The position numbers and the translations under genes were made by a program. The notes beneath the pieces are model-generated. The model ran no database searches. It was not told the origin of the DNA and saw nothing but the letters and a program-made list of their open reading frames with translations. From a virus, in the IMG/VR virus record IMGVR_UViG_3300037010_002844, positions 64,001-128,000 of that record: 64,000 bases of DNA. One strand, written 5' to 3'. Positions 1-64,000 of the stretch are shown piece by piece. Within the stretch, counting starts at the first letter, position 1. The number at the start of each line of letters is the position of its first letter.

Positions 1-254
1 CAAGCCTTCCAGACCGCTGGTGCTCCACCGGGGATGTCATTGACGTTCCGTGACATGGAGCGATACCATTCAATCTCACGAGCCACGTAGTCCTGATTGA
101 CCGTTCCGAAGATCGATGTTTCGTTAGCGATGAACGTAGCACCGACGACCTCGATCATCTTGCAACCAGACTTGTCAGTAACGTGTTCCTGGCGTTCCTT
201 GAGGTCCTTAAACAAGGAGCGAACATCGGCAACCTTGTATTGAATTTGAATCAA
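1..254 (-). CDS. Deoxypyrimidine (dCMP/dUMP) hydroxymethylase, T4 gp42-like. Only the N-terminal 84 codons are present; the rest lies beyond the window edge.
   Basis: Not in the ORF track because it runs off the edge. My minus-strand translation from TTG 254-252 is IQIQYKVADVRSLFKDLKERQEHVTDKSGCKMIEVVGATFIANETSIFGTVNQDYVAREIEWYRSMSRNVNDIPGGAPAVWKA. It aligns without gaps to my recollection of the T4 gp42 N-terminus (VDKTGVKTIEIIGASFVADEPFIFGALNDEYIQRELEWYKSKSLFVKDIPGETPKIW). GGAGG lies 5 nt upstream of the TTG. Confidence 0.75.
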   Translation of the reverse strand, partial: MIQIQYKVADVRSLFKDLKERQEHVTDKSGCKMIEVVGATFIANETSIFGTVNQDYVAREIEWYRSMSRNVNDIPGGAPAVWKA

Positions 255-443
255 CTATTCCTCCACGCTTCTCGATGTTTTGATTACCAGCGATCCATTC
301 TTTAGACTCACAAGCTCCAAGAGCACCGGTTCTTGTTGGGAAGGTAGAAACCCAGCAAACTTCGCAGTGTCGACATGTTCTCTTAGAGCAGTGCGTAGAT
401 CATTACTGCTTGTAACAGCGTGTGTTGTTTCGATGATTTTCAT
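255..443 (-). CDS. Hypothetical 62-aa protein, translationally coupled between the epimerase and the hydroxymethylase.
   Basis: Internal ATG at 443-441 overlaps the epimerase TGA (ATGA). Its TAG at 255-257 directly abuts the TTG start of the next gene. Sequence starts MKIIETTHAVTSSNDLRTALREHV... Confidence 0.45.
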   Translation of the reverse strand: MKIIETTHAVTSSNDLRTALREHVDTAKFAGFLPSQQEPVLLELVSLKNGSLVIKTSRSVEE

Positions 444-1399
444 GTGTGCAGCTTCAATACCTTGGTCCACGACCAGTTGTCCTCGTACCACTTGATGGTG
501 CGGTCCAAGCCGTCCCAGAATCGTACCACGGGGATGTACCCGAGTACACGCTCAGCTTTCGAAACGTCGGCCTGCGTGTGCATCACATCACCCGGGCGCC
601 AAGGGGCATCGACATAGGAAGCGCCCGGATAACGACGCTTGAGCTCCTCAAGGATCTCTTTGTTCGTCGTTCGATCACCGCACGCCACGTTGAATGTTTC
701 GGCTCCAAGCTTTCCAGAATACGTGGCTGCCTTCATGCAGGCTGACACCACGTTGTCCACGTAACACATGTCACGGGACTGTGAGCCGTCACCGTCGGAG
801 CGCATAGGCACGCCTTTCTTGATCGCCGTCAACCACGCAGAAACCGCAGTAGCGTACGGTGAATCGCCGAGTTGATTGGGTCCGAAGACGTTGAAGAACC
901 GCATGCAGGCTGAGTCGAGACCGTAAAGCTCGCTGTACAACCGCAGATAGTCCTCAATGATCGCCTTCTGCAGAGCATAAGGCGACTTGGGATTCCGTGG
1001 AAAAGTCTCAGGGGTCGGCAGCACATCAGCGCCTCCGTACACAGATGAGCTGGAGGCGAAGACGACGTGATTGACATTGCCCTTGCAAGCCTCCAGGAGG
1101 AGCAATGTCTTGTCGACGTTGACCTCATGCGTTCTCAAGGGATAGAGGACTGAGTAAGAGACCCGCGGGACCGCCGCCAGGTGAATGACCGTGTCAAACT
1201 CCTGACGCCTGATCCGATCGAGGACCGTGGAGTTCGCAAAGTCGTTGGGTTGAAAGCGCACTGCGATGGGCGATGGCAAGAATTCGCGGTGACCGTTGCT
1301 CAGGTCATCGACGCAGGTGACGTGCCACCCAGCATCTAGACACGCCTTCGTCAGGTTCGAACCTATAAAACCCGCGGCACCCGTAATCAAAACTCTCAT
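440..1399 (-). CDS. NAD-dependent sugar-nucleotide epimerase/dehydratase (extended SDR, UDP-hexose/pentose 4-epimerase-like).
   Basis: N-terminal Rossmann motif VLITGAAGFIGSNL. Catalytic ASSSSVYG ... SPYALQK (S...YxxxK). Length of 319 aa is typical. Confidence 0.85.
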   Translation of the reverse strand: MRVLITGAAGFIGSNLTKACLDAGWHVTCVDDLSNGHREFLPSPIAVRFQPNDFANSTVLDRIRRQEFDTVIHLAAVPRVSYSVLYPLRTHEVNVDKTLLLLEACKGNVNHVVFASSSSVYGGADVLPTPETFPRNPKSPYALQKAIIEDYLRLYSELYGLDSACMRFFNVFGPNQLGDSPYATAVSAWLTAIKKGVPMRSDGDGSQSRDMCYVDNVVSACMKAATYSGKLGAETFNVACGDRTTNKEILEELKRRYPGASYVDAPWRPGDVMHTQADVSKAERVLGYIPVVRFWDGLDRTIKWYEDNWSWTKVLKLHT

Positions 1400-1431
1400 G
1401 AGGTCATTATATGCCTCACAGAGTCCTTAGT

Positions 1432-2226
1432 TCAACGGGTCGTGTTTAGCGACAAAAAGATGGTACCCCGGACAGGGTCAGCATCCAAGACACCACGAAT
1501 TGACGGGCTGGTGTAGTCGGCAAACAAACCCTCATCGGAAGTGTCTGCTAGGATCGCAGCAGGATCCTCGATCGAGGACTCAAATCCAAGCTTTATCATG
1601 ACCTCATCAAGATATATTGACACTTTCATGCACTGCTCGGGCGGAACCATCATACTGCACTTCGTCTTCAACGTCTTTGCATCCGGCATGGGCGAACAGG
1701 TGACCTTCGTCCCCTTGAGGCGTATGGCCTCACGCACAGCATTGACGACCTCAGTCAGCGTCTTCGGAGCCTTCTTGATGAGAGCAGTTGTCTTCGAACC
1801 CGACATCACGGAAACGACGGCCGTTGCCAGTGCCTTCGGATCGAACTTTGCGGGCCTGTGACCTGGGGCATAGTTCATGGCGTTGAAGTAACTGTCCGCC
1901 ATGTCAAGAACTGCATCGTGAACGTAGAACTCGACCATATCGAGCCACGTATCATGGCGTTCTGCAGGATCACGGATGCCAGACATCTCGGCCTCGATAT
2001 TGGTCCACGCCTCGTAAATCGCGCCGAAGATGGGCCCACCTTCGTAATCCTCATCGAGGGCCTCGTCGACGAGATCATCCGGCGCACCGGCCTGTTCGAG
2101 CGCCATGGCAAATGCCTTGCGAAACTCGGAAAATGACTTCGGAGGCGCTGCAGCGGCCTCCATGAGGTTGGCTACGACGGCGAGTACCTCTTCACGGATC
2201 ATTTGAACAAGCTCTGACTTCTTCAT
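1432..2226 (-). CDS. Hypothetical protein carrying the shared N-terminal leader motif.
   Basis: 264-aa ORF. N-terminus is MKKSELVQMIREEV (I-x-E leader, see findings). The AT-rich palindrome GGTAATAATTACC lies 20-32 nt upstream of the start. Confidence 0.6.
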   Translation of the reverse strand: MKKSELVQMIREEVLAVVANLMEAAAAPPKSFSEFRKAFAMALEQAGAPDDLVDEALDEDYEGGPIFGAIYEAWTNIEAEMSGIRDPAERHDTWLDMVEFYVHDAVLDMADSYFNAMNYAPGHRPAKFDPKALATAVVSVMSGSKTTALIKKAPKTLTEVVNAVREAIRLKGTKVTCSPMPDAKTLKTKCSMMVPPEQCMKVSIYLDEVMIKLGFESSIEDPAAILADTSDEGLFADYTSPSIRGVLDADPVRGTIFLSLNTTR

Positions 2227-2285
2227 CGGCGGAGTCTCCCTGGCAGGTAATTATTACCTTAGGCGGAGGGGGCCTATAACTAGGC

Positions 2286-2530
2286 CTACACTTCTCGCAA
2301 GAGTGCCCTTGAAATTGCCAGACGACCACCGAAATTGATGTTTTTGAACTCAGCACTAACGAGTCCCCCACAGAATACGCAAGAATCCGTGGGTCTGACG
2401 GGCACTTTCTTTAGCTCTTCGATGCGCTTCTTTTCTTTCTCACGGGCAGCCTCAGCAACCTCTTTGAAGCGCTTTTCTCTTTATTTGCAGGTAGACTGTC
2501 GAGCCACCTCGCGAAAATGAATTGATCCAT
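2286..2530 (-). pseudogene. Small ORF broken by a frameshift (or an assembly indel).
   Basis: MDQFIFARWLDSLPANKEK (frame of ORF 2411..2608) is followed, in another frame, by a start-less open stretch 2289-2480: EKRFKEVAEAAREKEKKRIEELKKVPVRPTDSCVFCGGLVSAEFKNINFGGRLAISRALLREV*. The frames meet at the A-rich run near 2470-2485. Confidence 0.35.
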
Positions 2531-2553
2531 GTGATCGGGATCTTTATCGTTCT

Positions 2554-3891
2554 TCACAGCAGGTCCATGCGCTTCATCGCCATCGGCGTCGTGGCCTCGT
2601 ACGAACATCGAGCTCGGACGACCGTCCGCAGACGATCGAGCCAGTCCTTCATGTACGCAGGTCGTTCCTTGATGTTATGAATCAAAGCTGAAGCAATGTG
2701 ATGCAGATCCTTGAAGTCCGGCGACGCCAAGAAGGGCCACTTACTGGCCTCCTGAGCGATGCTCGAATATTCGAAGTTATCGATCCACAGAGGCATACAC
2801 CCGAGCTCAATGCATTCTCGAGCGGCGGTGCCCCCATAGGTGTCCTGATCATAGAGGCTGACAGCGATGTCAGCCTGACGACAGATGACCTTGAACTCGT
2901 CGCGGTTAAAGGCATCCGGGACCAATGAAACGTAGCCATTAGGCCCGCACTCCTTCTCGAGCTCGTGGTTGAAGAACTTCTGGCTGGGGTTGCCCGCTAG
3001 CACAACGAAGTCCTGGCGCAGTTCACGGAGTTTCGGCAAGATGTCAAACATGAACTTGCCACAGTTGGTGTAGTCCGACGAACGACCGCGCCCGCCGACA
3101 CGGTTCGGGACGAAGAGGATGACCTTGCCTTCGGCGTGCCAGCGATTCAACAGGTCGGGATCAAACCTGACGTTGCTCATGTCGGGCTTAGAGTTGATCT
3201 CCTCGGCTGAGTAACCATCGTCCCAGGGATCCGACTTCATCAAGATGTCATTGACAATGTCCCGCTTCAGGACATTGTCAGCCTCGCGCTCGAACTCCTT
3301 CAAGGCCGAGGGACACTGCCAGAAGTTCCAGTCAGCCTTTATGGCTGCCTCAAGCTGGCCGAACCAGAGCGAGGCCTCTTCCGGAAACTTGGGACAAGAA
3401 GGTACGTCGACGAAGTGACTGTGCACGTAAAACCTGGGCCTATAACCACCAGTCACGTGGAACAACGCCTTGAAGTTGCGAAGGTGCATTGGGTCGTTGA
3501 TGTAGACCGCGTCCCACTTGGGCTTTTTGCCGATCTTCTGCATTCCGAGATCAAGGGCACTGGCGAGTGCCGACCAGTTGAAGTCGTACCGTGTCACCAA
3601 CGCGTTGGCGATGATCTCGTGCTCGATGAAATTCAGACGGCGCTCGCCATCCTCACCGTACTTGGCCCACAGGTCAGCATTGACATCCCGGGGATCTGTG
3701 ATAACCTGACGACCAGCGGGATCACCCGTCTTGGGGCACATCACGTCAATGTGAAGGTCAGGATTGAGCTTCAGCATTTCACGGACGCGGCCCATCACCA
3801 TCTGCCATCCTGAGTCACATTCGAGCAGAAACTTACCGTAGGTATTGTAATTGCTCAACTGTGTCTCGATCAAGAGCCTCTTGTGTTCCAT
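2554..3891 (-). CDS. GT-B fold glycosyltransferase (GT1/GT4-like); candidate DNA or sugar glycosyltransferase.
   Basis: 445 aa. The C-terminal half reads VILFVPNRVGGRGRS...VVLAGNPSQKF...YGGTAARECIELGCMPLW, which resembles the nucleotide-sugar binding E-x7-E region of GT-B enzymes. Confidence 0.6.
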   Translation of the reverse strand: MEHKRLLIETQLSNYNTYGKFLLECDSGWQMVMGRVREMLKLNPDLHIDVMCPKTGDPAGRQVITDPRDVNADLWAKYGEDGERRLNFIEHEIIANALVTRYDFNWSALASALDLGMQKIGKKPKWDAVYINDPMHLRNFKALFHVTGGYRPRFYVHSHFVDVPSCPKFPEEASLWFGQLEAAIKADWNFWQCPSALKEFEREADNVLKRDIVNDILMKSDPWDDGYSAEEINSKPDMSNVRFDPDLLNRWHAEGKVILFVPNRVGGRGRSSDYTNCGKFMFDILPKLRELRQDFVVLAGNPSQKFFNHELEKECGPNGYVSLVPDAFNRDEFKVICRQADIAVSLYDQDTYGGTAARECIELGCMPLWIDNFEYSSIAQEASKWPFLASPDFKDLHHIASALIHNIKERPAYMKDWLDRLRTVVRARCSYEATTPMAMKRMDLL

Positions 3892-4044
3892 GAAGCAGTA
3901 TCTACTACTTGTTTATCAAGTTGTATTGGGTTGAAGGAAAAGGCAAGCGATCAGGCCAAGCGACAAACGTCGATCAATCGCTATGGCGTCAAATGCTATG
4001 CAAGCACCTGAAGCTCTAGAAAAAAGACATGTCTCGAACACAGA

Positions 4045-4170
4045 CTATAGGCAACACATTGGGTGCAATAATCTTGCCTCCACACTTTTTGCTTCCATGA
4101 GAAGACACTCCATACCATAGTGGTTCTTGTAGTCAGAAGTGTCTTTCCCATAGTAGCAACAGGGGTGCAT
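4045..4170 (-). CDS. 41-aa Cys-rich micro-ORF (MHPCCYYGKDTSDYKNHYGMECLLMEAKSVEARLLHPMCCL).
   Basis: ATG 4170-4168 shares one base with the methyltransferase TGA (TGATG). HPCC and HPMCC motifs sit at the two ends. No homolog recognised. Confidence 0.25.
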   Translation of the reverse strand: MHPCCYYGKDTSDYKNHYGMECLLMEAKSVEARLLHPMCCL

Positions 4171-4853
4171 CAGGTCGCCTTCTTGTAGACACGAGTGTTC
4201 TTGCGGTAGAAGCTCGCAAAGGCACACTTCAGGCGATTGCCCTTACCTGGCACCTTGAGGTTGGCAAATGCAGCTGACAACGCGGGATCGACCACGTACC
4301 CGCGGGTCGCCATCTTCTTGATGACCTCGTCGACCGGTTGGCAGTTGACATGGTGACGCCCCCACTGTGGGTGCCAATCTGGCCCTCCCGGCAGGCGCTC
4401 GCCCAACCGATTGACCTTCAACGTCAAGTTGGCATCATAGGTACCCCAGCCCGAGGCCACGCCGAAGACTACGAGCCTCGGATCCGGCGACAACAGGCAG
4501 TCCAAAAAGTTCGACTCTTTGTCATGAGTCACGTGTTCCATCGCCTCGAGCGACATGCAGACATCGCGTGAGCCCACCGTCAGGTTCTGAGGCGACACAG
4601 TCCCAATGTCGATCTTTTGGAAGTTCTTGACATCGATCCTCAGCTGATTGACGTCAGCGAAGCCATCGCAGCCCCAGACCGGGATGCTGCCCTCGAGCGG
4701 CTCCAACCAATCACCTTGACCGCAGCCGAAGTCGGCAATCGACTCAGCCTTCAGAACATTCAAAACGAAATCCTTCCACGCCGGTAGCCCGTGAGCGAAA
4801 TACTGCCGACCATCGTCAAAGAAGCCACTGTCGTAATTGATGGGTTTTGCCAT
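4170..4853 (-). CDS. Class I SAM-dependent methyltransferase.
   Basis: Motif I is IADFGCGQGDW, post-I is WGCDG, motif II is DVCMSLEAMEHV. I place the start at ATG 4853-4851 (MAKPINYD), 1 nt after the upstream TGA, rather than at the ORF-track start 4916. Confidence 0.7.
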   Translation of the reverse strand: MAKPINYDSGFFDDGRQYFAHGLPAWKDFVLNVLKAESIADFGCGQGDWLEPLEGSIPVWGCDGFADVNQLRIDVKNFQKIDIGTVSPQNLTVGSRDVCMSLEAMEHVTHDKESNFLDCLLSPDPRLVVFGVASGWGTYDANLTLKVNRLGERLPGGPDWHPQWGRHHVNCQPVDEVIKKMATRGYVVDPALSAAFANLKVPGKGNRLKCAFASFYRKNTRVYKKAT

Positions 4854-4854
4854 G

Positions 4855-5394
4855 TCAGTCCTTGTTAAGGAAGTCGATGATTTCCTCGGTCTCGCGGGCG
4901 AGGTTCTCGTCGTCAACGTTCAACCTCAAGATCCTGCACTTCGACCAACTTGCAAATTCCTCATAGGCGCTGTGAAGGCTGGTCAGCAGCTCTTCTCCAA
5001 TGCTAGGGTCGAGGTCGTCCTTGATACCCGCGTAATTGGAGCGTTGCGCAAAGATCACGCGAGCGCCCAATGATGCCCATGCCTCGTCCATGTGTCGCAG
5101 CATCATCAAGTCGGTCTCACGGCCAAATACCTTTGCATATGCATACTCACACGGAAAGCCTCGGTCGAAGATGACACTGTAGCCCGTTTGCTTCAACAGG
5201 TCATATACACGGGGATCTGCGAAACGCAGTTGATTCAAGAATTTGTCGTTCTTGGTGACCCGCGAGCTTAGAAATGAGGTGTATTCTGAGGTCGCCTTGA
5301 AATACGGAATGCCAGTTACCCGCGAAAGCTCGCGGGCCATCTCGGTCTTACCACAACGATCTGGTCCGACAAAAAACGTTAGTGATTGTTTCAT
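4855..5394 (-). CDS. P-loop nucleoside/nucleotide kinase (Tmk/dNMP-kinase-like).
   Basis: Walker A is FFVGPDRCGKTEMA. A Tmk-like DRGFPCEYAYAKVFG segment is present. 179 aa. Confidence 0.6.
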   Translation of the reverse strand: MKQSLTFFVGPDRCGKTEMARELSRVTGIPYFKATSEYTSFLSSRVTKNDKFLNQLRFADPRVYDLLKQTGYSVIFDRGFPCEYAYAKVFGRETDLMMLRHMDEAWASLGARVIFAQRSNYAGIKDDLDPSIGEELLTSLHSAYEEFASWSKCRILRLNVDDENLARETEEIIDFLNKD

Positions 5395-5509
5395 TTACTT
5401 CCTTCCAGATTACGTCTGGATCTTGACGGGCAAGATCAAATACAATCTTGGGAAATCAACATCTGTTACTACACGAAACTCTATCCCGCGTTACGCCATG
5501 CCGATTATC

Positions 5510-6079
5510 TTAAACCGTGGGAATCGGCGTGTTCAGCTCGGGCGCATCTTGCACGTTTTCATAGTTCACGTAGAGCCCGTGACTGCCCACGCCCTTGCGC
5601 ACGTGTCCCAGGGACTCGCAGAAGACCACGTACTGCGCCAGCTGTTCCTCAACCTTCGACACCTCACCCACCTGGTCCTTGCCACGGTGCTTAAAGGTCA
5701 CACGTTGGCCCACAGAATATTTGGGAGTAACCCCATGGTGGTTTACCCATTCCGCGATCAGAGAATTGTGAGCCTTGATTCGCATGTAAGCTACATCCTC
5801 CAAGAGGTGGAGGAGCTCGTGATCAACCTCCCAGTAGTGAATGTTGTCCAACATCTTGGCAATGTCGTACGCATCGTCGTCGAACCTGACGGCACTTCTC
5901 AGGTCATCATGGATCTCCTTCAGGTAGGATTTCTCAAACTTGTCGGTGTCATCGCCCGCGGACTTCATCCACTGAATGACGCGTGGCATCAGGGCATCGA
6001 GCAGGCGCTCGAGCACCTCGGGATCCGTGCGATTCGGGCGAGGCGGCCAACCGCAGCCGAAGAGGACCTGCTGCTTCAT
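5510..6079 (-). CDS. Hypothetical protein.
   Basis: 189-aa ORF with an ATGA overlap to the upstream gene. No motif recognised. Confidence 0.5.
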   Translation of the reverse strand: MKQQVLFGCGWPPRPNRTDPEVLERLLDALMPRVIQWMKSAGDDTDKFEKSYLKEIHDDLRSAVRFDDDAYDIAKMLDNIHYWEVDHELLHLLEDVAYMRIKAHNSLIAEWVNHHGVTPKYSVGQRVTFKHRGKDQVGEVSKVEEQLAQYVVFCESLGHVRKGVGSHGLYVNYENVQDAPELNTPIPTV

Positions 6080-6267
6080 GGTTTGCTACTGTCGTAGAGT
6101 TCCTGTAGGGAGTTTGTGATCGTTTGGATGATTCCTGGTCGAATTCGGACCCAACACGGACTGCACAGCAACCCACGATTGGTGTGCCACTTTTGTGGGT
6201 CGAACGCCCAGTGAGGTGCCCCGCACTCAGGACAGGTGACCTTGACAATATCATCATTCGACGACAT
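6076..6267 (-). CDS. Small zinc-ribbon protein.
   Basis: CPECGAPHW...CSPCW (CxxC...CxxC). 63 aa. Confidence 0.5.
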   Translation of the reverse strand: MSSNDDIVKVTCPECGAPHWAFDPQKWHTNRGLLCSPCWVRIRPGIIQTITNSLQELYDSSKP

Positions 6268-6344
6268 GACATGAAAGTACTTTAGTACGCCCTCGGTTTA
6301 CACTTAGGCGTGCACCCGCACGATGGAGGGAATAATTACCATGC

Positions 6345-9300
6345 ATGAAGGTCACCCTGGGCACATTGCGCGAGTCAATCCTAGAAAGCTACGTTGAGAT
6401 TCTCGTCGAAGGCCGCATAGAAGACGCCCGTGAACGGTACCCTGACATTTCCGACGAGGACTTCGATGACCTAGTCGAGAATCAGCCGCAAGGGTCCAAC
6501 AACAAGTACCTGATGTGGTGTGCCAAGCAGGTCGACGATGGCTTTTCAGTCAACGTCGTCGTCCAGAACATGCGATTGTTCGACGGCAACAAGCAGCGAC
6601 TCGAGAAGAAGGACATCAACCAGTATGAAGATCCCAGCGCCATCGAGACCGCTGTCCAGGCCTTGGGTGGCAAGTCGAAGAGCCAGGAGTCCAAGCAGGC
6701 CAAGGCTGATTCTGACGTGATCTACAATGATGATCACTGGTTGGTCATCCGTCCTCACACCATGGGAGCCTCCTGCAAGTACGGCATCGGAACCAAGTGG
6801 TGCATTGCAGCGACCACGAGCCACAACTACTTCTCGACGTATTCAACCAGCAACAACAAGTTCTACTTCGTCATTGACAAGACGCAGTTGCAGACCACAC
6901 CCCCGCCTCCGAGTTCCAAGTACGCCATCGTCATTCGTGACGAGGCGGGCCGCAATAATGAGGCCTACGATGCCTCTGACAAACGAGTCCCGGTATCGAC
7001 AGTTGCTAAACACGTGGGCGTCGAGTGGCCGGCAATCTGGTCAAAGATTGAGGCTCACGTCAAGAAGGTCCCACTGACCCGTGAGGTTGAGGACGAACAA
7101 CGCGCGGTTGAGGAGCATGTCAATGACCTGATGGCGGGCAAAGACGTGTCTTCGCAGGCGCTACAAAAAATCGCCAAGAGTGCCAAGATGACGTTGCGGG
7201 TGGTGCAGAAGGTCTATGATCTCGCGGCGAAGAAGGTCGAGACCGGAGAAGACAAGTACATGCTTTCATTCTTGATGTATGCGCTCAGCGACAACATCGG
7301 CAACTTGACGCCCGATGCGGCGATGTTCTTCATTCAGAAGATCGGCGATGGCGGCAACAGCTACTACATCAAGCGGGCCATCGAACATGCCAACCTGACA
7401 GAAGAGAACTTCACGCAGTTGGTGAAGAGCGGCAACGAGGCCGTCATCGCGGCCATCATGGAGAATCCACGCGCTCCTGACGCATTGAAGGACGAGATCG
7501 TTAAGGTCATTCCGAACTTCAAGAATGACATGGCAAAACACGATGCATGGTGGGCCTTGATCAAAAGCGGGCGCTACACGCTTGAGCAGTTCAAGGAAGC
7601 CGTGGAAAGCAGCTCTGCTTCACATTACCACGTCGTCGCAGGTCAGGTGTTGAGACACATTGACGAACTGAACTTGACGCCCGAGCAGCTCATGTTGATC
7701 CCCGTCACTGACGAATACGACCTGAAGAACATCATGAAGGCACCCAACCTGCCACCGGCTCACCTAGGTGCCTTGATCGTTAAGCTCCGTGACAAGTTGT
7801 CGACGCAGTTCTTGATCAAGTTGTTGAAGCAGTCGAACATCGACTCTGACACTGTCGAGTTGTTGTGGAAGTCGGTCACGCCCGACATCAGGACGGCGCT
7901 ATTGCAGAACCCGTCGATCGGAGCGTCAAATGCCAGCAAGTTCGCCCTCAGCAAGAATCACGCCTACCGCTTTGCGGTGGCCCACAATCCGGTCACGCCC
8001 AAGGAGGACCTAGCTGTCCTCGCAGGTGATGAGTCGACTTCTACGCGGGCCGCGGTGGCTGCTAACCCCAACACGCCCGTTAATGTTCTGAAACAGCTAT
8101 CCCGCGATGAGGCCGTCGCCATCCGCGCGGCTGCCGCGTCAAATGCCGCTGTCGGCAACGATGTCCTGCAGGCCTTGACCAAAGACAGCGACAACTTCGT
8201 CAGGAGGGTCGCTCGCAAGACTCTGAAGTCCCTAAAGGTCGCTGAGGCCTATGTCAAGGCTGCGATGGGCATGCGTAGGATCTTGTTGGAAGAGCTCAGC
8301 GACGAAAACGAGAACCAGGACATCATGAATCCCTCCTGGCGCGACATCTCGACAAAGTCTCTCAAGTCTGACGAGTTCATTGTCATCTTCTTGCTGCAGA
8401 ACAACGGCCACGCCACCCGCGAAGAAATCGAGTCAGCATGGTTTGACTGGATGGGTCGCCTGGTTCGACGCCACGATTTGTGGAAGAGCACTCAACACGG
8501 CAAGGAACCCGTGCGAGGCATCAATGCCAGCGGCTCAGCTTGGTACTGGGCACCGCCGGGTATCGACAAGGGCGCGCTGTTCCAGCTGACGCCCGCGGGC
8601 GCGGCTGCTGCCATGCATGCCCTGAACAAGGTTCGTGGCAGCGTTGAGCCAAGGCGCTCTGAGGTCGGCTCGGCCGGCGCACGCCCGGGCAGGACGTACT
8701 ACATCAGCAATGATGTCTCGGCTTTTGACATCACCGGCCGCGAAAATGACGAGATCGAAAGTGAAGAGATCGAGGTCAATCGTTACTCTTCCGAGCCCGT
8801 CATCCGCGGTGGCAAGTACACGAAGTTGTCACCGAATCGCAGCCGTGCGTCCAGGATGCGCACCAAGGGCGCGGTCTACTGGAAGTTCACGAGCCCGAAT
8901 GGCCGTGAGACGTACACCAAGAACCTACCTCAGGTTGCCTTGAAGCGCGGTGCCGAGGTCACATACGTCAAGGCTGTCCATGCTCCGGGTAGCGGTGGTC
9001 ACCCGTACAACATGGCGATGGTCAAGTATGGCGACAGGTACCTGTTGACCGCATTCCCGTTGATGACGACGGCCTCGGGCGCCCGTGAGGAAAATGCACC
9101 AGAAAACGTGGCGCCGCCGATTAAGAAGTCGCCGCCGTCGAAGGCAACAGCTGCCGCGCCCGCCGCAGCTGCAGCGATTGAGCCCACGGCAGCCAAGGGT
9201 CCGAAGACGACCTACAAAATCTACGGCCGATTCAAAGGTCACCCGGCCGCGACGCGATTGAAAGGTCAAGCCTACGTGGCCGGACAAGACACGCAGTTCT

Positions 9301-9404
9301 CGGCCGGTGAGCAGGCAGTCATTTCCAAGACGGACGACGGCAAGCTCAAGGTCAAGAAGGCTGACTCGGATCACAGCCAGATCTGGGAGCCGATTGACGG
9401 CTAA
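6345..9404 (+). CDS. Large (1019 aa) LRV/HEAT-like repeat protein with the N-terminal leader motif; candidate packaged virion protein.
   Basis: N-terminus is MKVTLGTLRESILESY. The central region has repeats of the leucine-rich-repeat-variant type (AVAHNPVTPKEDLAVLAGDESTSTRAAVAANPNTPVNVLKQLSRDEAVAIRAAAASN). There is an Ala/Pro-rich linker near the C-terminus. It is one of the few plus-strand genes. Confidence 0.7.
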   Translation: MKVTLGTLRESILESYVEILVEGRIEDARERYPDISDEDFDDLVENQPQGSNNKYLMWCAKQVDDGFSVNVVVQNMRLFDGNKQRLEKKDINQYEDPSAIETAVQALGGKSKSQESKQAKADSDVIYNDDHWLVIRPHTMGASCKYGIGTKWCIAATTSHNYFSTYSTSNNKFYFVIDKTQLQTTPPPPSSKYAIVIRDEAGRNNEAYDASDKRVPVSTVAKHVGVEWPAIWSKIEAHVKKVPLTREVEDEQRAVEEHVNDLMAGKDVSSQALQKIAKSAKMTLRVVQKVYDLAAKKVETGEDKYMLSFLMYALSDNIGNLTPDAAMFFIQKIGDGGNSYYIKRAIEHANLTEENFTQLVKSGNEAVIAAIMENPRAPDALKDEIVKVIPNFKNDMAKHDAWWALIKSGRYTLEQFKEAVESSSASHYHVVAGQVLRHIDELNLTPEQLMLIPVTDEYDLKNIMKAPNLPPAHLGALIVKLRDKLSTQFLIKLLKQSNIDSDTVELLWKSVTPDIRTALLQNPSIGASNASKFALSKNHAYRFAVAHNPVTPKEDLAVLAGDESTSTRAAVAANPNTPVNVLKQLSRDEAVAIRAAAASNAAVGNDVLQALTKDSDNFVRRVARKTLKSLKVAEAYVKAAMGMRRILLEELSDENENQDIMNPSWRDISTKSLKSDEFIVIFLLQNNGHATREEIESAWFDWMGRLVRRHDLWKSTQHGKEPVRGINASGSAWYWAPPGIDKGALFQLTPAGAAAAMHALNKVRGSVEPRRSEVGSAGARPGRTYYISNDVSAFDITGRENDEIESEEIEVNRYSSEPVIRGGKYTKLSPNRSRASRMRTKGAVYWKFTSPNGRETYTKNLPQVALKRGAEVTYVKAVHAPGSGGHPYNMAMVKYGDRYLLTAFPLMTTASGAREENAPENVAPPIKKSPPSKATAAAPAAAAAIEPTAAKGPKTTYKIYGRFKGHPAATRLKGQAYVAGQDTQFSAGEQAVISKTDDGKLKVKKADSDHSQIWEPIDG

Positions 9405-9739
9405 ACGTCGTCCTTGCGGTTGCCGATGCCCGGGGAGATGTTGCTAAATCTAGCACGTCGCTCGTGACCCTCGCGATCATAGTCACGAACTCGCTCGATG
9501 ATCCCGCGGAAAAATCCACTCCACTCATCAAGCGTGACTTCTTTCTTGAAGTCCTCAGCTAGCTGGACGGCATACGCCTCGATCTCTTCCTCCGAGGCTT
9601 CTGTCATGTCATTGCTGAGGGCCATGCGTAGCTTCCGCGCCAGCTTAACGCTGGGAGGAGGCAACATCCACTGGTTCTTTTCTTTATCCCAAGTTGGGAG
9701 AGAGACCTGTAGCGTTATCACGATGCCGCGTCGACTCAT
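9401..9739 (-). CDS. Hypothetical protein.
   Basis: Internal Met (MSRRGIVITLQ...) of ORF 9401..9874. The upstream part of the track ORF is Arg/Ser-rich and overlaps another acidic ORF (9684..9877). Confidence 0.35.
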   Translation of the reverse strand: MSRRGIVITLQVSLPTWDKEKNQWMLPPPSVKLARKLRMALSNDMTEASEEEIEAYAVQLAEDFKKEVTLDEWSGFFRGIIERVRDYDREGHERRARFSNISPGIGNRKDDV

Positions 9740-10067
9740 CTGCGATCCTTTCTTCCTCGAGGCACCTGTTGTCGCGCTCCGTCCTCTCCATCGTCTCTTC
9801 CCACTGTTGTTCAGCGGCTTCCCAAGCCTCGGCCCACTGTCGGAGTGCGTCCGCGTTGGGCACGCCCTCGTCATTCATAGCTTCAGGTCCTCCAAAGACG
9901 CAGAGATATGACTGTTGTGTGCCGTGGCCCCACAGTTGCACGGAGCGTAGCCCTCGTGATCGCATTCAGCTGGGCACGAGTCCGAGTGCCCGCGGTGGTT
10001 GCCAGCGAGACCTTGGCACGGACTATCTTCTCGATCAACTGTTCGTAGGTGTACATGGGTTTTATGT

Positions 10068-11198
10068 TTACGTGATTTCCCTCAACTTCCAGACCGTCGT
10101 CGACGCGCCAAAGTCGTCCCTCTTGACCTCGGCACAACACAGGATGAAGGGGTCAGGAAGCTCCTTGCCGCCCCAGACAGAAATCTTCGTGGCCTTGCCA
10201 GTGGGTCCAACCGCAAAGATTTGCACATATTCCTTGCCATTGCGGGTCTTCTTCTTGATGCCCGTCACCGGCTTGCCACCCTTCTTTGCAGCAACAGGGG
10301 CCGTGACAAACCAGACGACCGCCGTGTCACCGTGCTCCAGGTCGTCAATGCTATTGACGCCCTTCTTCTCCAAGGCAGCCAAGATTTCGATGTCAATCAT
10401 GGCGGTGACGTCCAAAGCACCGAAGACGTCGACCATATTTTGAGCACGTTCAGAAGACGACCAGTCCTCGATGTCAGCGTAGTCCCTGACCAACTGGTAG
10501 AAGTTCTTAAGGCCCTCGTGCGGGTCAGACTTCGGGTGTCGCTTGATCAACGCCCCGTGATCGATGTCGACCTCTTCGGTGACCTCGACGCCCTTGCGCT
10601 TCTTGGTCACGGTCTCCACGTGAGAACCGAAGAGGACCTCGTGCATGTGATGATAGTTGTTGAAGACCTTGCCTTCGCCCACGATGTCCATACTGCCGAA
10701 GGCACCGATCTTGACCAGGGCCTCCATCGCCTTCTTGTTGAACTTGCTGTGTTTCCACTCGAAGTTGTCATCCCACAGCAACTCCTCGATAGTGTTGTAG
10801 GGACGGTTGGCCATGATCTCTTCGACCGCCGAGTCGCCGACACCCTTGCAGGACGTCATCGACGGCATCAACTTCTTGCCGGGCAGCGCGGTCCACCCGA
10901 GCCCCGCCAGGTTGATGTCGATCGGGACGATCTGATAGCCCAAGGCCTTTACCTCGCTGAACGCCTTAGCACGTTGAGCAGGAGTGTGCGACATGCTTTC
11001 GAGATAGGCACACAGCCATTCCTCCTCGTGATATGTCATCAGCCAGGCGCACCAGAAGCTGTCAATGGCGTATGCCACTGCATGGCTGTTAGACGTCAGT
11101 ATCCCGTTAGCGAGATAGAACTGGTGATCCGGGTGATCGACTTCGAGGTCATAGGTCTGGTGTCGACCCACGGGTGTGATAGACTTGATGTTACTCAT
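10068..11198 (-). CDS. dnaE: DnaE (Pol III alpha) fragment 8 of 8: C-intein 7 plus the C-terminal extein.
   Basis: C-intein 7 at 11088-11198 is MSNIKSITPVGRHQTYDLEVDHPDHQFYLANGILTSN. The extein at 10071-11087 starts SHAVAYAIDSFWCAWLMTYHEEEW, which matches the DnaE KSHAAAYA helix onward. Confidence 0.85.
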   Translation of the reverse strand: MSNIKSITPVGRHQTYDLEVDHPDHQFYLANGILTSNSHAVAYAIDSFWCAWLMTYHEEEWLCAYLESMSHTPAQRAKAFSEVKALGYQIVPIDINLAGLGWTALPGKKLMPSMTSCKGVGDSAVEEIMANRPYNTIEELLWDDNFEWKHSKFNKKAMEALVKIGAFGSMDIVGEGKVFNNYHHMHEVLFGSHVETVTKKRKGVEVTEEVDIDHGALIKRHPKSDPHEGLKNFYQLVRDYADIEDWSSSERAQNMVDVFGALDVTAMIDIEILAALEKKGVNSIDDLEHGDTAVVWFVTAPVAAKKGGKPVTGIKKKTRNGKEYVQIFAVGPTGKATKISVWGGKELPDPFILCCAEVKRDDFGASTTVWKLREIT

Positions 11199-11419
11199 GT
11201 GAGCAGGTCCTTCAACAGGTCTTCGATCGCTCCTGCGTTCGGTTCATCAAGCATTGCTTTAGCATACTCTTCTTCAATGTACTCGTCAGTCGGCTGGAGT
11301 TCAACCTTCGTTTCGCTTTTGCGTCGGTAACGTGCCGCGGCCCGTAACAGTTCGATCGGACTCAGACCCATGCGTTGGGCAATGTCATTCAGTGCGATTT
11401 CAAACGGCGGTCTTTTCAT
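11195..11419 (-). CDS. Small hypothetical protein (possible HTH) inside the intein-7 gap.
   Basis: 74 aa, with IALNDIAQRMGLSPIELLRAAARY. Overlaps the neighbouring genes at both ends. Confidence 0.4.
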   Translation of the reverse strand: MKRPPFEIALNDIAQRMGLSPIELLRAAARYRRKSETKVELQPTDEYIEEEYAKAMLDEPNAGAIEDLLKDLLT

Positions 11420-12449
11420 ACGCTTTTCCTATCCGATGAACGCCAGGTCGAGGATCTTTCAGGATCTCAAAAAGCTTTTTCAAGCAATCAGGTTCGAAGC
11501 GACCGCCATCCTTGTATGAGAACTGATCGTAAGAAATTCGAATGAGTGTCCAATCATGTTTAGTGATGTAATCATCAAGCATTGCATCCATGCACTTCAC
11601 TCGTTCAAAATTATCCTCGCCTTTAATACGTGCATTAAAATGGATGATTCCATCAAATTCAACATAAATGTGTCTTGATCGATCGGCAATGTCAACTTGC
11701 TTTCTTTTAGATTTGTTTGGAAAAGCAACTGACTTGACGACCTGATTATGAACAAAATCATAACCTTCAACGTTTTTCAACAAATCAAACAACGCTAATT
11801 CCGGAATGCTATGCCAAATAGCATGTGCAGCTTTTGTGCACTTTTCGTAGAACTCATCGGGGTTCAACTCACGCCAACGGGCCAGGCGCTCAGCACGTGC
11901 CTTGAGTATCTCAGGCCGGGTTGACGTTAGTCTTGCAACGTCTGATGAACGTTTACGGGCTTCAGGTCGTCGATTAAGTTCTCCCATTAGTTCAGAGCGA
12001 CGTTTCCTCTCGCCCGGATTGCTCGTGATGGCCTCACTGACCGCACGGCCCATCTTTTCCTTGTAGGCAGTCAAATCATCACCGCGTGCCTTCGCTCGTT
12101 TGAGCCAGGCGAAATTCTGCCCACGATGCTTGAAACGCGCTGTCGAGACTTTCGATGTGATTGCGGCAGTCGGGTACGCTTTCAGGTATTCTTCTTTGCT
12201 CATACCATGCGTCCCCGACAAGTGCTTTGCCAGTGCCTTACCCGTGAAGCCACAGACTTGGCATGTGACACTCTCACTGTCACCGAGTATGAATCCTTGG
12301 CACCTAGCTTGGTGTTTTTCGTAGGCCTTCAGGTAGACGAAGAGCCTGCTACATCGGTCACAACGATGCTGAGGCCCCGTTCGGCAATCATCCACAGGGG
12401 CAACATCTCGTTTGTCTCCTTCGTCCTGAACTTGTGATCCCACGTGCAC
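11400..12449 (-). mobile_element. Free-standing homing-endonuclease gene in the intein-7 gap (MucR-like zinc finger plus a DUF559/Vsr-like PD-(D/E)XK domain).
   Basis: CQVCGFTGKALAKHLSGTHGMSKEEYLKAYP resembles the Ros/MucR finger. The C-terminal SIPELALFDLL...QVDIADRSRHIYVEFDGIIH resembles the DUF559/Vsr-like nuclease core. It lies between N-intein 7 and C-intein 7. Confidence 0.65.
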
Positions 12450-13030
12450 TTTACCTTCTCTCCGGTCACCAACTCCACTTCTACCAAGTCTAGCTCACCG
12501 TGGTCGTGTTTTGCAACAACAGGGACGAGGATGTTTTTACCTGAATTCTCATCACGAGACATGACCAGGTCGCCGGGTTCGATGTGTTGAAGCTGCTTTG
12601 TCTCTTTGAACGTGCCGTCTGAAAAAAAGGTATTTACTGGTTCCGAAAAGTACAAACTTTTATTGAAGCCGTAGCCCGCGAAGTACAGAATCTTGTCGTA
12701 GAGGTTGTTGGCCACCTTCTCGGTATAACCGTTGGCGATGCAACCCTTGACGAACCCGTCACGGGTCTCTTGGGCTGCCTTCTTTGCCGCCTCACCGCCC
12801 GAGATGCTGCGCTTCATGATTGCGCGACGGACCTCGTCACACTTGTCCTTCGGGAAGCCGGCAGCCTTCTCGGCGAGTTCCATCACCTGTTCCTGAAAAA
12901 TTATGCAGTTATGCACGAGAAGGCCATTTGCGAAGAAGTTGTTGTTCTTCTTGACCTGGATGTCGTACACAGGCTGTGCAGGAACACGCTTGATCGCACG
13001 GATCTTGACGGGAACTACGTCAGGCATCAC
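12329..13030 (-). CDS. dnaE: DnaE fragment 7: C-intein 6, extein, N-intein 7.
   Basis: C-intein 6 at 12908-13030 ends PVYDIQVKKNNNFFANGLLVHN. The extein at 12659-12907 is CIIFQEQVMELAE...DEVRRAIMKRS...ILYFAGYGFNK. N-intein 7 at 12332-12658 is SLYFSEPVNTFFSDG...CTWDHKF. Confidence 0.85.
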   Translation of the reverse strand: MMPDVVPVKIRAIKRVPAQPVYDIQVKKNNNFFANGLLVHNCIIFQEQVMELAEKAAGFPKDKCDEVRRAIMKRSISGGEAAKKAAQETRDGFVKGCIANGYTEKVANNLYDKILYFAGYGFNKSLYFSEPVNTFFSDGTFKETKQLQHIEPGDLVMSRDENSGKNILVPVVAKHDHGELDLVEVELVTGEKVKCTWDHKFRTKETNEMLPLWMIAERGLSIVVTDVAGSSST

Positions 13031-13344
13031 TTACGCTCCGTTTCACGATGAGTCTGACAAACAATGTGTAATGACATTGAGCGCGACAAAGCATCACTGC
13101 CTAGAACGACTCGGCAAGGGTTGAGATTTTCCCCCACATGACGCATCCATTCTTGCAAAGCGTTGATCAATCGTTGGGCTTCGTTGAAACCCTCATGCGA
13201 GGGTGGAAACTGACAGCAACCTACCAAATCTCTAGTCCCAGGATCATATGCAATGATTCGCAAATTCCCATGAACGTTCATCTCTAGCGTTAGAGATCCA
13301 TAAACATCGTCATCGATCTCGCTAGTGTAAAGATCTGCGCTCAT
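13027..13344 (-). CDS. Hypothetical protein (cargo ORF in the intein-6 gap).
   Basis: 105-aa ORF with an ATGA-type overlap to fragment 7. No motif recognised. Confidence 0.45.
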   Translation of the reverse strand: MSADLYTSEIDDDVYGSLTLEMNVHGNLRIIAYDPGTRDLVGCCQFPPSHEGFNEAQRLINALQEWMRHVGENLNPCRVVLGSDALSRSMSLHIVCQTHRETERK

Positions 13345-13345
13345 A

Positions 13346-13591
13346 TCATTTTTCTTTCATGTTCAATGATGATGCGCAGAGTTGGCACACTGGTCCATCA
13401 ACACTCAAAACACGTTGACCATGGTATTCGAGCTCCATATCATTTCCGACCTCTTCATAAGCTCGAAATGTGTCGAACCAGTCGGCATACGTGAGATCAT
13501 CACGCTTTCCAAATGCCGTATGTGACTTCATCGTGTTGATAAAGTTCTTGAACGACGTAAGCAACTCCTCTTCAAAATCATCAATCTTCAT
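13346..13591 (-). CDS. Hypothetical protein (cargo ORF in the intein-6 gap).
   Basis: 81-aa ORF starting MKIDDFEEELLTSF. No nuclease motif. Confidence 0.45.
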   Translation of the reverse strand: MKIDDFEEELLTSFKNFINTMKSHTAFGKRDDLTYADWFDTFRAYEEVGNDMELEYHGQRVLSVDGPVCQLCASSLNMKEK

Positions 13592-13662
13592 GTCTAAATT
13601 GTCCTCAATTTGAGGTGATAGTTCAAGGCATCAGACTCCCAGACGCGGTACACCGTGAAGCC

Positions 13663-13842
13663 TCAAGTTCTTGTGGCAAGCGTCCATAATTGATCAAGCC
13701 TAAATTGCTTCTTCATCGCAGGTGTTAGTTCATGCTTCGCTGGGTTACTGTGCCAATAGTCGCCGTCGTACTCGATGATGAGGTTGAGTGATGGCACGAC
13801 GAAGTAGCCTGGTTTCAGTACTTCATTCCCAAAATCTCGTCT
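13663..13842 (-). pseudogene. Remnant of a Vsr-like homing endonuclease.
   Basis: My translation of a start-less open stretch is RRDFGNEVLKPGYFVVPSLNLIIEYDGDYWHSNPAKHELTPAMKKQFRLDQLWTLATRT*. The IEYDGDYWHS core matches AIECNG(V/L)YWHSE of the two intact endonucleases at 15352 and 17837. Confidence 0.6.
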
Positions 13843-14414
13843 TCAGACGTCAGTTCACCTGCTTGCACCCAACCACGAGGCGTCATGACAAGGTGATCTT
13901 CAGTCAAAGACAAAGTTTCTCCACCCTCCAGCTCAACCTCGATGATGTCACGTACGCCGTTTGAGGCGACAGCGACAACTTCGTCCATCTCGACGGTCTT
14001 CGTCATTTCATTGTATGACGGAAGCTTAGTTCCCACCATTCCTTGTTCAACGATTTGTCTAATGGGAACCTCACCTTGCTCAGTAAGGATATGTGTGTCA
14101 CCCGTCAAACACGAGTATGTCTTCTTCAGGATGTCGTTGACGCGGTGATCGCCCCACTCCAACTCCTTGCCGTCATTCTTCGCCTCCAAGTACAGTCGAT
14201 CGACTTTGGCGGCCAAGGGACCCGGGCGATAGATGCTGGTCAGCGTCGCGATGTCGATGATGCTCTTGGGCTTGCCTTTGACAAAGAGTCGCTGAGCGCC
14301 CTGGCCCGTGCAATTGTGAACAACGACGTCGTTAGCGACGAAATTATGATGATTTCGCACCTCGATGTCGTAGACGTGGCGCTTACCCACGCTGCGTGAT
14401 GACACAAGCTTCAA
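13815..14414 (-). CDS. dnaE: DnaE fragment 6: C-intein 5, extein, N-intein 6.
   Basis: C-intein 5 at 14313-14414 is MKLVSSRSVGKRHVYDIEVRNHHNFVANDVVVHN. The extein at 14112-14312 is CTGQGAQ...LTSIYRPGPLAAK...ILKKTYS. N-intein 6 at 13818-14111 is CLTGDTHILTEQG...LTEDHLVMTPRGW. Confidence 0.85.
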   Translation of the reverse strand: MKLVSSRSVGKRHVYDIEVRNHHNFVANDVVVHNCTGQGAQRLFVKGKPKSIIDIATLTSIYRPGPLAAKVDRLYLEAKNDGKELEWGDHRVNDILKKTYSCLTGDTHILTEQGEVPIRQIVEQGMVGTKLPSYNEMTKTVEMDEVVAVASNGVRDIIEVELEGGETLSLTEDHLVMTPRGWVQAGELTSEDEILGMKY

Positions 14415-14772
14415 GCGTCGTCTCCTTCTTTTCTAGCAACTGTAGGTCATATCCACTGACAAGTGCACACTTGAGCGTCGGATGCAACGTTACGAATGCG
14501 TCAAACTTCTCCCTAGCATCATCACGCCACCAGCCCTTGACTTCCACGTACACCCGCTTAAAGAGCTCCAACGTCGGTCATTGACGATGGAAGATCATGT
14601 ACGCCTCTCTTGTGAGCTGGATCCTGATCTCCTCCTCGCTGAAGCCCTCGTCCATGCAATGACGCCAGTTGTCATACAGGTCGACGACGCCATTCTTTCC
14701 GTTCCCGTTGCCCGCTGAGTGCAGAAAGTACAAAGGGGCGCTACGATGAGCGGAGCGCGTCCGTACAATCAC
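14383..14772 (-). pseudogene. T7 endonuclease I-like homing endonuclease remnant with an in-frame TGA (intein-5 gap).
   Basis: ORFs 14578..14772 and 14383..14571 are in the same frame and are separated only by TGA 14578-14580. VYVEVKGWWRDDAREKFDAFVTLHPTL resembles T7 endonuclease I FVETKGLWESDDRKKHLLIREQHPEL as I recall it. The upstream PD motif is not preserved. Confidence 0.55.
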
Positions 14773-14856
14773 ATGTTGCGGAGTCGTGGGCCTGTTGCGT
14801 CTCTGTAAGGCGACATGGCCACGGTCGCGGCGAAACCTGCGACCAAAACGCCCGCC

Positions 14857-15333
14857 TCACGTCAATCCACGAGCTTCGTAACCACTGCTAGACCCAATCA
14901 ACTCGTCGTCTTCGGTTAGGTGCTGTGCCTCAACCCACCCGCGATTCTTCGTCAAGATGGGATGATCAGCGGTGCAGACAAGCTTCTTGCCGTCGTCGAA
15001 CACGAGCTCGATGCACTCCTTGGGTCCTTGGTCGTAAACGACGTCGACGACTGATGTGGTGAACTGCTGCTTGACTTCATCGAAGACCGTCACCTCGTCA
15101 CCGACATGGACGTCCTTGATCAACTTGTACGAGTCATCGCCCATCAGCACTGCCGTGTCCTGGTCGACGCACTGGAAGATGCCTGCCCACTTGCCTTTCT
15201 CGTAGACCTCGTAAGGTTTGGGATCGGTGAAATCAATGACGGCCGGGTGCATGTGCTGCTCGAACCAGGTCTTGATGTCATTGAATGATACCGCATTTGT
15301 ATGTGCGTCAACGTTAGCAACGACTTTTGCCAT
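14857..15333 (-). CDS. dnaE: DnaE fragment 5: degenerate C-intein stub, extein, N-intein 5.
   Basis: MAKVVANVDAHTN is a decayed block-G-like stub. The extein at 15172-15294 is AVSF...DPKPYEVYEKGKWAGIFQ. N-intein 5 at 14860-15171 is CVDQDTAVLMGDD...CTADHPILTKNRGWVEAQHLTEDDEL. Confidence 0.8.
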   Translation of the reverse strand: MAKVVANVDAHTNAVSFNDIKTWFEQHMHPAVIDFTDPKPYEVYEKGKWAGIFQCVDQDTAVLMGDDSYKLIKDVHVGDEVTVFDEVKQQFTTSVVDVVYDQGPKECIELVFDDGKKLVCTADHPILTKNRGWVEAQHLTEDDELIGSSSGYEARGLT

Positions 15334-15351
15334 GTCTTTGTAAAGGTACTT

Positions 15352-17151
15352 TCACAGGTCCATAACGTACACCGCGTTGGAGCAACCAAAGATCTTAAAA
15401 AGCCTGTGTTCCATCGCCATCTCTTCTTGTGATGCGATCCCCGGAATCGCCCTGACAGCAAATCTATCGATACGATTTTGTCCGTCCGTCCACCAAAACC
15501 TAGGCTGCGTCATGTGATCAAATCTAAAACCAGATAGTTCATACGCCCGGCCAGTGCCACCCAACCTCATGTCACGGTATGTGATCATTTTTTGGTAACC
15601 ATGCTCACGTGACCAATCCCTGGCAGCGTTGATCAACCGCGACATGCCTCCAACGACGATGGTATCGCGGGCCGTTGAAACCCGCGCCAATTCAATTGTC
15701 TTAGATCCCCACTTAGTCTGCTGGTGCGGTTTTCGCAATGTCAATGCACAAATAATGTTTCCAGCAATGTCCTCTAGCCAGAACGAATGCGACGAAGGAG
15801 TGTTTCCATCGAGGTGATTGTTCGCCATGAACTGAGCGGTGATGGCTGGACGACCGCTGCGAAGATGTAGCTTTCGTGCCATCACGCGAGTAGCAAGACC
15901 AAGCTTTACCCTGATCATGCTTTTGATGATGTTTTTCTTTACATCATGGTGCCATTCATCGTCGAAGATATGTAGCAACGACACACCACGCTCAAGAGCG
16001 CGAGTCGACTTGTCTTGGTGATACGATGGTGGAGTACCGGTCGCCTCACTGTGCCAATAGACACCGTTGCACTCGATGGCAATCCTTCCGTTACCTGACA
16101 CGATGTCCAGCTCATAAGGCGCGATTGACTGTCTGTCGTTGGCGATGGCGTTCGAATCGAGCTTGACGAAGAAATCGAACACCTCACGATGCCAGCGAGA
16201 GAAATTAGCCGGGTAGCACGTTGAACACACCTTTCCCTTGTAAAGGACGTTAAAGGGAACAATATCAGGTACGTTACAACTGACGCATGTCACATGCACC
16301 GGTGTTGAGTATCCAGCAAACTCAAATTTTTCGATGTTCCACCTCGACCGCAGTGCATCAACTCGCCGTTCGACCTCTTCGAGAGACAACCGAAAAGGAG
16401 AGTTAGTGCCGTTCTCGATAAGGCGTTTTCTAGTCTCGATGATCGAACGTTTGATATCTTCAGAATTAGCGTTCCGAGACCAATGATTCAAGCGAACGCC
16501 TTCGCCGATCCGTTCTGATCGCCGTTTGATCCTATCGTCAGTTTCTGACGTCTGACCGTGCTGCGTCCAGTGTTTTTCTACTTGCCATTTTTCAGTCAAT
16601 GCTCGAGAGATGTTATGCGCAGCTCTTGTGATAGATTCATTATTTTCTTTAGTTTGTCCTGTTCTCCAGTGCCCGTGTTTTTTGATGAAATCACGACAAC
16701 CTTGTGCGGCCCTTCGAACCGATTCAGACGTTGTTTCTGACAGCCCCTTGTTCCATGCAGGCAATGATTTTGATTTCCGGCTAAGCGCACCTCTTACTTG
16801 AGAGTTCTTCTTGCTACAAACTCCACAGAGACGTTCATATCCCGTTTGAAAGGTCATGAACTTGACCGGCCCTGAACACTGAACGCACGGTCCAGGGTGC
16901 TCTCGAAAAAGAAGGTACGCAGCCTCCGCATTGAGCCCGTGCTTTTTAAGGAGATGTGCGCGGAGCGAATTTAGGCTAGCTTTTCGCAATGGATCATTGC
17001 ACTGTGGGCACCTCGAAGGACACGATGTCATCGCCGGGCCCGAGCTCCCTCGCAAGGATGGTGCCCCTGTTGCTGGTGACGATTCGTTGGTCGCCGTAGA
17101 CGCCTCGTGTCGTTCCATCGTCGAGTTGGATCTCAAACCACCCTCTTTCAT
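15352..17151 (-). mobile_element. Free-standing homing-endonuclease gene (zinc finger, NUMOD3-like repeats, Vsr-like nuclease, conserved C-terminal domain) at junction 4.
   Basis: Contains CPQCNDPL...HLLKKH, WNKGLSETTSESV and TGQTKENNESI repeats, and YELDIVSGNGRIAIECNGVYWHSE. The C-terminus is YRDMRLGGTGRAYELSGFRF...FWWTD...IFGCSNAVYVMDL. It is a paralog of 17837..19570. The true start is probably an internal Met (17118 or 17031), because the track start overlaps fragment 4. Confidence 0.75.
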
Positions 17152-17851
17152 GTCGTTCCTTTTTGATGATGAGCTCGATGGCGCGCTCGATGAGCCGCAT
17201 CGTTTCTAGACCTAGGAGGTCGTACTTGATGAACTCTCCGATCTTCTCAAGGTGTTTATAATTTACGCCCTCGACCCAAGGTGACTGTGGCTCGCGGACG
17301 CCGGCCTTGCCTTTGGACGTCACCAAAGGCATCTTGTTGGGCAAATCGTCTGCAATCAGCACACCACCCGCGTGACGACCGAGACTACGATTCTGCTTGA
17401 AGAGGATCTTGATCGACTCGGCGACGACCGGGTACTTCTCAATGAAGCCGCGAAACGACGGGCTGACCGGCTGCTTACACTCTGGGCTACAGCCCTGGCA
17501 GATGGACTTCGACTCCGGGCCCTTAGGAGCCCTGCAGTGGAAGGCCATGGCCTCATCGTAGGTCAAGACGAACAGATTCTTGTCGTCGCCTTCCTTCATC
17601 GTCGCCTTACGGACCTCGTCCTCGACGGTCCGCGTGGCAGCGTTGGTCTCCTCGAATGGGATGCCGTAGAACTTGCCGATATCCTTTACAAGCGTTTTTA
17701 GTTTGAAACAGTTATAATTGCTGATGGGAACGACGTTTTCCCACCCAAAAAAGTTTCGAAGTTCATCAAGAACCTCATCTCGCCTGGCAAGATCGGTGTT
17801 GTGAACAACGACGCTCTTGTTGGACGCCAAAAATGAATGAACGACCATCAC
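16994..17851 (-). CDS. dnaE: DnaE fragment 4: very short C-intein 3, palm/fingers extein, degenerate N-intein remnant.
   Basis: Starts MVVHSFLASNKSVVVHN (17798-17848, ATG at 17848). The extein is TDLARRDEVLDELRNFFGWENVV...SLGRHAGGVLI...IKYDLLGLETMRLIERA. The tail at 16997-17140 is WFEIQLDDGTTRGVYGDQRIVTSNRGTILARELGPGDDIVSFEVPTVQ. Confidence 0.85.
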   Translation of the reverse strand: MMVVHSFLASNKSVVVHNTDLARRDEVLDELRNFFGWENVVPISNYNCFKLKTLVKDIGKFYGIPFEETNAATRTVEDEVRKATMKEGDDKNLFVLTYDEAMAFHCRAPKGPESKSICQGCSPECKQPVSPSFRGFIEKYPVVAESIKILFKQNRSLGRHAGGVLIADDLPNKMPLVTSKGKAGVREPQSPWVEGVNYKHLEKIGEFIKYDLLGLETMRLIERAIELIIKKERHERGWFEIQLDDGTTRGVYGDQRIVTSNRGTILARELGPGDDIVSFEVPTVQ

Positions 17852-19570
17852 ATGAATCCTAACTCAACTACAGTTGAATTTACATGCGCTCGTTGTGGTC
17901 GAAACCACGAAACGCTACGAGCATTGAAGATCCACGAGGCACGACACAGGCGAGAAGACGCCAGGCCTCCCAAACAGGTGTCAACTTACGCGTGTCCGTG
18001 GTGTGAGGCGTCATATGACAGCGGGCGTAAGTTGACATTGCACTGCACAAAAACGCACCAAAAATCACCCGTCGTTGTGTATGAAACAAGGTACCCAGGG
18101 TGCAGGAAGACGTGCATCGATTGTTGCGACTGGGTCAGGTTCATCGATCAAGAAAAAGGATACCCCGAACGGTGTCCACGTTGTAGCCGAAAACACGCAT
18201 ACGCGTCCAAGGGCACCTCGTCATGGAACAAAGGCCTGACGAAAGACAATGACGAACGCATGTCAGCCAGTGCTGCAAACATGCGAGCTCACTACAAGGA
18301 ACACGGTCACCACAACTCCGACAAGACAAAGGAAAACAACGAAAGCCTTAAACAAAAGGCGGCAAAAATCAGCGACAGCCTGCGGAGGTATTATGCAACG
18401 CACAGCGGCTGGTCACTTGGCCTGACAAAGGATACGTCTAGCATCATTGAATCTCGCAGTAAGAAGATCAGCGCTTCGTTGAAAGGACGATTCTTTAGCG
18501 ACGTAACGCTTGAAAAAATGCGCAAGGCAAAGTTGCTGACGCACGACGAGGTACAAAAACGCCTCAAAGAAAAGCAGCTTAAACTCATTGACGAATATGT
18601 CGATACTGTCACCAAAGCGCGCATCGAATGCACGATATGTTCAACAATATTTGAGCGTTGCGTTGGCGCAGTGTTCAACAACGAGGCCAAGTGTCCCACC
18701 TGCTTTCCGCCTTGGTCAGACAAAACGAGCAGGTGGCAACAGGACGTCTACGCATTTATCCAGACGCTGGCACCTGACGCAGTCCTTAGCGATCGTAAGA
18801 CGCTCGGCGGAATGGAGCTCGACATACTCATTCCATCGCGCATGTTTGCCATCGAGTGCAATGGCCTATACTGGCACAGCGAGGCCGCCAATAGATTTGA
18901 GCACGATCACGCGGAAAAGAAGAGATTGCTGTCCCTCAAAGCCGGCGTATCGCTTTTCACGTTATTTGAGGATGAGTGGCGCGACAAACGACCGATAATC
19001 GAAAGCATGTTGCGCCATCGCCTTGGGTTTTCTACCAAAGTCGATGCGCGTAAGTTGAAAGCAGAACGCTGCGAGCCCGAAGAAGTTCGAGAATTCATCA
19101 ATCAGTGCCACCTCGACGGTCACGTGAGGGCCCAATTTGCCGTGCGATTGGTAACCTCATCGGGCGAAATCGTAGGCGCCTGCAGCCTTAGGTGGGCACG
19201 AAATGGGGCAGACAGAACGACGATTGAGATCGCTCGCCTGTGCTTCAAGCTTGGCACACATGTACGAGGCGGGGTGTCAAAATTGCTATCAAAGGCAAAA
19301 GCTATAGCAAGAGAAAACAATGCAGCGAGGTTGATGTCTTACTCAGACAATCGCTTGGGAGGAAACGGTTATGCCACCTCAGGCATGAAGTTCAACGGTA
19401 CCACAGTCGCTCGCTTCTGGTGGACTGACTTCATGCATCGTTACGACAGGTTCAAGTACCGAGCCAACAAGAAGCAAGGTCTAACAGAAAAACAGGTAGC
19501 GGAGGCTGCCGGCGTTTATCGCATCTATGGCTGTAGCAACTCTCGCTACGTCTTAGACGTCACAGCGTGA
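17837..19570 (+). mobile_element. Homing-endonuclease gene on the opposite strand inside the intein-3 gap (C2H2-like finger, NUMOD3-like repeats, Vsr-like nuclease, conserved C-terminal domain).
   Basis: Contains CARCGRNHETLRALKIHEARH, then WNKGLTKDNDERM and SDKTKENNESL and GLTKDTSSIIESRSKKIS, then MELDILIPSRMFAIECNGLYWHSE. The C-terminus is YSDNRLGGNGYATSGMKF...FWWTD...IYGCSNSRYVLDV. Its ATG at 17837 overlaps, head to head, the ATG at 17848 of fragment 4. Confidence 0.8.
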
Positions 19571-19872
19571 CGCTAATGTCATCGTCAAACTTTGAGGACG
19601 CATTTTCTTTGAGCCAGAAGATGGCGTCAATTGTGCGCTCGTCGGCGTCGGCGTCATCGCACGACGTAGCCCCATAGTATGGGGGCCAAATCGTGCTCAA
19701 ACCCTTTAACGCGCAGTTTGACCTGACAATCTTGAAATTCAGGATTTTCTGCAGCTCTCGTCTGAGCTATTCTTTCCAGGCCAGACACTATCACATCATC
19801 TGCTCGGCAGAATCGCCGTTGTCTGTAAGCTGCACCGCATCAACGTTGCTCGGACACGGTCCCAACTCCAGC

Positions 19873-20610
19873 TCAAATTTCATAGTTGCGCTCGCTGTGG
19901 TCTGTTCTTCTCTTAGACGCGCACCAATCGCTGCAAAAATTGTCTCCTTCGCCACACGCAAGGAACGTGCCAGGAATGACGCCCATGCAATAACCGACGT
20001 CATGTGATGGATCACCTCCACTTAGAATGGACGTATTGAACGGTACCACGTGGAATCTGTGATCGTCTTCAACAGTCAGGTCGACGTATCTAGCGTTGGA
20101 AGAGCCCCAACCACCGTGCTCGATCGATACGACCTCAACGCTGCCGCATGATGCCATCAATTCATCTCCGACCTTAAGGTCGCGGCAGTACACGATGACG
20201 CCGTCAGCTCTGACAAATTTGTGACCGGGCACCACCAAAATGTGGCCCAACGTACCATCATTGGCCCTAACTCTGACCCAGACAGCGTCCTCGAATGGCC
20301 GCAAATTTCTAGCATAGGTCGCAGTTACTGCGTGTGGCATTCCATCGCCTCCCAGGACGACGTCGCCGACAATGATGTCAACAGCTCGCTTATGAGTGCC
20401 GTCTGTCATGACGACAAGATGGTCCTCGTGGACGCAGTCGATATCAGGAGCACCAGAGTTATGTGTCAGCACCCAATCGCTATCGTTGTTGGACACCCAA
20501 AACGTATGCTGGCCTTCGACCTCGATGTCGATGAGTTCTACACTTTCATCGACAACCTCGATAGCTTCAATTTTGGCCGTGCTTGCTGATGAGATGTTGG
20601 GTTCCTGCAT
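19873..20610 (-). CDS. dnaE: DnaE fragment 3: C-intein 2, 7-aa extein, long N-intein 3.
   Basis: C-intein 2 at 20458-20610 ends ELIDIEVEGQHTFWVSNNDSDWVLTHN. The extein SGAPDID is at 20437-20457. N-intein 3 runs down from 20436 as CVHEDHLVVMTDG...VVPGHKF...ARYVDLTVEDDHRF (to about 20053). About 60 unrelated codons follow. Confidence 0.8.
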   Translation of the reverse strand: MQEPNISSASTAKIEAIEVVDESVELIDIEVEGQHTFWVSNNDSDWVLTHNSGAPDIDCVHEDHLVVMTDGTHKRAVDIIVGDVVLGGDGMPHAVTATYARNLRPFEDAVWVRVRANDGTLGHILVVPGHKFVRADGVIVYCRDLKVGDELMASCGSVEVVSIEHGGWGSSNARYVDLTVEDDHRFHVVPFNTSILSGGDPSHDVGYCMGVIPGTFLACGEGDNFCSDWCASKRRTDHSERNYEI

Positions 20611-21532
20611 AGTCCCTGTGCTCTAGATTGGCAATCGTATGGTACAAACCTTGTCGACGAAGTTCACCATAGAAGTCATTCATGTACACGACGTCGATGC
20701 GCTGACCAGACGCCACAACGACTTCCCGTGAACGTGCGTTTGAGTTAAGCAACTTTGAGAAACGCGATTTGCCTTCTCGCACACCTTTCAACTCCACGTA
20801 TCGGTCCTCATCACTGAACCAAAAGTCTGGAGTGTAACACTTCTCTTTGCCATCGATGACAACATGGAAAGACCTATGTTCATAGAATGGCATCTTACCG
20901 AGGTGCAAGCAATATCTGTAGTAGTCGGCTTCGAACGAGCTCTTGAAGTACGGGCTGTTTAGGATGTCGGAACGAAAACACGAGCGTCCGTTCACATGTG
21001 AAGCAACCATATCACGTGACTGTGCCTCGCGGGTGCACCGTTTGGAACAGAACCGCGGCACGTAGCTCTTCTTGGTGACGATCGGTTCGCTACAAACTTC
21101 GCATACCAACGTGTGGCGGTCAAACCTCGATGCAGCGAAACATTTGGGTGAACAGAACCTGCGATTGACGTTCTTCGTTGAGAAAGTGCCTAGACACTGT
21201 ACACATGTCAGTGTACGGAGCTCATTCTTTGTCAGCGCTTTCGCAGTGTACTTGTGCCTGCACGCATTCGAACATAGTTTTCTGTTGTTGTGACACTTTG
21301 GAACGTAGAACTCATCGCCGTACTCGACGCACGTCTTCACAAGCCTCGAGGGCATGGGAGCGTGTGACATCAGCTTCCTGTGAGCGACGGCACACTCATC
21401 AGTGCAGTACGGGCGATGGAGCCTACTACCAGAACCCTTGCAGTTGGGCTCATAGTTGAACTGAAACATAATACCACAGTGTTTACACTGTTTCTCAATG
21501 ATGCTCATAGTGGTACGTGTACAGCTCGTCAC
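20567..21532 (-). mobile_element. Free-standing homing-endonuclease gene in the intein-2 gap (four CxxC...FCSxxC zinc modules plus a T7 endonuclease I-like PD-(D/E)XK domain).
   Basis: The repeats are CKHCG...RPYCTDEC, CVEYG...RKLCSNAC, CVQCL...RRFCSPKC and CEVCS...PRFCSKRC. The C-terminal KCYTPDFWFSDEDRYVELKGVREGKSRFSKL matches the T7 endo I YTPDF...FVETKG core as recalled. Confidence 0.7.
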
Positions 21533-21992
21533 TCGTCGACAGCTCAGATGTATACTTCTTCACAGGTTGTCCATCAGGACCCACTGTCAACCACACATGA
21601 TTTTCAGAACACGTGAACGTAGTACCATTCACCTTCACGCGGTACGTCTTCTCATGTTTTGTGGTCATGGTGAACGTAACTTTACGGTGTGAGCCATCCT
21701 GTGAGACAACGCTGTCACCGACTTTCACGTCTCGAAGCGCGGACGACGAACCATCTGACATCAATACCTTTGTGTCTGGCGACAGACACCTGTGAACGCT
21801 AAGGAATCGCGCGAAAGGCAGGTCCCAGAACAACGGGTCCAAGTCGGTGATGTATAGGACGTAGGCGACCAGAGAGCCACCGCCCGAATTGTGGACTGCA
21901 ATACCTTCCACGTTGTAAGTGTGGCTGTTTTCCACACACAGGTCTACGACCTCACCCTTATACGGTACGACAGTCTTACTTCTGAGCTTCAT
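21495..21992 (-). CDS. dnaE: DnaE fragment 2: C-intein 1, 33-aa extein, N-intein 2.
   Basis: C-intein 1 at 21888-21992 is [35 protein letters not shown]. The extein at 21789-21887 is [33 protein letters not shown], matching the DnaE GSAAGSLVAY..ITDIDP..FERFLNPER region. N-intein 2 at 21498-21788 is [13 protein letters not shown]...CSENHVW. Confidence 0.85.
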
Positions 21993-22076
21993 GATATGCG
22001 TTCGCTCTCTTCATGTAAGCCTTGAGATCCCTGTCTAATAGACATTTGACGAGGATCAGGTAAACTTAGTTGAGTT

Positions 22077-23762
22077 TCATTCAACCTCGATTAGGTCATC
22101 ATCTTCAGTCAAGTGTTGTGCTTCAATCCACCCACGATTCTTCGTCAGAAACTTATGCTCCTTGGTGCACCTGATCTTCTTACCGTCATCAAACTCGAGT
22201 TCTAGCAGCTCCTCATCAACCTGATACCTGAAGATCTGAGTCACCATCTGATCAACACCATATGCATCCTTGATAACGTCGCCCACCTTGATGGTGCCAA
22301 TGGGAGCATGCATGCCGTCAGCCATTAGAACCCGCGTCTCAGGAACGAAACAACCGCGGGCTGGGCCGGTAAGGCACACATTGCGTGCCAGCTCCATGAT
22401 CTTCTGGTAGGAAATGAAGTAGTCAGAGTTTTTCATCACCTTAATGACGCCGAGTTCCTCCTTGAGGCGCGCGATATACTCTGGCTTGTCTTGAAGACCA
22501 CGCTTCACCATGCCCACCTTACAAAGCGAGATGAGGTGATTGAACGAGGTCGTGCCTTCGGGCACCAACAACCTCGTCGGAAACTTGGGCGAACGATCGG
22601 GTGGAATCTCCCCGATGACACTGTGTGCGATATCGTGAGTCCGCTCAATGGCGTCACAGACGACTTCATCGTCATACCAGTCGGTGCCTTCCTTGGAGCG
22701 CTGGTACTCATCCCACATCTGTTGGGCGTTCTTCGGATAGAGCTCACACTTCAGCTCATCCTTCGACTTCGGAATCGCGTCAGGATTGATCTCCTGGTAG
22801 TTCATCCAACCCAGGCGCTTGTAGAGCTCACGGTCCTTCCAACGATCGGGATTATAGTAGTGAGCATCGCCGGTGACGATCAGCTGCTTGTTGAGCCCAT
22901 TGCGACGAGCGAACTCCAGGATCGCGCGGTTGACGAGGTTCTGCGCCGGTAGGCGATTGAACTGCAGCTCGAGGAAGTAGTTTCCTTCGCCGACTGCATC
23001 GACCATGTGCTGGTAGGTATTGCCCACCGCGACAACGCATTTCTCGAGCAGCACAGGGTCACTGAGCAACCGTGCGTCGAGCTCGTCAAACTTGTACTGT
23101 TGGATTTCCTGGAATATGGAGTACGCCGGCATGCCGCCGATACAAGCGCTGCTGACGATGATGTCGCCGCCTTTGGCTGCCTCTTTGAGGACAGCATGGT
23201 CAATGCGCGGGAACTTGTAGAAGCCCTTCAAGAATCCCTTCGAACATGCTGCGAAGATCGCCAACAGGCCCTTCTGGTTCTTGGGCAGAATGACTAGGTG
23301 ATGCCGTCGGTTGACGGGATTGAAGTGTTTGGTCGATTTGGACTCTTCCTCGTTTTCGACAGTCAAGGCGTTGGACATCTCAATGTCCTCAGTCTCATCA
23401 TTTTCATCGATGGTGGCGATGATCTTGGTCTGCAGCTTTTCCTGCTCCTTAGCAAGCTTGGCCGCAACCCTCCTGTCTCCCTTCGCCTGCTCTGCGAGTT
23501 CGACGTCCTTCTTCCATTGCTCCAGGTCGGGATGGTAGTACGCCTCGACGCCGGGAATGTACTTGAACGACTTTCCCTTATTGGCCTTGGCCCACTCCTC
23601 GACCCACAGTTGAGCGTGGGCATAGGAGTTCATGTTCCCGTGCTCGGTGATGGCATGGCCATCGAGCCCGTTCTCCATGCACCACTTGAAGTGTTCATCG
23701 GGATAGCCCAAACCATCGAAGGGCGCATTACGAGAAGCCCGTGTGGTTGTGCAAACCGACAA
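22077..23762 (-). CDS. dnaE: DnaE fragment 1: PHP and N-terminal half, plus N-intein 1.
   Basis: Contains FDGLGYPDEHFKWCMENGLDGHAITEHGNMNSYAHAQ (PHP) and ends ...CLTGPARG, followed by N-intein 1 at 22080-22352 (CFVPETRVLMADG...CTKEHKFLTKNRGWIEAQHLTEDDDLIEVE*). The track start (TTG 23762) is an artefact. The real N-terminus is in another frame (see 23728..23820). Confidence 0.85.
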   Translation of the reverse strand: MSVCTTTRASRNAPFDGLGYPDEHFKWCMENGLDGHAITEHGNMNSYAHAQLWVEEWAKANKGKSFKYIPGVEAYYHPDLEQWKKDVELAEQAKGDRRVAAKLAKEQEKLQTKIIATIDENDETEDIEMSNALTVENEEESKSTKHFNPVNRRHHLVILPKNQKGLLAIFAACSKGFLKGFYKFPRIDHAVLKEAAKGGDIIVSSACIGGMPAYSIFQEIQQYKFDELDARLLSDPVLLEKCVVAVGNTYQHMVDAVGEGNYFLELQFNRLPAQNLVNRAILEFARRNGLNKQLIVTGDAHYYNPDRWKDRELYKRLGWMNYQEINPDAIPKSKDELKCELYPKNAQQMWDEYQRSKEGTDWYDDEVVCDAIERTHDIAHSVIGEIPPDRSPKFPTRLLVPEGTTSFNHLISLCKVGMVKRGLQDKPEYIARLKEELGVIKVMKNSDYFISYQKIMELARNVCLTGPARGCFVPETRVLMADGMHAPIGTIKVGDVIKDAYGVDQMVTQIFRYQVDEELLELEFDDGKKIRCTKEHKFLTKNRGWIEAQHLTEDDDLIEVE

Positions 23763-23820
23763 ATCGTCGGGGCACTCGCACCGAGCTTCCCTTGGCGTCC
23801 TCCTTTCCTTGCTGCGTCAT
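23728..23820 (-). other. dnaE: True 5' end of dnaE (PHP motif I), out of frame with the rest of fragment 1.
   Basis: ATG 23820-23818 (ATGA overlap with the upstream stop) gives MTQQGKEDAKGSSVRVPRRFVGLHNHTGFS, then TAA at 23730-23728. Removing one base in tcg-t-aat would read ...GFSNAPFDGLGYPDEH, the canonical PHP HxH...DG continuation. Confidence 0.7.
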
Positions 23821-24137
23821 TTACCTTCCCACCTTACCTTGTCACGGTACTGTAGACCCAATTGACGGTACTGGACACCGTCAATGACCACGATAGTCAC
23901 TTCAGGAAACTTGATTCGCATCAGTGCAAGCTGATAGCACGCCTTGTCAGACCACCTTCCCTTAATTTCGTAGTACACGCTTTCATCGTGAACGAAAATC
24001 TGGTGTGTACCAAGCCGGCCATGTCGGCGATCTGCGGCAACGTGGCCATACCAATGGGTATCAGCACGCGGAGCCACTTGGGCAGCTTGTTCCAGGTGGG
24101 CTTCAGCTGGGTGACGAGCTATGAAACAACGATGCAA
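23817..24137 (-). CDS. Small T7 endonuclease I-like protein, probably a degenerate homing-endonuclease remnant.
   Basis: THQIFVHDESVYYEIKGRWSDKACYQLALMRIKFPEVTIVVIDG parallels YTPDF...FVETKGLWESDDRKK...HPELDIRIVF. The PD aspartate position is not conserved. Confidence 0.45.
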   Translation of the reverse strand: MHRCFIARHPAEAHLEQAAQVAPRADTHWYGHVAADRRHGRLGTHQIFVHDESVYYEIKGRWSDKACYQLALMRIKFPEVTIVVIDGVQYRQLGLQYRDKVRWEGK

Positions 24138-24211
24138 CCAGCGGCAACCTCGGCAGCAATGTCTGCAAGAACCATGTCGTCATGGTAAACCGGAAGCGAT
24201 CAGTTTTACAT

Positions 24212-25234
24212 CTAGGCGATGACCTTCCGGAAGTAATCGATGGAACGTTTGAGGCCTTCTGCGAGCTGCACCTTGGGCTCCCACCCTAGACGATTCTGGG
24301 CTTGGGTGATGTCGGGCCGACGCTGCGTCGGGTCATCGACAGGCAGCGGTTTGTAGTCAAACCAACGGGCCACATCGCGGTGAGGTGCCTCGCGCCCACC
24401 GTAGATTTGGTGAATGACCTCCTTCGCCAACTGATTCATCGTGAACTCGTGCGGGTTGCCGAGGTTGATGGGCATCCGCGGGTTGTTGCCCAGATCGCCC
24501 AAGGTCACAATGCCTTTGATCAGGTCGTCCACGTAACAAAAGCTACGTGTCTGTTGACCGTCACCGTAGATCGTCAACTTCTCGCCCTTCAAGGCCTGGA
24601 CGATGAAATTGCTGACGACCCGGCCATCGTATGGGTCCATGTGCGGACCGTAGGTGTTGAAGATCCGGACCATGCGAGCGTCGACACCGTGGGTATGTAG
24701 GTAGTCATAGCACAGGGCCTCTGCCGCACGTTTTCCCTCGTCGTAACAGGCTCTGGGCCCGTAGGAGTTGACGCGACCTCGGTATGACTCGACCTGCGGC
24801 GAACTCTCGGGATCACCATAGACCTCAGAAGTCGAAGCGTGGACCACGATCGATCCATGCGATGCCGCCAGTTCCAGGACGTTCTGGACGCCTAGCGTAC
24901 AGGTCATCATGGTCTCCACGGGCATGCGCTGGTAGATGGGCGGCGATGCTGGGCAGGCGAAGTTGTAGATGATGTCGAAGCGTACCGAGTGCATCGACCC
25001 GGTGTCGTAATCGTGAATCACGCGACTAAAGCGACTGTCTCCATGGACGTCAGCGATATCGCAGTACATCAACGTCGCCAGCGGAAACTTCTTGATCTCA
25101 TCGACCTGAATCGACTCCGGCTTCGACGAACAGAAATTGTCGAGGCCGAGGACCTTGTCACCCGCCCTCAAGTGATGTAGCATCAAGTGCGAACCCAGAA
25201 AACCAGCGGCTCCCGTGACGAGGACAGTCTTCAT
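24212..25234 (-). CDS. UDP-glucuronate decarboxylase (UDP-xylose synthase)-like extended SDR.
   Basis: VLVTGAAGFLGSHL, then ASTSEVYGDPESSPQVESYRGRVNSYGPRACYDEGKRAAEALCYDY. This closely matches the UXS signature ASTSEVYGDP...GPRACYDEGKR as I recall it. Confidence 0.85.
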   Translation of the reverse strand: MKTVLVTGAAGFLGSHLMLHHLRAGDKVLGLDNFCSSKPESIQVDEIKKFPLATLMYCDIADVHGDSRFSRVIHDYDTGSMHSVRFDIIYNFACPASPPIYQRMPVETMMTCTLGVQNVLELAASHGSIVVHASTSEVYGDPESSPQVESYRGRVNSYGPRACYDEGKRAAEALCYDYLHTHGVDARMVRIFNTYGPHMDPYDGRVVSNFIVQALKGEKLTIYGDGQQTRSFCYVDDLIKGIVTLGDLGNNPRMPINLGNPHEFTMNQLAKEVIHQIYGGREAPHRDVARWFDYKPLPVDDPTQRRPDITQAQNRLGWEPKVQLAEGLKRSIDYFRKVIA

Positions 25235-25243
25235 GCGTCCATT

Positions 25244-25585
25244 CTATCCAATCGTCACGTGCTCTACACTGCCTTTACGCGGGTAGCTTTCGAGATACGC
25301 AATCAACAAGCGTCTTGACACGGGCTCCCAATCAATGCCGGCGCTTCCGCGAGACATTTCGTCGAACCAAAACTGAAAGACGTCGGAGACCATTTGAACC
25401 GCAATGGGCGTTGCTTCCTCGGCATCTGCGAGTTGAAAACCCGCCTCGTTGAAGCGCGCCAGGATTGACAACGCCTCACTCTCGTACTCGTCATCGTGCG
25501 GAGAGTGAAGACCCATCGGATCGACCTCGTAGAGGATTGTAGCCATCTCAATGAGGAGTTCTGCTTTGCTCTTCGCCTTGTCCAT
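25244..25585 (-). CDS. Hypothetical acidic protein.
   Basis: 113-aa ORF. No motif recognised. Confidence 0.5.
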   Translation of the reverse strand: MDKAKSKAELLIEMATILYEVDPMGLHSPHDDEYESEALSILARFNEAGFQLADAEEATPIAVQMVSDVFQFWFDEMSRGSAGIDWEPVSRRLLIAYLESYPRKGSVEHVTIG

Positions 25586-25621
25586 GCCCTCAATGTAACA
25601 CAGGAAGCGATATTTAGTTCA

Positions 25622-26038
25622 ATGAAGAAGCAACAGTTCGATGAGACAGCGCGCCGCATGTTCAAAATCCTAGTTGAACGCTTCGGCGAGCCCATCGGTG
25701 ATGCGCCCGCAGTCCCAGGCGTCCCAGACGAGAGAAACGAGGCGCTCGAGGCCGGCGGTTTCCCGACCTGTCCTGAGTGTGGAGGTCAGTACGCAATTGA
25801 GACCGACGTGCCGGGCGAGTTGCTGTGCCACGATTGCGGCGCAACTTATACGCCTGATGTGAACGAGGCCAAGAAGCGCAATGGCCCATCAAAGAAGGCC
25901 GCAAAGTCTTGGATCAATGGAACCAAGAAGTTCAAGGACAAGGTCACCAAGGCGAAGAAGGCTGGCGCCAAAAATCCTGAGGGACTCGCGGCCTGGATGC
26001 AACACAAGGCAACCGGCAAATGGCCTTCGGCCAAGTGA
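25622..26038 (+). CDS. Zinc-ribbon protein with a Lys-rich tail.
   Basis: I chose the internal ATG at 25622 (MKKQQFDETARRMF) because the track start overlaps the divergent gene. Contains CPECGGQYAIETDVPGELLCHDCG. Confidence 0.5.
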   Translation: MKKQQFDETARRMFKILVERFGEPIGDAPAVPGVPDERNEALEAGGFPTCPECGGQYAIETDVPGELLCHDCGATYTPDVNEAKKRNGPSKKAAKSWINGTKKFKDKVTKAKKAGAKNPEGLAAWMQHKATGKWPSAK

Positions 26039-26091
26039 TGGCCACAGCCACGACATTCTTTTGAATATTCTACGGGCCTTTGAATGACCGC

Positions 26092-26319
26092 TCAGTGACG
26101 GCGGAAGCCACTGTGAGGATGTCCATACCCAGGATGCGGGTACCAGCGCCTGTAACCCGAATGCCAAGTGTAGTAGACGCCCATATGATAGTAGACGCCA
26201 GGACTCACGTAAATCGCGCCGGGCGGATAATCGTAGTACGCAACTGGATAGCCACCGTGGCCCACCACGCAACCGCTGAGTCCGAGCGCCAGGATCAGCG
26301 CTGCCAACAACTTCTTCAT
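26092..26319 (-). CDS. Small lipoprotein rich in Tyr/Gly/Pro/His.
   Basis: Signal peptide plus lipobox: MKKLLAALILALGLSGC. 75 aa. Confidence 0.7.
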   Translation of the reverse strand: MKKLLAALILALGLSGCVVGHGGYPVAYYDYPPGAIYVSPGVYYHMGVYYTWHSGYRRWYPHPGYGHPHSGFRRH

Positions 26320-26320
26320 G

Positions 26321-26875
26321 TTAGACTCCGGTGGCGATTCGCTGTTTCAGCAGGTAAACGTGGCCCTCGTGCTTGTCCTCGATGCCAGCGATCAAATTGT
26401 CGAGGCCACGCGTCAAGGTGCCAGCCTCCTTCATGGAGTCGACCAGATTCTTGACGACAACGAGAAAGTTCATTTCAGCCAGTAGGCTGCGCTTGGCCAG
26501 CTCCGTCGGCTGTGGGATCATTTGCGACATCCCGTAACCCTGCACGAGTCGCATGATCTGCGACGTCTGCAACGCCAAGTTGACATTCTCCGTCGTGCCC
26601 AGGCCAACTGCCTTTTCAGCGATCGAGTCGACCTCTTCAACGACGGCAGTGTACAGCCTGTCGAACAACAGATGATCACCGTAGAACAAATCACCCTTCG
26701 AGGTCCAGTGATGATTCTGGTGAACCATCGCTAGAAACTTCAGGTGGACCAGCAACACCGAAAGCTGCGGGTAGGGCAGCGCGCCCCACTCTGAACACAT
26801 GTTGTCGAGGACGATTGAGACGTTCGGGTCTGAGACGACCACCTGCACCTCAAGTGTTTCTGCGAGGCGCCTCAT
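26321..26875 (-). CDS. Dps/ferritin-like four-helix-bundle protein.
   Basis: HLKFLAMVHQNHHWTSKGDLFYGDHLLFDRLYTAVVEEVDSIAEKAVGLG matches the Dps pattern HW.v.G..F...H.lf...y......D.iAER...LG. Confidence 0.7.
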   Translation of the reverse strand: MRRLAETLEVQVVVSDPNVSIVLDNMCSEWGALPYPQLSVLLVHLKFLAMVHQNHHWTSKGDLFYGDHLLFDRLYTAVVEEVDSIAEKAVGLGTTENVNLALQTSQIMRLVQGYGMSQMIPQPTELAKRSLLAEMNFLVVVKNLVDSMKEAGTLTRGLDNLIAGIEDKHEGHVYLLKQRIATGV

Positions 26876-26879
26876 CGTC

Positions 26880-28031
26880 TCACCTCAACTCAGCGTTGAA
26901 CGAAATCATTCCTGCCTTAGTAGGATTTGTCGACCAGTTGATCCTGACGGGCTCGCCGTTCATCGCTTGAAGCATGTTCCAGTTCTTGACGTAGAGGTCG
27001 AGGGCACGTTCCGCCAACCGCGAGACGTTGCCGTTGCCAGGCACTCGGGCCAAGCATGGGATCTTGATATCACCCGAGAGTCCTTCCGTAACGCGAAACT
27101 TGCGTAGCGACTTGGGCATCACTGACTCGCGGACATTGAACAGCTTGTTGGCCTGCTTGACGTACTCTGCGGCCGAGACGTCTGAGTGCAGCAGCGTTTC
27201 CAACGGGTCAACCGCTTCTGAGAAGAGCTGCGGCAGCTCAGGCTCGAGGCCTTCACGAAGTGACTGGGCGATCTCCTTCAACGCATAGCGTTCCAGAGTC
27301 CGATCGTCCTTCTCCTTAAGCTGCTTCATGATCTCTTTGTAGAGCTTCTTCTCGTCGATTTCCACGCCTGACGTGGCTTTCGACGAAGCACAGAACCTGT
27401 GAACGACAGGCTCTTCCCATTGTCCTTCGATATTGCCGCCATAGTCCTGAATGAACTTGTGTGCCGTTGTCTCGTACCAGGCGTCGCTCAGGCCCTCGTC
27501 AGTGGCCGCGCCGTCCTGTTTGACGGTGTCGCCCAACGGTTCTTCGCCGTACATGTCAAACGGTTCGTCTTTCTTGTCGGGAGTGGCCAGGCCGGCCTCT
27601 GTCAACTTCTTGTCGTGGAAGATGACACGAAGTGCATCGTCATTGGGCGTGCGCTTCAGCATCTCCTTGACCAGGCTCGCAGGCAACCGGCGAGCGACTG
27701 CGTGACGAACAGCGGCGCTCTTGTCACCGCGCATCCGAGCAACGTACCGCTCCGGCAGCGTCCTGGCCGCAAGCACGCGGGCCTCGACTGACGCGCTATC
27801 AGCGAACTTCAACATCACAGCAGGTTTGAAGTTGATCTGTGACTCACGGCCAGTTCGCTCCAGCACGCTGATCCGATCGTTGGCGCCCTCGGCCAGCTGG
27901 TCCAACTTGACGTTCGTCAGAACGGATGGACCTAGCACCCGGGACACTTCCTGACGGAGGGCATCGACAGCCTTTTCTTCGGCCAAGGTCCGATCGACGA
28001 CCCTCTGTAGCTCTTGCAGCCTCAATCGCAT
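26880..28031 (-). CDS. Hypothetical protein with the leader motif and HEAT/LRV-like segments.
   Basis: N-terminus is MRLRLQELQRVVDRTLAEE. An internal segment reads ARVLAARTLPERYVARMRGDKSAAVRHAVARRLPASL. 383 aa. Confidence 0.6.
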   Translation of the reverse strand: MRLRLQELQRVVDRTLAEEKAVDALRQEVSRVLGPSVLTNVKLDQLAEGANDRISVLERTGRESQINFKPAVMLKFADSASVEARVLAARTLPERYVARMRGDKSAAVRHAVARRLPASLVKEMLKRTPNDDALRVIFHDKKLTEAGLATPDKKDEPFDMYGEEPLGDTVKQDGAATDEGLSDAWYETTAHKFIQDYGGNIEGQWEEPVVHRFCASSKATSGVEIDEKKLYKEIMKQLKEKDDRTLERYALKEIAQSLREGLEPELPQLFSEAVDPLETLLHSDVSAAEYVKQANKLFNVRESVMPKSLRKFRVTEGLSGDIKIPCLARVPGNGNVSRLAERALDLYVKNWNMLQAMNGEPVRINWSTNPTKAGMISFNAELR

Positions 28032-28067
28032 GAAGTGACTCCTACGCTCTAAGTATTGTACACAATC

Positions 28068-28319
28068 TCAACGCGAGCGTTTGCGGCCATCGAGCCCCAT
28101 GGCCACCATCCACTTTTTGATGGCGTCCTTGATATCATCAGGCACGTATACGCTGCGCTCGGCGTAAACAGGATCGTCGACCAGCAACTGGTCGTACGTC
28201 TCCTCAGGCTGCGAGCCTCCCCAACAGTCACGTGCTTCGCACAACCGCTTAAACTCCTCGCGGATCGACCGCCGGAGTTGTCCGACAGTGATCCGCGAGA
28301 TTCGCTTGTCGTTACTCAC
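28068..28319 (-). CDS. Hypothetical small protein with the leader motif.
   Basis: MSNDKRISRITVGQLRRSIREEFKRL. 83 aa. Confidence 0.5.
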   Translation of the reverse strand: MSNDKRISRITVGQLRRSIREEFKRLCEARDCWGGSQPEETYDQLLVDDPVYAERSVYVPDDIKDAIKKWMVAMGLDGRKRSR

Positions 28320-28332
28320 GAAGAGTAACTAT

Positions 28333-28860
28333 TCAGCCTTGAGGAAGGAACATCTCCCAATCGGGATGCCAATCATTGCCCTTTGCGACGTCCCAGAAGT
28401 GCAATGGAGACGGCTCCATTGGAGCCTTTCGCAAAGGCATGCCGGCCTCGACGGGCGTCTTGTTGGCCTTCTTCTTGTTGCATGGTTTACAAGAAGCCAC
28501 GCAATTCTTCCAACTCGTCCCGCCGCCACGCGACTTGGGCTGCACGTGGTCGATCGTCACATTGCTCCAGTGAAGCGGCGCATGACAGTACTGACACTGC
28601 CAATTGTCGCGGTTGAAGAGGACCTTCTTCCGGAAACGCGGAACCTTCCAGCGCTTGTGAACGCGCTCAAGAACGCGGATCGTGGCAGGCACGTCCCAAG
28701 TACGTCCAGGACTCGTCAGCTGTTCACCTTCCCAGATGGAAGGCTTACCACTGAGATCGACGATCTCGGCGATGCCCTTGTAGACCATGATAAATGCTTC
28801 CACGTCCGATAGGAAATGGAGCGGCGAGTAGTCGGCGTTGAGTAGAAGGGCTCTCTTCAT
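28333..28860 (-). CDS. HNH endonuclease.
   Basis: DNWQCQYCHAPLHWSNVTIDHVQPKSRGGGTSWKNCVASCKPCNKKKANK. I placed the start at the internal Met (MKRALLLNADYSPL), which is typical for this family. Confidence 0.85.
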   Translation of the reverse strand: MKRALLLNADYSPLHFLSDVEAFIMVYKGIAEIVDLSGKPSIWEGEQLTSPGRTWDVPATIRVLERVHKRWKVPRFRKKVLFNRDNWQCQYCHAPLHWSNVTIDHVQPKSRGGGTSWKNCVASCKPCNKKKANKTPVEAGMPLRKAPMEPSPLHFWDVAKGNDWHPDWEMFLPQG

Positions 28861-28961
28861 GAGAAACCTCGTAGGACCACTATAACTAGTCGTGACCAAG
28901 AATTGCATCGTCCGTGCTCTTTGTTGAGCACTGAACGATTCAACAGCGATTTACGCAGGCC

Positions 28962-29933
28962 TTAGCGCGCCATCGCAAAGTCGAAGCTGACGTGTCCAAC
29001 GTCAGCATCAATCTCACACTGCGCGCCGATCGGTACCGGCCCGGTCAGCGGCCCATGTGAGAATGGGTAACCATACGTGCAGGGAGGACCATTTCGAAAG
29101 TACTCCTCGATCGAGTTTTCAATGGACGGTTCACGTTCCTCAGTCCGCTTAGGGACCTCGGCAAATTCTCCGATGACGATGCCATTGACCATGTTCAACA
29201 TGCCCGAAAGACGCATGTGAAGGAACTCGCGGCCGAGAATCTCACCGCTCTTGTGGACGTCTTCGATGAAAAGGATCGTGCCCGTAAGTTCAGGCATGTA
29301 CGGCGTCCCGAGCAGGTGCACGAAGGTGTCAGCGTTTCCACCAATCACGTTACCAGTGGCCTTGCCAGGGCACACGGTCCTCGGAAAATATTCAGAAAAA
29401 TCAAAGGGTTGAGTTCCCCAAGGCTCGTCAGACATCATCAGGCGCAACGTCAATCGAAACGAGTCGGAATCGGCTCGGCGAATGGCCTCGCCCTTATCGA
29501 GACGAATCGACGGCGATTGACCGTTGATAGAGATGAGCCCGGCACGGGCCAGGATGCCCGCATTCAACGCCGTGATGTCAGACATGCCCAACAGGGCCTT
29601 TCTCGAGGCTCGAATCATTCGATAGTCGAGATAGGGAAGGATTGCAGCTGAACCCATGCCGCCGCAAACGGCGAGCACGCCGTTGATGCTTGGGTCCGAA
29701 AATGCCCAATTGAGCTCTGCGGCGCGATCTGCAAGACTGCCCGCGTGGATGTTGTCGCTGCGTAGGTTGCGAACGCAGGGACCCAAGACAGGAACGAGTC
29801 CCATCTCACGCATGATATCCATGCCCTCCGTCACCTCATCCGTCTTGAACGGCGAGGCCGGAGCCACTAGCGCGATCTTGGCGCCTCTACGCAGTTTCCG
29901 GGGCGTCAGGTACATCGACTTTAAGTATGTCAA
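28962..29933 (-). CDS. LD-carboxypeptidase (peptidase S66, MccF/LdcA-like).
   Basis: AKIALVAPASPF, nucleophile motif LLGMSDITALN, then ILFIEDVHKSGE and YPFSHGP (Ser-Glu-His triad context). Confidence 0.8.
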   Translation of the reverse strand: MTYLKSMYLTPRKLRRGAKIALVAPASPFKTDEVTEGMDIMREMGLVPVLGPCVRNLRSDNIHAGSLADRAAELNWAFSDPSINGVLAVCGGMGSAAILPYLDYRMIRASRKALLGMSDITALNAGILARAGLISINGQSPSIRLDKGEAIRRADSDSFRLTLRLMMSDEPWGTQPFDFSEYFPRTVCPGKATGNVIGGNADTFVHLLGTPYMPELTGTILFIEDVHKSGEILGREFLHMRLSGMLNMVNGIVIGEFAEVPKRTEEREPSIENSIEEYFRNGPPCTYGYPFSHGPLTGPVPIGAQCEIDADVGHVSFDFAMAR

Positions 29934-29937
29934 AACA

Positions 29938-31098
29938 TCAATTCAAATCCGTCTCGACCTGTGACTTGGGATTCGTAAGCTTCTCAATTGTCGGCTGCAG
30001 CGACGCCGAGGTCCGCCTGTACAATTCCTTCATCGGGTAATTGTAGGCCTCAGGCGGGTAGTACATGCTGAGTTTCATCAGGTTTTCAGACGAGAAGCAT
30101 CGCATGATCGGATGCAGGTAGTTGAAGATGAAATCGTATGGCTTCCGCGGCGGTGCATTCTCACGGTAAACCGGAGCATAACCGCCGGCCTCGATATCCT
30201 GGATCACCTGATCGATGTTGTCGTTCAACATCTGCAGGCTAGCGGGCGTCAGGCCGTTGTCGTACCCGTGCTTCTTGACCCACTTGGCCAACCGTGACAT
30301 CATGTAGTTTTGCTTCCAGGTGTGAATGTGAATCATCTTGTTCTGGAAGAGCCACTCCCACCCCTCGGGAATGAAAAGTTGGTCATTGACGATGTAACAG
30401 GCGGCGTTGTAAATGTCAAAGCCGTCCACGATCTCTTCTGGAGATCCGAGGAACTTGGTAATCGTCTGCACCAACTGCCCATCCAATCCGCCCTGAGCAA
30501 AGCAGATGAACTCTTCACCAAAGCCGGCTGGGGTGATGTTGTTGACGATGCGTGCAGGCTCGAGGTATTGCGGCGACTGCTTGACCTCGAACAGGAATGT
30601 CTCCAGGCAGTAGCGATTCCGGAACCAGACATCGATGTCACCCATGTTCTTCTTCCAGAAGTGCCTTGTCTGGTGAATGTTGTTGAAGTCGAGCCCGGCT
30701 GAGCCCATCCCGATGCCCATGTAACGCTTCAACTCATTGATGACTGGTCGCTCGGACATCTCGTATGTCTCGATGGGTCGATCGTACCATTGGCACGAAG
30801 ACACTAGGGACTTCTCGCTTGCCGCGACCTTGAGGTAACTGAACGGATCATCTGTACCAAGGTGGACTGCGGCCCGCTTAATGCCCGCCGCGATCAACTC
30901 TTTGTTGGTCTTCAACCAGTGCTCTGGTCCACCATGAACCAGCTGCATCGAGGCGATCTTAGTCGCAAATCCACCAGCAATGAAGCCACCGTGCTCGTGC
31001 ACCTTGCCCAACAGCCAACTCGTGCGTTCATTCAGAACGCCTGCGTTATAGAGCAGTTCGACGATCGGCGCTTTGAACGTCAAGGCATGGTGTTGCAT
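29938..31098 (-). CDS. Hypothetical protein.
   Basis: 386-aa ORF. GGFIAGGFA ... GDIDVWF segments are noted but not assignable. Confidence 0.55.
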   Translation of the reverse strand: MQHHALTFKAPIVELLYNAGVLNERTSWLLGKVHEHGGFIAGGFATKIASMQLVHGGPEHWLKTNKELIAAGIKRAAVHLGTDDPFSYLKVAASEKSLVSSCQWYDRPIETYEMSERPVINELKRYMGIGMGSAGLDFNNIHQTRHFWKKNMGDIDVWFRNRYCLETFLFEVKQSPQYLEPARIVNNITPAGFGEEFICFAQGGLDGQLVQTITKFLGSPEEIVDGFDIYNAACYIVNDQLFIPEGWEWLFQNKMIHIHTWKQNYMMSRLAKWVKKHGYDNGLTPASLQMLNDNIDQVIQDIEAGGYAPVYRENAPPRKPYDFIFNYLHPIMRCFSSENLMKLSMYYPPEAYNYPMKELYRRTSASLQPTIEKLTNPKSQVETDLN

Positions 31099-31124
31099 GC
31101 CTACATACTACCAAGCTTTATACT

Positions 31125-31907
31125 TTAAGTACAAATATAGTGGACACTCAACGCATCTAGCCGAGCCTTTGTTATTGCGATTGCCTGCGGGTTGGCATCA
31201 CCTACTACGAACTGACGACCAAGACCCGCGCTCGCCACGGCAGTTGTTCCCGATCCGCAGAAAGGATCGAGGACTGTTCCTTCCGGCGGTGAAGACGCCA
31301 GAATCGCTCGCTCGATCAACTTGACGGGTTTCTGATTTGGATAACCCGTGCGTTCCTTGGACGCGGTTCCCACGATCGACATCCACCACACGTCGGTCGG
31401 CACCTTTCCAGCAGCGGCCCGTGCCGGGTCCTTCTGAAGCCCCGGTGCCATGTACGGAATGCGATCGATGTCGTTCCAATTGAAGACGTGCTTGCCACGT
31501 TCCTTGGCATAGACCAGGATCGTATCATGTTTAGCGGGCCAGCGATCCTTGCCGCGGCCTCCGAAATCATAGGCCCAGATGACCTCGTTCAGGAAGTTAT
31601 CCCGCGTGAAGATCTTATCGAGCTCCACCTTGGCATAATGAACCCAACGAGGGTCCAGGTGCAAGTAGAGAGTTCCTGTCGGTTTCAAGACCCTGTGTAG
31701 GGCCGCCAGATGAGGCACGAGAAAACCCACGTAATCCTCAAACCTGTCACTATAGCCCATTTCCGGGAATACTTGATCGCCCACGCGTCTTTGAGCCCGC
31801 TGGACGGTGCCGGTTCCAAAAGGTGGATCGGTATAGACCAGATCGATGCTCTCCTCGGGCAGCGACTGGATCACAGAAAAGGCATCGGCCAGATGAACAC
31901 TGTTCAC
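31125..31907 (-). CDS. DNA methyltransferase (beta-class N6-adenine/N4-cytosine).
   Basis: IDLVYTDPPFGTG (DPPF catalytic motif) at the N-terminus and VLDPFCGSGTTAVAS (SAM motif I) at the C-terminus. GTG start. Confidence 0.85.
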   Translation of the reverse strand: MNSVHLADAFSVIQSLPEESIDLVYTDPPFGTGTVQRAQRRVGDQVFPEMGYSDRFEDYVGFLVPHLAALHRVLKPTGTLYLHLDPRWVHYAKVELDKIFTRDNFLNEVIWAYDFGGRGKDRWPAKHDTILVYAKERGKHVFNWNDIDRIPYMAPGLQKDPARAAAGKVPTDVWWMSIVGTASKERTGYPNQKPVKLIERAILASSPPEGTVLDPFCGSGTTAVASAGLGRQFVVGDANPQAIAITKARLDALSVHYICT

Positions 31908-32286
31908 TGGCCGATCTTACTACGATGACGTCGCCATGATAGGTCGCATTGAGAGTAGCATCACCCTCTATCGTAGCCCCAGCGACTTTGGTCTTTGCCA
32001 TCGAGAGCATCGAGCAGCATGTCGACCTTTTCAGTTCGGCCTCAAGGACCCGCAATGGCTTCAGTCGCTCGAGCAGATCCTTCTTTTGGCGAGGAGGAAG
32101 TCCCTGGTTGATATTGGATCCACGTTGGCATCAGCGATATTGATCGCCTTCGCGGTCGTAGGGTTGACCGGCGGCTTCCGGGAAGGTGACGGTGATCTGT
32201 TTAGCTTCGTACACCTGGTTGGGGTTTGACTTGATGATCACCGTCACCTCAACTTCGCATGTGACCTCTAGCTTGTGATGGTTGGC

Positions 32287-32305
32287 GGCCCACTCTCAGT
32301 GGGCC
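32287..32305 (-). terminator. Stem-loop just downstream of the stop of gene 32315..32623.
   Basis: GGCCCAC-tctca-GTGGGCC, a 7-bp perfect stem. No U-tract follows, so terminator function is uncertain. Confidence 0.3.
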
Positions 32306-32314
32306 TCGACCACC

Positions 32315-32623
32315 TCATCGCGAGTCAGCTTCACGATCACTGCGCCCCAGCTGCTCCAGGCGGTGCTTGATGTGATCAATGGCGTTCACGGCCTGCTCAT
32401 CATCGCGGCCAGCTGCGATCAAACGTCTGACCATCTTCGCCGTCTTCTCGGGCTTCCACTTGCGAGTGATCTTGCGCTTCATCAGCGCCTCCAATCGAGC
32501 TCGACGTGGGCCAGCGTAGGCGTGCTGGTTCTCGAACGTCTTGAGAACCTTCTTGAGGTGCTCAGCATTCTCTTCGATTTCCTTGACTTCTTCTTCCGTG
32601 ACGGGTGCTGTCTTGGTATCCAT
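32315..32623 (-). CDS. Hypothetical basic/acidic helical protein.
   Basis: 102-aa ORF. No motif recognised. Confidence 0.5.
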   Translation of the reverse strand: MDTKTAPVTEEEVKEIEENAEHLKKVLKTFENQHAYAGPRRARLEALMKRKITRKWKPEKTAKMVRRLIAAGRDDEQAVNAIDHIKHRLEQLGRSDREADSR

Positions 32624-32635
32624 GTGTCCTCTGCT

Positions 32636-33427
32636 TCAGGATACAACGGGCGGTGGCTCGTTTACACGGAGGCGTTTCACCATGTCATCAAAGATCGTTG
32701 GGTCACTTTCGACCAACGCGAACCTACGACCGAGCTTTCGCGCCGCGAAGCCCGTGACGCCTGAGCCCGCGAAGGGATCGATGATCCACTCGCCTGGGTC
32801 TGTGTGAACCTCAATCATGACCTCGTGAAGGCGTTGAACCTTCTCCGTCGGGTGGACCTTGCCCCGCATCAATTCTGTGATGTCAGTCCAGACGTTGGAG
32901 CGTCGATAGAACTCGCTTTTGGCCGGATACTTCGCATTGTAGCCCGCATAACCACGCTTCTCATCCAAGAGAGGCACATGGAACTTTCTAGGCTTCTTCA
33001 TGGGACCCTTGACGAAGTAAGCAAGCTCCTCGCGAGTAAAAAGGTAGTTCCACTGCACGCCGTAGGCACGGCGCTTCTTCCAGGTGATCAGGTTCGCCAG
33101 CTCAAATTGGTCCTTGATCTCCACGTCGCACAGGTAGCGCATGAACGGCCTGAAGCTCGGCTGCCCAATGCCACCCCAGACGTAGAACGCGCCCCCATCG
33201 TGAAGTGCGTGGGTCGTCCAACGCAGCGTCCAATCGATCATCCACGATGCAAATGCCTTATCGGATTGTTGAACGCGGTCCCACTTTTCACGGACCACGT
33301 TTCCGTATGGCGGATCCGCAATGATCAAACCGACCTTCCCGGTGGCCTCGACCGTCGCCAGGACGGTCACGAGGTCGGTACAGTCGGCTTGAATTGCTAG
33401 GCCGTCCGTGAACTTTTCGATTTTCAT
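32636..33427 (-). CDS. DNA methyltransferase (N6-adenine type, DPPY).
   Basis: GLIIADPPYGNV and IIDPFAGSGVTGFAARKLGRRF. Confidence 0.85.
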   Translation of the reverse strand: MKIEKFTDGLAIQADCTDLVTVLATVEATGKVGLIIADPPYGNVVREKWDRVQQSDKAFASWMIDWTLRWTTHALHDGGAFYVWGGIGQPSFRPFMRYLCDVEIKDQFELANLITWKKRRAYGVQWNYLFTREELAYFVKGPMKKPRKFHVPLLDEKRGYAGYNAKYPAKSEFYRRSNVWTDITELMRGKVHPTEKVQRLHEVMIEVHTDPGEWIIDPFAGSGVTGFAARKLGRRFALVESDPTIFDDMVKRLRVNEPPPVVS

Positions 33428-33681
33428 TTCATGATCCTCAATGTCTCTCTAATCTCGAACCGGGCCACCTCACGGCCGGCCTCGTAAGCATGGTCCAACA
33501 TGTGACAGATGACGTCCGCCGCAAGATCATGACGATCCTTATCGTCGTTCAGGCACTTGATAGCCCATTCGTTGTTGTGTTGTTGCAGATGAACGCTCGA
33601 ACCGTGCTGACTCAGTCCTGGGCCTTGGAAGACGTGCTGCTTCCCCGAGGCCGTGTGACTGTGCCTGAAGGTGTAGCTCAC
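33424..33681 (-). CDS. Hypothetical protein.
   Basis: 85-aa ORF overlapping both neighbours by 4 nt. Confidence 0.45.
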   Translation of the reverse strand: MSYTFRHSHTASGKQHVFQGPGLSQHGSSVHLQQHNNEWAIKCLNDDKDRHDLAADVICHMLDHAYEAGREVARFEIRETLRIMK

Positions 33682-34526
33682 GGGACGTTGATGACCGTCT
33701 GAAGCTGCGGTTGGTAGTATTCAGCGCCGCCCACGTGAACAAACATGTTGTTCGTAATCTGCAGATCTGCTTTCCCGTGGGTGTGACCCGCGAAGACCTC
33801 AAAGCGAACCTTCGGGTAGGCCTGCGCGGCCTGCCTCAACATGTCGCCCATCATCTTCGACGTGTACCAAGGCTGGTGCGCCGCGTCGCCCTTCTGCCCC
33901 TCGAAGATATGCGATTCCTCGAAAGGTGGGAAGTGCGTTGCCACCAGGATGACCGTGTGGTAGCGAGCAGCTGCCTTGATGCCGTTCATCACGTGGGTCA
34001 CCCCCTCGTGAGCCAACTTCCGCGAGACCGAGATGATCTTGCTATAGTTGGGTGAACGGCCGCCGTACATCGACGCTGCGCCCATCGCGCCCTCGCTGAC
34101 GAAGTCACCGATCCGGTGCCAGTCCATCATGATGAACCGCGAGTTTCGAGCATCGCCGTAGAGGGCATCGTACCATCCATCGTGGCCCACCAATGCCGTC
34201 GCCGGCGAGAGCGCCACGTAAGGCGTGGTCGGCAGGTATCGCAGAAACTGCGACATATTGCTGACATCCTTCATCTCCTTGCGGACTGTCTCGGTAGTGC
34301 CACCGTAGTAATCGTGATTGCCCAAAACGTAGTAAACCGGACGGCCGACGACCTTCTCCACGGCCGACAAGTGATACGTCAGATCACGAGCGATCGAGAT
34401 GTCACCCGTCAGGAGGACGGCGTCAGGATTGTCCTTGATCAGCGCCTGGCCAAAAGCCACAAGAGCCCCCGGTCTTTCAGCGATGAAATCAAGGTGAACG
34501 TCAGTGGCCCATGCAAGCTTCGGCAT
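33678..34526 (-). CDS. Calcineurin-like metallophosphoesterase.
   Basis: WATDVHLDF, LLTGDIS, VLGNHDYY and GHTHG motifs appear in the canonical order. Confidence 0.8.
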   Translation of the reverse strand: MPKLAWATDVHLDFIAERPGALVAFGQALIKDNPDAVLLTGDISIARDLTYHLSAVEKVVGRPVYYVLGNHDYYGGTTETVRKEMKDVSNMSQFLRYLPTTPYVALSPATALVGHDGWYDALYGDARNSRFIMMDWHRIGDFVSEGAMGAASMYGGRSPNYSKIISVSRKLAHEGVTHVMNGIKAAARYHTVILVATHFPPFEESHIFEGQKGDAAHQPWYTSKMMGDMLRQAAQAYPKVRFEVFAGHTHGKADLQITNNMFVHVGGAEYYQPQLQTVINVP

Positions 34527-34558
34527 GATCTTATTTTACTTCAAAGTGGGTTGTTGGA

Positions 34559-35104
34559 TCAGAGCTTGAAGCGACAGACATTGGCCACGTACTGTCGCAC
34601 GTCGTCGAACGTCTTTCCGTTCCCGTAACGTCTGCACAGGTGCGTCAGATACTGCGGGTACTTGCCGTTCTCCCACTTCTCCGCGTTCCAGGCGATGGCC
34701 CGATCAAGTTCCTCGAGGTCAGCCACGAGCAACAGCGAATAGTCAGCCGACTCGCAGACGTACTGCGCGACGGGGCCGGGGAGCAGTGCAAGCATCGACA
34801 GGTAGCAATCGCGGTAGTGCCGCGCATCGAACATGTAACACTCGTCGATGAATTGTTGGTCAGGGTCGCCAGTGTGCCCCGTCTTCAACCAACGTTCTGT
34901 GACGAGAGCTTGATCAGCCAACGTGCAGTAGATTCGAATGTCTGCGAACTTGACCTTGTGCTGGTAGACCATAATGGTCGACGTCCACGGTTGCGTCCCG
35001 TCAGTGTACCACGAGCCATTGCACCGCGGCACGGGATACCGCAGCGCGGCTCCGATGAACCGGGCCACATCGTTGAGGTTGGGTTCCTGCTTGTTCTTCA
35101 TCAC
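34559..35104 (-). CDS. Hypothetical protein.
   Basis: 181-aa ORF. No motif recognised. Confidence 0.5.
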   Translation of the reverse strand: MMKNKQEPNLNDVARFIGAALRYPVPRCNGSWYTDGTQPWTSTIMVYQHKVKFADIRIYCTLADQALVTERWLKTGHTGDPDQQFIDECYMFDARHYRDCYLSMLALLPGPVAQYVCESADYSLLLVADLEELDRAIAWNAEKWENGKYPQYLTHLCRRYGNGKTFDDVRQYVANVCRFKL

Positions 35105-35988
35105 GTGTCGCTCCTGAACATGTGCTCCAGCGCACCTGGAATCAGGCCGTTCTGCAAGATGGGTCTGTCGTGCCAGTGTTCGTCTTGCCCCGCGATGTGG
35201 CTGACGAAGTCGTCACGCACGAACTTGTAGCGGCCCTTCACGATACCGTCCTTCTCCCACTTGACGTAGAGGCCCTCCATCGTGGGACCGACGTAGTACT
35301 TCTTTCGCAGCTCTTCACATCTGGCGATCCACTCGTCCTGCTGGAACACGTAGTGTCCCCTCTTACCCAGGACGTTACACACAACAACAGCATCGTACCA
35401 CGAAGACTCGCACGACAGCAACGAGTCGTTGTGACGTGACTTTCCCTCGCTCACAAACGCAGACGGGCCGATCATAGACTTCAGCTCTTCGACGCCCGAC
35501 ACAAGGCCAGTTGCGATCACCCGCACAGGCACGATCCTGACGGGTGCAGACGTGCGTCTCAGCAACTCGTCACGGGCGGGTGTCGACAGGAACGTGTCGG
35601 TCTCCCTGTCGAAGACGTCGAACTCCATGAAGTAGTGTGGTAGCCTGTCGTACCAGATCGTGTGACAGGCGAACATCCACTCACCGTACATCACGTAGCG
35701 TTCGCCAAGCATCTCGTACAAACCCATCTCATGTGTCGCTGCCCACTGTTTCAACAGTTCGAACTGCTTTTCACGGGGACCTCCATGAAGGTAGTGCCCA
35801 CGCGACTGTAGCTTCATCTCACCGTCGACGAAGGAAATGCCGACGTTAGCACCGTCGATCTTCTCCTCGATGAGGAGGTGTTTGCCGGCGAGCTCCTCCC
35901 ACGGGACGGCCTCGAGGTCGTCGTCCCCATGTTGGAACCGCGAACCACGAATGTGTCTTGTGCGCGGGAACTTTTTCATCTCGCTCAT
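35101..35988 (-). CDS. ATP-dependent RNA ligase (Rnl2/Rnl5-like nucleotidyltransferase).
   Basis: KFPRTRHIRGS, then motif I LLIEEKIDGANVGISF (KxDG), then YVMYGEW. Confidence 0.75.
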   Translation of the reverse strand: MSEMKKFPRTRHIRGSRFQHGDDDLEAVPWEELAGKHLLIEEKIDGANVGISFVDGEMKLQSRGHYLHGGPREKQFELLKQWAATHEMGLYEMLGERYVMYGEWMFACHTIWYDRLPHYFMEFDVFDRETDTFLSTPARDELLRRTSAPVRIVPVRVIATGLVSGVEELKSMIGPSAFVSEGKSRHNDSLLSCESSWYDAVVVCNVLGKRGHYVFQQDEWIARCEELRKKYYVGPTMEGLYVKWEKDGIVKGRYKFVRDDFVSHIAGQDEHWHDRPILQNGLIPGALEHMFRSDT

Positions 35989-36269
35989 AGCTTCACCAGA
36001 TGTTTCTGTTCGTATCCGTAGCGCAGGCCGCTGGATTGCAAGCGAACGTCAACGAAGTCTTTCGCATCCTCATACGTAAAGTCACCGACGATGCCAAGAC
36101 ACTCGCCGAACTCATCTACGCGTGAGGTCGAGCAGGAAATGCAGCCCTCGTCGGGCAGCTCTGAATCGGCAGGACCTCGAAGTCCCTTGTGATTTCACGG
36201 AGTGCACTGCCCACGAAGAATCACCTTGAACTCCTCGGTCATCTTGACCTGGTCACCGCACTTCAACAT
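35985..36269 (-). pseudogene. Small ORF interrupted by an in-frame TGA, translationally coupled to the RNA ligase gene.
   Basis: MLKCGDQVKMTEEFKVILRGQCTP-TGA(36197-36195)-NHKGLRGPADSELPDEGCISCSTSRVDEFGECLGIVGDFTYEDAKDFVDVRLQSSGLRYGYEQKHLVKL*. Its stop overlaps the ligase ATG (ATGA). I checked the frame by coordinate arithmetic. Confidence 0.35.
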
Positions 36270-36299
36270 GTTACAATTCTATTCCACTGAATCGTGAAG

Positions 36300-36599
36300 T
36301 TACATACCCGCGCACTCTTTTGCCCAACGTAGTTCATCCTCGAGGAATGCCACGCGTTGAGCATCCTCAAACTGCCGGAGCTTCTGCCGATAGGCATTGC
36401 GTGTCGCCTCGGCATTTCGATAGCGAAAGCGATTCTTTGCCAGCCTCTCGGAGACGTCGATCGTCTGGACGTGGGTGATCTCGAACTCGTGGATCTCCGG
36501 CCAGGGTCCCTAGTCGTCACAGGTGCTCGCAGCCATTCCAAGGTGACGCTTGTATTCTTGCTCTGTCGTATAGAGCCAAGCGCGCTTGTGATCAGACAT
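36300..36599 (-). pseudogene. Small ORF interrupted by an in-frame TAG.
   Basis: MSDHKRAWLYTTEQEYKRHLGMAASTCDD-TAG(36512-36510)-GPWPEIHEFEITHVQTIDVSERLAKNRFRYRNAEATRNAYRQKLRQFEDAQRVAFLEDELRWAKECAGM*. Confidence 0.35.
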
Positions 36600-36727
36600 C
36601 CACGCGAGGCCGCCACCCGACCAGGAACTGCGTGCTTCCTACACGTATTGTCCCTAGCAGAAGATCGCGAAGAGCCTCATCCTCGATTTCACTTGTAGGG
36701 ATCGTAGCCGCTGCCGTAGCACGTGGT

Positions 36728-37057
36728 CTACGAGCTACCGAGACCCAGGTCGACGCTGACCTGCAGTTGTGCATTACCCAACTGTCTGACCTCGAAAAAG
36801 AAAAAGTTCTTCTTGTCCCTGGCCGCACGTAGGACCCACTCACCGAGCGTTTCCTTGTCAGGGAAGGCAAAGTAGTGAATGTCAGGCACCGTCGACGATG
36901 AATCGCTATCGTGAGAATCGTAGGCCGGCATCCACTCCGTCCGGGTGTCGAACAGGACGGCAGCGAAATGCGGACCCTTGGGCTTCTTCTCAGGACGATC
37001 GACCATGAACTGCGTCCAGTCGTGGTAGTTGTAATCGTCCATGTACTTCTTCGGCAT
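36728..37057 (-). CDS. Hypothetical protein.
   Basis: 109-aa ORF starting MPKKYMDDYNYHDW. Confidence 0.5.
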   Translation of the reverse strand: MPKKYMDDYNYHDWTQFMVDRPEKKPKGPHFAAVLFDTRTEWMPAYDSHDSDSSSTVPDIHYFAFPDKETLGEWVLRAARDKKNFFFFEVRQLGNAQLQVSVDLGLGSS

Positions 37058-37064
37058 GGCATCC

Positions 37065-37289
37065 TCAGCAGGGGTTGTCGCGGTAATGCTTCACAATGGT
37101 GAGGATCTCATCGACCTCATCGTCTCCGCAGTCCTTGTAGCTCTTCCCCTTCGTTGACTTGATGCGTTCCCAGAGGTGAGCATAAGAGTTACGCTTCGCG
37201 AGTCCGGGATGAAGCGGAAGCTTCCCGTCGAGGTGGGCTCCCGCCTCCTTCACGGCTTCCTGGATGCGCTTGCAGTTTTCAGGACTCAT
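37065..37289 (-). CDS. Hypothetical protein.
   Basis: 74-aa ORF. Confidence 0.5.
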   Translation of the reverse strand: MSPENCKRIQEAVKEAGAHLDGKLPLHPGLAKRNSYAHLWERIKSTKGKSYKDCGDDEVDEILTIVKHYRDNPC

Positions 37290-37674
37290 CGATGTCGCCA
37301 GTCTTCAAGCGAAGCAAGTCGTTCTTCGAGATCTCGAACTTTTGCCGCCAACAATTTGGTGCAAGTTGATCCACAGTGACCGGCGCCGGTTTCGTGATCA
37401 GCGTGAAGGTTGTCAGTGTAGCGAGGAAACCCGCAAAATCAGTGAGAGTCGGAAAGGAAAGACTCAGTGGAACAAAGGCATGCGCGGTCTGACATACAAT
37501 TTTAGCGAAGAAGATCGACAGAAAGCACGTGAACAACGCATTACTTTCAGCAAGTTACGGCCCATGTTAGGAAAACGACACAGCGATAAAACTCGCGCAA
37601 AGATGCGAAAATCTCATCGCTGTTCGAAGTACGGTGAACCCAGCCACCAGAAGATGACCCGTAAATCCTCCTAG
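37264..37674 (+). pseudogene. NUMOD3-only remnant of a free-standing homing endonuclease.
   Basis: CSEETRKISESRKGKTQWNKG and GKRHSDKTRAKMRKSH are NUMOD3-type DNA-binding repeats. No nuclease domain is present. It is on the plus strand and converges on pnkp. Confidence 0.5.
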
Positions 37675-38675
37675 AACGCACCTGGGGCTACTTGAAAACA
37701 GGTCAGGCCGATGCTGCGCCAGAAGTCGACGACCTGATTGCGATCATCGAGGACGAAGTCCACGTGGTACTTACCGGCCACGAACTTGTCGAACAGCTCC
37801 TGCTTGATGACGGCGTCCTTGCGCTGGTCGAGCTTTCCCGGATCGGGCGCAGTCTCGCCACGCATGTGCAGCTCGTACGGGATAGGCATGGTCGCAGATG
37901 TCTCCACCATGTCCTGCGTGAATGCTGGGTTGGCGACGCGGCAGTACTTCTCAATGAAGCGCTGCGTCTCGGGACGGTACTTCTGGTCGCGGCCCGACAT
38001 GAACATGATCTTGTAGCCCTGAGCGTGCATCGCCAGGACTGTTCGGATCACCGGCCAATTGGGCTTGTCGATCTCGTCGCAGTTCGACGCATCGTATGGC
38101 GTGCGGTTGCCGATGATGGCCAACGTCCCATCGAGGTCACACATGATCGCCTTCGGCAGGCTCTCGTCCTGGATGATGACTCGGAACGAGTCCGGCCGCG
38201 GTTCGTAGTAGCACTCCTTGTCGGAGAGCTTGCGCCCCTTGTCGAGGCCAGCGCCACGGGCCATGTCAAGGATGATCTTCTCACCCACATGAGCGAACCC
38301 GGTGCGCTGTGCATCGCGAGCGATGCAGGTCTTGACATCAACATTGACACCCTTCTCGATGACCTTGACGTCGCCATAGCTCGCAGCCGCAGCGTGCAGC
38401 TTCTTGACGGTCATCGGCACCAGGTGCGTGTCATCCAGGATGACATCGTAACCCGCGTCGAAGGCCTGACGCATCAGCGCTTCCTTCATTGAGCGAACAA
38501 GGTCCTCACGAGAGTTGTCACGAGCGTGTGGGTTGTTGCCAGGGCCCACGCACATGCCGCGCAAATCATCGCGGTTGATGCGCACCCAACGCTTGGGCTC
38601 GCGCTTCACCAGCGCCGCGGCTTCGGTCGACTTACCGGAACCCGGCAGGCCCTTGAAAATCACGAGAGTACGCAT
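37671..38675 (-). CDS. pnkp: Polynucleotide kinase-phosphatase (T4 PseT-like).
   Basis: N-terminal P-loop VIFKGLPGSGKST. C-terminal HAD phosphatase motif IMCDLDGTLA. Confidence 0.85.
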   Translation of the reverse strand: MRTLVIFKGLPGSGKSTEAAALVKREPKRWVRINRDDLRGMCVGPGNNPHARDNSREDLVRSMKEALMRQAFDAGYDVILDDTHLVPMTVKKLHAAAASYGDVKVIEKGVNVDVKTCIARDAQRTGFAHVGEKIILDMARGAGLDKGRKLSDKECYYEPRPDSFRVIIQDESLPKAIMCDLDGTLAIIGNRTPYDASNCDEIDKPNWPVIRTVLAMHAQGYKIMFMSGRDQKYRPETQRFIEKYCRVANPAFTQDMVETSATMPIPYELHMRGETAPDPGKLDQRKDAVIKQELFDKFVAGKYHVDFVLDDRNQVVDFWRSIGLTCFQVAPGAF

Positions 38676-38714
38676 ACCTTGACTCTATTCTCTGTGATGG
38701 TTGTTTTGCACAAC

Positions 38715-38746
38715 ATCAATGCGGGCCGTCTCTGACCCGCATTGAT
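38715..38746. terminator. Perfect 11-bp inverted repeat between the nucleotidyltransferase and pnkp genes.
   Basis: ATCAATGCGGG-ccgtctctga-CCCGCATTGAT. A second small hairpin (GTTGT-gcaaa-ACAAC) is adjacent. No clear U-tract. Confidence 0.4.
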
Positions 38747-38761
38747 TCGCTGCGTTTGTTG

Positions 38762-39718
38762 TCAGCCGTGGAGCGTCAGGTACCGCTCCGTCATCGACAC
38801 CACGAATTTGTCGATGAGCTTACGGTCGGGCTCTCGACGCAGGGTTGAGGTCTCATAGAGCTCGTTGGCACGTTTCTCCAGTGCATCGGCACGCTCAATC
38901 AGGGCATCGTAGTCGTGCTCGCCCCGGCGATACGCCAGGATCTCTTCGCGGTCGCCACGTTCCTGACGGTCCACGTAGACCTTATGGTCTTCGAGGATTT
39001 CAACGGCCATGGTCTTGAGGCGAATCAGGTGCATGCCATGTTTCACGTCAAAACCCCACTTGGCCTCAAGCTCGGCACGAGCTGGGTTCCGAGTCTTGAG
39101 CCAGTTGACGTACTGGTCGTAGTGCGTCTTCGCAGCCTGATACTGCTTCTCCCGCGTGAACAGGGTCAGCACGTCCTTGGGCAGGTCCAGCTCAATCCCG
39201 TCGGCGACTGCCGCATCGTAGGCACCCAACTCCGACTTCGAGACCTTGCTCGTCTCGGAAAGTCCGAATGACTTCCTCGAAGGAGCTTCCTTGGGCGGGT
39301 TGAGCAACCACGAGCGATGCGTCTTGATGCGCTGCAGCTGGGCATGGGCATAGCCCGAGAAGGTGAACTTCGCCTTCTTGGACAAGAACTCGTCCTTGAT
39401 GCTGCGCAACTCTTCGCCGAACTCGTCGATCTTCAACACGTGCCTGTCGGCCACGTGGAGGATCTCGATGATGTTCGGGTTGCAGTCGGCAGCGAGCCTA
39501 GCAAACTTGTTGAGGGCATAGGTTACCGAGTCGACGCCGTCGCTCTTGGAACCCATGTGTTCCGCCTGCTCGAACGTCTTCATGAAGCCCAAGTAGTACT
39601 CCTTGGGAGCGATGGCAACGCCCTTGAAGTCCTCGTCAGAGGTGGCGACGTTCAGGCCATAGGCGTGAGAACCGTGCCGAACGTAGAGGATTGTGCGCTT
39701 TTTGACGTCAAAGTCCAT
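38762..39718 (-). CDS. Pol-beta-fold nucleotidyltransferase of the RNA-repair-associated (RlaP-like) family.
   Basis: ILYVRHGSHAYGLNVATSDEDFKGV (GS...D.D signature). It sits next to pnkp and the RNA ligase. Confidence 0.65.
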   Translation of the reverse strand: MDFDVKKRTILYVRHGSHAYGLNVATSDEDFKGVAIAPKEYYLGFMKTFEQAEHMGSKSDGVDSVTYALNKFARLAADCNPNIIEILHVADRHVLKIDEFGEELRSIKDEFLSKKAKFTFSGYAHAQLQRIKTHRSWLLNPPKEAPSRKSFGLSETSKVSKSELGAYDAAVADGIELDLPKDVLTLFTREKQYQAAKTHYDQYVNWLKTRNPARAELEAKWGFDVKHGMHLIRLKTMAVEILEDHKVYVDRQERGDREEILAYRRGEHDYDALIERADALEKRANELYETSTLRREPDRKLIDKFVVSMTERYLTLHG

Positions 39719-39810
39719 GTCTTCACCTCCCGTAAGGGTACTTTCATCCTACCCCAACGAGTAACGATTGTGCACAGGCACTCGCGGGCCCGAAAGGCCT
39801 ACTTATAGTC

Positions 39811-40080
39811 ATGTCGAAATCCACCCTCGCGCTACTTCGTGAGTTCATCAGCGAAATCATGCTGAGCGAGGCGCCTGTCAACCTGCAGGTCCCCAAGGAC
39901 AAGAAGCAGGCCGACGCATTCATCGACATGTTGCTATGGGCAGGCGAGAAGATGCAGGCCACTCAGGAAGAGGTCGACACTGCCGTCGAAAAGGCCAAAG
40001 ACAAAAACGACTGGTCTGACGCGCTTGACTTGATCTCAACCTACTTTGTGATGAAGGGCATCAAGTTCAAGCGTCAGTGA
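39811..40080 (+). CDS. Hypothetical small protein with the leader motif.
   Basis: MSKSTLALLREFISEIML. 89 aa, plus strand. Confidence 0.5.
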   Translation: MSKSTLALLREFISEIMLSEAPVNLQVPKDKKQADAFIDMLLWAGEKMQATQEEVDTAVEKAKDKNDWSDALDLISTYFVMKGIKFKRQ

Positions 40081-40528
40081 CTTCGACGCGAATGTTCTCG
40101 ACCTGCATCACCACCTCAGTGATAACGGGAGACGGGTCGCCGTAGTCAAGAAACTGCGGTGTGGCGTGCAGTGGCTTGACTGTCATGGTCCATACTTCAG
40201 TCGCGCTGCCGGCGGCATTGATGAACTTGAAGACGGCTTGGCGCGACTTCTTCTCTTGACACCACTCCTGAAACTGTGAGTAGATCGATTGCCCTTCGAT
40301 CTCGTAAAACTGCGCTGTCAAGAATGACTGGCGGTCTGCTGCGGCCCAAAGCATCGGCAGCTGAGCGCTCTTAACGAGGAACGTGTCCAGACCTTCGATT
40401 GCAAGGACCCATCGATTTCTGCGCTGCGGGCGAAACTTCTCATCCTCTGGCTTGACTTCGATGACTCGAGCCTGAGGTTTGGGTGACCAGAAGGTCCGCT
40501 TGAAAAATTCGAGAAATTGAGAGAGCAT
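40067..40528 (-). CDS. Hypothetical protein.
   Basis: 153-aa ORF. Confidence 0.5.
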   Translation of the reverse strand: MLSQFLEFFKRTFWSPKPQARVIEVKPEDEKFRPQRRNRWVLAIEGLDTFLVKSAQLPMLWAAADRQSFLTAQFYEIEGQSIYSQFQEWCQEKKSRQAVFKFINAAGSATEVWTMTVKPLHATPQFLDYGDPSPVITEVVMQVENIRVEVTDA

Positions 40529-40543
40529 GATAAACCGTATCAG

Positions 40544-40930
40544 TCAATAGCCATTTTCGATGCGCTCCACGTTGGTGCGACCCTTTTCGAGGTAAGCCTC
40601 GAACAGTTCATCCAATGTGATACCTGAGGCGATGACGAGCTCGAGGTAGAGATGCAGAGCATCGACTAGCTCTTCTTTGTATTCCTCGCGGTCCACGTGA
40701 GGAAGTTCAGTCGCCCGGTGTGACTTTGCATTCTTGAGATGCTGCCCGGCCTCAAACAGTTCCTCCATGATGTGATTGCGAATGTCCTTCAGGAACTTCT
40801 GCCCTTGCTTCGACGTAATGTCAGTCGGGAAGTCCGGGAAACCGCGCTTCTTCTGCAGGAGCCTCATGAACGACTCCTGTTGGTCCCAAAGCATCTGCAA
40901 ACGATCGGTCATCCGTACACCCTCACGCAT
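40544..40930 (-). CDS. All-alpha NTP pyrophosphohydrolase (dimeric dUTPase/dCTPase, MazG-like superfamily).
   Basis: IMEELFEAGQHLK...EEYKEELVDALHLYLELVIASG...YLEKGRTNVERIENGY matches the dimeric-dUTPase pattern EE..E...E.vDalHf......K...N..R...GY. Confidence 0.6.
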   Translation of the reverse strand: MREGVRMTDRLQMLWDQQESFMRLLQKKRGFPDFPTDITSKQGQKFLKDIRNHIMEELFEAGQHLKNAKSHRATELPHVDREEYKEELVDALHLYLELVIASGITLDELFEAYLEKGRTNVERIENGY

Positions 40931-40936
40931 TCGCGC

Positions 40937-40967
40937 ATCGTGTTATCGTGTTATCGTGTTATCGTGG
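40937..40967. repeat. Tandem 8-bp repeat ATCGTGTT, about 3.9 copies.
   Basis: Read directly: atcgtgtt atcgtgtt atcgtgtt atcgtgg. It spans the 3' end of ORF 40951..41319 and the region 7-37 nt upstream of the next gene's start. Confidence 0.9.
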
Positions 40968-41319
40968 ATCTCGAGCACCTTTGGGATGCTACCATCCTTC
41001 TCAGTCTGATAGCCGCCTGCGAGGTCCAGGCCACTGGAGTGCGACTTTTGGCTAGGTCATCGAAGACCATTGCGTCTCGGAGTCGCAACTGTTCCGTTGT
41101 CATCCACCCGCCATACGGGTCATTGATGTGTGGATCAGCGCCGGCCTGGAACAGGACGATGTCAGTGTAACTCATCCAGTCGAGGACGTCACTGAGCTCT
41201 CGGAAGAGATCATTGACCTGACTGTGATGCATGTAGCGTTGGCCGGCCGTGAAGTGTTGAATCCAAGAACCGGCGTTGAGGCGCTTGATGATCTCGGGAT
41301 CACTCATCGGGTAGGTCAT
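40951..41319 (-). pseudogene. C-terminal fragment of an HDAC/acetylpolyamine-amidohydrolase-fold protein, with an apparent frameshift.
   Basis: DIVLFQAGADPHINDPYGGWMTTEQLRLRD matches the deacetylase pattern aGfDah.gDplG.l.lt. The expected GGY motif appears only in another frame (GLDLAGGYQTEKDGSIPKVLEIH). The N-terminal catalytic half is absent. Confidence 0.35.
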
Positions 41320-41394
41320 CCTCTCTGAACATCATGCACGGGAAGAGCATCACTCCGATGAACAGGATCTGCCACCAAGACAACTCTTCCACGA

Positions 41395-41655
41395 TCAACT
41401 CTTGAAGATGACGCTCGAACCCTGACGGGCCTGCTGATGCTCCTGCGCTTCCGCGAGCAACTTCTCGTGCATCTGCTTGATGGATGCCACGTAGGCGGGG
41501 GTCAAGGTCAACGTCTCGCCATCGCCGGCAGGTTCAACCTCGATCTGGCGCATCAGATCGACGACGTCAATGCCAAGGATCATGCCCTCCTGGACGATCT
41601 GGGCAATACGCGCGATAACGGTGTCATTCAGTTTGTGGCTCATGGTTCGTATCAT
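41395..41655 (-). CDS. Hypothetical protein.
   Basis: 86-aa ORF. Confidence 0.45.
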   Translation of the reverse strand: MIRTMSHKLNDTVIARIAQIVQEGMILGIDVVDLMRQIEVEPAGDGETLTLTPAYVASIKQMHEKLLAEAQEHQQARQGSSVIFKS

Positions 41656-41676
41656 ACTCCTTCATCTGACGGGTGA

Positions 41677-42258
41677 TCAAAGAAGGCCGTGCTTCTTGAC
41701 CTGTTCAATGACTCGCTCATGAACATTGACGCGAGTGCCCTCACAAGACACTAGCACCGTGTCGGGATCATGCTTCCCGTGATCTGCGTAAAGGACTCGA
41801 ACACGAGCCTGGAGGGTGTCATCCTTCTCATAGACGTCATCCTTGCGATCGATGTGAGATCGACCGTGCAATACGATTGTCAGGTCGGGCTTACGGAGGC
41901 GTGAACACAGTTCACGGGTCCATTGGGGATTTGCCCCGCCTGCACAACCGTAGACGATGGCCGACAGCGCCCAACGATCGAGCACGACAAAGTCATTGTC
42001 GGCCTCGAGTTCGGGCAGCTGATAGGTTTGAAAGATTCGCTTGTTGATGTACTGCGTCCACTGAAAGAGATTGGGCATCGACTTGGCAATACCTTTTCTC
42101 AACATCCAGTAGATGGCCTTGTGCGTAAAGTTGTCGTTGAATGGTACTTCAACGAGAGTTGCGCGGTGACCATTGTGCTTCAAATATGCAGTCAACAGCT
42201 TTGACTGCGTCTCCTTGCCCACCTTGTCAGGGCCCTCAATGACGATCAACTTGGCCAT
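41677..42258 (-). CDS. tmk: Thymidylate kinase.
   Basis: LIVIEGPDKVGKETQSKLL (P-loop) and VLDRWALSAIVYG (DRY-like motif). Confidence 0.8.
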   Translation of the reverse strand: MAKLIVIEGPDKVGKETQSKLLTAYLKHNGHRATLVEVPFNDNFTHKAIYWMLRKGIAKSMPNLFQWTQYINKRIFQTYQLPELEADNDFVVLDRWALSAIVYGCAGGANPQWTRELCSRLRKPDLTIVLHGRSHIDRKDDVYEKDDTLQARVRVLYADHGKHDPDTVLVSCEGTRVNVHERVIEQVKKHGLL

Positions 42259-42266
42259 GTGTTTCC

Positions 42267-43031
42267 TCAGACGTACAGTGCGCGGAGATTGCCGTCAGGC
42301 ATCACCAGCTCGAACGCCTCGAGGCTGGCCTGAAATTGTCCGGTCATCTGGGCGAGCTTCAGCATCGCTTCCGCGATGTGCCGCACTTCGACCTGAGCGT
42401 GCTTCGAGTAGCGCAGCCTCAGGAAGTGGACGAAGCTTCGAAAGTTGAACATCACGTCAGCCGTGATCTGATTGCCGTAAGGTAGATAGAACCTCGCGGT
42501 CTCCTTGGCGCGCTTGCGTGGCACTCCCTTGGTCACGAGTCGCTCCAACGTTTCATGGTAGCGTTCCATCGCCTGTTCCATGTGATCGATGTAACGAGCA
42601 CGTTCTTCATCGTCCCAATCGAATGGCACGTAGTACTTGTCGTCCTTCAGCTCCTTATATCGAGCCGATTCTGCATTGACAGAAACGCCGATGCGGTGCT
42701 TGATCAGGTGGATGTGCGTGGCAATGTCAGTCGTCACCAGGAAGTGCAGAGACGACTTCTCGAAAGGCGTCTCGTGACCAGCAGAAGCGAGGTCCTTCAA
42801 CAACTTCGGAAGTCGGGCACGCTTCTCGTCGGTCAGATCCCGCGAGGTACTGGTCCAGGCTGACATGGCATGGCTCTGATCGCCACCGTAGATGCCGACC
42901 AGCTCGACGGTGTTGGGACCAGCGCCTTTGCCCTTGATCTTGATGGGCTCCGGAGGAGGCGAAGAAATAGTCGGCACCTCAACTTGGGGCTGAGAACCTT
43001 TGCTGGTTTTTGCGGATTTCTTCTGCTTCAT
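42267..43031 (-). CDS. thyX: FAD-dependent thymidylate synthase ThyX.
   Basis: ThyX signature IKHRIGVSVNAESARY (RHR..S......S.RY). Confidence 0.9.
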   Translation of the reverse strand: MKQKKSAKTSKGSQPQVEVPTISSPPPEPIKIKGKGAGPNTVELVGIYGGDQSHAMSAWTSTSRDLTDEKRARLPKLLKDLASAGHETPFEKSSLHFLVTTDIATHIHLIKHRIGVSVNAESARYKELKDDKYYVPFDWDDEERARYIDHMEQAMERYHETLERLVTKGVPRKRAKETARFYLPYGNQITADVMFNFRSFVHFLRLRYSKHAQVEVRHIAEAMLKLAQMTGQFQASLEAFELVMPDGNLRALYV

Positions 43032-43069
43032 TCTGTGTCCTCTTTCTTGGCATCGATGATGGCCTCAGA

Positions 43070-43309
43070 TCACTCGAACAGATTGTGGAGACATGGGTAA
43101 TCCACGGGCTGCAGCAGAACGGCGCCAAAGGCGCCCGACTTGCTCTGAAAGCCGAAAACATACTTCACCGCAATCCAAAGGCAACGATACCACGGATGAT
43201 AGTGCGACAGAAAGACCTCGGTCGTCACGAGGCCGTCTTCAGTGTCAACTGCAATACATAACGTGTGTTCAGCACAACCGCACTGGCACTCGTAGTATTC
43301 CCTCTCCAC
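43070..43309 (-). CDS. Hypothetical Cys-containing protein.
   Basis: 79-aa ORF starting MEREYYECQCGCAEH. Confidence 0.45.
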   Translation of the reverse strand: MEREYYECQCGCAEHTLCIAVDTEDGLVTTEVFLSHYHPWYRCLWIAVKYVFGFQSKSGAFGAVLLQPVDYPCLHNLFE

Positions 43310-43349
43310 GAGAAAGAAGTATAACCTACGTTAGGTCGACTGTTTCAAC

Positions 43350-43613
43350 TCACGTCTGCTGGATGAATTGCCAGAGGGCGTCTTCAGCCACAGCGTACAT
43401 CTTCTCGTCGAGCTCAGCCAGTGTCTTGTTGGCGATCTGCATCAACTCACGGGCCTGTGACGGATTCTCAGCGCGAAGCTGGATGAACCGCTTGACGTGC
43501 TGGCGGATCCGATCAGTGCAGTCGTCCGTCGCCTGACGCACCATGAACTCTGGGACGCCGCGCATGAACTCCTCGCAGATGATCTGCCTCAGATCTCCCA
43601 GACGAACCTTCAT
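43350..43613 (-). CDS. Hypothetical small protein with the leader motif.
   Basis: MKVRLGDLRQIICEEF. 87 aa. Confidence 0.55.
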   Translation of the reverse strand: MKVRLGDLRQIICEEFMRGVPEFMVRQATDDCTDRIRQHVKRFIQLRAENPSQARELMQIANKTLAELDEKMYAVAEDALWQFIQQT

Positions 43614-43972
43614 CAGGACTCCGACTTGCCCTTCAGAGCACGAGCCCAGGCGCCCTTGACCGCGCTACCGACCTGCGACATCATGGTCTCAGTCGCGCCC
43701 TCGGCGGCCTGCTTCAACTGCTCGTAGGTCGCATCGTCAAATTCACGTGAGCCCTCGTCGTACTTGTCGGCGTGTGCCAACAGCAGTGCATGCATCACAG
43801 AATTACTGAAGTGGCGCTCGAGGTTGCCCAAGGCCTGCGAAATGTTCTGCGACTCGAGAGGATCCTTGACGGCAGTGTTGCCGGCACGAAAGAGCGCCGG
43901 CGACAGTCCGACTTCGGAGATGACACTTTCGCGGATCAGGCGACGTAGGGTTCCCAACTTGATCTTCATCAC
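43613..43972 (-). CDS. Hypothetical small protein with the leader motif.
   Basis: MMKIKLGTLRRLIRESV. 119 aa, overlapping its neighbours. Confidence 0.55.
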   Translation of the reverse strand: MMKIKLGTLRRLIRESVISEVGLSPALFRAGNTAVKDPLESQNISQALGNLERHFSNSVMHALLLAHADKYDEGSREFDDATYEQLKQAAEGATETMMSQVGSAVKGAWARALKGKSES

Positions 43973-44391
43973 AGTTCCTCTGAATCGTTGTGGTCAATGA
44001 CAGAAGCCACGGCCTCGTAGATGCCGTCTGACAGGTCGTTCAACCGCGAGCTGATCTCAACGGTAATATTTGCGCGGAGATCTTCGAGATCATCAACGTA
44101 CTCCAGCGATTCCTTGAGGGTCCGAGGAGTGATGCGGTTCAACCCATCAGACTTCCGGTAGGTCTCCTCCGCGATGATTGCGTAGGCCTTCTTTTGGAAA
44201 TTCTCGACCGCCGAGGTCGCCTCTTCGAAGACAAGCTGCGAAAGACGTTCCTGGATGACCAACTGCGTGTCGGTGTCAAATCCACTGACCATTTCCTTGA
44301 ACGAGGGCTCACGGCGCTTTTCCAGCGCCGTTTGCACTTCTTCCTGAATGATCTCGTTGATTCGGACGGCCTGCCGAGGCGTGATTCTCAT
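43969..44391 (-). CDS. Hypothetical small protein with a weaker version of the leader motif.
   Basis: MRITPRQAVRINEIIQEEV. 140 aa. Confidence 0.55.
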   Translation of the reverse strand: MRITPRQAVRINEIIQEEVQTALEKRREPSFKEMVSGFDTDTQLVIQERLSQLVFEEATSAVENFQKKAYAIIAEETYRKSDGLNRITPRTLKESLEYVDDLEDLRANITVEISSRLNDLSDGIYEAVASVIDHNDSEEL

Positions 44392-44404
44392 GCAGGTAAG
44401 TATC

Positions 44405-47400
44405 TCACCCGCATTTGCTGTTTCCGCAGTTCATGCAAGTAACGCATCCCTGCTGATAGGCGAGCGACGTCGAGGCACAGATCGGGCAACACTTTTCCTG
44501 CGTTGCCTTGGTCCCATCCACGATGTAGTGCTTGCTCAACGTTCGCGCGATAACCGTCGAGAACGAGAACAGATCGCTGTGCTTGTCCTTGCGGAGCTGC
44601 TCGACGACAAGGTGAACTGGTACTCCATGTCGAAGTGTCATCGACAAGGTTCGAGTGTGCGCTCCGTACAACGGATTGTCGAAGAGGTTGACAATGTCCT
44701 TATAGAGAAGGAAATTGTCGTCCAGGTCGACGCGGAGGTTGTACGTGGACACCCCGTCAGCGTTCTTGCCGTTCTTGATGAGGACGCCCTTCTTGGCCTT
44801 CCTCGGGACTTCAACCTGTTCTGACAGTCCGGCGAACAGCTCGTAAGGCTTGCCGTTCATGAGGCCCACGAAGACCAGGTACTTCTCACCCTTGATCGAA
44901 ACGTGGTGAATGTCACACTCCAGCTCCTTCGGACGCTTCAGAGAGTGAGACTCGGCGATATTCTTGGGTTGGTCCGCCGCTGTCTTCTTCTCGTCCTTGA
45001 TGAGGACGCCATCACGAGAACCATCTCGATAGATGGTGACGCCCTTGCAACCAGTCTCCCAACCGCGCATGTAGATCTGCTTCACCACATCGACCGGCGT
45101 GTCACTCGGAATGTTGGTGGTGTTCGAGATGGAGTGACAGACCCACTTCTGAGCTGCGGCCTGGACGTCGATCTTCTTGACCCAGTCGATGTCATTCGAC
45201 GTGGCACCGAAGTAAGGCGACTTTTCCACGTCGGTCTCACCAGTGACGTCCATCCACTTCTTGAATCCGTGGTGATAGACCGTGTACTCCTGCCACTTGT
45301 CGCCCATGGCGTCAACGAAGTCGACACGAGCATCCAAGTCATTCGGATTGATCTTCTTCCTTCGCTTGTAGCTCAGGAGGAAGGCGGGCTCGCAGCCAGA
45401 TGTAGTCTGGGTCAAGATGGAGACAGAGCCAGCTGGCGCTGTCGTCGTCAAGGCGATGTTGCGACGTCCATAGAGACGATACTGATCACGGAGCTCATGA
45501 TCAGCGTCCATCACTTGTTCAATGAAAGGATGTCCCTCTTCCACCTTGTGGGAAAAAATCGGGAAGGGACCACGATCACGTGCCATCTCAACAGTCGAGC
45601 GGTAGGCACCCAACGCGAGGCCCTTATAGATCTGCTCAGTGACGTTGATAGACTCGTCCGAACCGTACTTGATGTTGAGGTAGGCCAAGGCATCGCCCAA
45701 GGCAGTGATGCCCAAGCCGGTGCGACGACCATTGATTGCAGTGTTGCGGATCTTGGTCCATAGCTCGATTTCGGGCCGCTTCACGTCAGCGGGCTCAGGG
45801 TCATTCTCGATCTTCTGCATGATTCGATCAATGGCCTCGAGCTCCAGGTCGACGAGATCGTCCATCAACTTCTGCGCCTTCTTAACAACATCGTTGAAGC
45901 GCACGAAGTCAAAACTGGCGTGAGGAGTAAATGGATCTCTGACGAAGCGAGCGAGGTTGACGAGAAGCAAACGACATGAATCGTAAGGCGACAGCGTAAT
46001 CTCACCGCATTGTTCGCTAGCGATTATTACGTTTGCTTGATTTTGGAACTGTACAAGCTTTTCGTCACCAACATACATGCACAGTGTGTGCTCTCCGTCG
46101 ACAGTGCCGTTGTACACGTCTTCGACACCCGCGGGTTCAACGCTGATCACGCGGTGATTGTGCAATGCCGCGGCCTCTTTCAGGGCAGACCAGGACGCAA
46201 AACCGTTTTTGGTACCGATTCGTGCCGGCACATCCAAGCGTCGACATTCGGCAACCCACTCTCTTCCCAAGGGCTCTCTACCCAACGTAAACCTAAGTGA
46301 GGTAAAGGCGTCAAGTTGCTGTTTTCGCGTTACTTCTGCACGATCAGCGTGAAGCTTCTTCAGGTTCTCTGCCCGTGCAACGTTCTTATTGGCCTTCCTG
46401 TTTGCGTAGAGGTTGGAACACGAATGTGAGCAGAATGCCTGTTCACGTCGGCAGTACGGCAGCGCGAACATTTCGTTGCACCACTCACACGTCCGGTTGA
46501 CGTACAGCTCACCGTCGATCACATCGACATCATAACCTTCTTCAAGGGCCTGAACGTACGTACGTTGAATCCTCGTGTCGAGTTCTGGTGTTGAGATGTC
46601 GACCTCTCGAGCCGCCCAGCACGACAGGTCGTAGAAGCTTCCCAGCTCGCTGCGACGCCAGGCCGAAAACGACATCGGCAGCGACCGTTGTTTAGCGTAA
46701 GCGTACCACTCGTTCAGTGAAACGCGGCGGCCGAGCGACCGGGTCAACCCCAGCACGTGTTGGCGGATGTCATCATTGGTGACGTTGTCATAGGCACGCG
46801 GATTGTTGGCCCCACCGACGCTCTCGCTCATCTTCGCCGAATATTCAGCAAACTTGCCAGCGACTTTATGAGCAACCCAAAGTTGATCGCCATTCAACAG
46901 CTCGTCGACTCGCTTCCGGGATCCGTCACGCATGATCATCGTGTGGTTTCCGGTGGCCTTAAAAGTGTGACCTCCCTCAATGGTCACCTTGAACACAGGA
47001 ACTCCCTTACCGGTAAGCCTAGGATTCCTCATCAGGCGGATGCCAATTTTTCCTGTGGCCTCCTGGTAACAATAGACCGGCAAGTCCTTGCCTTCGTCAG
47101 CTAGCTGCTTGATGGGCACGTAACCCCTTCCGTCAGCGACGGCGATAAGAGTTTCTCCCGTAATGCACGGGTTGGTGCTCGTCGAGCCGTAACCAAACGC
47201 AGCGTAGGCATCTGCTGGCCCGCGGCGCAGGACAGTGTCCCAGAACAGCAAACCGGGTTCAGCAGATTCCCATGCTGCCTGGATGATCTCATGCCACAGT
47301 TGGCGAGCGTCTACCTGTTCCTCGACGATGTGAGGAACGTCTTTGTCAACTGGAAACCGCAGTTGAACCTGCGTACCCGCCTTAACGGCGTTCATGAACT

Positions 47401-48046
47401 CGTCTGTCAAACGAATCGATATGTTGGCGCCCGTGACCTTCTTCTTGTTCTTCTTGATGTTGATGAAGGTGCGAATCTCCGGGTGGTGCACCGACACTGT
47501 CAACATCAGCGCGCCTCGGCGGCCGCCTTGGGCCACCTCGCGACAGGTATTACTGTAGCGCTCCATGAAGATGCCCAGGCCATCGGTGGTGCGGGCAGCG
47601 TTGGCAGTCTCGATACCCTTCGGGCGAATCGTCGAGATGTCAAAACCCACGCCGCCGCGACGCTTCATGATCTGCGCCTGTTCCTGGTCAGTCTTTAGGA
47701 TGCCGCCATAGGAATCATAAGGGCTCTCGATAACGAAGCAGTTGCTCAACGACTGAAACTGGTACGGATTGCCAACTGCCGACATGGGTGATCCCTGTGG
47801 GACCACGTCCCATGAAGAGAAGAGCTCATAGATCTCTTGCTCTGACATGGCGTTCGGATACCGTGTCTCGATGCGAGCAAACTCCCGCGCCTCGCGCCGG
47901 TGCATGTCGTCAGGGGTAGCCTCGTAAATGTTTCCCTTAAGATCCTGCAGCGCATACTTGCCTGCAAAGACCTCACCCGCCAGCTCATCTCCACGAAAAT
48001 ACTCGATCGACGCATCGCGAACGTGCTGATACGTGAAAGTCCTCAT
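44405..48046 (-). CDS. nrdJ: Class II (adenosylcobalamin-dependent) ribonucleotide reductase NrdJ, interrupted by one contiguous intein.
   Basis: N-terminal YFRGDELAGEVFAGKYALQD; GGVGFDISTIRPKG; the active-site TNP[intein]CGEITL; and a C-terminal CCPICAS...CVTCMNCGNSKCG zinc module. Confidence 0.9.
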   Translation of the reverse strand: MRTFTYQHVRDASIEYFRGDELAGEVFAGKYALQDLKGNIYEATPDDMHRREAREFARIETRYPNAMSEQEIYELFSSWDVVPQGSPMSAVGNPYQFQSLSNCFVIESPYDSYGGILKTDQEQAQIMKRRGGVGFDISTIRPKGIETANAARTTDGLGIFMERYSNTCREVAQGGRRGALMLTVSVHHPEIRTFINIKKNKKKVTGANISIRLTDEFMNAVKAGTQVQLRFPVDKDVPHIVEEQVDARQLWHEIIQAAWESAEPGLLFWDTVLRRGPADAYAAFGYGSTSTNPCITGETLIAVADGRGYVPIKQLADEGKDLPVYCYQEATGKIGIRLMRNPRLTGKGVPVFKVTIEGGHTFKATGNHTMIMRDGSRKRVDELLNGDQLWVAHKVAGKFAEYSAKMSESVGGANNPRAYDNVTNDDIRQHVLGLTRSLGRRVSLNEWYAYAKQRSLPMSFSAWRRSELGSFYDLSCWAAREVDISTPELDTRIQRTYVQALEEGYDVDVIDGELYVNRTCEWCNEMFALPYCRREQAFCSHSCSNLYANRKANKNVARAENLKKLHADRAEVTRKQQLDAFTSLRFTLGREPLGREWVAECRRLDVPARIGTKNGFASWSALKEAAALHNHRVISVEPAGVEDVYNGTVDGEHTLCMYVGDEKLVQFQNQANVIIASEQCGEITLSPYDSCRLLLVNLARFVRDPFTPHASFDFVRFNDVVKKAQKLMDDLVDLELEAIDRIMQKIENDPEPADVKRPEIELWTKIRNTAINGRRTGLGITALGDALAYLNIKYGSDESINVTEQIYKGLALGAYRSTVEMARDRGPFPIFSHKVEEGHPFIEQVMDADHELRDQYRLYGRRNIALTTTAPAGSVSILTQTTSGCEPAFLLSYKRRKKINPNDLDARVDFVDAMGDKWQEYTVYHHGFKKWMDVTGETDVEKSPYFGATSNDIDWVKKIDVQAAAQKWVCHSISNTTNIPSDTPVDVVKQIYMRGWETGCKGVTIYRDGSRDGVLIKDEKKTAADQPKNIAESHSLKRPKELECDIHHVSIKGEKYLVFVGLMNGKPYELFAGLSEQVEVPRKAKKGVLIKNGKNADGVSTYNLRVDLDDNFLLYKDIVNLFDNPLYGAHTRTLSMTLRHGVPVHLVVEQLRKDKHSDLFSFSTVIARTLSKHYIVDGTKATQEKCCPICASTSLAYQQGCVTCMNCGNSKCG
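46010..47167 (-). mobile_element. 386-aa intein in the NrdJ TNPCGE active-site motif.
   Basis: Residues 294-679. Starts CITGETLIAVADG, has block B GNHTM, and ends ANVIIASEQ followed by +1 Cys. Internal modules are two homing-endonuclease-associated-repeat-like segments (LGRRVSLNEWYAYAKQRSLPMSFSAWRR; LGREPLGREWVAECRRLDVPARIGTKNGFASWSALKEAA) and one CxxC...FCSxxC zinc module. I saw no LAGLIDADG, HNH or GIY-YIG motif. Confidence 0.8.
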
Positions 48047-48128
48047 TCAGTTATTCTCCATGGCATTGAAGATGGTTTTCGCCGGCCAAGCGAAGCAGCC
48101 CATTGAGCAGACATAACTATACCGAGAT

Positions 48129-49592
48129 TCAGCTCAGCCCTGAACTGCCCGAACCTTCGCTCCCTCCGTCGCCAAAGCCGGACTTTTTCATCTTGTCGCC
48201 GAGCAGGGGGTCATTGCGAAGCTCCTTCCACTTCACGCGAAGGGCGCGCTTCACTTCATCCTCGTCTTCCTTGACGGCTGCGTCCAACGAACCGGCGTTG
48301 CCAACGATCTCGAACTTGCTTTTCGAGGTATCGATTTTTACCGAATAGACGAGGCCATCACGGCCCGCACGGTTCTTGGCGACGTAGAGGCGACCAAATC
48401 CCGTAGCCTTCTCGTGAGCGCGTCTCGAGATGCTCAACACCACGTCAGCGACCATCGCCTTGCCATAGGCCTCACTCATGTTGCCAAGGTCAACAATGTC
48501 GCTGTTGGAGCCTTCCTTGTTGGACTGCGATGCGGTCCAGATTGGGATGCTCTTCTCCGCTGAGAAACCGCGAAGTTCCTCGTAGATCAGCTTCAACTCA
48601 TGACGCAGCGAATCGTACTGCCGCGTCGATCGCATGATGTCAGCGTAGTCGATGATGATGAGGCCAGGCCTGAAGCCCTTGACGTCCAACCGCTCGATGT
48701 GATTGCGAAGGGTGTAGATACTGGCCGTGTTGGTCGGGAACTCCTTGATGATGAGGCGACCCAACTTCATGCCTTTGTAGTTGTCGAGGACTTTCTCTTT
48801 GTTGTCAATGACGTGGTTAGAGTCGATGTCACAGAGGTTTGAATCATAGCGGCGGCCGACGGCCGCCTCAGAGAGCTCAAACGTGTAGTGAAGAACGTCG
48901 ACCTGATTGCGCAGTGCGTTGGCGCCCAGGAACGTCAACATGTGGCTCTTGCCCACGCCGGTGGGAGCAACGATGACGCCGATCTCGCCGCTACCCAGGC
49001 CACCGTTGAGAATGTCCTTCTTGTCGAGCTCGTCTAGTCCCGTGGCCACGCAGTTGCGTTGAAGTTGGGTGAAGCGCGCCTCGAAGTCATTAAAGAAATC
49101 ATGGCCCAATTGTGGGGCAGTGCCCACCATCACTGCCTTCTTGATGCCTTCGACAATTGACTCGTATTTCTCGGCCTGCATGTCATCGACCGCACTCTCC
49201 AGCGCGGCCTTGAGGGCCTGCTTGCGACAGAAGTCCAGCGACTTTTCCTTGACGTACTGGAGGTCACCCGGGTCAGGGTTAGCCCGCATACGCTGCAGGT
49301 AGTCGATGATCTGATCACGGAGCACCGTGTCTGTGCCCACCTTCAACTCATCACGGATGATGGTGATGAGTAGTTGCAGGGTCGGAAAGACCTTGTATTT
49401 CTTTGCGTAACCGAAATAACGATCAGCCAAGAAGGCGAGGTACTTCAGTTCTAGATACCCATTGTCAAAAACCTCGAGCATCTGCTCGGCAAACTGCCTG
49501 TCGACCAACAAGGCCTGGACGAACTTCTCCTGAAATGACTTTCCGTACGTTCCGAATGTTGCCTTGGTGGTGATCCTGTCGTCGCTCATCAT
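48129..49592 (-). CDS. dnaB: DnaB-family replicative helicase (T4 gp41-like).
   Basis: Walker A GVIVAPTGVGKSHM, Walker B LIIIDYADIM, and a RecA-like C-terminal domain. No intein. Confidence 0.85.
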   Translation of the reverse strand: MMSDDRITTKATFGTYGKSFQEKFVQALLVDRQFAEQMLEVFDNGYLELKYLAFLADRYFGYAKKYKVFPTLQLLITIIRDELKVGTDTVLRDQIIDYLQRMRANPDPGDLQYVKEKSLDFCRKQALKAALESAVDDMQAEKYESIVEGIKKAVMVGTAPQLGHDFFNDFEARFTQLQRNCVATGLDELDKKDILNGGLGSGEIGVIVAPTGVGKSHMLTFLGANALRNQVDVLHYTFELSEAAVGRRYDSNLCDIDSNHVIDNKEKVLDNYKGMKLGRLIIKEFPTNTASIYTLRNHIERLDVKGFRPGLIIIDYADIMRSTRQYDSLRHELKLIYEELRGFSAEKSIPIWTASQSNKEGSNSDIVDLGNMSEAYGKAMVADVVLSISRRAHEKATGFGRLYVAKNRAGRDGLVYSVKIDTSKSKFEIVGNAGSLDAAVKEDEDEVKRALRVKWKELRNDPLLGDKMKKSGFGDGGSEGSGSSGLS

Positions 49593-50566
49593 TCCTCTGA
49601 TTTGTTGCCTAGGTTGTCGATGCCGTTGAACGCGTAGAAGAAACCTTCTGCATCAAAGTCATTGACGCCCTCTTTGATAAGGGCCTTGATCAGCCCCATC
49701 CTATCGATGCGGGGTCTAAATGTACTGATCAGGTGGTCAACCTTCGAAGCCTGGTGCGCTGATAGCATTGAACCATCGAGGAACACCAACTTCCAGTTAC
49801 GCTTGACCTCTTCCTCATGATCAACGATACGTTGATAGAGCACGCTCTCGTCAGCATGAGAGTGACAAAACTTGAGCACGTCCTCGAGCAACACTTCCTC
49901 TTCTAGAGACAAGAAAGGCAGCACGCGAGCGACAGTCTTGAAGCCTAAACCTTTGACGCCCGGAATGTTGTCGCTCGGGTCACCACACAGTGCCTTGGCC
50001 AAGGCGAAGTTGTGAGGCTGCACTCGGAAGTCCTTGACAACGTCTTCCGGGACGATGTAGGTCTTCTTGTGCAAATTGTAGACTCGAGTGTTCTCGTCTA
50101 GCAACTGGTACATGTCCTTGTCGCTGGAAGCGATGACCTTGGGGACAGCCTTGAAGGGACCACGAGCTAGGTAGGCGATGACATCGTCACCCTCACAGTC
50201 CGAAACGTAGATCTGACAAACCGGGCAACACTTCAGCATGCCGAGCAACGCGATGATCTGGTGCTGACGATTCTCTTCTGTGTCTGGGATGTCGTCCTCA
50301 TAGAAGCGGTTTAGCTTCCCGGGTTTTCGGTTGAGCTTGTACTCGGAATAGAGGGCTCGACGCCTCTGTGAGCCTCCGCCCTCCCAAGCGATGTAGACCG
50401 CCGAAGGTCCGATCTCGTTGACGAGACGTTGAAGCGTCTTCAGGAATCCGATGCAACCGCCCATTTGGTAGCCATGGGCGCTCATCGAGGGGTACGCACT
50501 GTAGCTACGTACGAAGAGGTTCATACTATCCACAATAAGGACAGGTCTTTGTACGTTATTTTGCAT
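49589..50566 (-). CDS. 5'-3' exonuclease / flap endonuclease (T4 RNase H-like).
   Basis: N-terminal PIN-like VLIVDSMNLFVRSY. H3TH motif GDPSDNIPGVKGLGFKTVARVL. Confidence 0.85.
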   Translation of the reverse strand: MQNNVQRPVLIVDSMNLFVRSYSAYPSMSAHGYQMGGCIGFLKTLQRLVNEIGPSAVYIAWEGGGSQRRRALYSEYKLNRKPGKLNRFYEDDIPDTEENRQHQIIALLGMLKCCPVCQIYVSDCEGDDVIAYLARGPFKAVPKVIASSDKDMYQLLDENTRVYNLHKKTYIVPEDVVKDFRVQPHNFALAKALCGDPSDNIPGVKGLGFKTVARVLPFLSLEEEVLLEDVLKFCHSHADESVLYQRIVDHEEEVKRNWKLVFLDGSMLSAHQASKVDHLISTFRPRIDRMGLIKALIKEGVNDFDAEGFFYAFNGIDNLGNKSEE

Positions 50567-50600
50567 TTCAATACCGCCTACCCAATACAGGATCTATACC

Positions 50601-51560
50601 ATGCCTACCAAGATCGTCATACCGCCAGAGAACATCAATGAGATGCGTAATTTGTTCTGTTCTGGCGCCAGCATCCCAGAGCTCATGCTAAAGTACGGTC
50701 TCTCACGGAACAAGGTCACTGCTACCCTTCAAAACGCTCTGGGCGAGGAATACACGACATATGCTCAGAAGATCATCGCCGGTTGTGCTGTAAAATCTGC
50801 TGACAAACGGCGTGGGCGCAAACAAAACCGAACTCCGAAGTGGAACGCTAAAATCGCTGATGCAAATCGAGGAAAGAAACGATTAGAAGAGACAAAAGCT
50901 AAGATCAGCGAAGCATCACGCACACGCTTCGAGCGTGGCACCTGGTCGAAAGAAAAACACATTGAGGCTATGAAGAAGGCCGTACAAACCAAGCGTAAGA
51001 ACGGCTACTTTCAGTTTCATTCACAGCGTCATTCTGAGTAGACGAAGGAACACACACCGATGCGTGGTAAGAAAATGTCAGATGAGGCGTGGCAAAAGAT
51101 GCGTAAAGCAAAAACGCTTTTTTGAACTGGGTGGTGAGCCCTCGCACTTAGATCGCATCATTCCTGCACATGAATGTCAAAAACATAGTGAAAATACCAA
51201 GCGCATGTGTGCAAATGGCAAATTTTCATACGGCGACGGTTCTGTAATGCGTAGTAAGCTCGAAAAACGTATCTACGATCAAGCGCTCACCGTCTTTCCA
51301 GACGCTCAACACTCACGTTGGCTCACTGTCAATGACACCACGTACGTCTTCGACATCTTCATCCCATCGATCAAGACGTTCATCGAAGTCAATGGGAACT
51401 ATTGGCACCTTAACTCACGGATCTACGAGGCCACACACACCACGACGCATACCGTGATGTGATGGCTTCAGAGATCTGGGAACGAGACGCTGTAAAACGT
51501 CACGTCGCTGAATCTCAAGGCTATCGTGTCATCAATCTTCCACTGCAGCCTGACGTCCAT
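50601..51560 (+). pseudogene. Decayed free-standing homing endonuclease (NUMOD3 repeats plus a Vsr-like core).
   Basis: Frame 0 has NUMOD3-like GRKQNRTPKWNAKIADANRGKK and RLEETKAKISEASR, then an in-frame TAG at 51039-51041, then GKKMSDEAWQKMRKAK. A frame change at the T6 run 51118-51123 leads to SKLEKRIYDQ...VFDIFIPSIKTFIEVNGNYWHLN. A second frame change near the (CA)n at 51431-51450 leads to EIWERDAVKRHVAESQGYRVINL. Confidence 0.65.
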
Positions 51561-51563
51561 CCG

Positions 51564-52013
51564 TCACTGCCTCCCCGTGCTACCGAAGCCGCCCTGTCCG
51601 CGATCAGTCAACGATAGCTCTTCCGAGCCCTCGAAGACCGCCTGAATAACTGGCGCAATCACCAATTGGGCAATCCTGTCGCCTTTTCGAACATAGAAGT
51701 GAGTGTTCGAAGAATTGCGCAGGATGACCTTCACCTCGCCTCGGTAGTCAGAATCAATGGTTCCTGGTGAGTTCAACACGGAGATTCCATGCTTTGCAGC
51801 CAGACCTGACCGCGATCGAACCTGTCCCTCGTACCCAGGCGGAATTTCGAGGAACAATCCCGTCGAGATCAGTGCCTGGCCATGCGCCCTGACTTCCTTG
51901 TCCTCGTCAGCAATGATGTCACAGCCCGCCGCGCCGGCCGTTTGATAGGCCGGCGCATTGGGACCGCGAAACTTGATGGTGACCTTGGTGACGAAGTAGT
52001 CCTTGTCAGTCAT
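51564..52013 (-). CDS. dut: Trimeric dUTPase.
   Basis: AGAAGCDI, GQVRSRSGLAAKHGI, PGTIDSDYRGEV and GGFGSTG motifs. I placed the start at ATG 52013 (MTDKDYF), which overlaps the recA stop (ATGACTGA). Confidence 0.9.
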   Translation of the reverse strand: MTDKDYFVTKVTIKFRGPNAPAYQTAGAAGCDIIADEDKEVRAHGQALISTGLFLEIPPGYEGQVRSRSGLAAKHGISVLNSPGTIDSDYRGEVKVILRNSSNTHFYVRKGDRIAQLVIAPVIQAVFEGSEELSLTDRGQGGFGSTGRQ

Positions 52014-53250
52014 CGCCCACGACCTCATCGTCATCAGAGTCAGGCGTTTCGCCTTCTCCCGCCACCTCGCCACCGTGAACGGTCAATGCTGCGTCAATGA
52101 CCTTGTCGATGAAAGGCTTGAAGACCTCGTCCTTCATCAAATCACCGAAGTCGTCCTTGTAGAACTTCTTCTCGATCAGGACTTCACCCGTCTCAGCATC
52201 GCTGACGAGCAGTTCCTTCCAGGCCTGGGTACCTGAAATCTTGATCTCCACCTTCTTCACGTTCCCCTTGGAGTCCGTGTAATCGGCAAAGACCTTGTTC
52301 TTATCGCACCATGAGCGACACTCATCGAAGATGAAGGTGTGTTCCACAATGCCTTTGCCGAAGTGAATGTCGAACTCACACTTTCGGAAAGGCGCCGCGA
52401 CCTTGTTCTTCTTGATAGAGACGGTCACGTGAATGCCGATGATGTTGCCTGCCTTGTCCTTGATGGGGCTGCCTGAGCCCAATCGAATCCGCAGCGAGGC
52501 GTGGAACGGAATGGCCTTGCCACCCGGGGTCGTCATCGGATCACCGTGCATCACCCCGATCTTTTCGCGGAGCTGGTTGATGCAGATGAACGTCACGTTA
52601 TTCTGACCGATGACGCCAGTGATCTTGCGCATACCCTTGCTGATGACGCGGGCCTGCAGACCGACCGTGTTCTGGTCGTAGTCGCCGTCGAGCTCTGCCT
52701 TCGGCGAGGTGGCAGCGACGGAGTCCCAAATCACGAGGATCGGGATGTTTTTGTCGACGATCTGCTTCGCCTTGTTGATCGTGGACTCCACGATGGCGAA
52801 GACCTCCTCGGTGCAGTGGGTATCGCAATAGACGAATTTCTTCGCCACGTTGATGCCCATGTGCCGCAGCTTATCAAGCGGCGTCGCGTTCTCAGTGTCT
52901 ACGTAAACAACGAGACCGCCCATCGACTGGACGACTGCTGCTGCATGGTATGCAAGGTGTGACTTGCCCGATGAAGGCAGGCCAGAGATCTCGATGATGC
53001 GTCCCTCGGGATAACCGCCCCCGAGAGCATTTCGAATCGCGTAGTTCAGTTGGATCGACCCTGTGTCGATCCACCGCTTAACAACCGTCGGTGCTTCGTC
53101 CTCACTCAGATTGTACGCCACCCGGACGCCGAACTCCTTGTTGAGCGCCTTGATGAGGTCGGAGGTGAGATCATCGATCTCATCCCCCGGCTTCTTCTTA
53201 GACGTCTTCTCGGAATCGACGTTGGGGGCTGCCTTAGCTGCCCTCGCCAT
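52006..53250 (-). CDS. recA: RecA-family recombinase.
   Basis: Walker A ISGLPSSGKSHL. ICINQLREKIGVMHGDPMTTPGGKAIPFHASLRIRL is nearly the RecA [35 protein letters not shown] segment. Confidence 0.85.
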   Translation of the reverse strand: MARAAKAAPNVDSEKTSKKKPGDEIDDLTSDLIKALNKEFGVRVAYNLSEDEAPTVVKRWIDTGSIQLNYAIRNALGGGYPEGRIIEISGLPSSGKSHLAYHAAAVVQSMGGLVVYVDTENATPLDKLRHMGINVAKKFVYCDTHCTEEVFAIVESTINKAKQIVDKNIPILVIWDSVAATSPKAELDGDYDQNTVGLQARVISKGMRKITGVIGQNNVTFICINQLREKIGVMHGDPMTTPGGKAIPFHASLRIRLGSGSPIKDKAGNIIGIHVTVSIKKNKVAAPFRKCEFDIHFGKGIVEHTFIFDECRSWCDKNKVFADYTDSKGNVKKVEIKISGTQAWKELLVSDAETGEVLIEKKFYKDDFGDLMKDEVFKPFIDKVIDAALTVHGGEVAGEGETPDSDDDEVVGDD

Positions 53251-53260
53251 GTCGCCTCAC

Positions 53261-54163
53261 TTATTCGTTGTCCATCAACTCGTCGAACGCCTCGTCAAGC
53301 GTCTGCTTCTTCACCGGTGCGGCCGAAGCATCGTCATCATCAACCTTGGGCTTGCGAGGCGAAGCCTTCGCCGGCTTCACTGCCTCAGCCTTGGGAGCCG
53401 CAGGTTCATCATGGGCTTTGGCGCCGCGCACGTCCTTCACCAGCTCGTCGAGCTGGTCCTTAGGAGCGGCAGAACCACGCTGAGTGCCCTCGTCACCCGA
53501 GGAGCTCTCGCCGCCCGAGAGCCAGGTGCTAAGGATCGACTCGATCTCTTCCTTGGACTTCAGGCGATACATGTCATCAAGGTTGGGGACTGCGTCGAGC
53601 CAGGACTGCGCCTGCTTCGAATCATCATGCAGCTTGCTGGCCTTCGGCTTGCAAGAGACGGCGGTGTCCTGGAACTGCTTGCCAGGCGCCTGGGAGATAA
53701 CGACCTTGAGGTCGAACCCTTCGTTCGGGTCCAGGATGTCGCCATAGTCCTCATCGAGGAAAAAACCCAGTAGCTGCTGATAGACGATCTTGCCGAAGCT
53801 CCAAACCATCACGCCCTTGTCTTCCTGACCGCGAACGATGACCGGAGCATAGGCACGCATCTTTGGGAGCAACTTCTTTGCCAAGAGCCTGTCGTCAGGC
53901 TTACCGCTGCTGAAGAGCTTCTTGATCAGATCGTCAATCGGATCGGGCTTGTTGAACTGCTTGGGAGACAGAATGCCGGCGTTGGTGCCGATGTAGTAGA
54001 ACCAACGCTCCATGAACGGATTCTCTGAAGAGTTGTTCTTCCATGGAAGACAACGGATCCTGTACTCACCGACGCCCGGCTTCCAGAGTTGGACCGACGA
54101 CGTCTTCTTCGTGCCATTGAGTTCTGCCATGCGGCGACGAATCGCCTCGAGATCTACTGCCAT
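53261..54163 (-). CDS. gp32-like single-stranded DNA-binding protein.
   Basis: LEAIRRRMAELNGTKKTSS..W....GEYRIRCLPW parallels the T4 gp32 AELAAQMAKLNGNKG...W...GQAVIRFLP. It has an acidic C-terminal tail (LDEAFDELMDNE). Confidence 0.7.
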   Translation of the reverse strand: MAVDLEAIRRRMAELNGTKKTSSVQLWKPGVGEYRIRCLPWKNNSSENPFMERWFYYIGTNAGILSPKQFNKPDPIDDLIKKLFSSGKPDDRLLAKKLLPKMRAYAPVIVRGQEDKGVMVWSFGKIVYQQLLGFFLDEDYGDILDPNEGFDLKVVISQAPGKQFQDTAVSCKPKASKLHDDSKQAQSWLDAVPNLDDMYRLKSKEEIESILSTWLSGGESSSGDEGTQRGSAAPKDQLDELVKDVRGAKAHDEPAAPKAEAVKPAKASPRKPKVDDDDASAAPVKKQTLDEAFDELMDNE

Positions 54164-54319
54164 GATTTCCTCTACCTTTTCCGTATTCCATGAATCGACG
54201 GAATGGACCGCACCATGCGGCTCATACCATCTTACAGATCAAGCTTTCACAAGTTCAAGAGACAAAACGTCCTACCATCACAATCGATGTGGTGGCCAGA
54301 TTTCGTCGGTGGAGCGCTG

Positions 54320-54580
54320 TCACTTCCGGCGCTTTTTGCCGGCGTTCTTCCTGCGACCCATGGCGTCAGGGTTCGCACCCAGCGGCGCGGTGTACCCAGC
54401 GACGGCTCCAACACCCGAAAACTCATTGACGTCTTCAACCTCATCACGCTTCTTTCCGTCTTCCGATCCCGTGTCCGGTTCAATGAGCTGGTTTGGAACG
54501 CGAGCATCCCTGGCCGACTCGAGGACCATCCTAACATACCGCACGAGCAATGTCTTGCCCATACTAATAAGTATGACCAC
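54320..54580 (-). CDS. Hypothetical small protein with a basic tail.
   Basis: 86-aa ORF, with a possible start at MGKTLLVRYVRMVLESARD. Weak call. Confidence 0.3.
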   Translation of the reverse strand: MVILISMGKTLLVRYVRMVLESARDARVPNQLIEPDTGSEDGKKRDEVEDVNEFSGVGAVAGYTAPLGANPDAMGRRKNAGKKRRK

Positions 54581-54621
54581 GAGCCGGATTTGTTGAACTC
54601 AGCGACGCAGCGGGTCACTTT

Positions 54622-55209
54622 TCAGGGAAAGCGACCCTTCTCCTGCATCGTCGAGACGTAGTCTGCGGTCATGACAACGTGAGCCAGCAACGGTTCCTTG
54701 AGGCAGTACTGTTTGTTCTCTTCGACGACCCAACCGTCGTTCAAGAGGATGGCCAGCGTCTCATCCCGCGTCAACTTCAGACCGTAGTGATTGCAGAGGA
54801 AGACGCCGCGATGAGGCACCGACATGTGATCGATCTCGCGGTTGTACGAATAGAGCTCACCGCGCTTCGCCTGCCAGTCTTCGGCAAGGACGTAGTAGTC
54901 CTTCTCATGGTCGCCGACCTTGCCCAGATCGTGGAAAAGGCAGCTGATGATGAGCGAGTCCTTCGGGACCGTCCACCCCATCGACTTCACATACGTCATG
55001 GCATTGCCAAGGACGCGCAACGAATGGTCCACCAACCCGCCCGGAAAGGCGTTGTGATAATCCTTCTTACCCGAGGCAGGACACAGTGCTAGGCGCTCAC
55101 CCAGGCCGTCAACCAAGGCTAGGGCATCAGTGGAGCGCGGGCCGAGCTTTTCGCACAATGCGCGGTACTTGTTGAAGCTCTTCTCAATCTCTTCTGCTGT
55201 CAGCGACAT
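54622..55209 (-). CDS. HD-domain phosphohydrolase.
   Basis: H...SCLFHDLGKVGD (HD motif), with downstream His/Asp residues. Confidence 0.8.
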   Translation of the reverse strand: MSLTAEEIEKSFNKYRALCEKLGPRSTDALALVDGLGERLALCPASGKKDYHNAFPGGLVDHSLRVLGNAMTYVKSMGWTVPKDSLIISCLFHDLGKVGDHEKDYYVLAEDWQAKRGELYSYNREIDHMSVPHRGVFLCNHYGLKLTRDETLAILLNDGWVVEENKQYCLKEPLLAHVVMTADYVSTMQEKGRFP

Positions 55210-55231
55210 GTAAGAATCGTACCCTTCACGT

Positions 55232-56458
55232 TCACCGTGTACAAGTAATGAACTCGCACTTCAATGGAAAATAATTGACGTAGCCCGGAACTCGCACCTT
55301 GTCAATTGATTTGACGATGTCAATGCAATCAGGCGCCACATCGAGCAGTAGCGCATCGTGCAGCACAAAGATGGGCCTGACGCCGGGCAATCCCGAGAAC
55401 TGGTTGACGAGCTCTGAAAACCCGAGGAGGCTAACGTCAACACCGGTCGACTGGGCATACGTATTGATGAGGATGTGATCAAGCGGTTCCTCGATCAACA
55501 GCGACCTGCCATAGCGATTGGTGACGTGGCCTGTCTTGATGAACTCGTCCTTGACACGCTTCAACAGTTCCTTGGTACGAAAGAATCGCTTGACCTTGCC
55601 AACGAAGTCGTTGAGTTCCTTGCCTTCGATCCCGAGCACCTCACCCAATGAATGCTTGCCAGATCCGTAGAGCTCAGAGATAACGGCCTGCTTGATGGCG
55701 TTCCGTGAGGCGGTCCCAGCAAACAACTCACGGGAAATGAACGTGTACATGTCAGCGTCTTCGCAACGACCACCGGCCTCGTACAGCAGGACACGGGCCT
55801 CCAATGCCGCGAAGTCAACGTAGGCAATGGCACCACCTTCCTCGACGGGTACTACCATGTCGCGGAACTCTCGCTTCAAGCTAAGGATCGCGGGCCCGCT
55901 TGCGGTCGTCAAGCGCCCAGTGCGTGTTCCGAAGCGATCATAGTCAACGATGGTTGCCATGCCGTCGCTGTCAGGTTGAAAGCTCTCAATCACCTTAGCA
56001 TTGTTTCCCGCGGACGCCCGCAGCTCTAGGTACCGAGCCTTGTCAACACGTGCAGGTTGCAACGACCTGAGGACGGCCGATTGGGGAACCCACGTGTTCA
56101 CGTAATAATCTCGTGATAGGGTGTCCAAGGCAACAGTGGCCTCATTTATGAGGCTTTTTACGAGGCCGCGGTGTTCCCTTTCTGGCATCACCTGTGACCA
56201 CGGCGGCTGCACGTTAGAACCCGACATCAACAGGTTCATTGCATTGATGAATCTCTCGGGTGGTCGAGAGGAAATCTCCTTGCCCGCTAGACGCATCACA
56301 GTGTCCAGGCACCTGTCAGAACGCAGCTTCACCTGGCCCGACAGGTGCCAGACGCCCAAAGGCACATCGTCGACCCAGCGGTAACCCGTGTCGACGTACA
56401 GGTGACGTTCCGTGCCCATCAACCGCGAGTCAATGCAAAAAGGTTCTGTCACGAGCAA
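55232..56458 (-). CDS. Minimal family-A (PolA-like) DNA polymerase domain.
   Basis: Motif A is YVDFAALEARVL, motif B is RNAIKQAVISELYGSG, motif C is IFVLHDALLLDV. Only 408 aa, with no recognisable exonuclease domain. Confidence 0.65.
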   Translation of the reverse strand: MLVTEPFCIDSRLMGTERHLYVDTGYRWVDDVPLGVWHLSGQVKLRSDRCLDTVMRLAGKEISSRPPERFINAMNLLMSGSNVQPPWSQVMPEREHRGLVKSLINEATVALDTLSRDYYVNTWVPQSAVLRSLQPARVDKARYLELRASAGNNAKVIESFQPDSDGMATIVDYDRFGTRTGRLTTASGPAILSLKREFRDMVVPVEEGGAIAYVDFAALEARVLLYEAGGRCEDADMYTFISRELFAGTASRNAIKQAVISELYGSGKHSLGEVLGIEGKELNDFVGKVKRFFRTKELLKRVKDEFIKTGHVTNRYGRSLLIEEPLDHILINTYAQSTGVDVSLLGFSELVNQFSGLPGVRPIFVLHDALLLDVAPDCIDIVKSIDKVRVPGYVNYFPLKCEFITCTR

Positions 56459-56490
56459 ATCGTAACTCGCAAAAGGCCACGATTACACGG

Positions 56491-59400
56491 TCACTTATCG
56501 AGGACCAAGGGATGTGACTTAATCTTGTCAACGAGCTGCGGCGCGCCTTCATATTTGCCATAGGCATCATAGAAGGCCATTGTTAGGCTCGATTCGAACT
56601 TGCCCGGTGCCAGAGTGTGCGTCAAACCAGAGATGCCGTAGATGTTGTCCAACGTGGTGCCGGTGTTGAAGTCAATAAAGAACAGTTGCGAGTAGTTCAA
56701 CAACGGACAACCTATCGTCCGCAGCGTCAATGCTGCAGGAATCACCTTCAAAGGCAGTCCACCCATGCCGCCGCCCTGTGGAGTCGCCTGGACCTTCTTG
56801 CCCGAATTGAGGCCCAACAGCTGCGCTGCGGTCAGGTTAGCATCGTGCTTCGTCTGAACCGATGCATCGATGATTCCCGAGGCATTCATGCCATAGACGA
56901 GGCTGGGCACCATCTTGGAGACCAGGTGCTTGATGCTCTGGTTGCTAGAGACCTCAGTGACCTCGATCAGCTTCACGTGAATCGGGCTGTCATTTGAGTC
57001 GCTCGCTGTCGCAGTCTTAGATGCAATCTTGGTCTTCAGCGGTCCCGCCGTGGTGACCGTCTTCTCGTCATCCCCGTGGTATGCCTTAACCCAGGAATTT
57101 GCATCGACTTCATAGATCGACGAGGCAGAGCCCAAAGGCGTGTCGGCCCGCAGCAGCGCGCCGGCAGCGCGGTACGGGTTAACGGTCTTGTCATAGATGT
57201 GAACGCGGACGATCTTCTTGATCTTTGAGAAACCCGCTGAGCCCGGCTTTGACGGTGAACCCTCGTAGTAACGCAGTAGGTCAGTCGGCACGTCCTTGGT
57301 GGCATCACTAGATGACGCCTTGGCGTGCGTCGTCTCAATGTAGACCTCGATCTGTGGCATCTGAAATGCGCCGCGCTGGCCGTTGACCGACCAGATCAAC
57401 TGGTCGTACTGTGATGCCGTTGCATTGTCCTTGAATGCTGGATCGCGGCCTTTAGGATCCCAAGGTTTGAAGACCTGCGCTGACTTGAATCCATACCCGA
57501 TGGCGCGAGGATCCTGCAGCTGAGCGTCGATGGCCAACTTGACAAACTGTTCAATCGTCATCGTCGTGGTGCCACGGGATTCGATAACTTCCTTGTACTG
57601 TCGCAAAAAGACGGGAAGGTCGATTGGAAACTCGGCGATGCTGATGGCTGAGGCCGGACCGCACTTGTCGTTCAAGGTGTAGAACAACAGTTGAAATTCG
57701 TCGACGCTCTTGACGGTGAACAAGGCCGGGCCCATAAAGACGCTGAAGAGCTTGCCGAACGAGCAGTAGCCTTTCTTCAGGCCGTCCTTCTTCAGATCGT
57801 CGCTCAAGGGATCTGATTTCAGGTACGTCTCCATCTCCTTCAGCAGCGGATGCGAATCATCGGGTCCCGCCTCAGCCTTACGCTTGTCATCCTTGACCCT
57901 GAAAGGCAAGAATGGATCTGGCCCCCTCGACAGTTCCTCAAACTTCCGCGCTACGTATGAAGACGCAATGTTCTTGTACTGCTGCTGGTAATCAAAGACG
58001 TCCTTATTGGCACCGCCCGCTGAAGCGTACAGTTGCTTCAGCTTGGCGATCAATGGATCTGATGTACCTGCGCCAATCTTGCCTGAGTTTCGCAGTGCCG
58101 TCTCGAGCGCAGTGATCGCGTCCAACACCTCGTTGGGCTTCAGATTTGGAAATCCGCCTTGTTCAGCGGTATCGAGGACCATGAACCCGCGGATCTCCTT
58201 GTTGAGACCAGTAGGTGGATTGAGGTTGTAGGCACGGCGAAGTTCACCGATCTGTCGAGCAAGGTCCTCAATCTTCTGCGAGATCTGCTTGAAACCTTCC
58301 TCTGGATCATCAGTGACCTTGATGTCGCGCATCTCAGAGACTGACTTGGTGAACAACTCCAAGGTGATCGTCACTTGACCGACCTGGTCGAACGCAAAGC
58401 CTGCGTTCATGACGCCGTACGCCTCGCGGATCAACATGTTGTTGTTGATGAAGTCAGCGTACGTCTGCGTCGACTTTGTGTCAGATGCTGGCTCGTATGG
58501 ATGTCGCCAGCCGTACGTCAGCCACACTGTGGTGCGTGTGTAGGTCGTGGGCTGAATCAGGTCGGCCAACTCAGCTAGCCTAGAGCGATCGTGCAGCTTG
58601 ATGACCGCCGTGGCCTTCTTGTAGGACATGATGCCCACGGTGGGTGCCACGTTGATGGTGACGTTCTCCAGGGACGCAAAAGGCCGTGTTGGATCGATGA
58701 CGTCAACGTAGCGCTTGCCTTGCTTGGCGGTCACCGGGTCCATGTTGATCAACGTCTGAGGAGCTGTGAACAGTTCCATTCCCGCCGTCGACTTCATGCG
58801 CTGTGAGTCTTTGTCCTCGCCGACCGTCGTCCTAGCGCCGAACATTGCCGCGTTAGGCGTGTCAGCCTGTAGCTTGTCGCCGCCCAATAGGAACTTGAGC
58901 ATGCCAGCGGTGGTCAACGTCAAGGCCTTGTCGTCGCCTTTACTGATACCGCGGTCGAACTCAAACTCGAGCTCTAGGTACGGAACGCACCGCGAGATCA
59001 CCGTCGTCGGCAGGAAATTCAAGAACAGTTCGACCTTCTGCGCATCACGGGCCATTGGCGTGATGAAGGGCGACCGCGAGACGAAGATGCTCAAATCGCG
59101 ATCACCGCGAATCTTGTCGGGATCTTTAAATCCGACGATCTTGTCAACGCTGATGTCATCCTTGACCGTCTTACCGTCAGCGTCTTGATAGATGTACGGA
59201 TATGTCACGTCCGACAGCTTGCCAGCGCCTGCAGTCGTGTAAAAGTTGATCAACCGATTGAACAACTTAAGGTCTTCCGCACCCGTCGACTTGGTCGACA
59301 GTTCTTGCATTTTGGCCAACATCGTGGCAGCATCATAGACGCCACCATTGCCACCTTCGAGCATCAGCCTTTGCAGCTGACGTAGGACAGAATTACGGTT

Positions 59401-59499
59401 CGTGGCATCACTACCTAGACTGACCTTCTGCGCAGCCAACAGATCTGCGGGCTGCAGCATTTGAAAGATACTCTCGAGGCTACCAAAATCACCTGTCAT
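56491..59499 (-). CDS. Large (1002 aa) putative tail/baseplate structural protein.
   Basis: Long ORF tightly packed next to the LysM tail protein. No motif recognised. Confidence 0.45.
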   Translation of the reverse strand: MTGDFGSLESIFQMLQPADLLAAQKVSLGSDATNRNSVLRQLQRLMLEGGNGGVYDAATMLAKMQELSTKSTGAEDLKLFNRLINFYTTAGAGKLSDVTYPYIYQDADGKTVKDDISVDKIVGFKDPDKIRGDRDLSIFVSRSPFITPMARDAQKVELFLNFLPTTVISRCVPYLELEFEFDRGISKGDDKALTLTTAGMLKFLLGGDKLQADTPNAAMFGARTTVGEDKDSQRMKSTAGMELFTAPQTLINMDPVTAKQGKRYVDVIDPTRPFASLENVTINVAPTVGIMSYKKATAVIKLHDRSRLAELADLIQPTTYTRTTVWLTYGWRHPYEPASDTKSTQTYADFINNNMLIREAYGVMNAGFAFDQVGQVTITLELFTKSVSEMRDIKVTDDPEEGFKQISQKIEDLARQIGELRRAYNLNPPTGLNKEIRGFMVLDTAEQGGFPNLKPNEVLDAITALETALRNSGKIGAGTSDPLIAKLKQLYASAGGANKDVFDYQQQYKNIASSYVARKFEELSRGPDPFLPFRVKDDKRKAEAGPDDSHPLLKEMETYLKSDPLSDDLKKDGLKKGYCSFGKLFSVFMGPALFTVKSVDEFQLLFYTLNDKCGPASAISIAEFPIDLPVFLRQYKEVIESRGTTTMTIEQFVKLAIDAQLQDPRAIGYGFKSAQVFKPWDPKGRDPAFKDNATASQYDQLIWSVNGQRGAFQMPQIEVYIETTHAKASSSDATKDVPTDLLRYYEGSPSKPGSAGFSKIKKIVRVHIYDKTVNPYRAAGALLRADTPLGSASSIYEVDANSWVKAYHGDDEKTVTTAGPLKTKIASKTATASDSNDSPIHVKLIEVTEVSSNQSIKHLVSKMVPSLVYGMNASGIIDASVQTKHDANLTAAQLLGLNSGKKVQATPQGGGMGGLPLKVIPAALTLRTIGCPLLNYSQLFFIDFNTGTTLDNIYGISGLTHTLAPGKFESSLTMAFYDAYGKYEGAPQLVDKIKSHPLVLDK

Positions 59500-59502
59500 G
59501 CA

Positions 59503-59796
59503 TCACCCCGTGATTCCTACGACAGCGCCTAGATCCGGGATCCGGATGACGGTCCCAGCGGGAACCTGCATTCCCCAGCCAATGTCGCTGGCAGCAGCCA
59601 AGACCCACCAGTACCGTGAGTCGCCGTAGATAGTTCCGGCCAGCGTATCAAGTCGCTCGACACCGCGTAGCAACAGGGTCTTGGTCGGCACCGTGCCTGC
59701 CTTGATCGCAGCACGCAGGTTATTGATCGACTCAGTCGTACCGTACTGTCGACCAAAATCAAGGATGGGTGTGCGAGCGTATCGAGATGCTGCCAT
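59503..59796 (-). CDS. LysM-type tail protein (P2 gpX-like).
   Basis: GVERLDTLAGTIYGDSRYWWVLAAASDIGWGMQVPAGTVIRIP parallels P2 gpX GDTLDAICVRYYG...VLAANPGL...LPHGTAVELP as recalled. Confidence 0.6.
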   Translation of the reverse strand: MAASRYARTPILDFGRQYGTTESINNLRAAIKAGTVPTKTLLLRGVERLDTLAGTIYGDSRYWWVLAAASDIGWGMQVPAGTVIRIPDLGAVVGITG

Positions 59797-59799
59797 GGC

Positions 59800-62700
59800 T
59801 CACTTCTTGTCGTCAGTATCAGTCGATGGAGCAAAGTAACCCACCGGATAAATGGGAGCCCGATTGTACCCCTGCGAATCGAGACCAGGCGAGATGTCGT
59901 GGATGGGCGTGAATGAGATGGTGACCTTGCACATCATCGGTGCCTTGTGACCAGGCCTGTCGTCCCAATTGACCTTGTCGTACCAGTCAAAGTTCATGGA
60001 ATCGATGAAACCCGCCAAGCCCCGGCCGCCTGCTGACTTGAACGACTTGACAAGTGCGTTCTTCTCAGGATCAAGGAAGTTGCTCAACGAATCGAGCGAT
60101 GTGACCTTGGCGCCTGAAGCCTGGTTGATTGCCTTCAATGTGCTCTGCGTCGGACGCAATTCCGAAGACTTGACGAGGAACTTCTGATTGATGATCTTGT
60201 TCAGAGGATCTTTGTCATTATTGTACAAATTTGTGATGGCCCGAGTAAGCGCGGCCTGTCGAGCAGGATCAGTGATTCCTTGCGAGTTGAAGAACGCAGC
60301 GTCGGGCATCTTGACCTGGACTGCTACAACATCTGCATCGTCTGTCGTTGAGACAACATTGACAGGAATCATGTCAGCATAGGCATCGACCTTCCACCGA
60401 GGGGCCGACGGCACCTGATTGCTAGGCAGCGGATTGCTCTTGCCTGCGTCGGACGCGGAATCGTAGATCTGACCCGGAGTCACGAACCAAGTCTTTTCTG
60501 ACGGCGTGGTTCGTGACTTGATGATCTCCGGCGGTACCTTAAACTGGTTACCTGCATCAAAGTCAAGGCCAGAACTATCACCGAACTGTGCCACCGAATC
60601 ACCACCCAACGTGGCTCCAAAGAGCCTGGCCAACGCGAATCGTGAGTAGTTGGTCGACAACAGGTTGCCCAGCCTCAATCGAACCAACGGTGATGCTGCA
60701 ATCATCTGGCTAAACGGTTGGGTGAAGGCGTAGTTGTTGTCCTTGTCTGACAACCAACGACCTTCGCTGTACTGTGGATAGATGAGAGTCGTCAGCTTGT
60801 TGATTTTGACCCACATGTCCTTGAAATCAGCCGGGCTCGTGGCGGCCACGTAGAAGCTGAGGCCGATCTTGCGGACGGTGCTCTTGTAGATCTTGACGGG
60901 CTCTACACGCCCGAAGCCATCAGATGATTCATAGTTGGCCGTGTAATCGTCAGACAATGACGACAGGAAGGCGTGGAAGGCAATAATCTCGTTGGTCCTC
61001 ACATCGTGAAAATAGAACGGGATGTACTCAGCATCGAGAGCACGTTCCATGTTCCGCAACGTGACATCGTTGTCGTTATCAGAGCCCTTGCCGACCGGGA
61101 TACGATTGCCGTTCTTCTTGCTGGCATCGTTCGACAACAGGTAGTACTGCGCTCGAGTGTCTGCGTCTTCTGAGGCAATGCCTGATTGGAAGCTACCCAA
61201 GTTATCAGTCGTGGCCTGCAGCGCTAGCGTGGCATTCGGCAGCAGGTACAACGCAGGTGCTCTGTTAGAGCTCCACGCCAGCTTGAGATTCTTGCCATCG
61301 CCCATTCGGTTCTTGCCGATGACATTTGACGGAACGTCATCGGGCAGCTTGTCGATGCTCGAGCGCCTGACGGGCTCACCCGGGGCGCTGATGTTGTCAA
61401 AGTCACTGTCGGTCAAGATCTTGTCGCCCAACGTTGAAAACACGTTCAAGGCTGAGACCAACTTTGAATGCCTCAACACATCGAGCATCGACAGCAGGTT
61501 CTTAACGCCAGACACCAGGTTGTTGCTCTGAAAGATCTTCTTGATTGACTCGATGATGCTAGAGATTGAACGGATGACAGCACGTGCAACGACAGAGTTG
61601 TAGCCCGGCGCAGACGTGATGGCTGTGGCATCGATCGTGACCAGGGCACCAGCGGTGCCATCACTAGAAATGCCAAAGAATGCCAGCGTCCCGACCTTGA
61701 GGCAGTCCGAAAACCTATGCAATGTGGGCCTGATTCCCAAGAGGGCGCCGATGTCCAACGGAAAGTTCGGTGGGAATGCATTGGGATCAGCCAGCTTAGC
61801 CTTTGTTGAAGATCCCAAGATGAAGCGACCGTCTCTCGTCTTCTTGTCTTCTGGCGTTCCTTTGATCAATGACAACAATGAGGCCAGGCCCTCGAACAGC
61901 AACTGAACTCCTGCTGTCAAGGCAGTCGACAGGGCGATCATGCCCAATGACGTGATTCCTGAGTAGGTATCGTATGTGTTGTTCATAGATCCCCACGAGC
62001 CATTGGCGATCGACACCAGGCCTTGGTCGGGAATCTCGTCAGCGCTGATGGTCCGGAGGACGTCTTGCGCCTCCAACATCGACAGGTCAATCTTGGTCGT
62101 TCCCAGTTGGTTGAATGACGGCAAGATCGCCTTGGCTTCCATGCCGCCGGAGCTGGGATTCAGACCTTCCTTTGCGGAGTTCAGCTCGCGGGATGCACGC
62201 ACCGACAAGGCAACGCCGACCTGTGCCATTCGTTTGGTCGAAAATCGACCAAACTTGGGTGAGTACAATGTCGGATTATCACTGGCCCCATAGGGAGCGT
62301 CAGACGTAAAGCGATTGTTGGCCAACACAGACTTGGTGTAGTTGCCGACCGTCGTGCCGTCGACTGACCCGTCGGGCACGTCGGGCAGCAAATGATTGCC
62401 GTCAATCGCATCGGGCGGCGAGCCCAACTCTTTGCCTTTCTTGAGCTTGACGATCGCCGGATCAGGCGCGGTGTACTTCTTATCGTCAGTTTGCGCGCCC
62501 GTCATCCATCCCTTCAAATTTGATGTGGATGAAGTGCCGCCGATGATGCTCTTGCCTTTCGTGAAGAAGGTAGAATTTTCGGTGGTGTGATCGGGCGCTG
62601 GAATAGCGGGCGTCTGATTGTTAGGCGCGGAAGTACTGGCATCAGATGCCGTGCCATCGACGGGGTAGTAGTTGATCTGCGTCTTCTTACCCAAGTAGTC

Positions 62701-62886
62701 TGCCAGCGTCTTCTTGGTGGTGTTGCTGAGGTCCTTCTTGGGCGGGTCGTTCTTGTCAACCGTCAAGTCGCCTTTGTCTGTCGTCAGCGGGTAACCAGGC
62801 GCAGGCGGTGCACTCGGGTCGCCAACATCGTAGGTGTACGACTGACCGTCAATGTCGAATCCAGGAGTGCCTGTGTTGGTGCCCAT
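59800..62886 (-). CDS. Large (1028 aa) putative tail/baseplate structural protein.
   Basis: Long ORF between the tape-measure-like and LysM genes. No motif recognised. Confidence 0.45.
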   Translation of the reverse strand: MGTNTGTPGFDIDGQSYTYDVGDPSAPPAPGYPLTTDKGDLTVDKNDPPKKDLSNTTKKTLADYLGKKTQINYYPVDGTASDASTSAPNNQTPAIPAPDHTTENSTFFTKGKSIIGGTSSTSNLKGWMTGAQTDDKKYTAPDPAIVKLKKGKELGSPPDAIDGNHLLPDVPDGSVDGTTVGNYTKSVLANNRFTSDAPYGASDNPTLYSPKFGRFSTKRMAQVGVALSVRASRELNSAKEGLNPSSGGMEAKAILPSFNQLGTTKIDLSMLEAQDVLRTISADEIPDQGLVSIANGSWGSMNNTYDTYSGITSLGMIALSTALTAGVQLLFEGLASLLSLIKGTPEDKKTRDGRFILGSSTKAKLADPNAFPPNFPLDIGALLGIRPTLHRFSDCLKVGTLAFFGISSDGTAGALVTIDATAITSAPGYNSVVARAVIRSISSIIESIKKIFQSNNLVSGVKNLLSMLDVLRHSKLVSALNVFSTLGDKILTDSDFDNISAPGEPVRRSSIDKLPDDVPSNVIGKNRMGDGKNLKLAWSSNRAPALYLLPNATLALQATTDNLGSFQSGIASEDADTRAQYYLLSNDASKKNGNRIPVGKGSDNDNDVTLRNMERALDAEYIPFYFHDVRTNEIIAFHAFLSSLSDDYTANYESSDGFGRVEPVKIYKSTVRKIGLSFYVAATSPADFKDMWVKINKLTTLIYPQYSEGRWLSDKDNNYAFTQPFSQMIAASPLVRLRLGNLLSTNYSRFALARLFGATLGGDSVAQFGDSSGLDFDAGNQFKVPPEIIKSRTTPSEKTWFVTPGQIYDSASDAGKSNPLPSNQVPSAPRWKVDAYADMIPVNVVSTTDDADVVAVQVKMPDAAFFNSQGITDPARQAALTRAITNLYNNDKDPLNKIINQKFLVKSSELRPTQSTLKAINQASGAKVTSLDSLSNFLDPEKNALVKSFKSAGGRGLAGFIDSMNFDWYDKVNWDDRPGHKAPMMCKVTISFTPIHDISPGLDSQGYNRAPIYPVGYFAPSTDTDDKK

Positions 62887-62888
62887 CT

Positions 62889-63149
62889 CTACCCTGTGGA
62901 GCCCGAAGTCGCGCTCTCACTGTTAACTACTTCCCTGTCTCCGGTGAGACCCCTGATCAGTTCGGCACACGCCTCTGGGTCGGCTACGACTTTCTCGGCA
63001 AATTCGTCCATCTGCGAAATCAGGTTGACGAACAACGGTTCCAACATCGCCTGGATCTTCTTGCGATCCTCTTCAGTGCCCGCGAGGATCGCTCGCCGAT
63101 AGAGAGGATCGTTGACTAGCAAGTCTCGAATTTGCTGCTTCGTGCGCAT
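62889..63149 (-). CDS. Hypothetical small protein in the tail module.
   Basis: 86-aa ORF. Confidence 0.4.
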   Translation of the reverse strand: MRTKQQIRDLLVNDPLYRRAILAGTEEDRKKIQAMLEPLFVNLISQMDEFAEKVVADPEACAELIRGLTGDREVVNSESATSGSTG

Positions 63150-63171
63150 GGCAATATCCTACTCCACAATT

Positions 63172-63189
63172 CCCACGATTATTCGTGGG
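63172..63189. promoter_or_regulatory. Stem-loop between the tape-measure-like gene and the next gene.
   Basis: CCCACGA-ttat-TCGTGGG, a 7-bp perfect stem. Function unknown. Confidence 0.3.
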
Positions 63190-63192
63190 TCA

Positions 63193-64000
63193 TCACTTGG
63201 CCGTCACGGGAGTATACGTGTAACCCGTTGCTGTATCGGGCAGTGTGGTCGAAGCAGTCTTGTCGGGCGAGCCCGTCGCAAAGTTGATGCGGTCCCTGAT
63301 GACCGAGTCCTTACGCAGGACGATCGCTTTCTCAACGTCAGAAGCACTCATCTCGATCTTGACGGTCATGTTGATGACGACGTCTTTCGCCTTGATCTCG
63401 TAATTGAACTTGCCGCCCAAACCCATGCCGTTGGCTAGCGTCTTCAACTTGGCGTCCAACTTCAAATCCGGGAGCTTGCCCAAGGCATCATTCAGACTCT
63501 GGGCCTTAGTGACCATGTCGTTGATTGCAATCAACGCGGTGCCGATGCCGTCCTTCGTCATGCTCTTGGAGATGGCCTCAAGGTCGCTACCACTCTTCAG
63601 AATGTCTGTGAAGTTGCCAAAGGCCTTCTTGAGGTTCTCGAGGGCTGCCTTCTGACCAGCGATCTTGCCGATGATCGGATCAGCCAGTGAATCGGAGATC
63701 AACTTCAGTGGGGCGTCGCCTTGTCCGACGCCGCTCTTGGTGATCTTCTCGAAGAACCAACCAATTTCATTCATGATGAGTGCCATCTTGAAACCAATGC
63801 CGGCGATCTGCGTGCCGCCCGACACCAGTGAGTTGACGTCCTTGATGACCTTCATGACATCATTAATGAGGCCGAACAGCAACTTTAGGCTATCGATTTC
63901 CGACTTCTGTCCTGCCAATGTCTTGATGATGGGCAATCCCAAGACGTAAGAAATCAGCTCCATCGGCGCGATGCCGGCGCCGACGCCGCTCTTGAAGATC
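63193..64000 (-). CDS. Tape-measure-like protein, C-terminal part; the ORF stays open to the window edge.
   Basis: No stop lies upstream of the listed Met through 64000 (IFKSGVGAGIAPMELISY...). There is an internal tandem repeat: KSGVGAGIAPMELISYVLGLPIIKTLAGQKSEIDSLK versus KSGVGQGDAPLKLISDSLADPIIGKIAGQKAALENLK. Confidence 0.5.
   Translation of the reverse strand, partial: IFKSGVGAGIAPMELISYVLGLPIIKTLAGQKSEIDSLKLLFGLINDVMKVIKDVNSLVSGGTQIAGIGFKMALIMNEIGWFFEKITKSGVGQGDAPLKLISDSLADPIIGKIAGQKAALENLKKAFGNFTDILKSGSDLEAISKSMTKDGIGTALIAINDMVTKAQSLNDALGKLPDLKLDAKLKTLANGMGLGGKFNYEIKAKDVVINMTVKIEMSASDVEKAIVLRKDSVIRDRINFATGSPDKTASTTLPDTATGYTYTPVTAK

What the first reader, a model, noticed from the sequence alone, without database searches (positions are those of the whole stretch)
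46010..47167. The NrdJ active-site intein ends in Gln, lacks the penultimate His, and has DNA-binding modules but no recognisable nuclease
The RNR motif TNPCGE is interrupted after TNP by a 386-aa insert, CITGETLIAVADG ... ANVIIASEQ, followed by CGEITL. The C-terminal residue is Gln rather than Asn, and the residue before it is Glu rather than His (compare FIASN in DnaE inteins). Between the splicing blocks lie two segments resembling the homing-endonuclease-associated repeat (..LGR.P...EW......LP.......F.SW..L..AA) and one CxxC...FCSxxC zinc module. I see no LAGLIDADG, HNH, GIY-YIG or PD-(D/E)XK motif. It could be a non-canonical splicer with a degenerate or novel homing domain.
Basis: partly seen in the sequence, partly recalled or inferred. 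Interest (0 to 1): 0.65.

Follow-up and report, generated by a model that had tools for sequence, protein, structure and literature searches.

The report
RNR intein that lost its nuclease
The ribonucleotide reductase gene carries a self-splicing protein insert from a large, little-described family that normally ends in glutamine. This copy lacks a nuclease because a clean 96-residue deletion removed it, so it is an ordinary decaying selfish element, not a new kind of enzyme.

Summary
A 386-aa insert (window 46010-47167, minus strand) splits the class II RNR motif as TNP|CITGE...ASEQ|CGE. It has an intein (HINT) fold, ends in Glu-Gln, and carries two homologous helical repeats plus a C4 zinc module. 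No nuclease is detectable.

Neither feature is exceptional within its family. I recovered 127 related inteins at the same site, just before the thiyl-radical Cys:
- 82 end in Gln and 45 in Asn.
- None has a penultimate His.
- The usual block-F Asp is Asn in 124 of the 128 aligned inteins (the 127 plus this copy).
- 114 of 127 carry an HNH_3 endonuclease core between the N-terminal splicing domain and the first repeat.

The closest relatives (L001, 76% identical in the splicing domains and 58% in the middle region, also ending ASEQ; L002; P0014) all keep the HNH. This copy has a clean in-frame deletion of about 96 aa that removed the HNH core and the first NUMOD3-like motif.

My reading is a splicing-competent, Gln-type class 1 intein with a decapitated HNH homing endonuclease. 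It is probably immobile and vertically inherited. Splicing and DNA binding are inferred, not shown. It is a new member of a known kind, and interest is low to moderate.

The parts
47168..48046 (-). N-extein of class II RNR (NrdJ), aa 1-293, ending ...STSTNP
   Evidence: Pfam Ribonuc_red_lgN and lgC. Gapless alignment of the spliced extein to 1xjk. Coordinates checked.
46010..47167 (-). Whole intein, 386 aa (ORF residues 294-679), Cys1 to Gln386
46856..47167 (-). N-terminal splicing domain (aa 1-104). It holds Cys1 (47165-47167) and the block B residues Thr72 and His75 (TGNH, 46943-46954).
   Evidence: phmmer to DnaB inteins, 1e-8. In the 128-sequence family alignment C1 is kept in 128/128, T72 in 125/128 and H75 in 128/128.
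46844..46855 (-). Deletion scar: KFAE (aa 105-108). Relatives have about 96 aa here (HNH_3 core plus the first NUMOD3-like motif).
   Evidence: L001 reads ...KVAG RFAE [about 96 aa with EHH..HVIHHVDFNGCNN..NL..H..YH] TT RFTE YSAKMS. The window reads KVAG KFAE YSAKMS. The window has zero residues in the family's HNH columns.
46784..46855 (-). Retained NUMOD3-like linker (aa 105-128, KFAEYSAKMSESVGGANNPRAYDN). It is disordered in the model.
   Evidence: Aligns to the segment that follows the HNH in L001, L002 and P0014. N122 is 91% conserved. pLDDT is below 50 for aa 108-125. NUMOD3 is only weakly detected, in relative P0002 (E 0.016).
46598..46783 (-). Helical repeat 1 (aa 129-190), a three-helix HTH-like module of the 'homing endonuclease associated repeat' type
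46412..46531 (-). Beta-hairpin and C4 zinc module (aa 213-252; CEWC...FCSHSC; C227, C230, C246, C250)
   Evidence: The four Cys are 92-97% conserved. phrog_1271, named 'HNH endonuclease', matches only this part (4e-4). Pfam zf-FCS is not significant (E 0.96).
46157..46330 (-). Helical repeat 2 (aa 280-337), preceded by a long helix (aa 248-295 in the model)
46010..46156 (-). C-terminal splicing domain (aa 338-386). Block F is VYNGTVDGEH (46088-46117), with Asn353 in place of the usual Asp and with His360. Block G is ...IIASEQ, with Gln386 at 46010-46012.
   Evidence: Alignment to the 1mi8 block F, VFDLTVPGPH. In the 128-sequence family alignment N353 is Asn in 124/128 and H360 is His in 127/128. 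Of the 127 relatives, 82 end in Q and 45 in N.
44405..46009 (-). C-extein of NrdJ. It starts with the +1 Cys (46007-46009), which aligns with the Cys of the TNPCGE thiyl-radical motif, and includes the stop codon.
   Evidence: PMC2677866 describes this site as directly N-terminal to the thiyl-radical active site.

Best explanation
This is a class 1 intein of a large allelic family that sits immediately before the thiyl-radical cysteine of ribonucleotide reductases (xNP|C...|CGE).

The family has its own catalytic signature:
- Cys1, and block B Thr and His.
- Asn instead of Asp at block-F position 4, and a conserved block-F His.
- A non-His penultimate residue.
- Gln (two thirds) or Asn (one third) as the last residue, with Cys at +1.

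Splicing is inferred to follow the standard four steps, with Gln386 cyclising (to a glutarimide) in step 3. This restores the TNPCGE active site.

The family's homing endonuclease is modular. It has an HNH_3 catalytic core, NUMOD3-like motifs, two HTH-like helical repeats and a C4 zinc module. In this copy an in-frame deletion of about 96 aa removed the HNH core and the first NUMOD3-like motif. The deletion may have occurred between short RF(A/T)E-coding direct repeats. The DNA-binding modules were left intact.

The intein can therefore presumably still splice and perhaps still bind DNA. It can no longer cut an empty allele, so it is immobile and is inherited vertically with the nrdJ gene.

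Shown here: the junctions, the fold, the family statistics, the HNH in relatives, its absence in this copy, and the intact conserved residues. Inferred: splicing activity, Gln cyclisation, DNA binding, loss of mobility, and the deletion mechanism.
For: Junctions are exact and the fold is HINT.

A phmmer search with the middle domain found 273 cluster representatives at E<=1e-3, nearly all long RNR-sized proteins. From these, 120 complete inteins were extracted, all at NP|C...|C(G/S)E.

With 7 more, the 127 relatives show:
- Last residue Q in 82 and N in 45.
- Penultimate residue never His.
- HNH segment present in 114 of 127.
In the 128-sequence alignment, which includes this copy, the F:4-equivalent residue is Asn in 124.

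The HNH consensus is EHRLIA..F...G.VVHHKD.N..NN.P.NL..M....H...H. Pfam HNH_3 scores above its gathering threshold in P0001 (33.5 bits), P0002 and P0007.

The nearest relatives all keep the HNH. They are L001 (IMG/VR contig, 480-aa intein, 76% identical in the splicing domains, also ending ASEQ), L002 (ending in Asn) and P0014. The window has no residue in those columns, and no family-type HNH in any of its six frames.

Other HNH-less members (P0142, P0162, P0079, P0089, P0057, P0156, P0161) have different breakpoints, which indicates repeated independent losses.

All 24 middle-domain positions that are at least 80% conserved in the family are retained in this copy. The middle domain is no more diverged than L001's when both are compared with L002 and P0014.

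The ORF is uninterrupted over 1213 aa. The identical protein occurs on 8 contigs, and the two places shown come from two different samples.

The literature supports each unusual feature. Gln-ending inteins splice (CIV RNR, Pab and Mma PolII), and inteins without the penultimate His can be functional (PMC4031507). [quoted passage not shown]
Against: - No experiment was done. Splicing competence is inferred only from conservation and an intact ORF.
- This lineage's ending (Ala-Ser-Glu-Gln) lacks the Asn at -4 that 81 of 128 members have. It has Glu at the penultimate position, which none of the 120 representatives shows. Its kinetics could therefore differ.
- The perfect retention of conserved DNA-binding residues fits a very recent deletion. 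It fits continued selection on that domain equally well, which the simple decay picture does not predict.
- The microhomology is seen in L001, which is only 58% identical in the middle region and 76% in the splicing domains, and is not the ancestor. L002 lacks it.
Confidence: 0.85

Rival explanations
1. The retained DNA-binding region (NUMOD3-like motif, two HTH-like repeats, zinc module) is kept because it still does something. Possibilities are target-site binding that helps a nuclease supplied in trans, a regulatory DNA-binding role for the excised intein, or a structural role in folding of the precursor.
For: All 24 strongly conserved middle-domain positions are intact, including the four zinc Cys. 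There is no excess divergence relative to the HNH-bearing relative L001. The model is confident for this region (pLDDT 80-94). The identical allele is found on 8 contigs, and the two places shown come from two samples. At least two other family members (P0142, P0162) independently lost the HNH but kept the whole DNA-binding part.
Against: A recent deletion explains the same facts. Other family members show progressive loss of these modules down to 146-170-aa mini-inteins (P0003, P0004, P0008, P0011, P0013), so the modules are dispensable for splicing. No family-type HNH is encoded elsewhere in the window.
Confidence: 0.1
2. The remaining central region is itself a novel nuclease.
For: The region is large (about 230 aa) and well folded, and it contains a metal-binding Cys4 module.
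Confidence: 0.03
3. The intein no longer splices, and the nrdJ gene is a dead or decaying gene.
For: The Glu-Gln ending is unusual and the -4 Asn typical of the family is missing. Pfam Intein_splicing scores below its gathering threshold (30 vs 35.8 bits).
Against: The 3.6-kb ORF is uninterrupted. Every family-invariant splicing residue is present (C1, T72, H75, N353, D357, H360, +1 Cys). The same ASEQ ending is conserved in L001 and P0014, despite only about 50-58% identity in the middle domain. The exteins keep RNR motifs.
Confidence: 0.05
4. The nuclease is encoded in another reading frame or on the antisense strand of the intein region, as reported for some actinophage inteins (bioRxiv 10.1101/2025.01.02.630785).
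For: Precedent in the literature only.
Against: The other five frames hold no stop-free stretch longer than 127 aa across 46010-47167. The six longest have no Pfam hit at E<=1. The in-frame region is conserved and folds well, which argues against an overlapping gene.
Confidence: 0.01

Closest known systems
Gln-type class 1 inteins: Chilo iridescent virus RNR intein, and the Pyrococcus abyssi / Methanoculleus marisnigri PolII inteins
   Same: All have a C-terminal Gln instead of Asn followed by a +1 nucleophile. The standard mechanism with Gln cyclisation is accepted, and the CIV case is also in an RNR (PMC4031507; PMC549080; PMC8175363).
   Different: [quoted passage not shown] This family has no penultimate His in 127 of 127 members and has Asn at F:4. 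I could not test sequence relatedness to the CIV intein here. From memory only, it carries a LAGLIDADG domain, not an HNH.
HNH-type homing-endonuclease inteins (in-frame HNH; Pfam HNH_3 with NUMOD-type DNA-binding modules)
   Same: The relatives of this intein (P0001, P0002, P0007, L001, L002 and about 110 more) have exactly this architecture. It is a modular nuclease core plus separate DNA-binding modules, as described for HNH and GIY-YIG homing endonucleases (PMC2677866).
   Different: This copy lacks the HNH core entirely, so it is not itself an HNH intein. It is a deletion derivative.
Inteins with degenerate endonuclease domains, and mini-inteins (late stages of the homing cycle)
   Same: The nuclease is lost while splicing residues are maintained. 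The same family contains every stage down to mini-inteins of 146-170 aa. Surveys of phage inteins also report decaying HENs.
   Different: The loss here is one clean in-frame excision of the catalytic module, and the DNA-binding half is still pristine. It is not the scattered point-mutation decay typical of degenerate LAGLIDADG domains.
NrdJ-1 split intein (PDB 8ubs) and the other RNR inteins at the thiyl-radical Cys
   Different: NrdJ-1 is split, sits one residue further C-terminal, and has a free-standing endonuclease. Its sequence similarity to this intein is marginal (E 0.28).

Membership tests
Class 1 intein (HINT fold, standard four-step splicing) | In-frame insertion in a conserved host motif, with exteins that align seamlessly once the insert is removed | tested here: met
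   TNP|...|CGE. The spliced sequence aligns without a gap to T. maritima NrdJ STNPCGE.
Class 1 intein (HINT fold, standard four-step splicing) | N-terminal Cys/Ser nucleophile and block B Thr-x-x-His | tested here: met
   Cys1, and Thr72 to His75 (TGNH). These are 98-100% conserved in the family.
Class 1 intein (HINT fold, standard four-step splicing) | C-terminal cyclising residue (Asn, rarely Gln or Asp) followed by +1 Cys/Ser/Thr | tested here: met
   Gln386 followed by Cys+1. This is the accepted rare variant and the majority state in this family (82 of 127).
Class 1 intein (HINT fold, standard four-step splicing) | Penultimate His (G:6) and block-F Asp (F:4) as assisting residues | tested here: not met
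   G:6 is Glu, and it is never His in the family. F:4 is Asn (124 of 128). Both residues are auxiliary and are absent in some functional inteins. Their absence is therefore not disqualifying.
Class 1 intein (HINT fold, standard four-step splicing) | HINT fold | tested here: met
Class 1 intein (HINT fold, standard four-step splicing) | Demonstrated protein splicing | not testable with these tools
   Needs an expression or splicing assay.
HNH homing-endonuclease intein | HNH (beta-beta-alpha-metal) catalytic motif within the intein | tested here: not met
   No Pfam HNH family at E<=10. There are zero residues in the family's HNH columns. The family HNH HMM finds nothing in six frames, with positive controls at about 1e-31. 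Relatives do meet this feature.
Homing endonuclease associated repeat (Pfam PF18780 HNH_repeat) | Match to the Pfam model | tested here: inconclusive
   No hit for this copy at E<=10. Three of 20 relatives' middle domains hit with best E 9e-4. The two repeats are homologous to each other (hhalign 94.8%).
FCS / TRASH-type zinc finger | CxxC...(F)CSxxC pattern with a significant model match | tested here: inconclusive
   The pattern is present and its Cys are 92-97% conserved. zf-FCS gives only E 0.96 for this copy and E 0.031 at best in relatives, and TRASH gives E 0.066 at best. All are below threshold.
NUMOD3 DNA-binding motif | Match to Pfam PF07460 | tested here: inconclusive
   Only relative P0002 gives a weak hit (E 0.016, below the gathering threshold). 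This copy keeps a G-x-NNP-like remnant (aa 118-124) with no hit.

The most novel reading that the evidence does not exclude
This intein family may define a mechanistically distinct sub-class of class 1 inteins. Its signature is Asn at F:4, no penultimate His, and free toggling between Gln and Asn at the terminus among close relatives (L001 ends in Gln, L002 in Asn). In such a sub-class, C-terminal cyclisation would be assisted by residues other than the canonical ones, for example the conserved D357 and H360 or the -4 Asn. In addition, the nuclease-less copy may keep its DNA-binding half under selection as a sequence-specific DNA-binding protein released by splicing.
Probability: 0.12. Interest if true: 0.6.

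Novelty: new member of a known kind. Interest (0 to 1): 0.3.

Why it matters
For this window the finding resolves an apparent oddity into an ordinary stage of the intein homing cycle. The gene should be annotated as nrdJ with an HNH-less, Gln-type intein.

The by-product is more useful than the single case. The search recovered well over a hundred diverged inteins (273 middle-domain hits, 127 analysed) at the RNR radical-Cys site. In them Gln outnumbers Asn at the splice junction about 2:1, the penultimate His is never present, and block-F Asp is replaced by Asn. That is a natural mutational series for asking how step 3 of splicing is catalysed without the canonical helpers. It is also a source of compact Cys1/Cys+1 inteins for engineering.

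The clean excision of the catalytic module, with the DNA-binding modules untouched, is a tidy example of the modularity of HNH homing endonucleases.

Tried and rejected
- Alternative C-terminal junction with a canonical His-Asn. Rejected: the extein alignment to 1xjk is gapless at TNP|CGE, and all 120 extracted relatives share the junction.
- Nuclease in another frame or on the antisense strand. No stop-free stretch longer than 127 aa and no Pfam hit.
- A trans-acting HNH of the same type elsewhere in the window. None found in six frames.
- Relation of the intein's zinc module to the Cys-rich free-standing ORFs at 11-21 kb. The module HMM hits nothing else in the window.
- Foreign composition of the intein. 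GC is 0.52-0.58, the same as the exteins.
- Close DNA relatives among deposited phages. None found. The only hit was one weak 65%-identity match (331 nt) within the N-extein part of the ORF. tblastn in phages finds only the N-terminal splicing domain in other RNR inteins.
- Close relatives sharing the same deletion. The IMG/VR and metagenome scans returned one locus each, and both carry the HNH. The age of the deletion could therefore not be estimated.
- The afdb50 fold library was unavailable.
- A literature search for 'homing endonuclease associated repeat' returned nothing.
Full report
**1. What is in the sequence**

The finding lies on the minus strand. ORF 44405..48046 (1213 aa) is a B12-dependent (class II) ribonucleotide reductase (Pfam Ribonuc_red_lgC, 2.5e-86).

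After removing the insert, the 827-aa product aligns without a gap across the junction with Thermotoga maritima NrdJ (stnpcgeitlspydsc vs STNPCGEIGLSDYEAC). The junctions are therefore exact, and there is no alternative junction with a canonical His-Asn.

The insert is a genuine intein:
- Its N-terminal 100 residues match DnaB mini-inteins (1mi8, E 1e-8).

Composition does not differ from the exteins.

**2. The central region**

The model and the family alignment divide residues 105-337 into five parts:
- A disordered linker with a G-x-NNP motif (aa 105-128).
- A three-helix module (aa 129-190).
- A beta-hairpin plus Cys4 module (CEWC...FCSHSC; C227, C230, C246, C250).
- A long helix.
- A second three-helix module (aa 280-337).

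The two helical modules are homologous to each other at profile level (hhalign 94.8%, E 5e-8). Pfam's HNH_repeat (PF18780) does not hit this copy, but it hits 3 of 20 relatives' middle domains (best E 9e-4). The identification is therefore plausible but indirect.

The four Cys are 92-97% conserved. The zf-FCS and TRASH models stay below threshold.

**3. Is there a nuclease?**

I found none, by any test available:
- Pfam at E<=10.
- PHROGs, where families named 'HNH endonuclease' match only the zinc module.
- A 20-sequence family profile against all PDB sequences.
- Pfam on 20 relatives' middle domains.
- Foldseek against viral models.

The other five reading frames across the intein hold no stop-free stretch longer than 127 aa and give no Pfam hit. 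This excludes the out-of-frame or antisense endonuclease arrangement recently described for actinophage inteins (bioRxiv 10.1101/2025.01.02.630785).

**4. Relatives explain the missing nuclease**

A first homology search gave 13 proteins. The best is P0001 (35% identity over 99% of the query). It is an intein at the same GTNP|C...|CGE site with a Pfam-significant HNH_3 domain (33.5 bits against a cut-off of 24.8). That domain lies between the N-terminal splicing domain and the first helical repeat. P0002 and P0007 are the same.

An exhaustive phmmer search with only the middle domain found 273 cluster representatives at E<=1e-3, nearly all RNR-sized proteins. From these I extracted 120 complete inteins, all flanked by NP|C and |C(G/S)E. 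I aligned them with the earlier ones, giving 128 sequences including the window.

In that alignment, 114 of the 127 relatives have a segment of 35 or more residues here. Its consensus is EHRLIA..F...G.VVHHKD.N..NN.P.NL..M....H...H. The window has zero residues in these columns.

The nearest relatives all keep the HNH:
- L001 (IMG/VR contig) has a 480-aa intein that is 76% identical in the splicing domains and 58% in the middle domain. It also ends ...MIASEQ|CGE.
- L002 (metagenome) ends ...LNQN|CGE.
- P0014 is a fragment that starts in the tail of the HNH and ends ...ILIASEQ|CGE.

Compared with L001, the window lacks about 96 residues:
- L001 reads KVAG-RFAE-[HNH core and first GxNNP motif]-TT-RFTE-YSAKMS.
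- The window reads KVAG-KFAE-YSAKMS.

The two RF(A/T)E-coding 12-mers in L001 (CGGTTTGCTGAG and AGATTTACCGAA) suggest deletion between short direct repeats. This is only suggestive, because L001 is not the ancestor and L002 lacks the left repeat.

A family-specific HNH HMM finds nothing in any of the six frames of the 64-kb window at E<=10. It scores about 1e-31 on L001 and L002.

Other HNH-less members have different breakpoints (P0142, P0162, P0079, P0089, P0057, P0156, P0161). The family also contains forms that keep only the zinc module (P0003) and mini-inteins of 146-170 aa (P0008, P0011, P0013). Loss of the nuclease has therefore happened repeatedly, as the homing-cycle model predicts.

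**5. The 'non-canonical' splice junction is the family norm**

Among the 127 relatives:
- 82 end in Gln and 45 in Asn.
- The penultimate residue is Leu, Arg, Lys or another residue, and never His.

In the 128-sequence alignment, which includes the window, the residue aligned with the block-F Asp of the Ssp DnaB intein (VFDLTV vs VYNGTV) is Asn in 124 and Thr in 4. The remaining conservation is C1 128/128, T72 125/128, H75 128/128, D357 121/128 and H360 127/128.

Close relatives toggle between Gln (window, L001, P0014) and Asn (L002).

The window's lineage is unusual within the family only in two respects. It has Glu at the penultimate position, seen in none of the 120 representatives. It has Ala instead of the common Asn at -4. 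Both are shared with L001 and P0014, so they are conserved in this lineage and not degenerate.

The literature already documents that Gln-ending inteins splice. Examples are CIV RNR, where Gln is better than Asn, and the Pab and Mma PolII inteins, where it is slower. It also documents that some functional inteins lack the penultimate His and that F:4 is usually Asp (PMC4031507; PMC549080; PMC8175363).

The insertion site, directly N-terminal to the thiyl-radical Cys, is described as the most frequent site of contiguous inteins in class I and II RNRs (PMC2677866).

**6. Most likely mechanism**

The evidence shows an intact 1213-aa ORF with all family-invariant splicing residues and the +1 Cys that aligns with the TNPCGE active-site Cys. 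It also shows a complete DNA-binding half of an HNH homing endonuclease and the absence of the catalytic half.

From this I infer three things:
- The precursor splices by the standard class 1 route, with Gln386 cyclisation, and regenerates TNPCGE.
- The excised intein may still bind DNA but cannot cleave.
- The element is immobile and persists because only precise removal would be tolerated at the active site.

The identical protein occurs on 8 contigs. The two places shown come from two different samples, and four of the contigs are 0.2-1 Mb long. The allele is therefore established in a natural population with a large genome.

One observation does not settle between 'recent deletion' and 'retained function'. 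All 24 middle-domain positions that are at least 80% conserved in the family are intact in the window. Also, its middle domain is no more diverged than L001's from the outgroups L002 and P0014: 53% and 49% identity for the window against 45% and 45% for L001.

**7. Verdict**

I class it as a new member of a known kind, with interest 0.3.

The family-level pattern is the part most worth a specialist's attention. Gln outnumbers Asn, there is no penultimate His, and F:4 is Asn.

**8. Limits**

- No experiment was possible.
- The structures are predictions from shallow alignments (14 and 8 sequences).
- The family sample was seeded with the middle domain, so mini-inteins are under-represented and the 114 of 127 figure is biased upward.
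- I could not test homology to the CIV RNR intein.
- I found no close relative that shares the deletion.

Noticed in passing
window 11400-23816, mostly minus strand: A DNA polymerase III alpha (DnaE) gene appears to be fractured into at least six separately encoded pieces. Each piece is flanked by split-intein halves (C-intein ...VHN|S/C at the start, N-intein C..... at the end). The pieces are 22077-23762 (PHP domain and start of pol3-alpha), 21495-21992, 19873-20610, 16994-17851, 14857-15333, 13815-14414 and 12329-13030. Large Cys-rich, endonuclease-like free-standing ORFs are interspersed: 20567-21532; 17837-19570 on the plus strand; 15352-17151; and 11400-12449, which has a ROS/MucR zinc finger. 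The arrangement resembles the 'fractured genes' of Dassa et al. 2009 (PMC2677866), but with many breaks in one gene.
   Followed up: partly
window 44405-48046; loci L003 and L004: The exact 1213-aa NrdJ precursor is on record on 8 contigs. The two places shown are from different samples (Logan SRR11727985 and JGI 3300036715), and four contigs are 0.2-1 Mb long. The window therefore comes from a large genome (jumbo phage or cellular) and not from a small phage. No similar deposited phage genome was found.
   Followed up: partly
window 46844-46855 vs L001:3393-4832: In relative L001 the segment missing from the window is bracketed by imperfect 12-nt direct repeats that encode RFAE and RFTE. This suggests a microhomology-mediated in-frame deletion. 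L002 does not have the left repeat.
   Followed up: partly
window 44405-44500 (C-terminus of NrdJ): NrdJ ends in a Cys-rich tail...KCCPICASTSLAYQQGCVTCMNCGNSKCG. From memory, this resembles the zinc-binding C-terminal tail reported for class II RNRs. Pfam gives only a weak TSCPD hit further upstream (E 0.032).
   Followed up: no
family alignment (relatives P0014-P0163, L001, L002): Between the block-F His and the C-terminus, these inteins have about 20-26 residues forming an extra beta-hairpin. Most have a conserved Asn at -4 (81 of 128) and Asn/Thr/Ser at -3 (typical ending NNLQ). The window's lineage has ASEQ instead. The functional meaning is unknown.
   Followed up: no
window 42267-43031, 48129-49592, 49589-50566 (minus strand): The neighbours of nrdJ are nucleotide-metabolism and replication genes: a thymidylate synthase (phrog_85 match, 4e-38; by its sequence motifs probably the flavin-dependent ThyX type, which I did not test), a DnaB-like helicase (4.5e-63) and a 5'-3' exonuclease (1.7e-28). 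Two small ORFs between the thymidylate synthase gene and nrdJ have no PHROG match.
   Followed up: partly

Follow-up and report, generated by a model that had tools for sequence, protein, structure and literature searches.

The analysed window, a 64 kb stretch of a ~309 kb viral genome, carries a gene for a protein of the family-A DNA polymerases, here called mini-PolA. It lies in a cluster of replication and recombination genes (Table 1). A GTG at 56452 and an ATG at 56419 are other possible starts of mini-PolA, the latter being the one used in database gene calls. The dUTPase coordinates are those of the longest ORF; the true start is probably internal. A scan for promoters and terminators gave no signal over the shuffled background.

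Table 1. Features of the mini-PolA locus and the DnaE fragments in the 64 kb window.
Feature	Coordinates	Strand	Length (aa)	Matches	Occurrence and remarks
DnaE fragments (PHP, Pol III alpha, finger domains)	13815..23762	(-)		PF02811, PF07733, PF17657, PF14890, PF05203, PF07591	
DnaB-like replicative helicase	48129..49592	(-)		phrog_19 E 4.5e-63, PF03796	36/38 loci
Stand-alone FEN/5'-3' exonuclease	49589..50566	(-)	325	PF02739 + PF01367	39/39 loci
dUTPase	51564..52073	(-)		phrog_135 E 4e-56	47/52 loci
RecA/UvsX-like recombinase	52006..53250	(-)	414	PF00154 E 3e-63, phrog_97 E 4.8e-73	53/53 loci
gp32-like SSB	53261..54163	(-)	300	phrog_1192 E 2e-20	58/58 loci
Conserved small ORF, basic C-terminal tail	54320..54562	(-)	~80		HD-SSB interval
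HD-domain (HDIG-like) metal-dependent hydrolase	54622..55209	(-)	195		22 nt downstream of mini-PolA
Mini-PolA, family-A DNA polymerase domain	55232..56458	(-)	408		start TTG 56458
Conserved giant ORF	56491..59499	(-)	1002		directly upstream of mini-PolA; 50/50 loci
Conserved giant ORF	59800..62886	(-)	1028		44/44 loci

The genes follow one another in an almost constant order, seen in 80 IMG/VR loci: giant ORFs, PolA, HD hydrolase, small ORF, gp32-like SSB, RecA, dUTPase, FEN, DnaB and RNR. The small ORF has no family match. It was found by phmmer in 60 of 69 loci and was gene-called in L001-L003 and L005. The SSB ortholog of L005 has a weak match to PF08804 (gp32). The best match of the FEN is the N-terminal 5'-3' exonuclease domain of Pol I (NF004397 positions 3-246, E 1.1e-39). 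The giant ORF next to mini-PolA has no match in Pfam, PHROGs, the phage database or the PDB, and for the giant upstream ORFs together, Pfam, PHROGs, tblastn and PDB profiles yielded nothing significant (best PDB E 0.14); the structural module that the original prediction places beside the replication genes is putative. For the 1028-aa giant ORF, a profile (A5) matched L008:381-5531 (E 5.5e-13) and L009:1846-6585 (E 1.2e-6). The DnaE announced by the original prediction is encoded in the same window, more than 30 kb from mini-PolA, and is broken up by other ORFs and a number of Hint/intein segments.

Profile searches placed mini-PolA in family A. The match to PF00476 covers residues 172-385 and exceeds the gathering cut-off (40.7 versus 34.3 bits), and the profile of the mini-PolA family matched Bst, Taq and Klenow with E ~4e-10. 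The protein has the Klenow-type polymerase-domain fold and consists of the polymerase domain and a small conserved N-terminal element. In the predicted model, a short beta-rich element at the N-terminus is followed by helices. Residues were equated with Klenow numbering by hhalign, and conservation was scored over 134 family representatives, down to 26% identity. G181, R182, D215, E220, R252, K256, Q336 and D368 are invariant; D215 and D368, the equivalents of motif A D705 and motif C D882, were also invariant in a set of 121 sequences. The threonine of the TGR motif, T180, is present in 129 of the 134 representatives. Y264 of motif B occurs in 112 and is Phe in 21. Mini-PolA has the equivalents of motif B R754, K758 and Y766, of TGR and of motif 6 Q849. 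The sugar-selecting steric-gate Glu is retained throughout the family. The invariance of the catalytic residues over the representatives makes polymerase activity likely.

The proofreading domain is missing. Mini-PolA has no exonuclease match in Pfam, and its residues 1-175 share no detectable similarity with the exonuclease/thumb region of Klenow (324-670). D10, the by-eye counterpart of the Exo I aspartate, is variable among the 134 representatives. A DEDD exonuclease gene was found neither beside mini-PolA nor elsewhere in the window, and a split T7-like arrangement with a separate exonuclease gene was rejected. Judged by its sequence, mini-PolA is a family-A DNA polymerase without a 3'-5' DEDD proofreading domain, as originally described.

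Motif C is HDA family-wide. A369 stands where Klenow has E883, the third active-site carboxylate, which is counted in the polymerase catalytic triad (PMC10520511). The exchange of Glu for Ala, already noticed in the original prediction, is real and a family trait: among the 134 representatives, the residue is Ala in 110, Gly in 10, Asn in 4, and Ser and Asp in 3 each. It is a deviation inside family A and no ground for exclusion from the fold family. The equivalent of Klenow H734 is a tyrosine (Y238), position B3 (Klenow F762) is Ile or Leu in the family and Ile in mini-PolA (I260), and the Klenow segment NLQNIP has become GP.ILTLK. With E883 replaced by Ala and H734 by Tyr, the enzyme might have a weak or changed activity.

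The unusual residues of the dNTP pocket, Y238, I260 and A369, could belong to a polymerase that specialises in non-canonical or modified dNTPs and copies a hypermodified phage DNA, and the adjacent HD protein could act on nucleotides. Replication of modified DNA was among the roles proposed originally. The gene content of the window contradicts it: ThyX, dTMP kinase, dUTPase and RNR stand for canonical dTTP synthesis. A modified-base pathway was rejected for the window, as the thymidylate synthase is ThyX and not a hydroxymethylase. Neither a hydroxymethylase nor PurZ nor other base-hypermodification genes were found there, and the only DNA-modification genes are two DNA methyltransferases. 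Ordinary PolA clusters, moreover, often have Leu at B3 (Czernecki et al. 2023, PMC10201439). A dedication to modified nucleotides is very improbable.

Motif C of T7-like RNA polymerases is likewise not known to contain the glutamate. This would agree with a protein that uses the PolA fold for a task other than DNA-dependent DNA synthesis, as an RNA polymerase, primase-like initiator, reverse transcriptase or terminal transferase. No primase was found in the window, and divPolA2 was suggested as a possible RNA polymerase (PMC11348598). The top-scoring profile over all libraries was PADLOC RTasPolA (59.9 bits, E 5e-17, residues 153-380). This is the PolA associated with UG9 reverse transcriptases, encoded together with an RT gene in anti-phage defence operons of cellular genomes (Mestre et al. 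2022, PMC9226505). The likeness consists of a short PolA and HMM similarity only. In contrast to the UG9-associated PolA, mini-PolA has no adjoining RT, its neighbours being a giant ORF and the HD gene; it is located in a phage replication context and has no confirmed relatives in GTDB. The RNAP-type fold extras and the small steric-gate residue of single-subunit (T7-like) RNA polymerases are absent from mini-PolA. We see very little chance for such a function; the product would be DNA rather than RNA.

The mini-PolA family, proteins of ~400 aa, comprises at least 558 clusters at 50% identity (E<=1e-30). It was found at 192 IMG/VR loci, on contigs of up to ~370 kb. A scan of 185,579 GTDB species genomes, seeded on two conserved family peptides, confirmed no relatives, and a cellular or prophage origin was rejected on this basis. 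Reference phage records contained no family members. The tblastn hits in annotated phage genomes had at best 26% identity and were ordinary PolAs; no divPolA1 record was matched. In BFVD, identity to mini-PolA was at most 20%. The family is viral-only and represents a core gene of a large uncultured clade of big or jumbo phages. A very large polymerase family is thus absent from the reference databases. Published virome PolA surveys (PMC9069017) retain only sequences in which residue 762 is F, L or Y and would drop the Ile-762 half of the mini-PolA family. A PolA that naturally lacks an exonuclease and, going by its 408 amino acids, has a mass of about 46 kDa could also be useful in practice.

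The distribution bears on the proposal that mini-PolA serves as a back-up when too little of the multi-intein DnaE is spliced. The DnaE in the window is indeed heavily interrupted, and the loss of one residue of the catalytic triad would even allow a catalytically dead scaffold. But the catalytic residues, scored in the 134 representatives, are invariant in a family of 558+ clusters, which argues against a dead protein. Nor does a back-up suit a gene that belongs to the fixed core of a very large phage family. Its positional equivalent is divPolA1, a second divergent PolA in large phages whose regular polymerase is of family A, B or C (Yutin et al. 2024, PMC11348598). Equivalents beside PolA- or PolB-type regular polymerases indicate that mini-PolA would not be tied to an intein-laden DnaE. 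The back-up, like the scaffold, has hardly any probability left. The coexistence of divPolA1 with regular polymerases of all three families further argues that the function of mini-PolA may not be redundant with that of the replicase.

The gene downstream of mini-PolA, originally recognised as an HD hydrolase, matches PF01966 above the cut-off (30.9 versus 22 bits). The metal ligands H62, H93, D94 and D158 (H...HD...D) are invariant in 43 sequences. The HD gene follows PolA in all 72 IMG/VR loci with room for it and likewise in L004, L090 and L091. Database gene calls had suggested its absence in L004 and L090; a profile search overturned this. The HD protein is more conserved than mini-PolA. 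Searches against PDB sequences and profiles, NCBIfam and PADLOC gave sub-threshold similarities only (Cas3-HD, YhaM E 0.067, HDIG, yeast HD hydratase), and a large protein search retrieved only unnamed or generically named proteins. The HD hydrolase probably takes part in the same process as mini-PolA, by conditioning of 3'-ends or cleaning of the nucleotide pool. A bolder reading is a two-gene polymerase unit in which the HD protein restores the lost 3'-end function in trans, by removing 3' termini that are mismatched or blocked, or by healing 3'-phosphates. DNA synthesis in a very large jumbo-phage clade would then have had this pair, rather than an exchangeable DnaE, as its ancestral core machine. 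This is a long shot; if true, the PolA-HD unit would be a new way to build a replicative or repair polymerase.

Among the roles proposed originally, gap filling or Okazaki processing together with the FEN fits best, given the constancy of SSB, RecA, FEN and DnaB in the cluster (Table 1) and the Pol I-like character of the FEN. We favour, at about an even chance, an active exonuclease-less family-A DNA polymerase that performs Pol I-like gap filling and extends recombination intermediates, leaving bulk synthesis to DnaE. The task would be that of Pol I, with its domains distributed over several genes. Mini-PolA would perform short-patch synthesis on SSB-coated gaps and, with the stand-alone FEN, replace RNA primers. 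Recombination intermediates made by RecA would be extended or filled by mini-PolA, and the intein-interrupted DnaE would be responsible for bulk, accurate replication. DNA ligase, primase and clamp genes were not found in the window, and the set for Okazaki maturation is therefore incomplete as seen there. The universal HD partner is left unexplained by a simple Pol I analogy.

The evidence for gap filling is the neighbourhood, which would suit a core replicase equally well. Mini-PolA may be the ancestral replicative polymerase, acting with DnaB, SSB and processivity or editing partners, possibly including the HD protein, and DnaE an exchangeable auxiliary. Mini-PolA is encoded inside the replication cluster with DnaB and SSB, and the intein-broken DnaE is located more than 30 kb away. 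In phages with divPolA1, the regular polymerase is exchangeable (family A, B or C) and its surroundings are less clearly those of replication, while the PolA of the slot is kept (PMC11348598). The universal HD partner, more conserved than PolA itself, would also agree with a replicase. However, the enzyme has no proofreading domain and lacks the third catalytic carboxylate, and copying ~300 kb unedited would come at a high cost. Neither a clamp nor evidence of clamp binding was found in the 64 kb window, and the HD protein has no significant similarity to characterised nucleases, the match to YhaM being at E 0.067 and that to Cas3-HD below the cut-off. A role as main replicase is considered unlikely.

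Mini-PolA has parallels among known family-A polymerases. The best sequence and structure matches are the bacterial Pol I domains: Klenow, KlenTaq/Stoffel and the Bst large fragment. They share TGR, motifs A, B and 6 (Q849) and the two catalytic Asp with mini-PolA. A similar role is likely, in combination with the FEN, which is encoded separately and is similar to the Pol I N-terminal domain. Unlike Pol I, mini-PolA has neither a 5'-3' nor a 3'-5' exonuclease domain, and its family is viral only. It reaches 17 bits with the NCBIfam Pol I equivalogs TIGR00593 and NF004397, for which the cut-offs are 600 and 720, and does not rank as a Pol I ortholog. Reduction of PolA to (nearly) the polymerase domain is also known from the split T7-like polymerase of the S-SBP1 type and from CCPol. 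The S-SBP1-like enzyme has its exonuclease half in an adjacent gene and a Tyr at B3 (PMC10201439), whereas the window of mini-PolA encodes no exonuclease of this kind and B3 is Ile. CCPol is a polymerase of staphylococcal SCC elements, where the MP protein is its partner (PMC10201439); this context and the cellular distribution are not those of mini-PolA.

Pol theta, Pol nu and APEX are non-proofreading PolAs beside a separate replicase. With an absent or dead exonuclease, they are used in repair (PMC10201439, PMC12926913). Mini-PolA might accordingly be specialised for repair, lesion bypass or end joining instead of routine lagging-strand maturation. Pol theta and Pol nu are among its structural and sequence matches, a RecA gene is close, and the altered active site (E883A, H734Y, F762I/L) could relax selectivity. 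The three enzymes differ from mini-PolA by a vestigial exonuclease domain, large insertions, cellular occurrence and a retained HDE. Mini-PolA, of only 408 aa, lacks the insertions specific to Pol theta and Pol nu, and it is a universal core gene linked to FEN and DnaB, not to recognisable repair genes. Such a specialisation overlaps heavily with gap filling and, taken as a separate explanation, is rather improbable.

In gene arrangement, mini-PolA parallels divPolA1. Both are extra PolAs, divPolA1 of ~410-440 aa, and both occur together with a regular polymerase, DnaE in our window. They occupy the same slot: divPolA1 of Flavobacterium phage immuto and Microcystis phage Mel-JY01 is located directly upstream of SSB, RecA, 5'-3' exonuclease, DnaB and RNR, and the order of the mini-PolA cluster matches genes 1-10 of immuto_3-5A. 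A homologous giant ORF lies upstream of both; homologs of the 1028-aa ORF precede divPolA1 in Mel-JY01 and LR756508. The true slot homolog of Mel-JY01 is a 408-aa protein two genes upstream; the 428-aa protein adjoining SSB was rejected, having no similarity and an S-AdoMet lyase domain. Mini-PolA and divPolA1 share the derived motif C D-A-x-x-x-D, and exonuclease activity is expected in neither. The sequence likeness is marginal: the mini-PolA profile (A1) matched the immuto divPolA1 profile (A2) with E 6.6e-4 and a probability of 27%, and Mel-JY01 divPolA1 with E 4.5e-6 and 87%. Canonical Pol I is much closer to the mini-PolA family (E 8.7e-11) than to divPolA1 (E 1.4e-5). Where immuto divPolA1 has TSR, His and Tyr, mini-PolA retains TGR, the steric-gate Glu and the motif C His. 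DivPolA1 is characterised by an exonuclease domain that is kept but inactivated and by a truncated thumb. The N-terminal regions of the two have no detectable relation and are not alignable, and the HD gene beside mini-PolA is not found in divPolA1 phages.

By position and probably by ancestry, mini-PolA is a relative of divPolA1 and not wholly new. Big phages were recently observed to combine an interchangeable regular polymerase with a divergent PolA that is fixed and does not proofread, and mini-PolA extends this pattern. Two features are added that need explanation, the motif C without the third carboxylate and the invariably linked HD hydrolase. The function of mini-PolA would clarify the division of labour between the polymerases of jumbo phages.

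Mini-PolA, the 408-aa product of the ORF adjoining an HD-domain hydrolase gene, is predicted with high confidence to be an active, dNTP-using, non-proofreading family-A DNA polymerase and a core gene of the replication-recombination cluster of its phage clade. Both ORFs lie where the original prediction had placed them. Profile searches confirmed the assignment to the PolA family: Pfam DNA_pol_A matches residues 172-385 (40.7 bits; curated cut-off 34.3), PHROG 17 'DNA polymerase' matches with E 3.6e-17, and the family profile aligns to E. coli Pol I in hhalign (prob 97%, E 8.7e-11). The three polymerase motifs quoted from the sequence are all present. Residue equivalences were taken from the hhalign alignment, with the Pol I numbering verified on the fetched polA gene itself. 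T180/G181/R182 correspond to T666/G667/R668, D215 to D705, E220 to the steric gate E710, Y238 to H734, R252 to R754, K256 to K758, I260 to F762, Y264 to Y766, Q336 to Q849, H367 to H881, D368 to D882, A369 to E883 and D373 to E887. The length of 408 aa is counted from a TTG start; database gene callers start at Met14, giving 395 aa. An upstream TTG (56458) or GTG (56452) appears likelier, because residues 2-13 are conserved in homologs, whose own starts correspond to residues 1-6.

Conservation was counted in 134 full-length representatives with identities down to 26%. G181, R182, D215, E220, Y238, R252, K256, Q336 and D368 are invariant, and His occupies the H367 position in 126. The invariant catalytic residues disfavour a dead scaffold. 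The alanine noted at the second acidic position of motif C is shared by 110 representatives (Gly 10, Asn 4, Ser 3, Asp 3); 'HDA' is therefore a trait of the family under selection and not a lesion of this gene alone. The position of F762 holds Ile (71) or Leu (57) and never Phe or Tyr. This is a mild deviation, since Leu occurs at this site (B3) in several PolA clusters (PMC10201439). The real deviation is the loss of the E883 carboxylate, because the literature counts E883, with D705 and D882, as catalytic in the Klenow fragment (PMC10520511). Virome PolA surveys that restrict position 762 to F, L or Y (PMC9069017) would discard the Ile half of the family, which may account for its absence from descriptions so far.

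The family is large, conserved and viral-only. A word-indexed protein search found 437 proteins, of which the best 120 are all about 400 aa long. An exhaustive profile search of 1.84 billion representatives yielded 558 clusters (50% identity) at E<=1e-30 and 3514 at E<=1e-3; the best 150 matches are essentially full-length on the ~400-aa profile, most with ~400 aa and about a dozen as shorter fragments. IMG/VR contains 192 confirmed loci on contigs of up to 369 kb, and an identical protein is encoded on a 309 kb contig. A scan of one genome from each of 185,579 bacterial and archaeal species, seeded on two conserved peptides of the family, confirmed no relative. Annotated phage records and BFVD models yielded no family members, with ordinary PolAs as best matches (<=26% and <=20% identity, respectively). 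Mini-PolA does not fit other exonuclease-less PolAs. Split T7-like polymerase genes have an adjoining exonuclease half and Tyr at B3, and CCPol belongs to staphylococcal elements (PMC10201439). The best-scoring profile of all was the PADLOC model 'RTasPolA' (59.9 bits), which describes the PolA that accompanies UG9 reverse transcriptases in operons for cellular defence (PMC9226505); no reverse transcriptase lies beside mini-PolA, and the scan of cellular genomes confirmed no family member.

The AlphaFold2 model (59-sequence alignment; pLDDT 94.3, pTM 0.91) was compared with known polymerases. Scores were highest for a KlenTaq variant (22.0; 342 residues), Klenow (20.9; 368), Apicoplast Pol (20.8; 354), T7 DNAP (20.5; 372), DpoZ (19.3; 355) and Pol theta (18.2; 359), followed by mitochondrial RNAP (10.7; 269), T7 RNAP (8.5; 286) and N4 vRNAP (7.8; 284). 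Foldseek agreed. The model thus shows an essentially complete polymerase domain, as 342-372 of the 408 residues superpose on Pol I-type large fragments. The roughly 40-65 unaligned residues probably include a beta-rich N-terminal element of about 40 residues (strands 7-9, 19-22, 26-29 and 37-39). Residues 1-175 have no exonuclease Pfam match, and no similarity of their sequence could be detected to either the Klenow exonuclease/thumb region or the divPolA1 N-terminus. They are conserved, with W28, P86, W87 and W123 invariant in a closer homolog set; the predicted absence of an exonuclease is thus supported, and that of any N-terminal domain was too strong. No DEDD exonuclease was seen in the 64-kb window of the ~309 kb genome.

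Features of the window; the last column gives IMG/VR loci with the neighbour over loci with enough flanking DNA for that gene (80 loci in total)
Feature	Position	Strand	Loci
Small ORF, upstream array	62889-63149	-	
Giant ORF, 1028 aa	59800-62886	-	44/44
Small ORF, upstream array	59529-59834	-	
Giant ORF, 1002 aa	56491-59499	-	50/50
Mini-PolA	55232-56458	-	
HD, 195 aa	54622-55209	-	72/72
80-aa ORF	54320-54562	-	60/69
gp32-like SSB	53261-54163	-	58/58
RecA/UvsX	52006-53250	-	53/53
dUTPase	51564-52073	-	47/52
FEN	49589-50566	-	39/39
DnaB	48129-49592	-	36/38
RNR large subunit with intein, 1213 aa	44405-48046	-	
ThyX	42267-43031	-	
dTMP kinase (Tmk)	41677-42258	-	
RNA-repair set	35101-35988, 37671-38675, 38762-39718	-	
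Two N6/N4 DNA methyltransferases	31125-31907, 32636-33427	-	
LD-carboxypeptidase	28962-29933	-	
HNH endonuclease	28333-28908	-	
Lar-like protein	25496-26038	+	
Two NAD-dependent sugar epimerase/dehydratases	24212-25234, 440-1399	-	
DnaE region	13815-23762	-	
DnaE/intein segments	22077-23762, 21495-21992, 19873-20610, 14857-15333, 13815-14414	-	
ORF among DnaE pieces	17837-19570	+	
Ros/MucR-type regulator domain	11400-12449	-	
Leucine-rich-repeat-variant protein, 1019 aa	6345-9404	+	

The window is a region of phage genes for replication and nucleotide metabolism. The neighbours of mini-PolA have identical strand and order throughout the IMG/VR loci, and ENA and Logan contigs show this order too, among them some with members of ~27-30% identity. 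No terminator-like or promoter-like signals above background were detected between the cluster genes. Giant ORFs (about 1000, 1030 and at least 1300-1680 aa) alternate with ORFs of ~86-101 aa directly upstream of PolA in every locus; the giant ORFs had no significant match in Pfam, PHROGs, PDB sequences or annotated phages, and the boundary with a structural module proposed for this site is therefore putative. The product of the 80-aa ORF between HD and SSB is acidic in its middle, ends in a strongly basic tail (…GRRKNAGKKRRK) and has no family match.

The predicted HD hydrolase lies 22 nt downstream of mini-PolA and has an HD domain above cut-off (30.9 bits; cut-off 22). Its ligands H...HD...D (H62, H93, D94, D158) are invariant. 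The HD proteins form a large family, better conserved than that of the PolA, with best matches of 61-81% versus 44-69% identity. Searches for a substrate gave only sub-threshold matches (HDIG, Cas3-HD, yeast HD hydratase, 3'-5' exoribonuclease YhaM), and homologs are named 'hypothetical' or carry a generic HDIG label. Plausible roles are hydrolysis in the nucleotide pool, with dUTPase nearby, and processing of 3' ends for the polymerase. The apparent absence of HD from two contigs was an artefact, as a profile search found it in both. One (L090) has an inserted gene. The other (L004; ENA k141_2233850) has a wrong database gene call: at 11421-12382 the public call is a 176-aa minus-strand gene and an 85-aa gene, while the true HD gene is on the plus strand (11762-12382; E 9e-102 to the HD profile). 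Precomputed gene tables can thus conceal the partner. In IMGVR_UViG_3300016474_001138 (positions 1962-4109), PolA, HD and a small ORF form one frame without stops, a 715-aa ORF. Either this is a genuine fusion, and would then speak for functional coupling, or it arose during assembly or sequencing; as a single case that may be an assembly error, it is given little weight.

The activities of Pol I would be encoded here as separate genes. One is the FEN, which matches the 5'-3' exonuclease domain of Pol I best (E 1.1e-39), and the other is a polymerase domain that lacks editing. The two genes keep fixed places beside SSB, RecA and DnaB, and the gene for a C-family replicase lies elsewhere. On this gene context, the most economical role would be Pol I-like short-patch synthesis that replaces primers, fills gaps and extends recombination intermediates; this reading has about an even chance of being correct. 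A role in repair or bypass overlaps with it and is in itself unlikely. The main rival, mini-PolA as the ancestral replicase with DnaE as auxiliary, is allowed by the position in the cluster and by the exchangeable 'regular' polymerase of divPolA1 phages; the lack of proofreading and the altered catalytic triad count against it, and it is unlikely. Neither primase, clamp nor DNA ligase was seen in the 64-kb window of the ~309 kb genome.

As predicted, the phage also encodes DnaE, whose PHP, Pol III-alpha and finger segments lie in the interval from 13.8 to 23.8 kb. It is broken up by several Hint/intein pieces into at least four or five ORFs, each flanked by Hint/intein sequence, with unrelated ORFs between the pieces and plus-strand ORFs interspersed. 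These interruptions may represent several inteins with homing endonucleases, or conceivably split ones. Mini-PolA is a universally fixed gene, and its positional equivalents occur together with replicases of the PolA or PolB type, which does not fit a back-up for an intein-limited DnaE. Replication of modified DNA found no support in a window encoding ThyX, dUTPase and Tmk. Of the original interpretation, the exonuclease-free polymerase, HD and DnaE are supported; these two roles are not.

The RNR is the second intein-bearing replication-related gene of the window, with an intein-like insertion at about residues 305-653. The RNA-repair set comprises an RNA ligase (PF09414), a polynucleotide kinase-phosphatase (PF25109 and AAA_33) and an RlaP-type nucleotidyltransferase (PF10127). 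The methyltransferases, HNH endonuclease and Lar-like protein (sub-threshold Lar restriction-alleviation match, 27.1 versus 28.6 bits) may have anti-restriction functions. The Ros/MucR domain is a possible hint of an alphaproteobacterial host.

Among cultured phages, Microcystis phage Mel-JY01 and Flavobacterium phage vB_FspM_immuto have the closest relatives of the SSB. In immuto_3-5A, gene 1 ('DNA polymerase family A', 441 aa) is followed by two small ORFs, SSB, RecA, a 5'-3' exonuclease, DnaB and RNR, the same slot and downstream order as for mini-PolA. Gene 1 is the 'divPolA1' of Yutin et al. (PMC11348598; preprint PMC11188092), located upstream of a conserved replication gene array; its palm residues are conserved, its thumb is truncated and its exonuclease inactivated (PMC11348598). 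Mel-JY01 (408 aa; hhalign to the immuto profile, prob 99.2%) and a 484 kb uncultured phage also have divPolA1. The whole region of giant ORF, PolA slot and replication genes looks ancestral, because homologs of the 1028-aa ORF lie upstream of divPolA1 in both (L008:381-5531 of Mel-JY01, E 5.5e-13; L009:1846-6585 of the 484 kb phage, E 1.2e-6). Directly upstream of its SSB, Mel-JY01 encodes a 428-aa 'hypothetical protein' (L008:10598-11884) with an S-adenosylmethionine lyase domain (PF23780, E 4e-10), an anti-restriction-type function inserted in the replication slot.

Profile matches of the mini-PolA family to divPolA1 are marginal (immuto, prob 27%, E 6.6e-4; Mel-JY01, prob 87%, E 4.5e-6); the immuto profile itself matches E. 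coli Pol I with prob 80% (E 1.4e-5). Both groups have a derived motif C, 'D-A-x-x-x-D', whereas canonical enzymes have 'D-E-x-x-x-E'. Because slot and motif are common to both, mini-PolA is best taken as the counterpart of divPolA1 in position, and probably as a relative that has evolved more slowly. Alternatively, the PolA in the slot may have been swapped in situ for another; such replacement of polymerases is a theme of Yutin et al. (PMC11348598). The TGR, the steric-gate Glu and the motif C His are kept in the mini-PolA family but replaced in immuto divPolA1. The family is far more numerous and has the HD partner, which divPolA1 phages lack. Mini-PolA is one of the divergent second PolAs, free of exonuclease, that large phages carry in a conserved replication slot.
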